17,044 bases of DNA from a bacterium (GTDB lineage: Bacteria; Cyanobacteriota; Vampirovibrionia; Gastranaerophilales; JBAXKC01). Made by a program: the position numbers and the translations under genes. A model generated the notes under the pieces. That model was not told the origin of the DNA. It saw only the letters and a list, made by a program, of their open reading frames with translations, and did no database searches. Each line of letters begins with the position of its first letter. Position 1 is the stretch's first letter. This document shows positions 1-17,044 of the stretch, in pieces. The stretch covers positions 1 through 17,044 of the forward strand of contig JBAXKC010000048.1 in NCBI GenBank assembly GCA_037137535.1. Reading direction: 5' to 3'.

Positions 1-115
1 TTATAGACTCTATTTTACTGATTTTGTTTCATTTTTAACCAAACAGCTTCTTACACTTAGAATTATTAAAATATTTATTTTCTTATTAAAACTTAGTAAT
101 TACTTAAAAAAAAGT

Positions 116-1348
116 TTATTTAATATGTTCAAATATTTTAAACATTGGGAGGTACATCCCTACAATAACAGCTCCGACCATACCACCTAAAAAAATCATC
201 ATTATTGGTTCTAGCATAGAAGTAAGTCCTGCTACAGCTGCTTCAACTTCCTGGTCGTAAAAGTCTGCTATTTTTTCCATCATTGCATCAAGTTCTCCGG
301 TTTCTTCACCTACAGAAATCATTGATACTACCATAGGAGGAAAGGCTTTCGAGCTTTCTAACTGAGTTGAAATCAACCCGCCCTGTTTTACTTCTTCATT
401 TACGCTTCTTATAATTGAGGCTATGTAAGTGTTGCCTGATGCTTCTTCCACAATATCTAAGGAGTATAGGATTGGAACACCGCTTTTTATTAGAGTTCCC
501 AGCGTTCTTGTAAATCTTGCTACTGCAAGTTTTCTTAAAAGTGGACCTAAAATAGGAACATTTAATATGAATTTATCAAAATTAAATCGAATTTTAGGTA
601 TGGAATAAAGTTTTTTTAATCCAAAAACAGTACAGCCTATAAAAACTATTAAAATAAATGATGCCGGTGATCTTAAAAAGTTGCTTATATTTATTAAAAA
701 TTGTGTGTAAGCTGGCAAGTCACTTCCCAGTTTTTGGAAAATACCTGCGAATTGTGGTAATACGAGTGTTAACATTACATAAAATATTATCATCGCAAAA
801 ATAGATACAACTGTCGGATATGCTAAAGCTGATTTTACTTTGTCGCTTAATCTTGCTCTATCTTCCATAAATTTTGCTATTCTGTTTAAAACATCATCAA
901 GAACACCGCCTGTTTCGCCTGCTCTGATCATACTGACAAACAGCGTATCAAATGTTTTTGGATGTTTAGCAAAAGAATCGGATAAGTTTATGCCTTGTTC
1001 TACATCGGATTTTACTTCATTTAGTATTTTTACAAGCATGGGATTTTCTGCTTGAGCTGCCATAATCGTTAAAGAACGCATCATTGCAACTCCTGAATTT
1101 ACCAGAGCAGAATATTGACGGCAAAAGACAACAAGATCTTTTAATCCTACTCCTGAAAGCCCACCTAAAATTCCATCAAGTTCAAAATCAAGAACAGTTT
1201 TTTTCTTTTCTTTATTTTCACTTATTTCAATAACCCAAAGACCTTTATCCACCAATAAAGAAACAGCTGTTTTTTCATTATCGGCAAGGATATTATTCTG
1301 GACTAAATTTCCCTTTTTATCTCTGGCTTTGTATTGAAATTGGGGCAT
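116..1348 (-). CDS. pilC: Type IV pilus inner-membrane platform protein PilC (GspF family)
   Basis: 410 aa. N-terminus MPQFQYKARD. Two GspF repeats (IRAGETGGVLDDVLNRIA; ISVGEETGELDAMMEKIADFY). C-terminal LEP...MYLPMF. GGAG SD upstream of the ATG. Directly downstream of pilB-pilT. Confidence 0.96.
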   Translation of the reverse strand: MPQFQYKARDKKGNLVQNNILADNEKTAVSLLVDKGLWVIEISENKEKKKTVLDFELDGILGGLSGVGLKDLVVFCRQYSALVNSGVAMMRSLTIMAAQAENPMLVKILNEVKSDVEQGINLSDSFAKHPKTFDTLFVSMIRAGETGGVLDDVLNRIAKFMEDRARLSDKVKSALAYPTVVSIFAMIIFYVMLTLVLPQFAGIFQKLGSDLPAYTQFLINISNFLRSPASFILIVFIGCTVFGLKKLYSIPKIRFNFDKFILNVPILGPLLRKLAVARFTRTLGTLIKSGVPILYSLDIVEEASGNTYIASIIRSVNEEVKQGGLISTQLESSKAFPPMVVSMISVGEETGELDAMMEKIADFYDQEVEAAVAGLTSMLEPIMMIFLGGMVGAVIVGMYLPMFKIFEHIK

Positions 1349-1421
1349 TAGTTTTCTCCAATAATATAGACCTGTTATTATTTAAACAAATTAAATGAAA
1401 AAGTAGAACATTTTATTTAAT

Positions 1422-2504
1422 TTATCTTACTCCGCTGGCTGCATCAAGCATTCTTTTCAGATCATCAGGACGACTTGATTTCATCATTGCATCATCGTAG
1501 GAGATTAATTTCTTCGCATATAAATCTCTTAGAGTTGTCTCAAGAGTCTGCATTTTCATTGCCCCACCTGTTTGTATTGCGGAATATATTTGAGCTGTTT
1601 TACCTTCTCTTATTAAGTTTGCAATAGCTGGAGTAACAATCATGATTTCCTGTGCAAGAACTCTTCCTTTTTTCTGACCGTCAGGACCTAATTTGGGAAT
1701 GAGAGTTTGTGAAAATACAGCTACTAAACTGTTTGATAATTGAATTCTTATTTGTTGTTGTTGTTCAGCAGGGAATACGTCTACAATTCTGTCTACTGTT
1801 TGACTTGCTGAAGAGGTGTGAAGAGTTCCCATTACAAGGTGACCTGTTTCTGCTGCTGTTAAGGCTAAGGAAACGGTTTCCAAGTCTCTTAACTCACCTA
1901 CAAGAATAATATCAGGATCTTCTCTTAATGCGGCTCTTAAAGCATTACTGAAACTTCTTGTATCTTGTCCTAATTCTCTTTGGTGAACTATGCTTCGTTT
2001 AGAACTATGTATAAATTCACAAGGGTCTTCAATTGTTAATATGTGTTCTGAGCGAGTAGCATTTATATGGTCAATCATTGATGCAAGAGTTGTTGATTTA
2101 CCGCTTCCTGTCGGACCTGTAACAAGAATTAGACCTCTTGGTTTTTCTGCAATTTCTCTAACAACAGAGGGAAGTCCTAAATCATCAAATGCAGGAATAT
2201 CAGTGGTAATTGCTCTGAATGCCGCAGCATAGTTACCTTTTTCTTTATAAACATTTACCCTGAAACGGCCAAGTCCATATACGCCATAACTGCAATCAAG
2301 TTCCCAATTTTGTTCCAGATTTCTTCTTTGCTCGTTATTTAACATGCCAAAAATTAGTCTCTGTACATCTTCTTTGGTAAGTGGCGGATGATCTGTTCTT
2401 AATAATTTACCATCAACCCTTATGACAGGCGGTAAGCCTGTTGATATATGTAAGTCGCTTCCATTTTTTTGAAAAACAAGTTGTAGTAAATCTTCTAGTA
2501 TCAT
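1422..2504 (-). CDS. pilT: Type IV pilus retraction ATPase PilT
   Basis: 360 aa. GSDLHI motif, RFRVNVY, Walker A GPTGSGKST, LREDPDIILVGE Walker B, GTLHT His box and AIANLIRE (AIRNLIRE-type PilT motif). Start overlaps the pilB stop (TAATG at 2502-2506). Confidence 0.97.
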   Translation of the reverse strand: MILEDLLQLVFQKNGSDLHISTGLPPVIRVDGKLLRTDHPPLTKEDVQRLIFGMLNNEQRRNLEQNWELDCSYGVYGLGRFRVNVYKEKGNYAAAFRAITTDIPAFDDLGLPSVVREIAEKPRGLILVTGPTGSGKSTTLASMIDHINATRSEHILTIEDPCEFIHSSKRSIVHQRELGQDTRSFSNALRAALREDPDIILVGELRDLETVSLALTAAETGHLVMGTLHTSSASQTVDRIVDVFPAEQQQQIRIQLSNSLVAVFSQTLIPKLGPDGQKKGRVLAQEIMIVTPAIANLIREGKTAQIYSAIQTGGAMKMQTLETTLRDLYAKKLISYDDAMMKSSRPDDLKRMLDAASGVR

Positions 2505-4534
2505 TATTCAGAGGTCTCCATATCAAGATTATTTTTAAAACCAAACTCTTTTAGCGAATTAAAACACCAAGGGCATTGTGTCATATCTAATGATATTCCA
2601 CCATTACAATAATTACAATGACTTTCTGTAGATTTGTCCGAGAGTTTAAATCCACATTTTGCACATGATATCCAGCCATCTTCTATCAATACATCACATC
2701 TCGGGCAAGTTTTCTTCAGCTCAAACTGACAAAACGGACATTGATGAAATTCTTCTCCAACAGGTTTTCCACAGGATGGACAAGCTGAATTCACACCATC
2801 TGAAGTAAAGGTTACCCGTATTACTTCATCGAGCGTTGTATAGCCTTCTTTTGCCAGTTCTAAACTGTATTCTAAAAGTGTTCTCATTCCGTGTTGTTGT
2901 GCTGCAAATCTTATTACTGCACTATTAGCACCTCTTGAAATTAAATCTTTAATGTGATCATTGATTTTCATTACTTCATAAGCACCAACTCTGCCTTTAT
3001 ATCCGCTTCCACTACATTTATCACAGCCTTTACCCTTATAATAAGTTTTGTTTCCGATTTTATCTATGCCTAAGTATTTTAATAAACTGTTTTCAGCTTC
3101 ATAGGCTTCTTTACAATTGCCACAAACTCTTCTTAACAGTCTTTGGGCAATTACTCCTATCATAGAGCTGGAAATAAGAAATGGTTCTACATCCATTTCC
3201 CTTAATCTCATTATGGAACTCGGGGCATCATTTGTGTGAAGTGTGGTAAATACGAGGTGTCCCGTTAAAGCTGCTTCAATAGCTATTTTAGCAGTTTCTT
3301 TATCTCTAGTTTCGCCAACTAGCATTATATCAGGATCTTGACGAAGAAAGGCTTTTAAGATTTTTGCAAAGTCAAGGCCGATTGTTTTATTGACTTCAGA
3401 TTGTGTTATGCCATTAAGGTCGTATTCTATCGGATCTTCCGCTGTTGAAATATTTACATCTACCGTATTTCTTTCACTTAATGCGCTATATAGAGTTGTC
3501 GTTTTTCCGCTTCCTGTCGGGCCTGTTACAAAAACAATTCCGTATGGTCTTTCTATCATTTCTCTTACGAGTTTTAGTGTATCCGCATTTGTTATAATTT
3601 TATCTAAACCTAATGAAATATTAGATTTATCAAGAATCCTCATAACAATTTTTTCTCCGAATTTACTCGGTAAAGTAGACACACGAAAATCTATAAATTT
3701 ATTTGAGGATTTAACACGAATTCTCCCGTCTTGAGGAATGCGTTTTTCTGCTATATCAAGCTCTGACATAATTTTATATCGAGAAATCAGTGCATTCTGA
3801 ATTTTTTTCGGTAAGCTCTTATATATTGTTAAAACACCGTCTAGGCGATATCTTACAATTAACTCTTTTTCTCTGGGTTCTATGTGTATATCACTTACAC
3901 CTTTTTTAATAGCAATTCCGAGAATACTGTTAGCAATTTGAATTATAGGTGCATCTTGACCTGAATCACTTAAATCTGCAACATCAAAATTATCTTCTTT
4001 GCCTTCAATAAGATCAATTCCCATTGAAGAAATAAGTTCATCAGCATCTTGTAATACTTCATCTGTATTTTCATCTTTTTTGGGAAAAACTGCTTCGGTA
4101 AATTTTATAAAGTCATCTAATAAAATTACATTTTTTTTGATTTTAACGTCTTTAAAATCTTTAAGTCTGTATTTTATTTCTCTTTCAGCATTTATATTAT
4201 CGGGTTCTACCATTGCAAAAGTAAAAAGATATCCACTTCTGCTTATAGGTATAATTTTATGATTAATTATAGTTTCTACGGGAAAAATACTTAAAAGCTC
4301 ATGATTTGGTTCAAATTGTTGCAAATTAAAGAAGCTTACCCCAAAATGAAGCTCTAAAGTTGCTTTAAGATTAATAAAGAACTCTTCTTTTTCAGCAAAC
4401 CCTTTTTCGCTGACAATATCTATAATATGCTTGGACGTTATTGATTTTTCTTTATAGACTGAATTCAGCTCATCTTCTGTTAAAATTTGAGCATCTAAAA
4501 TTAGTTCGTATAGCATGTCTTTTTGAGTAGACAT
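2504..4534 (-). CDS. pilB: Type IV pilus assembly ATPase PilB (GspE/PulE family) with a C-terminal multi-zinc-ribbon extension
   Basis: 676 aa. SDIHIEP, EKRIPQDGR, Walker A GPTGSGKTT, EDPIEY, LRQDPDIMLVGE, TLHTND and the tetracysteine loop CGNC...CDKC. Six extra CxxC motifs at aa ~585-657. Confidence 0.95.
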   Translation of the reverse strand: MSTQKDMLYELILDAQILTEDELNSVYKEKSITSKHIIDIVSEKGFAEKEEFFINLKATLELHFGVSFFNLQQFEPNHELLSIFPVETIINHKIIPISRSGYLFTFAMVEPDNINAEREIKYRLKDFKDVKIKKNVILLDDFIKFTEAVFPKKDENTDEVLQDADELISSMGIDLIEGKEDNFDVADLSDSGQDAPIIQIANSILGIAIKKGVSDIHIEPREKELIVRYRLDGVLTIYKSLPKKIQNALISRYKIMSELDIAEKRIPQDGRIRVKSSNKFIDFRVSTLPSKFGEKIVMRILDKSNISLGLDKIITNADTLKLVREMIERPYGIVFVTGPTGSGKTTTLYSALSERNTVDVNISTAEDPIEYDLNGITQSEVNKTIGLDFAKILKAFLRQDPDIMLVGETRDKETAKIAIEAALTGHLVFTTLHTNDAPSSIMRLREMDVEPFLISSSMIGVIAQRLLRRVCGNCKEAYEAENSLLKYLGIDKIGNKTYYKGKGCDKCSGSGYKGRVGAYEVMKINDHIKDLISRGANSAVIRFAAQQHGMRTLLEYSLELAKEGYTTLDEVIRVTFTSDGVNSACPSCGKPVGEEFHQCPFCQFELKKTCPRCDVLIEDGWISCAKCGFKLSDKSTESHCNYCNGGISLDMTQCPWCFNSLKEFGFKNNLDMETSE

Positions 4535-6358
4535 TTAGATTCCCTTATCCAAAACTACCAAAACATTTTTAATTGTATTTTCAAAAGTCATAAGAGAAGT
4601 TCCCTCTATTATAAAAATAGCTAGTTTATCTTCAATCTTTTTTATAACTAATGATTTACTTTTCTCAAAAATAATAACTGATTCAAGCGGCTGAGTTTGT
4701 ATGTTAATAACAAATATCGCTAAATTATCAAAAATAGAAGATGAGATGGAAGCTATTTTCTTTAATTCTTCGTCCTTTTCTTCGTTATTTTCATTAGTAT
4801 CTACAAATAATGCAGCCATTACTTCGTCATTAATAAGTAATGATTCTATTTCTATATTCTCTAAACTTTTTGCCTTCAGTATTTCAGAAATTTCAGAAGT
4901 TTTAAAGTTATTGTTATCAGCTATTTCAAGAGCATAAATTTTATCCTTTGATAAATTTAATAATATTGATGATGTTGTAGTATTAAAAATTATATTATCA
5001 ATACTATTAAATGCCAGTTGTGATACATAATTCTGCACAGTCATAAAGGCATGTGCCGCTACTGCACCAATAGTTTGTTCAAGGTGTAAGTTTCCTATAT
5101 TGCTTTTTAAAATAAACCCGCTCTTATCAATTAAAGAAACTGTTGTTACCTTTGAGCAAATTTCTTTGATTTTAGAGAAAATCTCGTTAGATTGGTTACC
5201 TGCTTCTACAGAAACTATATTTGTCCTGAAATTACCGGCATGTCCAATGGATCCAAGTTCAATAAGGTTTTCAATATCTCGTTCATTTACTATTAATTTT
5301 CCGATAGAGGTTATTTTACCTTCTTTTTCTTCTTTTCTATCGCTTAGATTGTTTGCCAGTCTTATATTTTCAGGTATAAACTGAAATGGAGCTGACTCTT
5401 TCACTTCATCTATGCCAAATTTTATTTGTTTTTTTACTGATAATTTATCATCTTCCATTTTGATTTCGGGTAAATCACCAAGATTTCCTTCAAACATTGA
5501 GTTAATATCTTCATTAATTATAGGTTTAATTGTTTCTTCTTCTGTTTTCTCTTGATAGTCCCATTCAGAAGTAAATATGTCTTCATTGAGAGGTGTTCCT
5601 GAAAGAGTAGGGATTGTAGCGTTTGTTGGCTCTGTTGTTTGAGCCTTTGTATCACTCAGTTCATAGTGTTCTTCAAAGAAATTATTCAGTTCTTCTTCTT
5701 TTTCGGGGTTTTCTTCTTTTTGTTTCATCGCAGAAGTTATTTCTTCTAAACCTACAGGCATTCCTAAATCAGGTCTATTTAAACCATCCGGTTTTTTAGC
5801 TATAAGTTCAGAACTTTTTATAATTTCTTCTTTAGGCTCTTCTTTAATTATAGAATCATTAATATCAAGTTGAGGTTGTATTTCTTCTTCGATTATTTCT
5901 GATTCAATTTCAATCTTATTGGTTGTTTCTGTTTCTTCTATTATAAGGGTTTGAGCTGGTTTATTGCTTTTTGTATTAATGGTTATGTTGTCTTTTACCA
6001 GTTCAGCCGTAATACATCCCGCTAAAACAGAGAATGCAAAGGTTGCGTAGTTTAATTTGAAGTCTATTGAATTAATAAGCCCTATGGCTTCTAATTTTAA
6101 TAAGGCACTGAGTATATTGGCTGTAAATAACATGAATCCTGAAACGATAAATCCTAATAATGAAAATAGGATGATTTCAAGGGTAGTTTTTTTTGAGTAT
6201 CTTATAAAATTTATTATGCAAAAAAGACTGATGTAGCCAACTATAATAACAGGTAGAGGTGTAATAATGTTGAAAGGACAAATTTTATCTATAAATATTG
6301 ATAGAATTCCCATTATTATACTGGATGAAAAAATTATTATCAGTTTTTTATTATTCAT
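4535..6358 (-). CDS. Membrane protein: ~4 N-terminal TM helices, acidic linker, C-terminal Roadblock/LC7 (MglB-like) domain plus a probable degenerate second copy
   Basis: 607 aa. Four hydrophobic stretches in aa 1-120, then an E/D/P-rich linker. aa ~392-480 read VTTVSLIDKSGFILKS...EQTIGAVAAHAFMTVQNYVSQL...IDNIIF, a Roadblock pattern. aa ~503-607 show a similar pattern (VMAALFVD...IASISSSIFDNL...LESVII). The stop TAA abuts the pilB ATG. Confidence 0.72.
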   Translation of the reverse strand: MNNKKLIIIFSSSIIMGILSIFIDKICPFNIITPLPVIIVGYISLFCIINFIRYSKKTTLEIILFSLLGFIVSGFMLFTANILSALLKLEAIGLINSIDFKLNYATFAFSVLAGCITAELVKDNITINTKSNKPAQTLIIEETETTNKIEIESEIIEEEIQPQLDINDSIIKEEPKEEIIKSSELIAKKPDGLNRPDLGMPVGLEEITSAMKQKEENPEKEEELNNFFEEHYELSDTKAQTTEPTNATIPTLSGTPLNEDIFTSEWDYQEKTEEETIKPIINEDINSMFEGNLGDLPEIKMEDDKLSVKKQIKFGIDEVKESAPFQFIPENIRLANNLSDRKEEKEGKITSIGKLIVNERDIENLIELGSIGHAGNFRTNIVSVEAGNQSNEIFSKIKEICSKVTTVSLIDKSGFILKSNIGNLHLEQTIGAVAAHAFMTVQNYVSQLAFNSIDNIIFNTTTSSILLNLSKDKIYALEIADNNNFKTSEISEILKAKSLENIEIESLLINDEVMAALFVDTNENNEEKDEELKKIASISSSIFDNLAIFVINIQTQPLESVIIFEKSKSLVIKKIEDKLAIFIIEGTSLMTFENTIKNVLVVLDKGI

Positions 6359-6401
6359 GTTAAAAAGCCTAACTGGTTAAAAATAAAGGTGCTTAGGCAA
6401 T

Positions 6402-6430
6402 ATGATACTAGATTTTATATTGTTTGGCAA
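6402..6430 (-). promoter_or_regulatory. Putative sigma70-type promoter for the Roadblock gene-pilB-pilT-pilC unit
   Basis: Minus strand TTGCCA (6430-6425), 17 nt spacer, TATCAT (6407-6402), about 43 nt upstream of the ATG at 6358. Confidence 0.45.
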
Positions 6431-6464
6431 ACTGCATAAGTATTAGTTGCTTTATTTTAAAGGC

Positions 6465-8276
6465 TTACAGTCTGCTATTTTCTTTTAAAACTTCTAGTAT
6501 TGATATTTTTGCAATTTTATTCAGATATATTTTTAAAGTTTGTGTCTCATTTATATTTGCGAAAAGATTTTGACTTTTTTCAATAATTTTATAGACAAAC
6601 TCTTCTAATAAGTCTTCATTTTTAGAAAATCTCGGATTACTTCTTACTATTTCTTCAAGAATATCAATATGCTCGTCAGTTAGGTTTAATTCACTTATTA
6701 TATTTTGAAGCTTTGTTATATCTGCTTTATCCTCAACGATGGTTGAAGATTCTGTTTCATAATAAGTAGTTTCAGGCTCTTGTATGCTCTTTGAAGAAGT
6801 TGTAAAACTTTCAGAGTAGCTTGTTGTAACAATTTCTCTGAATTCAGTATTTTCTTTCGGTATAAAGTTTTCGTTATGATTAACTTCGTAAAAATTAAAG
6901 TTATTTGATTGTTGTTTAGGTTCAGCTTCGATGGCATTGTAATTGTTCTCAGAACTATAGTTATCAAAAGAGTCTTGAAGTCTTTCAATCAGAGCATGAT
7001 TTTCTTCCAGATTAAAGGATTTAACTGGATCAATCGGTTTTTCGGCAACAGTACAAGCTGTTTTATTACAGATAACTGTTTTTGACTGATTAAGTCTTGA
7101 CAGAATTTGCTCGGAGGTTTGTTTCCTCTCCTCAATAACGGCTTGCTGTTTTTTATTTGTATTTTCTTGTTCTTTTTTTAATTTATTTAGTAATAATTTT
7201 AGTAATACTATTATTGTTATTAATGCAACAGCTATTCCAGCAAGTAGTGATATTAGAGGATTTTGATTACTGCTTTCAGGTTTTTGATTTTCAGTTTTTA
7301 CTTGAGTTTGATCAAAATTAATAACATTTTTAGTGGGATTTGGCTCAACATTTTCAACAGGAGGTGTTTGTATGTTTTGTTGTGATAATAAATTATCCGC
7401 TTTATTAACAGTTCCTGTATCATTAACTGTTACAGCAGTAGATTTAGTAGCTTCTGCTAAAGTTGGTTTTTCAACAATAGGTTGAGGTGCTATTTTTTTA
7501 ACAGCTTCATTAGGGGTTATTTTTTTTGTTGTTGCTATTAACGATTTATCATTAGTTTTTATTATGTCTTTTGCTACTACTGCTTTAGGTTCAATGGTTG
7601 CTTTTTTAGTTGATTTTATAAGAGGAATTGTTGTTGTAGTAAGTATTAATTTATTGTCTTTTTTTGTTGCAATAACAGATTTTATTGGCTGTTTAAGTGA
7701 CGTATCTATTGTTTTTACAGGTATTATTACTTTAGTCGGTTTAACTGCCTGTGCTATTTTTATCTTTGTTTGTTTAGTCGATACCTGTTTTTTTGTTATA
7801 GCGTTTGATTTTTTATTTGCAATTTGTGACAGGTCTCTATCAATAGTATTATTTTGTGGTGCAACTTTATTATTAACATAGAAATTCATATTATCATTTG
7901 TAGTTTTGATAATAATTTTAGTATATCCGTTGTTTGCGTTTGCTCCTATATAAGGAATAAGTTTGACATCAACATCTTTAACTGATCCATCATTTGACAC
8001 AACTGTCGGCTTTGTTGTAATTGAATGATAAGTTTCAGGTAAGAATATTACATATTCATTATTCTGCATATGTTTAGGATCGAGTTTTATTTTATAAGGT
8101 TTTGAAGAGTATAAAGTAATATTTACTTCTTTATCAACGGGTCTATTTTCAATATTTACTTTTAAAAGTTGATTAGAATATTGGTTTTCTATCGCAAGAG
8201 CTGCGTAGAAATTGAAAGATGACATCATGCTTCCAAGTATAAATATTCTAAATAATTTTTGCTTGTTAAAACCCAT
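6465..8276 (-). CDS. Single-pass membrane protein: signal peptide, AMIN-like periplasmic domain, K/T/P-rich linker, TM helix, acidic cytoplasmic region, C-terminal sigma2-like domain
   Basis: 603 aa. Signal peptide probably ends ...YAALA|IEN. beta-rich aa ~35-127 (LLKVNI...VNITLY...YVIFLPET...VKDVDV...TKIIIKT) resembles AMIN. TM PLISLLAGIAVALITIIVLL (aa ~340-360) is followed by KLLLNKLKK. aa 530-603 align without gaps to aa 1-74 of the neighbouring sigma factor. Confidence 0.75.
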   Translation of the reverse strand: MGFNKQKLFRIFILGSMMSSFNFYAALAIENQYSNQLLKVNIENRPVDKEVNITLYSSKPYKIKLDPKHMQNNEYVIFLPETYHSITTKPTVVSNDGSVKDVDVKLIPYIGANANNGYTKIIIKTTNDNMNFYVNNKVAPQNNTIDRDLSQIANKKSNAITKKQVSTKQTKIKIAQAVKPTKVIIPVKTIDTSLKQPIKSVIATKKDNKLILTTTTIPLIKSTKKATIEPKAVVAKDIIKTNDKSLIATTKKITPNEAVKKIAPQPIVEKPTLAEATKSTAVTVNDTGTVNKADNLLSQQNIQTPPVENVEPNPTKNVINFDQTQVKTENQKPESSNQNPLISLLAGIAVALITIIVLLKLLLNKLKKEQENTNKKQQAVIEERKQTSEQILSRLNQSKTVICNKTACTVAEKPIDPVKSFNLEENHALIERLQDSFDNYSSENNYNAIEAEPKQQSNNFNFYEVNHNENFIPKENTEFREIVTTSYSESFTTSSKSIQEPETTYYETESSTIVEDKADITKLQNIISELNLTDEHIDILEEIVRSNPRFSKNEDLLEEFVYKIIEKSQNLFANINETQTLKIYLNKIAKISILEVLKENSRL

Positions 8277-8294
8277 TTTTTAATACTCGATTAT

Positions 8295-8873
8295 TTACTT
8301 AATTCCAATATCTTTTAATATTACAAAAACTTTTTTCGCCAGTTCTGTAAGTCTTTTACTTACCTCACTTTGAGAAATTCCAACTTCTTCGGAAATTTGA
8401 AATTGAGTCATTCCTTGGTGGTAACGTAGGTTGAATAATTTTTGATATTCTTTTTCAGGATATTTTTCACTTACAAGAATAACACAATTTTTTATGTGTT
8501 TAATTTCTTCTTTATCAATAATATTTTCTTCTACATTAATTGCAGGATCTTCAATATCAAGAATAAGATCACCTTGATCATCTTTAAGATAAGGTGTTTC
8601 TCTATTTAATGAAACTTCAAGCCTTTTATGGTAGCCATCACGAGTTCTGGTCAGTCTTCCCGAAGATTTCAGCACTTCAAGTATGGCAGAACTTGCAATT
8701 TTATTTATGTATAAGTCAACATTAGCTTTATTATGTAATGAGGACATTACACTATAAGAGCGTTTAAAAGTTTCACTGCAAAAATCTTCAACAAGATCTT
8801 CGTTTCCACTAAATCTTGGGTTTTTTCTGATTATATTTTCGATTAAATAGCGATATTCTTGTGTTAATTCCAC
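8295..8873 (-). CDS. Small sigma-70 family (ECF-sized) RNA polymerase sigma factor
   Basis: 192 aa, GTG start. sigma2-like NEDLVEDFCSETF and YINKIASSAILEVLK. Linker ...SLN...ILDIEDP. sigma4 HTH YQKLFNLRYHQGMTQFQISEEVGISQSEVSKRL. Confidence 0.85.
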   Translation of the reverse strand: MELTQEYRYLIENIIRKNPRFSGNEDLVEDFCSETFKRSYSVMSSLHNKANVDLYINKIASSAILEVLKSSGRLTRTRDGYHKRLEVSLNRETPYLKDDQGDLILDIEDPAINVEENIIDKEEIKHIKNCVILVSEKYPEKEYQKLFNLRYHQGMTQFQISEEVGISQSEVSKRLTELAKKVFVILKDIGIK

Positions 8874-8906
8874 TCTTCTCGTCCACCAAAAGAAAAACTA
8901 CTTGTG

Positions 8907-8934
8907 ATACTAGAACATAATACTAATAATTCAA
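8907..8934 (-). promoter_or_regulatory. Possible promoter for the sigma factor gene
   Basis: Minus strand TTGAAT (8934-8929), 16 nt spacer, TAGTAT (8912-8907). A second candidate is TTCATT-17-TATAAT at 8986-8958. The AT-rich background weakens both. Confidence 0.3.
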
Positions 8935-9005
8935 TCTTATCATACTACATTATTTTCATTATAGACCAAAAGTTCTATAAAATGAAAAAGTAAAATTAAT
9001 TGTAA

Positions 9006-11966
9006 TTAAAGATCAATCACACTGTTAATCTTGATATAAGCTTTTTTTGTGTCTACTTTCGGCATTTTTGTGTAAGAGAAACTTTCTTTAATAGTTTTTA
9101 ACATTATTTGATCAACTTCCTCAGACCCACTTGATTGTCTTATTGCTGAATATTTTAAGTTTCCGTCAAGATCAAAAATCAGCATCACTTTTACTTTGTT
9201 ATTTGTTGCTTGCGTCTTTGCGGCTACCAATGACTTAGAAAGGGAAAATTTCAACATTTGTCCTGTAAGTAGTAAATAGCTTTTTAGTCTTTCATTTGAT
9301 CCCATTGATTGACCTATTTCCCACTTTACGTCATCAATTCTCACTTTTTCATATTTATTTTCAAGTGCTTTTGCTAATGCACTTGAGGTTTTAATTTGCT
9401 GATTTTGTTTTGACTTATTATTTACAGGCTGCATCTGCTGATTTAAAGTAGGATTGCCCATTCCTTGATGTGAAATAGGTTGTCCCATCATATTTGGAGC
9501 AGGTGGTGTTGAATTATTTGGTAGATTATGAGAAGGCGCAGCGGCCATATTGGGTGGCATTGAGTTATTTGGCATATTTGGAGGTGTATTATTCATGTTT
9601 GGTGGCATGTGATTTTCTGGGCTTGGTGGTATTGAATTATTTTGCATCATTGGTTGCGTTGCCGTCATGTTTGGTTGTATTGGTTGTTGCATATTACTTT
9701 CAGCTTGATTCTTAGTCATATTATTATAGAAATTAACTGCTGCAAAACCGCTTAAGGTTAGAATTCCTATTGTTGTTGCAGCTATTGCCAATGTTTTTGC
9801 AGGTGATCCTGTTTTATGCTGACTTGTTGAAGGAGTAGCAGTTGTATATTCTTCGTCAAGTACAAAATTAGGGTCATTTAGTTTTTCGTCTACTGCATGC
9901 ATAAAGTCATCATGGCTTTCATATTCGTCAATTGAGCCATACCCCTCAATCTCTCCATTGGAGCTAGTCGGCATCGCCATTTTGTCATCTGCGACTTCAT
10001 CGTGTAATCCGAAAGACTCAATTGTGTCAACTATTTCTATATCCTCTAATGCAGAGATCATATCATTAAGTTCATTATTTTCTTTACCTGTAACTTCATT
10101 TTTATCTTGTATGTTTTCAATGTCAGTTACTTTTTCAGTATCTAAATTAAGATCTTTTAAGCAAATTTCATCACAGCCGTTTAGTTCTACTACCTTAACA
10201 ACTTCTTTATCCAGCTCTATATCTCTTTCAATGGCATCTAATACTTCATTATTGTATTCATCTATGTATTGACCTGGTAGTTCATCCGATAAACTGTCGT
10301 TATAGTTTTTTGCCAATTCATCTATATCTTCTTCGGATAATTCTATATCGTTCAGTTCATCAATATTAATTTCATGTTCTTCAAAGTGGTTTTTTACTTC
10401 ATTGATATCACTTAGTTCTGCATGTTCTTTCATGTTGATACTGTTGTCATAGAACTTATCTTCGCTTAATTCTCCAAGTTCTTCTTGAGGTAAATTAAAG
10501 TCAGGTAATTCATCATGAGTAAGCTCATTATTTTCAAATCTGTTTTCTATTTCAGTTATTTCATCTTCTGAAAATTCCAGGTTATTAAGAGACTTTGTAC
10601 TGGCTTCGAGTTCATCAAATGTATCTATCCTTAAAAAGTTAGCATCGTTTTCTTCATTGATTTCTAATTGATCTGGTGAAGGTAAATTCATGTTGTCATT
10701 ATTTACTTCATTAAATTCAAGATTCAAACCTATATTACTTAATTCTTCATTAGTTATGTCTTTTGGGATATCAATTTCATCTAAAGAATTAGAATCGACT
10801 TCATGATATGTAAAATCCTCTACTTTTAAGAAATCATCATTGTATTCTTCGTTGAGTTCTAATTGATCTAATGAAGGTAAACTCATGTTGTCATCGTTTA
10901 CTTCATTAAATTTAAAATCAGATACTTCTGTAAACTCTGTGTTTTCGTTAATATCTTCAAGTTCAATTTTATTGTTTACGTCTGATAATTCAGGGTTTGT
11001 TTGAATAAGTTCGTTATAGTTGGTTAATTCTTCTTGAGGAGAATTAAGTTCTAATATAGTTTCTTCAACTATTTCGTTTATTTGTTTAAAATCAGAGTTA
11101 TCAAAAGTTGTTAATTCTTCGGTGGCTTCTACTAGTAGCGGTAAACTACTTTCTATATTTATCAGATTATCCACAGGAGGTAAAATCGCAACAGGAGGTA
11201 TGACAGGTGCTGCAATAAAAGTTAAGGCTTCATTGTTTTTTACTTCATCTATAATGTTAGTTGTAATTATTTTTAATAAGTTCTTATCTTTAAATTGTTT
11301 TAATTTTTTATCAAAACTATAGAAATCATTAAATTCACGTCTGCACTTAGGGCATTTTGCCATATGTCTAATAAGAAAATCTTTATCATTGGCGGAAATA
11401 GTGTTATCTATGTATGCTCCAAAAACAGATACAGCTCTTTCATGTTCGGACGGAATACTGAAATAAGTAGGTGTTTTTATTGTGTTTAAAGTGTCTTTAA
11501 GCTCTTCCATCTGGTGAAGCTTTGATTTATCTATAATAATATAGTTTTTATCGCCTCTGACGTTTAATGTTTCTGCTTTTGTTACAAAACCAAGAAATTC
11601 TATTTTAGAGATGGATTTATTTAATTTTGCGGCTATATAAACATCAGGACTAAACCCGAAGAAAATATGATTTCTTGGTATTAATAAAGAAGAACATTCT
11701 TCTCCTACCATTGTTCTAATATCAATTTTCTTTTCGTTAACAACAATGTCTGCAACATCATATTTGTCTAAAAATATCGGACAAGAAGAAAAAGATTCTG
11801 AATTGTTTGCATTTAATCCGTTATTCTTTGCATATTTAGAGAATGCATTAACTGAAATCATTGAAACGTAAGCACGTTTTCTGCTTTTTTCAGACTCAAG
11901 CTCTGAAATTAGTTGCTTTATTGTATTTTTATTTTGTTCATTGATTTCAATTATTGCGGCAGACAT
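9006..11966 (-). CDS. Putative trans-envelope anti-sigma factor: DUF1822-like domain, ZAS zinc finger, acidic linker, TM helix, Pro-rich linker, TonB/TolA C-terminal-like domain
   Basis: The ORF track starts at GTG 11978, but ATG 11966 has a GAGG SD upstream (986 aa). Numbering from 11978: DVADI...IDIR...IP...YIAAKL...EFLGFV (DUF1822-like). H179-x25-H205xxxC209xxC212 with preceding AYIDNTIS. TM LAIAATTIGILTLSGFAAV (aa ~730-750). C-terminal VKVMLIFDLDGNLKYSAIRQSSGSEEVDQ. Confidence 0.78.
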   Translation of the reverse strand: MSAAIIEINEQNKNTIKQLISELESEKSRKRAYVSMISVNAFSKYAKNNGLNANNSESFSSCPIFLDKYDVADIVVNEKKIDIRTMVGEECSSLLIPRNHIFFGFSPDVYIAAKLNKSISKIEFLGFVTKAETLNVRGDKNYIIIDKSKLHQMEELKDTLNTIKTPTYFSIPSEHERAVSVFGAYIDNTISANDKDFLIRHMAKCPKCRREFNDFYSFDKKLKQFKDKNLLKIITTNIIDEVKNNEALTFIAAPVIPPVAILPPVDNLINIESSLPLLVEATEELTTFDNSDFKQINEIVEETILELNSPQEELTNYNELIQTNPELSDVNNKIELEDINENTEFTEVSDFKFNEVNDDNMSLPSLDQLELNEEYNDDFLKVEDFTYHEVDSNSLDEIDIPKDITNEELSNIGLNLEFNEVNNDNMNLPSPDQLEINEENDANFLRIDTFDELEASTKSLNNLEFSEDEITEIENRFENNELTHDELPDFNLPQEELGELSEDKFYDNSINMKEHAELSDINEVKNHFEEHEINIDELNDIELSEEDIDELAKNYNDSLSDELPGQYIDEYNNEVLDAIERDIELDKEVVKVVELNGCDEICLKDLNLDTEKVTDIENIQDKNEVTGKENNELNDMISALEDIEIVDTIESFGLHDEVADDKMAMPTSSNGEIEGYGSIDEYESHDDFMHAVDEKLNDPNFVLDEEYTTATPSTSQHKTGSPAKTLAIAATTIGILTLSGFAAVNFYNNMTKNQAESNMQQPIQPNMTATQPMMQNNSIPPSPENHMPPNMNNTPPNMPNNSMPPNMAAAPSHNLPNNSTPPAPNMMGQPISHQGMGNPTLNQQMQPVNNKSKQNQQIKTSSALAKALENKYEKVRIDDVKWEIGQSMGSNERLKSYLLLTGQMLKFSLSKSLVAAKTQATNNKVKVMLIFDLDGNLKYSAIRQSSGSEEVDQIMLKTIKESFSYTKMPKVDTKKAYIKINSVIDL
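9480..9690 (-). repeat. Pro/Asn/Met-rich low-complexity repeats in the predicted periplasmic linker
   Basis: PPNM three times and NNSxPP three times within QNNSIPPSPENHMPPNMNNTPPNMPNNSMPPNMAAAPSHNLPNNSTPPAPNMM. Confidence 0.7.
10650..10912. repeat. Intragenic direct repeat, two 68-nt copies with a 195-nt (65-aa) period
   Basis: 10650-10717 versus 10845-10912, 7 mismatches in 68 nt by hand alignment. Encodes FNEVNNDNMNLPSPDQLEINEE and FNEVNDDNMSLPSLDQLELNEE. Confidence 0.88.
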
Positions 11967-12038
11967 TATTATCCTCACTTTTAAATAGTTATTAATCCTT
12001 CTATTATTATAGAGAACACATGACTAAAAATTATTCCA

Positions 12039-12063
12039 ATTTTGTGAAAAAATTTTACAAAAT
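12039..12063. promoter_or_regulatory. Imperfect palindrome (possible operator) in the divergent promoter region
   Basis: ATTTTGTGAAA-AAA-TTTTACAAAAT: 11-nt arms with one mismatch, between the divergent starts at 11966 and 12114. Confidence 0.3.
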
Positions 12064-12113
12064 ATATTAAATACATAATAATAAAGTATTGCTAAAAGAA
12101 TTGAAAAGCGGAT

Positions 12114-13916
12114 ATGAAAAGAGTTAAACAGTTATCAGAAAATCTTATAAATCAGATTGCAGCAGGTGAAGTAATTGAAAGACCTGCTTCGGTTGTAAAA
12201 GAATTAATAGAAAATTCAATTGACGCAGGGGCCTATAAAATTGAAATAGAAATATCGAATGAGTGTAGAAACATCAGAATTGCAGATAATGGTTCGGGGA
12301 TTCATAAAGATGATTTAAAGTTGGCCTTCTCAAGGCATGCTACCAGTAAAATATACTCTCAAGATGATTTATGGCGTATCTCTTCATTAGGGTTTCGTGG
12401 GGAAGCTCTTGCCAGTATAAGTTCAGTTGCAAAAGTCAGTTGTCTTTCGAGGACAGCCGATTCAGCAGTCGGTTATAAAGTTATTTGCGAAAATTCTAAT
12501 ATAGAAATATCTGAAACAGGTTGTTCAATTGGCACGATAATGGATATTAAAGACCTTTTTTATAATGTGCCGGCAAGAGTTAAATTTTTAAAAAAAGCAC
12601 AGACGGAATTTGCTTATATCGCTGAAACTATTGAATCTACAGCATTGGCCAATCCCCATGTTGCAATAACACTAATTTATAAAGGTAATACTGTAATAAA
12701 AACATCGGGTAACATTGATTTAAAAGAAACTATTTCTGAAATATTTTCAAAAGAGTTGTTAAATGAACTTTTTGAAGTTAATAAACTTGACGAGCCTTTT
12801 AAATATTATGTTAATGGATATGTCAGCACCCCTTCTTATACACGAGGAAATAGAAAAAGCTATTACGTTTTCATTAACGGAAGAAGCGTAAAATGTCAGT
12901 TTATCTCAAAATCTATTGATAATGCTTATAGAGATTTAATTCCATCGGGGAGATTTCCTTTTGTTGTGATTAATCTTTCTGTACCGCCAAATGAGATTGA
13001 TGTAAATGCTCACCCGACAAAAAAAGAAATAAGATATGCTAATACAAATCAAGTTTTCGGCTTTATTTATGCAGCAATAAAACAGGCTGTCGAAAGTGGA
13101 TTACGTGGAACTTCAAATAGATTGTTACCAACATCTGACGATACTTTTGAAACATTGGAAAAAACTGAGAATATAACCTTTGTAAAAACTTTTGAGCCTG
13201 ATTATTCTCAAAATAGTATAAGTTTTAATTTTGATTCTTTTAAGGAGAAAAATTCTTATCAAGTTGAAGAAGTTCAGGCTGCTGTTGATTTTTATAAACC
13301 TATAGCTGAAATAGTAAGTCCTAAAGAGTTTTATCAGTTTAAAGAAACAGAAATTATTGAAAAACCTAAGATAATAGGACAATTTCATAATACATATATT
13401 TTAATTGAAGAGTCTGACGGTTTTTCTATAATTGATCAGCATATTGCCCATGAACGGACAATTTACGAGCAGTTAAAACAAAAACGTCAGTTAGCCAGTC
13501 AATTAATAATTTCAACGCAGGAAATAGGTTTAAATTATTCTGATTTTTCTAAGCTACTGGATAATAAAAATTTACTTGCTGATTTTGGCATAGAATTTGA
13601 AGAAATTGGTAATAATAAAATAATTTTAAGAAAAATTCCTCAAATTTTATCTAATGAGCCTCACGATGAAATAATTTCTAGTATTTTAGAGGCTATGAGT
13701 CATGATATTCAATCGATTGAGAATGAAATATTAATTTCTATTTCTTGTAAAAGTGCGGTAAAGGCAAATGAAAAACTGCCTATTCCTCAAATGGAAAGAC
13801 TTATCCAAGATTGGCAAAATACTCCAAATAATCAGACTTGCCCTCATGGTAGAGTAATAAGCCATAAAATATCACTTAAAGAAGTAGCTGGGTATTTTGG
13901 TCGTTTTGAAAAATAA
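12114..13916 (+). CDS. mutL: DNA mismatch repair endonuclease MutL
   Basis: 600 aa. NQIAAGEVIERPASVVKELIENSIDAGA, DNGSGI, RHATSKI, GFRGEALASI and DVNAHPTKKEIR. Endonuclease motifs DQHIAHERTIYE, SCK, CPHGR and FGR. Confidence 0.98.
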   Translation: MKRVKQLSENLINQIAAGEVIERPASVVKELIENSIDAGAYKIEIEISNECRNIRIADNGSGIHKDDLKLAFSRHATSKIYSQDDLWRISSLGFRGEALASISSVAKVSCLSRTADSAVGYKVICENSNIEISETGCSIGTIMDIKDLFYNVPARVKFLKKAQTEFAYIAETIESTALANPHVAITLIYKGNTVIKTSGNIDLKETISEIFSKELLNELFEVNKLDEPFKYYVNGYVSTPSYTRGNRKSYYVFINGRSVKCQFISKSIDNAYRDLIPSGRFPFVVINLSVPPNEIDVNAHPTKKEIRYANTNQVFGFIYAAIKQAVESGLRGTSNRLLPTSDDTFETLEKTENITFVKTFEPDYSQNSISFNFDSFKEKNSYQVEEVQAAVDFYKPIAEIVSPKEFYQFKETEIIEKPKIIGQFHNTYILIEESDGFSIIDQHIAHERTIYEQLKQKRQLASQLIISTQEIGLNYSDFSKLLDNKNLLADFGIEFEEIGNNKIILRKIPQILSNEPHDEIISSILEAMSHDIQSIENEILISISCKSAVKANEKLPIPQMERLIQDWQNTPNNQTCPHGRVISHKISLKEVAGYFGRFEK

Positions 13917-13953
13917 AATTGCTTTATAAAAAGTTAGATAGACATTTGATTTA

Positions 13954-13982
13954 TTGAGTTTATTTATCTTTGTTTATATCAT
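13954..13982 (+). promoter_or_regulatory. Putative sigma70-type promoter for the beta-propeller gene and kdsB
   Basis: TTGAGT (13954-13959), 17 nt spacer, TATCAT (13977-13982), 38 nt before the ATG at 14021. Confidence 0.35.
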
Positions 13983-14020
13983 ATATATGTAGATATTTTT
14001 ATGTTGATTGAAGTTGTTTT

Positions 14021-15133
14021 ATGATCAAGCTTGCCTCTAAAATATTTTTAATAGCTTTATGTATTGTAGGCATAGGTTTTTCAGCTGATGCAAAACCTAA
14101 AAACAAGTCTAAGGCTAAAGAAATTATTTTGCCTGCTCAATATAGGTATAAGTCTATTAATTCTAACGGCATGCCTGCGGGTAAACTTTTCTGGAAGTAC
14201 AAACTTGAAGAGACTATAACTTCTGCTCCTGCCTTTTCGGAAGAAAAACTTTATGTTGCTGATAAAAGCGGTAGGATCTATTGTTTTAACGCTAAAAATG
14301 GTGAGTTGTTGTGGACTGATTCAATTGGTGAAAAACTATCAGATTCTTCTCCTGATATCAGTCAAAAAATATTATACATAGGCACAGAGTCAGGTAAACT
14401 TTGGCAATTAAACTTGCAAAACGATAAAAAATCTCATTATTATCAAGTGAAAGAAGCCATTAAATCATCACCAGAATCAATTAAAAACAAAGTTTATTTT
14501 ACTTCTACCGATAAAAAGATTTATGCGCTTAACACTCAGAATAATACATTAATTTGGTCTTATAAAACAGGAAATATTATTGAAGCTTCGCCCACTATAT
14601 ATCAAGATTATGCTTATGTGGGAAGTTATGACGGTAAATTATATGCTTTCAATGCTTATGAGGAAAAATGCTTGTGGACTTTTCAGACGGAAGCACCGAT
14701 TGTAGCTAAAGCAATATATTCAGACGGAAAAGTTTTTATAGGCTCTACTGATAAATACATTTATGCAATTGATGCTGAAAAAGGCACAATGAAGTGGAAA
14801 AAGAAACTTCTTGGTGTCGCTGCTTCAAGTCCTGCTTATTATAATAATATGGTTTTTATAGCTGATAGCAGAGGCATTGTCTATGCTGTCAATGCTGATA
14901 ACGGCTCGGCTGTCTGGCAATATAAAACAGACGGCTCAATCTTTCAATCGCCTGCTATAGCAAATGGTGTGCTTTATGTTCCATCAGGCGACGGATATTT
15001 ATATGCTTTTAATGTTCGTAATGGCAGTATAAACTGGAAATATAAGACTAATGACGTGCCATTTTCTCCTATTGTGAATAATGGAGTTGTTTATTTTGGA
15101 TCGGGGGACGGATATATATATGCGCTCAAATAA
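14021..15133 (+). CDS. Secreted PQQ-like (BamB-like) beta-propeller repeat protein
   Basis: 370 aa. Signal peptide probably ends ...FSADA|K. About eight ~40-aa repeats of the form W.(Y/F)KT...I.SSP.....(V/L)Y.GS.DG.LYA.NA..G. Confidence 0.88.
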   Translation: MIKLASKIFLIALCIVGIGFSADAKPKNKSKAKEIILPAQYRYKSINSNGMPAGKLFWKYKLEETITSAPAFSEEKLYVADKSGRIYCFNAKNGELLWTDSIGEKLSDSSPDISQKILYIGTESGKLWQLNLQNDKKSHYYQVKEAIKSSPESIKNKVYFTSTDKKIYALNTQNNTLIWSYKTGNIIEASPTIYQDYAYVGSYDGKLYAFNAYEEKCLWTFQTEAPIVAKAIYSDGKVFIGSTDKYIYAIDAEKGTMKWKKKLLGVAASSPAYYNNMVFIADSRGIVYAVNADNGSAVWQYKTDGSIFQSPAIANGVLYVPSGDGYLYAFNVRNGSINWKYKTNDVPFSPIVNNGVVYFGSGDGYIYALK

Positions 15134-15863
15134 AATTGTTGTTGTGATACCTGCCAGATACGCTTCTACTCGATTACCGGGGAAGCCATTGCTTGAAGTT
15201 GATAATAAACCTATTATTCAATGGGTTTATGAGAGAGCAAGCCGGTCAAAACTTGCAGGTAAGGTTATTGTCGCTACTGATGAATATAAAATATATAATG
15301 CAGTTAAAGCCTTTGGAGGTAATGTTGTCATGACTTCACCAACCCATAATAGCGGTAGTGATAGAATCTCTGAAGTTGTTCTGAAAGATGCCGAAATAGA
15401 AATTATTGTTAATGTTCAAGGTGATGAACCTTTAATTTCTCCTGAAAGTATTGATAAATCAATTGAAGTTTTATTGAAAAATGATCAAATTGATATATCA
15501 ACATTAATTAGAAAAATTAATGATAAAAACGAAGTGGAGAATCCTAATCTTGTAAAAGTTGTCTTTGATAGTCAAGGCAATGCTTTGTATTTTTCAAGAA
15601 GCCCTATTCCATACGCAAGAAATGAAGAGTATGCAGAATATTATGGACATATTGGGTTATATGCATATAAAAGAGAAAGTTTGCTCAAAATGGTCTCTCT
15701 TGATCAATCTTCCTATGAACTTTCAGAAAGTTTAGAGCAGTTAAGGGCTCTTCAAAACGGCATGAAAATAGGTGTAATCGAAGTCGACTACACCCCTATC
15801 GGTATTGATACCCCTGAAGACTTTGAGAAATTCAAAGAACTTCTTAAAAATAAATTGGTTTAA
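15120..15863 (+). CDS. kdsB: 3-deoxy-manno-octulosonate cytidylyltransferase (CMP-Kdo synthetase)
   Basis: IPARYASTRLPGKPL, VATD, SGSDR, VNVQGDEP, ALYFSRSPIP, HIGLYAY, ESLEQLRAL and GIDTPED. ATG 15120 (MRSNKIVVVIPAR) is preferred over 15081 because the family begins there and a G-rich SD precedes it. It overlaps the upstream gene by 14 nt. Confidence 0.96.
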   Translation: MRSNKIVVVIPARYASTRLPGKPLLEVDNKPIIQWVYERASRSKLAGKVIVATDEYKIYNAVKAFGGNVVMTSPTHNSGSDRISEVVLKDAEIEIIVNVQGDEPLISPESIDKSIEVLLKNDQIDISTLIRKINDKNEVENPNLVKVVFDSQGNALYFSRSPIPYARNEEYAEYYGHIGLYAYKRESLLKMVSLDQSSYELSESLEQLRALQNGMKIGVIEVDYTPIGIDTPEDFEKFKELLKNKLV

Positions 15864-15866
15864 AAA

Positions 15867-17044
15867 TTAAATTCTGAATTTATTAACATTGTTGTTTAGT
15901 TTTTCTGCTAGAGATGCTAATGTGTTGGAGCTTGCGCTGATTTCCTGAAGGCTCGCTGTTTGTTCTTGGGTGACACTTGAAATATCTTCAGACTTTTCAG
16001 ACACCTTAGTTGAAATATTTGAAATATTTGTCATCATTGATACCATGCTTTGTGAATTTGCTGAAATATTGGACATTCCCTGTAAAGTGTTTTCTGTTTT
16101 TACTTTAGTTTTTTCAGCTTCTGATAAAATTTCTTCAAGTCTACTGTTTACAGACTCCATAGAAATTACACCTTCTTCGACATCATTAACGGAAGATTGA
16201 ATTTTTGAAACAGCTAATTCTGTATTAGATTGAATTTCTTTTATCATTGAACTTATTTTATCTGTTGCTCCTGCTGACTGTTCTGCTAGCTTTTTAACTT
16301 CTTCCGCAACAACTGCAAAACCTTTACCGTGTTCTCCAGCTCTAGCTGCTTCTATTGCCGCATTTAAAGCAAGAAGATTAGTTTGACCGGCTATTTGCTT
16401 GATTAAATCGACTATGACTTCTATGTCTGAGCCGAGTTGCCCTAATTTATTAATGGTTTTAGATGTTTCTTCTGATGTCTGCTTTATATTATTTATTTTG
16501 TTTATTGCTATATTACCTTCATTTACACCATTTTTAGCTTTTTCTTCAGTTGTTTTGGAGCTGTTTACTGTTTCTTCAACATTTATTAATGCTCCTTTGA
16601 TATTTATGTTCATATCATTAATGTAAGATAAGGCATTATTTACATAATTTGATTGATCTTGTGCTCCATTTGCCATTTGTGTAATGCTTTCAGCTATTTG
16701 TTGAGACCCTAATGCAGTTTGTTCTGCTGAAGCGTTTAATTCTTCTGAGCTTGCACTTATATCTTCAACTGAATGAGCAATATTAGAGATTAATCCTTTT
16801 AGATTGCTGATAAACTTATTAAAAGAACGGCTTAAGTCTCCTATTTCATTTGTAGAATCATATTCTTTGACATGAACTGTAAAGTCATTTTCTGCTAATT
16901 TCAAGCTTAAATCTGAAATGTCTTGAATTGGCGATGTTATTGTTTTTGCGAATGTCATTAGTATAGTTATTGCAATTATTGACATAATTGGAATCCATAA
17001 ATAATTTTGTGTAAACCTCCGAGAAAATGTATAGTAGAAACGGA
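15867..17044 (-). CDS. Methyl-accepting chemotaxis protein, 5' partial (TM2, HAMP, signalling domain)
   Basis: Hydrophobic helix, then HAMP (ITSPI...LAENDFT...[13 protein letters not shown]) and hairpin tip [38 protein letters not shown]. The frame stays open from 16985 to the window end. Converges on kdsB with a 3-nt gap. Confidence 0.93.

Follow-up and report, generated by a model that had tools for sequence, protein, structure and literature searches.

A putative membrane-tethered copy of sigma region 2 beside an ECF-type sigma/anti-sigma pair and type IV pilus motor genes in a member of the Vampirovibrionia

To our knowledge, sigma mimicry is so far known from a single system, in which the mimic is the soluble response regulator PhyR. 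The sigma-like domain of PhyR spans both sigma2 and sigma4. In the PhyR-NepR-EcfG system mimicry is established, and the sigma factor is freed once the mimic occupies the anti-sigma factor, as described in excerpts of PMC8999054. According to parts of a co-evolution analysis (PMC7406223), class I anti-sigma domains use their helix 4 to bind sigma regions 2.1-2.2, and because of this contact a domain that consists of sigma2 only would be a sufficient target. Two further families bear on the locus described here: excerpts of Kaur et al. (eLife 2021, PMC8195603) place DUF1822 beside ECF sigma factors in cyanobacterial conflict-system neighbourhoods, and PATAN response regulators are reported, in part of 10.1101/2021.06.11.447907, to interact with the pilus motor of Synechocystis. 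In the paper on ECF re-classification (PMC7826278), DUF1822/PF08852 does not occur in the supplement, and the main text mentions neither Melainabacteria nor a pilus. A literature search on membrane-anchored sigma mimics and on pilus regulation in Melainabacteria returned no such description.

The locus lies in a 17,044-nt stretch of DNA (the window) from a Gastranaerophilales-like member of the Vampirovibrionia, a gut-type relative of cyanobacteria, and seven open reading frames of the window are co-oriented on the minus strand in the order that had been claimed beforehand (Table 1). As proposed in an earlier note, four genes are located directly upstream of pilB-pilT-pilC, which encode the putative anti-sigma factor P990, an ECF-type sigma factor and the two membrane proteins P603 and P607. 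The spacing given there was also correct, with 18 nt between the sigma stop codon and the ATG of P603, and with P607 and pilB abutting each other (P607 stop at 4535-4537, pilB start at 4534). The three motor genes are what they were taken for, since PilB reaches 427 bits with T2SSE, PilT 505.9 bits with TIGR01420 (cut-off 319.1) and PilC 220.6 bits with T2SSF in two stretches; PilB (592 bits with TIGR02538, cut-off 675.65) and PilC (431.7 bits with NF052607, cut-off 700) are below the equivalog cut-offs and far above the Pfam cut-offs for T2SSE and T2SSF.

Table 1. Features of the window, with positions, strand and the basis of each assignment.
Feature	Position	Strand	Basis
P990, 986-aa putative membrane anti-sigma factor	9006..11966	-	true start ATG 11966
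P990 N-terminal domain (aa 6-158), DUF1822-like	11493..11951	-	PF08852 match
P990 aa 182-213, region of the ZAS motif, H-M-A-K-C-P-K-C	11328..11423	-	PF13490 zf-HC2
P990 aa 726-744, its only TM helix	9735..9791	-	hydropathy 1.96
P990 C-terminal domain (aa 917-974), TonB-like and predicted to be periplasmic	9045..9218	-	PF13103 TonB_2
Candidate promoter, 30-nt motif GGAATAA...CTCTATA	12008..12037	-	42-71 nt upstream of P990 start
ECF-type sigma factor of 192 aa that starts with GTG	8295..8873	-	TIGR02937
P603, 603-aa type I membrane protein	6465..8276	-	signal peptide, TM, sigma2 copy, AMIN-like model
P603 aa 35-138, AMIN-like beta-sandwich domain that is predicted to be periplasmic	7863..8174	-	AlphaFold2 model
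TM helix of P603, aa 341-359	7200..7256	-	hydropathy 3.01
Sigma region 2 copy, P603 C-terminus, aa 530-603, predicted cytoplasmic	6468..6689	-	BLASTP
P607, 607-aa multi-pass membrane protein, acidic linker, possibly double Roadblock/LC7-like cytoplasmic C-terminus	4535..6358	-	hydropathy, Atlas search
pilB-type assembly ATPase whose C-terminus has a double zinc ribbon	2504..4534	-	T2SSE, MshEN, DZR
pilT retraction ATPase	1422..2504	-	TIGR01420
pilC platform protein	116..1348	-	T2SSF

P990 is composed of a DUF1822-like domain, a ZAS motif, an acidic linker of about 400 aa, a TM helix, a Pro/Asn-rich spacer and a TonB-like C-terminal domain, and this architecture is common to its homologues P0154 and P0155 and the orthologue at L003, a locus of a relative that is described below. 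Of the two domains for which the protein was initially named a ZAS and TonB-C protein, the first was recovered and the second in part. Pfam zf-HC2 (PF13490) matches with 24-25.9 bits above its cut-off of 22.2, the Hx3Cx2C pattern is visible, and four out of four homologues keep its H, C and C unchanged. TonB_2 (PF13103, cut-off 22) exceeds its cut-off only on the C-terminal piece (24.8 bits, as opposed to 20.5 bits with the full-length sequence), the TonB_C model yields 18.4 bits vs a cut-off of 24.6, and TonB_2 scores 28.6 bits in the L003 orthologue. The DUF1822-like domain ahead of the zinc motif is absent from the earlier note. It matches PF08852 with 38-41.2 bits (cut-off 25) over just positions 1-158 of the 370 in the model, and with 50 bits in the L003 orthologue, and a structure search of the Atlas with the P990 N-terminus returned DUF1822 clusters together with a Melainabacteria cluster that has TonB_2 in 89% of its members. 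The N-terminal TM anchor of TonB carries a conserved Ser/His motif that couples it to ExbB-ExbD. This motif is not found in the TM segment of P990 (LAIAATTIGILTLSGFAAV), which is not N-terminal and has no His, and neither ExbB nor ExbD genes are present in the window according to Pfam and the open reading frames. A second TM segment at aa 247-265 of P990 was rejected, as this part is Pro-rich and its counterparts in the homologues from L003 and P0155 are not hydrophobic.

The gene next to P990, at a distance of 132 nt, encodes a sigma factor as claimed, with 63 bits over aa 3-181 for the sigma70-ECF model TIGR02937 (cut-off 42.9). Sigma70_r4 is just below its cut-off (23.2 vs 24.1 bits) and Pfam Sigma70_r2 does not match the window sigma, while in the alignment of the sigma family Sigma70_r2 matches five of 18 members (best E 0.0024) and Sigma70_r4 ten of 18. 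No named ECF subgroup was found for the protein, the best subfamily models being far below their cut-offs (e.g., TIGR02985, 36 bits vs 126), and a PDB sequence search with it returned nothing informative. An orthologue is present at L003 (2e-56). The ZAS motif, the adjacency of both genes and the recurrence of the pair in L003 fit the view that P990 and the sigma factor are cognate, and P990 is likely the anti-sigma factor of its neighbour, with putative binding and inhibition.

P603 starts with a signal peptide, followed by an AMIN-like, predicted periplasmic domain, a linker, the TM helix, a cytoplasmic linker and a copy of sigma region 2. The last 74 residues align with aa 1-74 of the neighbouring sigma factor (BLASTP, 42% identity, E 4e-17), which bears out the copy that had been claimed. 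From the original description as an AMIN-TM-sigma2-copy protein, the TM helix and the copy stand, and the AMIN label comes from the predicted fold alone: Pfam AMIN (PF11741) does not match at E<=0.1 with the whole protein or at E<=10 with aa 25-170, and the P603 family profile gave no AMIN match against PDB sequences. The AlphaFold2 model of this domain (pLDDT 86.7, 70-row alignment) has AmiC (4bin) as its top PDB match in Foldseek, with prob 0.99, an rmsd of 2.6 A over 97 columns and an E of only 0.07; this is the sole compact match, with TM 0.43 by query and the aligned part of AmiC not specified. The fold thus suggests, with weaker support, that the N-terminal periplasmic domain is AMIN-like. 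Neither Response_reg nor any other Pfam domain was found in P603. Two K/R residues precede and four follow its TM helix, and hydrophobicity and charge counts agree with the opposite topologies that had been put forward for the two single-pass proteins, so that the ZAS domain of P990 and the sigma2 copy of P603 are predicted to reside on the same side of the membrane.

In three relatives the sigma2 copy is 59, 43 and 44% identical and free of gaps, whereas the flanking linkers are 21-42% identical with many gaps, and the copy appears to be under constraint. All three belong to the same rare group: P603 is a derived member of a Vampirovibrionia family of AMIN-like/TM/FliO-like proteins that normally end in a FliO-like domain, and an exhaustive HMMER search found a sigma copy in only four of 166 members (window P603, P0002, P0003 and P0005). 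A word-based search for copy-bearing proteins of 331-1056 aa had returned the window's own protein alone; the others came from the HMMER search. On the tree of the N-terminal domain, the nearest relative of P0005 is the FliO-type gene at L003, about 2.5 kb away from the L003 sigma gene, which fits the capture of a segment of a neighbouring sigma gene. Since P0005 stands apart on this tree, two independent fusion origins were considered as well, but a single clade is not rejected (AU test, p 0.344).

To what extent the gene order is conserved was surveyed in 29 loci of relatives around a P603-family gene, 25 of which extend at least 4 kb downstream. Conservation holds for one part of the arrangement only: the anti-sigma/sigma pair recurs at one locus (L003), where both genes are 46 nt apart and are followed by a phosphoglucomutase-like gene and a FliO-type member of the P603 family, but in none of the 29 does the neighbourhood of the family gene contain pilB/T/C, a sigma2 copy or a homologue of P607. 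As the L003 pair stands without a copy at the locus and without pil genes within 9 kb, neither the copy nor the pilus link is integral to the pair, and the pilus link is seen in this window alone. These data agree with the assumption that the genes are neighbours without joint function, with the pair as a self-contained envelope-stress regulator, a copy unrelated to the anti-sigma factor and P607-pilBTC as a separate motor unit, and the gap of 132 nt mentioned above and another of 106 nt have room for promoters. However, just 18 nt separate the sigma gene from P603, the copy comes from the same sigma family and is conserved, terminator-like sites are absent from the coding strand between the seven genes, and L003 retains a family member within 2.5 kb of its sigma gene. 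We consider it somewhat unlikely that the genes lack a joint function.

Further indications come from the DNA upstream of P990. The 30-nt motif found there occurs once in the window and once in L003, at the orthologous place upstream of the P990 orthologue, despite different divergent neighbour genes, and it is a candidate promoter, possibly of ECF type and autoregulated. The motif is found at no other place in the window, so that nothing points to a further sigma-dependent promoter in front of P607 or pilB, a point against the model proposed below. The seven genes may be co-transcribed. Generic scans of the window remained at the level of shuffled sequence for promoters (57 found vs 58.1 expected) and terminators (5 vs 4.2), RNA folds in the three longest intergenic gaps are not more stable than shuffled controls, and a search of Rfam gave no match. 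For P607, the description as a TM-Roadblock protein was not confirmed as it stood: the protein has several N-terminal membrane helices rather than one and no Pfam match, Robl_LC7 (PF03259) being absent even at E<=10 on C-terminal pieces. The AlphaFold2 model of its C-terminus has a pLDDT of 34.5 (2-row alignment); the low-confidence model of the Atlas (pLDDT 0.47) aligns to clusters that carry Robl_LC7 or are named Roadblock (TM 0.62 and 0.61), with a feature score of 0.85. A PDB sequence search with the C-terminus returned nothing informative, and one homologue was found (P0152, 48% identity). A Roadblock-like C-terminus of P607 is therewith only a lead.

We tentatively propose that the locus encodes a lineage-specific ECF-type sigma/anti-sigma unit with a third component, in which the copy acts as a membrane-tethered sigma mimic or decoy, a reading that we regard as a real possibility, though short of probable. 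A PhyR-like partner switch of this kind is plausible. P990 would hold the sigma factor at the inner membrane via its cytoplasmic zinc anti-sigma domain, which follows the DUF1822-like domain, and its TonB-like periplasmic end would reach toward a partner in the outer membrane or envelope. P603 would be anchored in the envelope by the AMIN-like domain and display the copy in the cytoplasm, after a duplicate of the 5' part of the neighbouring sigma gene had presumably replaced its FliO-like C-terminal domain. As a tethered mimic without receiver, the copy could be a competitor of the sigma factor at that part of the anti-sigma domain which binds sigma2, and sigma release might be tuned by the arrangement of the two envelope-spanning proteins. 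The output would comprise at minimum the own operon, transcribed from the upstream motif, and here possibly also P607 and pilB-pilT-pilC by read-through. The far-reaching version, in which a receiver-less, AMIN-anchored mimic with a captured region 2 is the decoy for a TonB-like ZAS anti-sigma factor and forms a switch of pilus motor expression gated by envelope geometry, is unlikely in our opinion.

The sequence of the copy also has to be weighed against another partner. In regions 2.1-2.2 the window copy has diverged from the sigma factor (FCSETFKRSY vs FVYKIIEKSQ), which could weaken its binding to the anti-sigma helix and to RNA polymerase alike. A complex prediction for P990 aa 1-260 (4-row alignment) with aa 520-603 of P603 (18-row alignment) scored 0.01 and 0.11 vs a mark of 0.32, which speaks neither for nor against binding. 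The copy might bind the beta-prime clamp helices of RNA polymerase instead and thereby tether or titrate the core enzyme at the membrane, or it might be a rival of the sigma factor for core. The clamp helices are the normal partner of sigma regions 2.1-2.2, as stated in parts of PMC7406223, and the blocks GNEDL and YLNKI..ILEVLK are retained in all four copies; however, the acidic residue that all 14 free sigma factors have at the SET/SES/AEA position is K or R in the window copy and P0002 (E in P0003 and P0005), and a tethered single domain would be stoichiometrically unattractive against an abundant enzyme. Binding to RNA polymerase is thus very unlikely to be the role of the copy. Two-subunit sigma factors such as SigO-RsoA exist, and P603 has a complete region 2 at its extreme C-terminus behind a long flexible linker, but we give hardly any credence to P603 as the pro-form of a split sigma factor, whose copy would be freed by regulated proteolysis to pair with a partner made of sigma4 only: the window contains no gene of this kind, and the neighbouring sigma factor is complete with its own region 2.

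If the decoy model is true, sigma mimicry would for the first time be found beyond PhyR of the Alphaproteobacteria, in a switch with other components. The mimic would have evolved independently, with region 2 only, anchored in the membrane and without phosphorylation input, so that mimicry would be recurrent, and P603 would be a natural case of domain capture from an adjacent gene. Two uncharacterised families of Vampirovibrionia are defined here, the AMIN-like/TM/FliO-like proteins and the DUF1822-ZAS-TonB-like anti-sigma factors, and the latter suggest that DUF1822 serves as a module of sigma regulation. Should the connection to the pilus be real as well, non-photosynthetic relatives of cyanobacteria would couple envelope sensing with motility or attachment.

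Compared to known systems, P990 resembles the class I ZAS proteins RsiW and ChrR, as they are described in parts of PMC7406223, in its HxxxCxxC motif beside an ECF-type sigma factor, its cytoplasmic N-terminus, the single TM helix and the extracytoplasmic sensor part. It differs from them by the DUF1822-like domain of about 160 aa ahead of the motif, by approximately 480, mostly acidic residues between motif and TM helix and by a sensor part that is TonB-like. DUF1822 next to an ECF sigma factor is shared with the cyanobacterial conflict-system loci treated in excerpts of PMC8195603; in contrast to these, P990 matches 158 of 370 positions of DUF1822 and is fused to ZAS, TM and TonB-like parts, and Pfam revealed no caspase or EACC2 genes in the window. 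P607 may resemble PATAN/Roadblock regulators and MglB, as its C-terminus is similar to Robl_LC7 and PatA_N Atlas clusters in a low-confidence fold and its gene abuts pilB, but unlike PATAN regulators it is membrane-embedded and has neither a receiver domain nor Pfam Robl_LC7 or PatA_N. TonB-like proteins with cytoplasmic extensions are represented by GltJ/GltG of Myxococcus. P990 follows TonB and GltJ in the succession of TM helix, Pro-rich periplasmic spacer and TonB-like C-terminal domain, with 22.9 bits for the GltJ model on TM and spacer, which is far under the cut-off of 450; unlike in these proteins, the cytoplasmic N-terminal part is an anti-sigma domain, the TM helix has no His, and the window no ExbB/ExbD. 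In its arrangement the locus is like PhyR-NepR-EcfG, since here as there a protein with a sigma-like domain is encoded beside the genes of a homologous ECF sigma factor and an anti-sigma factor. In contrast to PhyR, however, the putative mimic in P603 consists of region 2 only, P603 has no receiver domain or kinase input and belongs to the type I membrane proteins, its periplasmic domain being AMIN-like, and whereas NepR is small and soluble, the putative anti-sigma factor P990 is a large membrane protein of the ZAS type.

P603, a 603-aa membrane protein, has a signal-peptide-like N-terminus and a single strong TM helix (aa 341-359), after which K and R are commoner than before it. A gap-free alignment pairs its last 74 residues with residues 1-74 of the adjacent ECF-type sigma factor (42% identity, 70% positives, E 4e-17), which bears out the sigma2 copy, a duplicate of sigma region 2, that the earlier note had proposed for this protein. 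An exhaustive HMMER search yielded 183 relatives at E<=0.001; among the best 150 of these 183, four have the C-terminal copy (the window's protein, P0002, P0003, and P0005), region 2 alone accounts for the match of 12 free sigma factors, and the remainder have only the N-terminal domain in common with P603. Of 47 family members scanned with Pfam, 17 match a FliO-like C-terminal segment, and in seven the score reaches the cut-off or exceeds it. When an HMM of this segment, built from ten C-termini, was run on 166 N-domain proteins, 131 had the FliO-like segment, four the sigma copy and 13 another C-terminus, and 18 were short or partial, which marks P603 as a rare, derived member of a family with the AMIN-like/TM/FliO-like layout. 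The copies of P0002, P0003, and P0005 are gap-free and 59, 43, and 44% identical to that of the window's protein, respectively, whereas the periplasmic linkers share 32, 24, and 22% and the cytoplasmic linkers, with many gaps, 42, 21, and 30% identity; this better preservation of the copy argues for selection on it. The tree of N-domains groups the window's protein with P0002 and P0003 (one clade, SH-aLRT 98), and P0005 stands apart, closest to the FliO-type protein of L003, one of the relatives' loci. A single origin of the fusion is compatible with the data (AU p 0.344, no rejection). The window's protein, P0002 and P0003 have in common a conserved block next to the membrane, on its cytoplasmic side, that contains two cysteines (ERKQTSEQILSRL...C-x5-C...); P0005 lacks it.

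The N-terminal domain of P603 had been called AMIN, a label that predicted fold favours and Pfam does not, as no AMIN match was found in P603 even at E<=10. The AlphaFold2 model of aa 20-175 (70-row alignment, pLDDT 86.7) is confident and all-beta, and E. coli AmiC 4bin is its top and only compact PDB match (rmsd 2.6 A over 97 columns, prob 0.99, E 0.07; the aligned target range is not given by the search output). The all-beta part of AmiC is its AMIN domain, and the model suggests that the domain of P603 is AMIN-like.

The seven ORFs from P990 to pilC all lie on the minus strand, pilB, pilT and pilC are clear from their T2SSE/TIGR02538, TIGR01420 and T2SSF matches, and both points agree with the earlier description. 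From P990, a 986-aa putative membrane anti-sigma factor, to pilC the spacing is 132 nt, 18 nt, 106 nt, 0 nt, a 1-nt overlap and 73 nt; the 18 nt between sigma gene and P603 and the abutting of P607 and pilB had been described correctly. The start of P990 was chosen because of its ribosome-binding site and its agreement with homologue N-termini. On the other side of mutL, the propeller and kdsB ORFs overlap by 53 nt as called, and the true start of kdsB is probably a later ATG. The chemotaxis gene reaches the window edge; its listed ATG (16985) falls within the membrane-proximal part, and the frame is open through the window end.

Features of the window, with positions in nucleotides unless marked aa
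Feature	Position	Strand	Remarks
pilC	116-1348	-	T2SSF 221 bits
pilT	1422-2504	-	TIGR01420 506 bits
pilB	2504-4534	-	T2SSE 427 bits, TIGR02538 592 bits
P607	4535-6358	-	
P603	6465-8276	-	
P603 juxtamembrane block	7040-7190	-	aa ~363-412
Sigma gene, 192 aa	8295-8873	-	GTG start
P990	9006-11966	-	true start ATG 11966, GGA-rich ribosome-binding site ahead
P990 DUF1822-like domain	N-terminal		41 bits, only model positions 1-158 of 370
P990 zf-HC2 zinc anti-sigma motif			H-M-A-K-C-P-K-C; 25.9 bits, cut-off 22.2
P990 acidic stretch	9800-11100	-	aa ~300-700; ~400 residues after zinc motif, ~30% D+E
P990 TM helix	aa 726-744		one
P990 Pro/Asn-rich spacer	between TM and TonB_2 domain		
P990 TonB_2 domain	C-terminal		24.8 bits on piece, 20.5 bits on whole protein, cut-off 22
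Upstream motif	12037-12008	-	single occurrence
mutL	12114-13916	+	divergent, upstream of P990
BamB/PQQ-like beta-propeller ORF	14021-15133	+	
KdsB-type cytidylyltransferase ORF	15081-15863	+	
Methyl-accepting chemotaxis protein	15867-17042	-	HAMP + MCPsignal

TIGR02937, the model for ECF-type sigma-70 factors, gives 63 bits (cut-off 42.9) for the 192-aa protein, which matches no named ECF subgroup among the family models. Sigma70_r2 matches five and Sigma70_r4 ten of 18 sequences of this sigma family, and region 2 of the window's sigma is too divergent for Pfam. P990 had been described as a ZAS (zinc-binding anti-sigma) and TonB-C protein: zf-HC2 is over its cut-off, whereas TonB_2 is above it on the C-terminal piece and below it on the whole protein. 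The entire architecture is common to the homologues P0154 (64% identity) and P0155 (50%) and to the L003 orthologue. A further candidate TM helix, aa 247-265, was rejected as a Pro-rich stretch whose hydrophobicity is not kept in homologues. In an Atlas structure search, which rests on predicted models and provides a lead, aa 1-236 resemble a Melainabacteria cluster (53 members, 89% with TonB_2, TM 0.73 by query) and also DUF1822 clusters. The search also pairs the DUF1822-like domain at aa 1-163 (11478-11966) with two clusters of small proteins from phages (Uroviricota; TM 0.49-0.53 by query, 0.70-0.74 by row). DUF1822 genes adjoin ECF sigma genes in cyanobacterial neighbourhoods described in a survey (PMC8195603). 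The linker from the anti-sigma domain to the TM helix is very long and acidic; in L003 (3300-6000) it is enlarged to near-perfect tandem peptide repeats (EEIQQEELIDE...), within which a run of N breaks the P990 orthologue.

The alignment of the P603 family, run against species-representative genomes, picked out 29 loci (L001-L029) of this large uncharacterised AMIN-like/TM/FliO-like family, with flanks of at least 4 kb downstream in 25 and upstream in 19 of them. Most come from Gastranaerophilales, Vampirovibrio or Melainabacteria MAGs, which supports a taxonomic placement of the window in this lineage. The titles of several host MAGs read Gammaproteobacteria, Muribaculaceae or Bacteroidales; the family is otherwise found in Gastranaerophilales/Vampirovibrio records, and these bins may be mislabelled. 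The N-domain gene is present in 29/29 loci, and the synteny survey suggested by the earlier note found the anti-sigma/sigma pair with it in one, L003 (sigma orthologue 2e-56; closest at 56%), and the sigma2 copy on it, a P607 homologue or pilB/T/C near it in 0/29. In L003 the sigma gene is followed by a phosphoglucomutase-like gene and then the FliO-type family member; the contexts elsewhere are assorted housekeeping genes. Directly downstream of this FliO-type gene lie csrA and fliW (L003 12112-12916, minus strand), so that in the closest relative the gene has a setting of flagellar regulation. Upstream of P990 and its L003 orthologue a common block, GGAATAATTTTTA(G/A)TCATGT...CTCTATA, is found, whereas the divergent neighbours differ (mutL versus a nucleoside phosphorylase); L003 has it once at the orthologous place, with two loose matches elsewhere. 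Its spacing resembles that of ECF-type promoters, and the block may thus be an autoregulated promoter. In the window it does not recur ahead of P607 or pilB, generic promoter/terminator scans and intergenic folds gave no informative signal, and Rfam gave zero matches.

P607, the 607-aa protein before pilB, had been called a TM-Roadblock protein. The membrane part holds, with several N-terminal helices; an acidic linker comes next, and ~250 residues make up the C-terminal region. This region has no Pfam match and low AlphaFold2 confidence (pLDDT 34.5); over ~200 residues a low-confidence Atlas model is similar to clusters of the Robl_LC7, Roadblock and PatA_N kinds (TM 0.62 and 0.61 by query; feature score 0.85), and the Roadblock-like label is a lead, not a finding. 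One homologue, P0152, shares 48% identity. Adjacency in this one window and the possible Roadblock/PATAN-like nature of P607 tentatively suggest a link to the pilus; in Synechocystis, regulators of the PATAN type reportedly act on the motor of the pilus (10.1101/2021.06.11.447907). Past its ATPase core PilB has a C-terminal extension (aa 585-662) in which double zinc ribbons are recognised (DZR 30 bits, Zn_ribbon matches) and where regulators could dock.

A published analysis shows that class I anti-sigma domains use their helix 4 to bind sigma regions 2.1-2.2, a surface to which the beta-prime clamp helices bind as well (PMC7406223). PhyR-NepR-EcfG is an established case of sigma mimicry (PMC8999054). 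With this target and the PhyR precedent, the region-2-only domain of P603, which would be held at the membrane near the ZAS domain, may compete for P990, and we regard it as a credible putative competitor, if somewhat short of probable. Against competition count that L003 keeps the pair without sigma copy and pil genes and that regions 2.1-2.2 are divergent in the copy of the window's protein; an acidic residue conserved in 14/14 free sigmas is K in this copy, R in P0002, and E in P0003 and P0005. Searches of open-access text turned up no account of a membrane-anchored or region-2-only sigma mimic or of such a module. The anti-sigma/sigma core is in principle ordinary; what is unusual, and rare, is the captured sigma2 copy.

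Follow-up and report, generated by a model that had tools for sequence, protein, structure and literature searches.

To our knowledge, sigma-factor mimicry has so far been essentially the affair of one soluble system, PhyR, encountered only in Alphaproteobacteria. The main text of PMC8999054 presents it as an established mechanism, and also describes the class I/ZAS anti-sigma domains as binders of the sigma2 domain. In the literature searched, including passages of PMC7826278 and PMC8999054, we found no description of a membrane-anchored protein carrying sigma2 only. The architecture considered here, in which such a domain terminates a membrane protein, is rare and apparently undescribed.

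The window, i.e. the whole stretch of 17,044 nucleotides that was analysed, carries the three genes concerned, P0001, P0002 and P0003, all on the minus strand. P0001 (6465..8276, minus strand), supported by its open reading frame and by its full-length relatives P0006, P0008 and P0009, encodes a 603-aa bitopic membrane protein where a signal-peptide-like N-terminus, a periplasmic beta domain, a linker, one TM helix, a cytoplasmic linker and a sigma2-like end follow one another. Its hydrophobic segments lie at aa 11-29 and aa 338-368; the latter is the TM segment (7173..7265, minus strand; Kyte-Doolittle window score 3.01) and a Lys-rich stretch stands next to it. According to the positive-inside rule, a single TM helix followed by Lys-rich residues puts the C-terminus probably on the cytoplasmic side, so that the cytoplasmic location initially proposed for the sigma2 copy is a probable one. 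The assignment of P0001 as a bitopic protein of the inner membrane, in an uncultured, Gastranaerophilales-like, gut-type melainabacterium, is well supported; the Melainabacteria are the non-photosynthetic sister group of cyanobacteria.

The last domain of P0001 (aa 530-603; 6468..6689, minus strand) is a sigma2-like copy of region 2, the core-binding half, of the adjacent sigma factor P0002, as indicated by BLASTP, by its AF2 model and by its conservation in homologues. BLASTP between both proteins gives a single ungapped segment, aa 532-603 of P0001 against aa 3-74 of P0002, with 31 identical residues and 51 positives out of 72 (E 6e-17). The original observation of a gapless alignment between aa 530-603 and sigma aa 1-74 is thus borne out, and its remark that positions 32-54 hold a single identity is correct, S39 alone being common to both. 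At the DNA level the two 222-nt stretches share 124 nucleotides, and the sole repeat detected between them covers 47 nt at 70% identity. Synonymous differences amount to a proportion of 0.58 (dS ~1.1), and dN is likewise 0.58; of the codons at the 31 identical residues, 17 are the same and 14 differ. This is, as initially proposed, an old duplication maintained at the protein level rather than an assembly repeat. P0001 terminates at the residue that pairs with sigma aa 74, where the domain profile comes to an end as well. Besides, Pfam finds no Sigma70_r4 match in P0001, and the sigma4 query matches P0002 alone within the window. The copy does end, as first noticed, where sigma2 ends and without sigma4, hence P0001 cannot itself be a sigma factor.

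By homology the domain belongs to sigma2, its BLASTP match at E 6e-17 being with a protein which is itself a member of TIGR02937. The Pfam profile Sigma70_r2 (PF04542) matches neither P0001 nor aa 519-603 submitted alone. This profile is matched at E<=0.1 by 7 of the 54 alignment members (best E 0.00097), and it gives the sigma of locus L004 17.6 bits for a cutoff of 24 bits: region 2 is divergent throughout the whole sigma family of P0002. A profile built on the family aligned this region to region 2 of SigW (E 0.004) and of SigR (E 0.027) in the PDB. The Pfam matches of the isolated domain to GAT (E 0.013) and DUF6339 (E 0.016), sub-threshold and unrelated, were dismissed.

The AF2 model of the copy is a helical bundle of five helices with a pLDDT of 95.7. 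The three top PDB matches in Foldseek are chains of the Mycobacterium tuberculosis SigH holoenzyme (E 0.35-0.55, prob 0.85-0.91, TMq 0.56); sigmaE region 2, RpoE-NepR and AlgU-MucA come next, and none of the 132 Foldseek matches reaches E<=0.001. In the Atlas, the structural neighbours belong to clusters of the sigma-70 family (TM by query 0.56-0.64), and the Atlas feature search with aa 519-603 gave no usable match. The sigma2 fold that had been anticipated is therefore sustained as far as a confident helical fold whose nearest structures are ECF sigma2 domains, but not by a statistically significant structural match.

The periplasmic part of P0001 contains a conserved beta-sandwich domain (aa 30-145; 7842..8189, minus strand) common to a family whose members end otherwise, with a FliO-like domain, and which occupies 35 loci. 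In the three sigma2-type homologues 57-87 of its 116 positions are identical; in the 35 loci it is detected by tblastn (E 1e-40 to 3e-5), and phmmer recovers it in 34 of them, L032 being missing. Its AF2 model is all-beta (pLDDT 82.5), and none of its Foldseek matches, 500 or more, attains E<=0.001. The one with both the highest probability and the lowest rmsd is Escherichia coli AmiC 4bin (prob 0.84, TMq 0.48, rmsd 3.0, E 0.4), which ranks 20 by E-value. The label "AMIN" first given to this domain finds no Pfam support, PF11741 having no match in P0001 at E<=1; AmiC 4bin provides a weak structural lead.

The members of this uncharacterised Gastranaerophilales family (L001-L035, P0068-P0090) share with P0001 the signal-peptide-like start, the periplasmic domain (24-55% identity to that of P0001 across 25 rows from the loci) and the single TM; some of them also have in common with P0001 a juxtamembrane motif, ILSRLSQ. 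Unlike P0001, they carry a beta-rich FliO-like C-terminus (Pfam FliO E 1.8e-5 in L004). The FliO-like profile matches 23 of the 27 family proteins and one ORF in each of the 35 loci; it matches nothing in P0005, P0006, P0008 and P0009, nor anywhere in the window. The sigma2 end, for its part, is present in 4 of the 27 family proteins and in none of the 35 species-level genome loci. As all other relatives have a FliO-like end, the sigma2 copy results from a derived swap of domains that concerns a small clade of Gastranaerophilales, and is not a general feature of the family. In the tree of the N-terminal domain the sigma2-type rows fall inside a 26-row group which is otherwise FliO-type. It is well supported that an ancestral cytoplasmic FliO-like domain was replaced by a sigma2 copy of the ECF-type sigma encoded immediately upstream. 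In L004 the same sigma and anti-sigma genes are present and the FliO-type gene follows them closely downstream, as P0001 does; this locus is the only one of the 35 with a gene of the sigma family near the FliO-type gene. L017 and L018 have a different protein, of 267 aa, with a sigma4-like match and without the sigma2 of P0002's family.

Is the swapped domain kept for a function? Among 1.84 billion representative proteins, 61 matches were obtained, and in 4 of them the domain terminates a long membrane protein. Conservation in orthologues, which had been put forward as a check, is thus partial: the domain is kept in three other representative proteins (P0006, P0008 and P0009) but is missing from most relatives. 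Between the window protein and these three homologues, the sigma2 domain shows 44, 32 and 31 identities out of 74, with 0-3 gapped positions, whereas the adjoining cytoplasmic linker shows 34, 20 and 6 out of 104, with 9-88 gapped positions. On sequence comparison the copy is a conserved island between poorly conserved, gappy linkers. We defined a family signature as the 18 positions at least 70% conserved among the sigmas and compared it with the four membrane copies: eight positions (N24, E25, D26, L27, Y55, L68, K69 and R73) are found in all four, nine others in some of them, and only the start methionine is lost. The phylogeny groups the sigma2 copies with the window's own sigma subgroup (P0002, the L004 sigma and P0007); this set of 16 rows has 95% support. 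P0009 stands apart from P0005, P0006 and P0008 in the domain tree as in the N-terminal tree. Either the fusion survived a deep split or it arose twice. Two origins may even be the case, although one common origin is compatible with the test (p-AU 0.18).

These observations bear on the idea of an evolutionary by-product, i.e. that the membrane-protein gene acquired the first 74 codons of the adjacent sigma gene by local duplication and fusion, the stable helical bundle having persisted since then with no specific regulatory role. The rarity of the fusion, restricted to few related lineages, the source gene still adjoining it and the rule of the FliO-like end in the rest of the family would all suit such an accident. 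On the other hand the copy is old relative to its source and has nevertheless remained ungapped beside diverged, heavily gapped linkers; the signature residues are kept, the fold is predicted with high pLDDT, and the position of P0009 in both trees means that the fusion outlasted a deep split or occurred twice. We consider this explanation unlikely.

The source lineage of the copy is represented by P0002 (8295..8873, minus strand), an ECF-type sigma factor of 192 aa whose sigma2 is encoded at nt 8652-8873. It matches the TIGR02937 sigma70-ECF profile with 63.1 bits (cutoff 42.9), its aa 3-181 covering profile positions 6-160 of 165, and has a weak Sigma70_r4 match (Pfam, E 4.8e-5). This completeness speaks against a split sigma factor, in which a distinct protein with sigma4 only would be completed by the sigma2 at the membrane, on the model of SigO and RsoA: P0002 has its own sigma2 and sigma4, and the window contains no sigma4-only ORF. 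Such two-subunit sigma factors exist, SigO-RsoA being described in the main text of PMC7826278, and standalone proteins with Sigma70_r2 only form clusters among the Atlas structural neighbours; we regard the split arrangement at this locus as most improbable all the same.

Only 18 nt separate the end of P0002 from the start of P0001, and the two genes are probably co-transcribed. On the other side of P0002 lies P0003 (9006..11978, minus strand), a candidate ZAS-type anti-sigma factor judging from Pfam, a TM scan and its homologues. It is composed of a DUF1822-like N-terminus (Pfam DUF1822, E 1.1e-9), a zf-HC2 (E 4.2e-5) with the motif HxxxCxxC at aa 205-212, a long acidic linker, a TM segment at aa 729-750 and a TonB_C-like periplasmic end (TonB_2, E 5.1e-4). 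The size of 986 aa first announced holds when counting from the ATG, the start in the database record, but the ORF measures 990 aa from the first GTG. A co-occurrence of ECF sigma genes with DUF1822 "TPR" proteins is reported in the main text of PMC8195603. The homologues of P0003 are P0067 and L004:2396-6788. P0067 and the sigma2-type protein P0006 are both listed with one contig of 18569 bases. The recurrence of such membrane proteins next to this sigma family, which had been suggested as a check, is therefore seen in the window, and a second case (P0006 with P0067) is probable.

Upstream of the anti-sigma gene stands a conserved non-coding block (12018..12037, minus strand), GGAATAATTTTTA(G/A)TCATGT then CTCTATA, which also precedes the anti-sigma gene of L004. 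Within the window it occurs only once, for 0.02 chance matches expected, and may be the promoter of the operon. Promoter and terminator scans of 4400-12200 gave no excess over shuffled sequences (44 promoters vs 40.5, and 4 terminators vs 2.9), so that operon boundaries cannot be drawn from them. Type IV pilus genes lie downstream in the window; PilB, PilT and PilC have no match within the fetched flanks of the 35 loci, thus the pilus link concerns the window only.

Our best guess, a tentative one in which the binding is deduced from the domains, is that P0001 is a membrane-tethered sigma2 mimic rivalling P0002 for P0003. The tethered copy would compete with P0002 for the cytoplasmic DUF1822/ZAS domain of P0003, both competitors being attached to one membrane by long flexible linkers. 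The amount of free sigma would then depend on the state of the periplasmic beta domain of P0001, as in a partner switch operated by an anti-anti-sigma; the output would probably be the operon itself and possibly the downstream type IV pilus genes. Counter-points exist. The sigma2 end is rare and absent from all 35 loci, which means that this sigma family can generally do without it; in L004, the sigma and anti-sigma are accompanied by a FliO-type protein instead; and PhyR uses sigma2- and sigma4-like halves whereas P0001 has sigma2 only.

One signature position is of particular interest for the choice of partner. Glu 34, present in 84% of the sigmas and aligned to the E of AQEAF in region 2.2 of SigW, is replaced by Lys or Arg in two of the copies, those of the window protein and of P0006. 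In sigma70, core binding is impaired when the corresponding Glu is mutated to Lys. By analogy, such a replacement would suit a domain that has become independent of RNA polymerase, but P0008 and P0009 retain Glu 34. The same position weakens the case for an RNA-polymerase binder, where the tethered copy would bind the beta' clamp helices, acting as a sigma competitor, holding polymerase at the membrane or, after intramembrane proteolysis, diffusing as a half-sigma inhibitor. Without sigma4 the protein cannot direct transcription, and one membrane protein is unlikely to titrate polymerase. In favour of these variants, all four copies keep two motifs, NEDL..F, similar to region 2.2, and Y..K...I..VLK...R, similar to region 2.4; nevertheless, sigma2 uses overlapping surfaces for anti-sigma domains and for the beta' clamp helices, and the conserved NEDL..F therefore cannot separate one binding from the other. 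Complete membrane-tethered ECF sigmas released by proteolysis are also known: IutY, ECF48/52/53, and ECF36 with its N-terminal TM helices, in the main text of PMC8999054. Taken together we judge polymerase binding, in any of its variants, improbable.

Competition is not the sole way in which the copy could act on P0002. As a scaffold or second regulator, it might associate with P0002, for example with the sigma4 or the long linker of the latter, or enter a ternary complex of sigma and anti-sigma; it would localise or stabilise the complex. This would agree with the short distance and probable co-transcription of the P0002 and P0001 genes, and with P0001 and P0003 both being membrane proteins with long linkers. 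We know of no precedent for a sigma2 domain binding the sigma4 of another sigma factor in trans, and nothing in the analysis favours a scaffold specifically. The PhyR system, according to the main text of PMC8999054, is itself proposed to act through a ternary complex. We give little credit to the scaffold as a whole.

To return to the tethered mimic, its origin could be an independent invention of sigma mimicry. An envelope-sensing membrane protein, made of a periplasmic beta domain, a TM and a FliO-like output, would have become a tethered, sigma2-only anti-anti-sigma once the first 74 codons of the sigma gene had been locally duplicated; it would release the neighbouring ECF sigma from a ZAS/TonB_C anti-sigma, beside type IV pilus genes. 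We hold this scenario, taken as one, for possible but rather doubtful. If true, half a sigma factor suffices as a regulatory module, and such mimics can arise repeatedly by duplication of a neighbouring sigma gene. With its source gene adjacent and the unswapped ancestral form preserved in sister genomes (L004), the locus offers a rare, datable example of rewiring by swap of an output domain, and a first handle on an unstudied DUF1822-ZAS-TonB_C sigma/anti-sigma pair in Melainabacteria. If the domain has no partner, it is a domain-shuffling curiosity and nothing else.

Among described systems, RsoA resembles P0001 in consisting of sigma region 2 without sigma4. RsoA is however small and soluble and completes a partner lacking region 2, whereas P0001 is a 603-aa membrane protein beside a complete sigma, P0002 possessing both sigma2 and sigma4; the locus thus does not correspond to the SigO-RsoA type. 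The membrane-tethered ECF sigmas (IutY; ECF48/52/53 such as SCO4117; ECF36) resemble P0001 by the fusion of sigma domains to TM segments, and in ECF36 the membrane part is also N-terminal of sigma2, as stated in the main text of PMC8999054. They are complete, with sigma2 and sigma4, and thought to be released by proteolysis, while P0001 stops at the end of sigma2. In the PhyR-NepR-EcfG system as at the P0001 locus, a gene accompanying those of a sigma and an anti-sigma codes for a non-sigma protein, one domain of which is homologous to ECF sigmas; by analogy the logic of that system, in which the mimic draws the anti-sigma off the sigma, is the one proposed for P0001. PhyR is soluble, comprises halves resembling sigma2 and sigma4, and owes its switching to a receiver domain; P0001 has sigma2 only (Pfam finds neither sigma4 nor Response_reg in it, so that it is not of the PhyR type), a membrane anchor and a periplasmic domain. 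Finally the anti-sigma partner is NepR for PhyR, and for P0001 a candidate ZAS/DUF1822/TonB_C membrane protein.

The C-terminal end of P0001, a 603-aa membrane protein, resembles the beginning of P0002, the 192-aa ECF-type sigma factor encoded beside it, and this likeness is more than chance: aa 532-603 of P0001 align without gap to aa 3-74 of P0002 (31/72 identities, 51/72 positives, E 6e-17 by BLASTP), the last residue of P0001 being exactly the one aligned to aa 74 of P0002. Comparison of the sequences thus confirms the observation. The original prediction also took the likeness for an old duplication visible in the protein, not for an assembly artefact. This holds, since different codons are used at 14 of the 31 residues identical in both proteins, and the sole DNA repeat linking them is a 47-nt stretch at 70% identity. 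The two 222-nt coding stretches agree at 124 nucleotides; synonymous differences make up a proportion of 0.58 (dS about 1.1), and dN likewise comes to 0.58.

P0002 matches TIGR02937 (sigma70-ECF superfamily) with 63.1 bits for a cutoff of 42.9, along aa 3-181 and positions 6-160 of the 165 of the profile; its first 74 residues therefore make up region 2 of a sigma factor that is complete and of ECF type. The family is divergent: Pfam Sigma70_r2 matches neither P0001 nor P0002 nor the domain alone, and reaches E<=0.1 in just 7 of the 54 members of the alignment. Searched against PDB, the profile of the sigma family finds SigW (5wuq, E 0.004) from region 2 through region 4, and region 2 of SigR (1h3l, E 0.027); the family string 'EDfcsetykksy...YLkKi' falls on 'EDIAQEAFIRAY...WLYRI' of SigW. 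AlphaFold2 models aa 519-603 of P0001 (54-row alignment) as five helices with a pLDDT of 95.7. The top three Foldseek matches of this model in PDB are chains of the M. tuberculosis SigH holoenzyme (E 0.35-0.55, prob 0.85-0.91, TMq 0.56; none of the 132 matches at E<=0.001), followed by SigmaE region 2, RpoE-NepR, AlgU-MucA and SigE. Structural search in the Atlas leads to clusters of the sigma-70 family (TM by query 0.56-0.64), several having Sigma70_r2 in 100% of members. From all of this we accept that the end of P0001 is a sigma2, mainly by its homology to the neighbouring P0002; the fold evidence is consistent but weak alone. Region 4 (sigma4) was looked for in P0001 and none was found.

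P0001, P0002, P0003 and their neighbours all lie on the minus strand, in a window of 26-36% G+C whose closest relatives are MAGs labelled Candidatus Gastranaerophilales, Vampirovibrio or Melainabacteria. The first gene in the direction of transcription encodes the candidate anti-sigma P0003 (990 aa, 9006-11978), which carries a DUF1822-like N-terminus (E 1.1e-9), a zf-HC2 domain with HxxxCxxC at aa 205-212 (E 4.2e-5), an acidic and repetitive linker of about 480 aa, and a TM segment at aa 729-750 before a TonB_C-like end (E 5.1e-4). The gene of P0002 (8295-8873) starts 132 nt 3' of it, and that of P0001 (6465-8276) 18 nt 3' of P0002. Upstream of the anti-sigma gene, both in the window (12018-12037, minus strand) and in the related locus L004 (2346-2374, plus strand), stands a non-coding block GGAATAATTTTTA(G/A)TCATGT followed by CTCTATA. 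The block at 12018-12037 is unique in the window, for 0.02 matches expected by chance; it may be a promoter, perhaps one that the sigma factor itself uses.

Downstream, P0004 (607 aa, 4535-6358, minus strand) sits between P0001 and pilB. Its N-terminus is polytopic (3-4 hydrophobic segments) and is followed by an acidic linker; in the Atlas the C-terminal part lies closest to proteins with Roadblock/LC7 domains (0.85 by feature score, 0.59 by structural TM), and Pfam and NCBIfam gave no matches. As a candidate Roadblock-like protein in the membrane, encoded immediately before pilB, it could help to regulate the pilus. Then come pilB, pilT and pilC (116-4534, minus strand), so named from reading their translations. 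At its C-terminus the PilB homologue (676 aa, 2504-4534, minus strand) is extended by about 100 residues; the translation shows several CxxC pairs there (CPSC...CPFC, CPRC...CAKC, CNYC...CPWC), and the extension looks like zinc-ribbon repeats.

P0001 begins like a signal peptide (hydrophobic aa 11-29, then ...AALA/IENQ) and has a single strong TM segment at aa 338-368, followed by KLKKEQENTNKKQQ. The positive-inside rule, applied to this TM flank, would place the C-terminal 235 residues, sigma2-like end included, in the cytoplasm. Just after the membrane, aa 369-425 (7002-7172, minus strand) hold the motif ERKQTSEQILSRLNQSK and then a C-x5-C pair; this stretch is kept in two other membrane proteins, P0006 (37/57 identical) and P0008 (21/57). 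Similar strings, 'ILSRLSQ' or 'ILARLSQ', follow the TM in some relatives that end in a FliO-like domain, e.g. P0075 and P0076.

The architecture is rare. Among 1.84 billion representative proteins, 61 are matched by aa 519-603 of P0001 at E<=0.001. Most (56/61) are members of the sigma family, many truncated, of 72-333 aa and matched from within their first 16 residues. Four carry the domain at the extreme end of a long protein: P0005, the database record of P0001 (586 aa as recorded), P0006 (549 aa), P0008 (572 aa) and P0009 (411 aa), and the entire architecture is common to them. The remaining one, P0017 (316 aa, E 1.1e-6), has four tandem repeats, each corresponding to the first half of the query ('KLTNEEI..IEEIIKTNPR.AKK'); as a whole it is built neither like a sigma factor nor like a membrane protein. 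A profile of the four sigma2-ended proteins retrieved 27 proteins out of 5.8 billion, these four and 23 with a beta-rich end, which is matched by a profile made from the 23 and not by the sigma2 profile. Likewise the periplasmic domain occurs at 35 loci in 185,579 species genomes, all 35 with the beta-rich end and none with sigma2. By Pfam this end is FliO-like (E 1.8e-5 in L004, 0.0026 in L001). The sigma2-ended architecture is real: four divergent proteins share it, and it arose as a derived swap of domains. The FliO-type family is itself widespread in Gastranaerophilales (e.g. L004 9929-11350, L001 9971-11320), with the layout—signal-peptide-like start, periplasmic beta domain, low-complexity linker, TM helix, cytoplasmic FliO-like beta domain—and surroundings that vary by locus (CLC channel, cation efflux, TyrRS genes).

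The periplasmic-domain tree unites P0005, P0006 and P0008 in a clade (SH-aLRT 98) nested in a 26-row group otherwise FliO-type; P0009 falls inside the same group without a settled place, and grouping all four is not rejected (p-AU 0.18). The sigma2 tree, of 74 columns only and with many open forks, gathers the four copies, P0002, the L004 sigma and the sigma-family protein P0007 within a 16-row set (95); here too P0005, P0006 and P0008 make up a clade (97), with P0009 closer to the sigmas at 50% identity to P0002. L004 is the informative outgroup: it has an anti-sigma homologue, a sigma of 191 aa (68% identity to P0002 over region 2), a phosphoglucomutase-like gene, then a FliO-type protein. 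The simplest history is that an ancestral FliO-ended membrane protein, its gene just downstream of this sigma/anti-sigma pair, lost that end to a duplicated copy of the sigma's first 74 codons; this may have happened once or twice. As the architecture is rare and this sister genome has the same pair with a FliO-type protein, the sigma2 end, whatever its role, appears to be a lineage-specific add-on, not core to this sigma system. The L004 anti-sigma homologue is read as two overlapping ORFs (2396-5065 and 4890-6788, plus strand; DUF1822 and zf-HC2 part, TonB_C part), probably by a frameshift or assembly error in the repetitive acidic linker. At L017 and L018, the FliO-type gene is preceded at about 2.6 kb by that of a 267-aa protein (6623-7426 and 6625-7428, plus strand), which has a sigma4-like match to P0002 (E 4.6e-6 and 2.8e-7) and no sigma2 of this family.

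Over the 74 aa of the sigma2-like domain, P0006, P0008 and P0009 are identical to P0001 at 44, 32 and 31 positions (0, 0 and 3 gapped); over the 104 aa of the preceding cytoplasmic linker at 34, 20 and 6 (24, 9 and 88 gapped), and over the 192 aa of the periplasmic linker at 46, 32 and 25 (31, 44 and 78 gapped). Eighteen positions are at least 70% conserved among 58 sigma-type rows; eight are kept unchanged by all four membrane copies (N24, E25, D26, L27, Y55, L68, K69, R73), nine are retained in some, and only the start methionine is lost. Beside this conservation, the idea that the domain is just a structurally stable by-product of the fusion seems rather unlikely. Position 34, Glu in 84% of sigmas and aligned with the Glu of 'AQEAF' in SigW region 2.2, is Lys in P0001, Arg in P0006, and Glu in P0008 and P0009. 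In sigma70 a Glu-to-Lys change at the equivalent site weakens core binding. That the domain binds RNA-polymerase beta', or is released as a half-sigma, is a reading to which we give little weight.

With no sigma4, the domain is unable to work as a sigma factor. It would sit at the membrane that also anchors P0003, the ZAS-type candidate anti-sigma, both having long flexible linkers, and it derives from P0002, the sigma that P0003 presumably binds. In PMC8999054, ZAS/class I anti-sigma domains are described as contacting sigma2, and sigma mimicry, e.g. by PhyR, as an established route for ECF sigma release. On these grounds we tentatively rank first, at somewhat less than even chances, that P0001 is a tethered sigma2 decoy, i.e. 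an anti-anti-sigma, and leave part of the probability to none of the readings named here; a role as sigma mimic is a reasonable hypothesis. That P0001 serves as a scaffold for P0002 or for the sigma/anti-sigma complex we hold to be improbable.

That ECF sigma genes go together with DUF1822 proteins was noted earlier (PMC8195603). Searches of the non-subscription literature yielded no account of a sigma2-only protein anchored in the membrane. The membrane-tethered ECF sigmas described in PMC8999054 (IutY, ECF52, and ECF36 with its N-terminal TM helices) are alike in topology, but P0001 has no sigma4. RsoA is, like the end of P0001, sigma2-only; it differs in that the partner of P0001, P0002, is complete, and that P0001 belongs to a split sigma factor is very improbable. 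If the decoy reading is right, P0001 works most like PhyR; it is nevertheless not a member of that family, having neither receiver domain nor sigma4-like half, and the anti-sigma here is not NepR.
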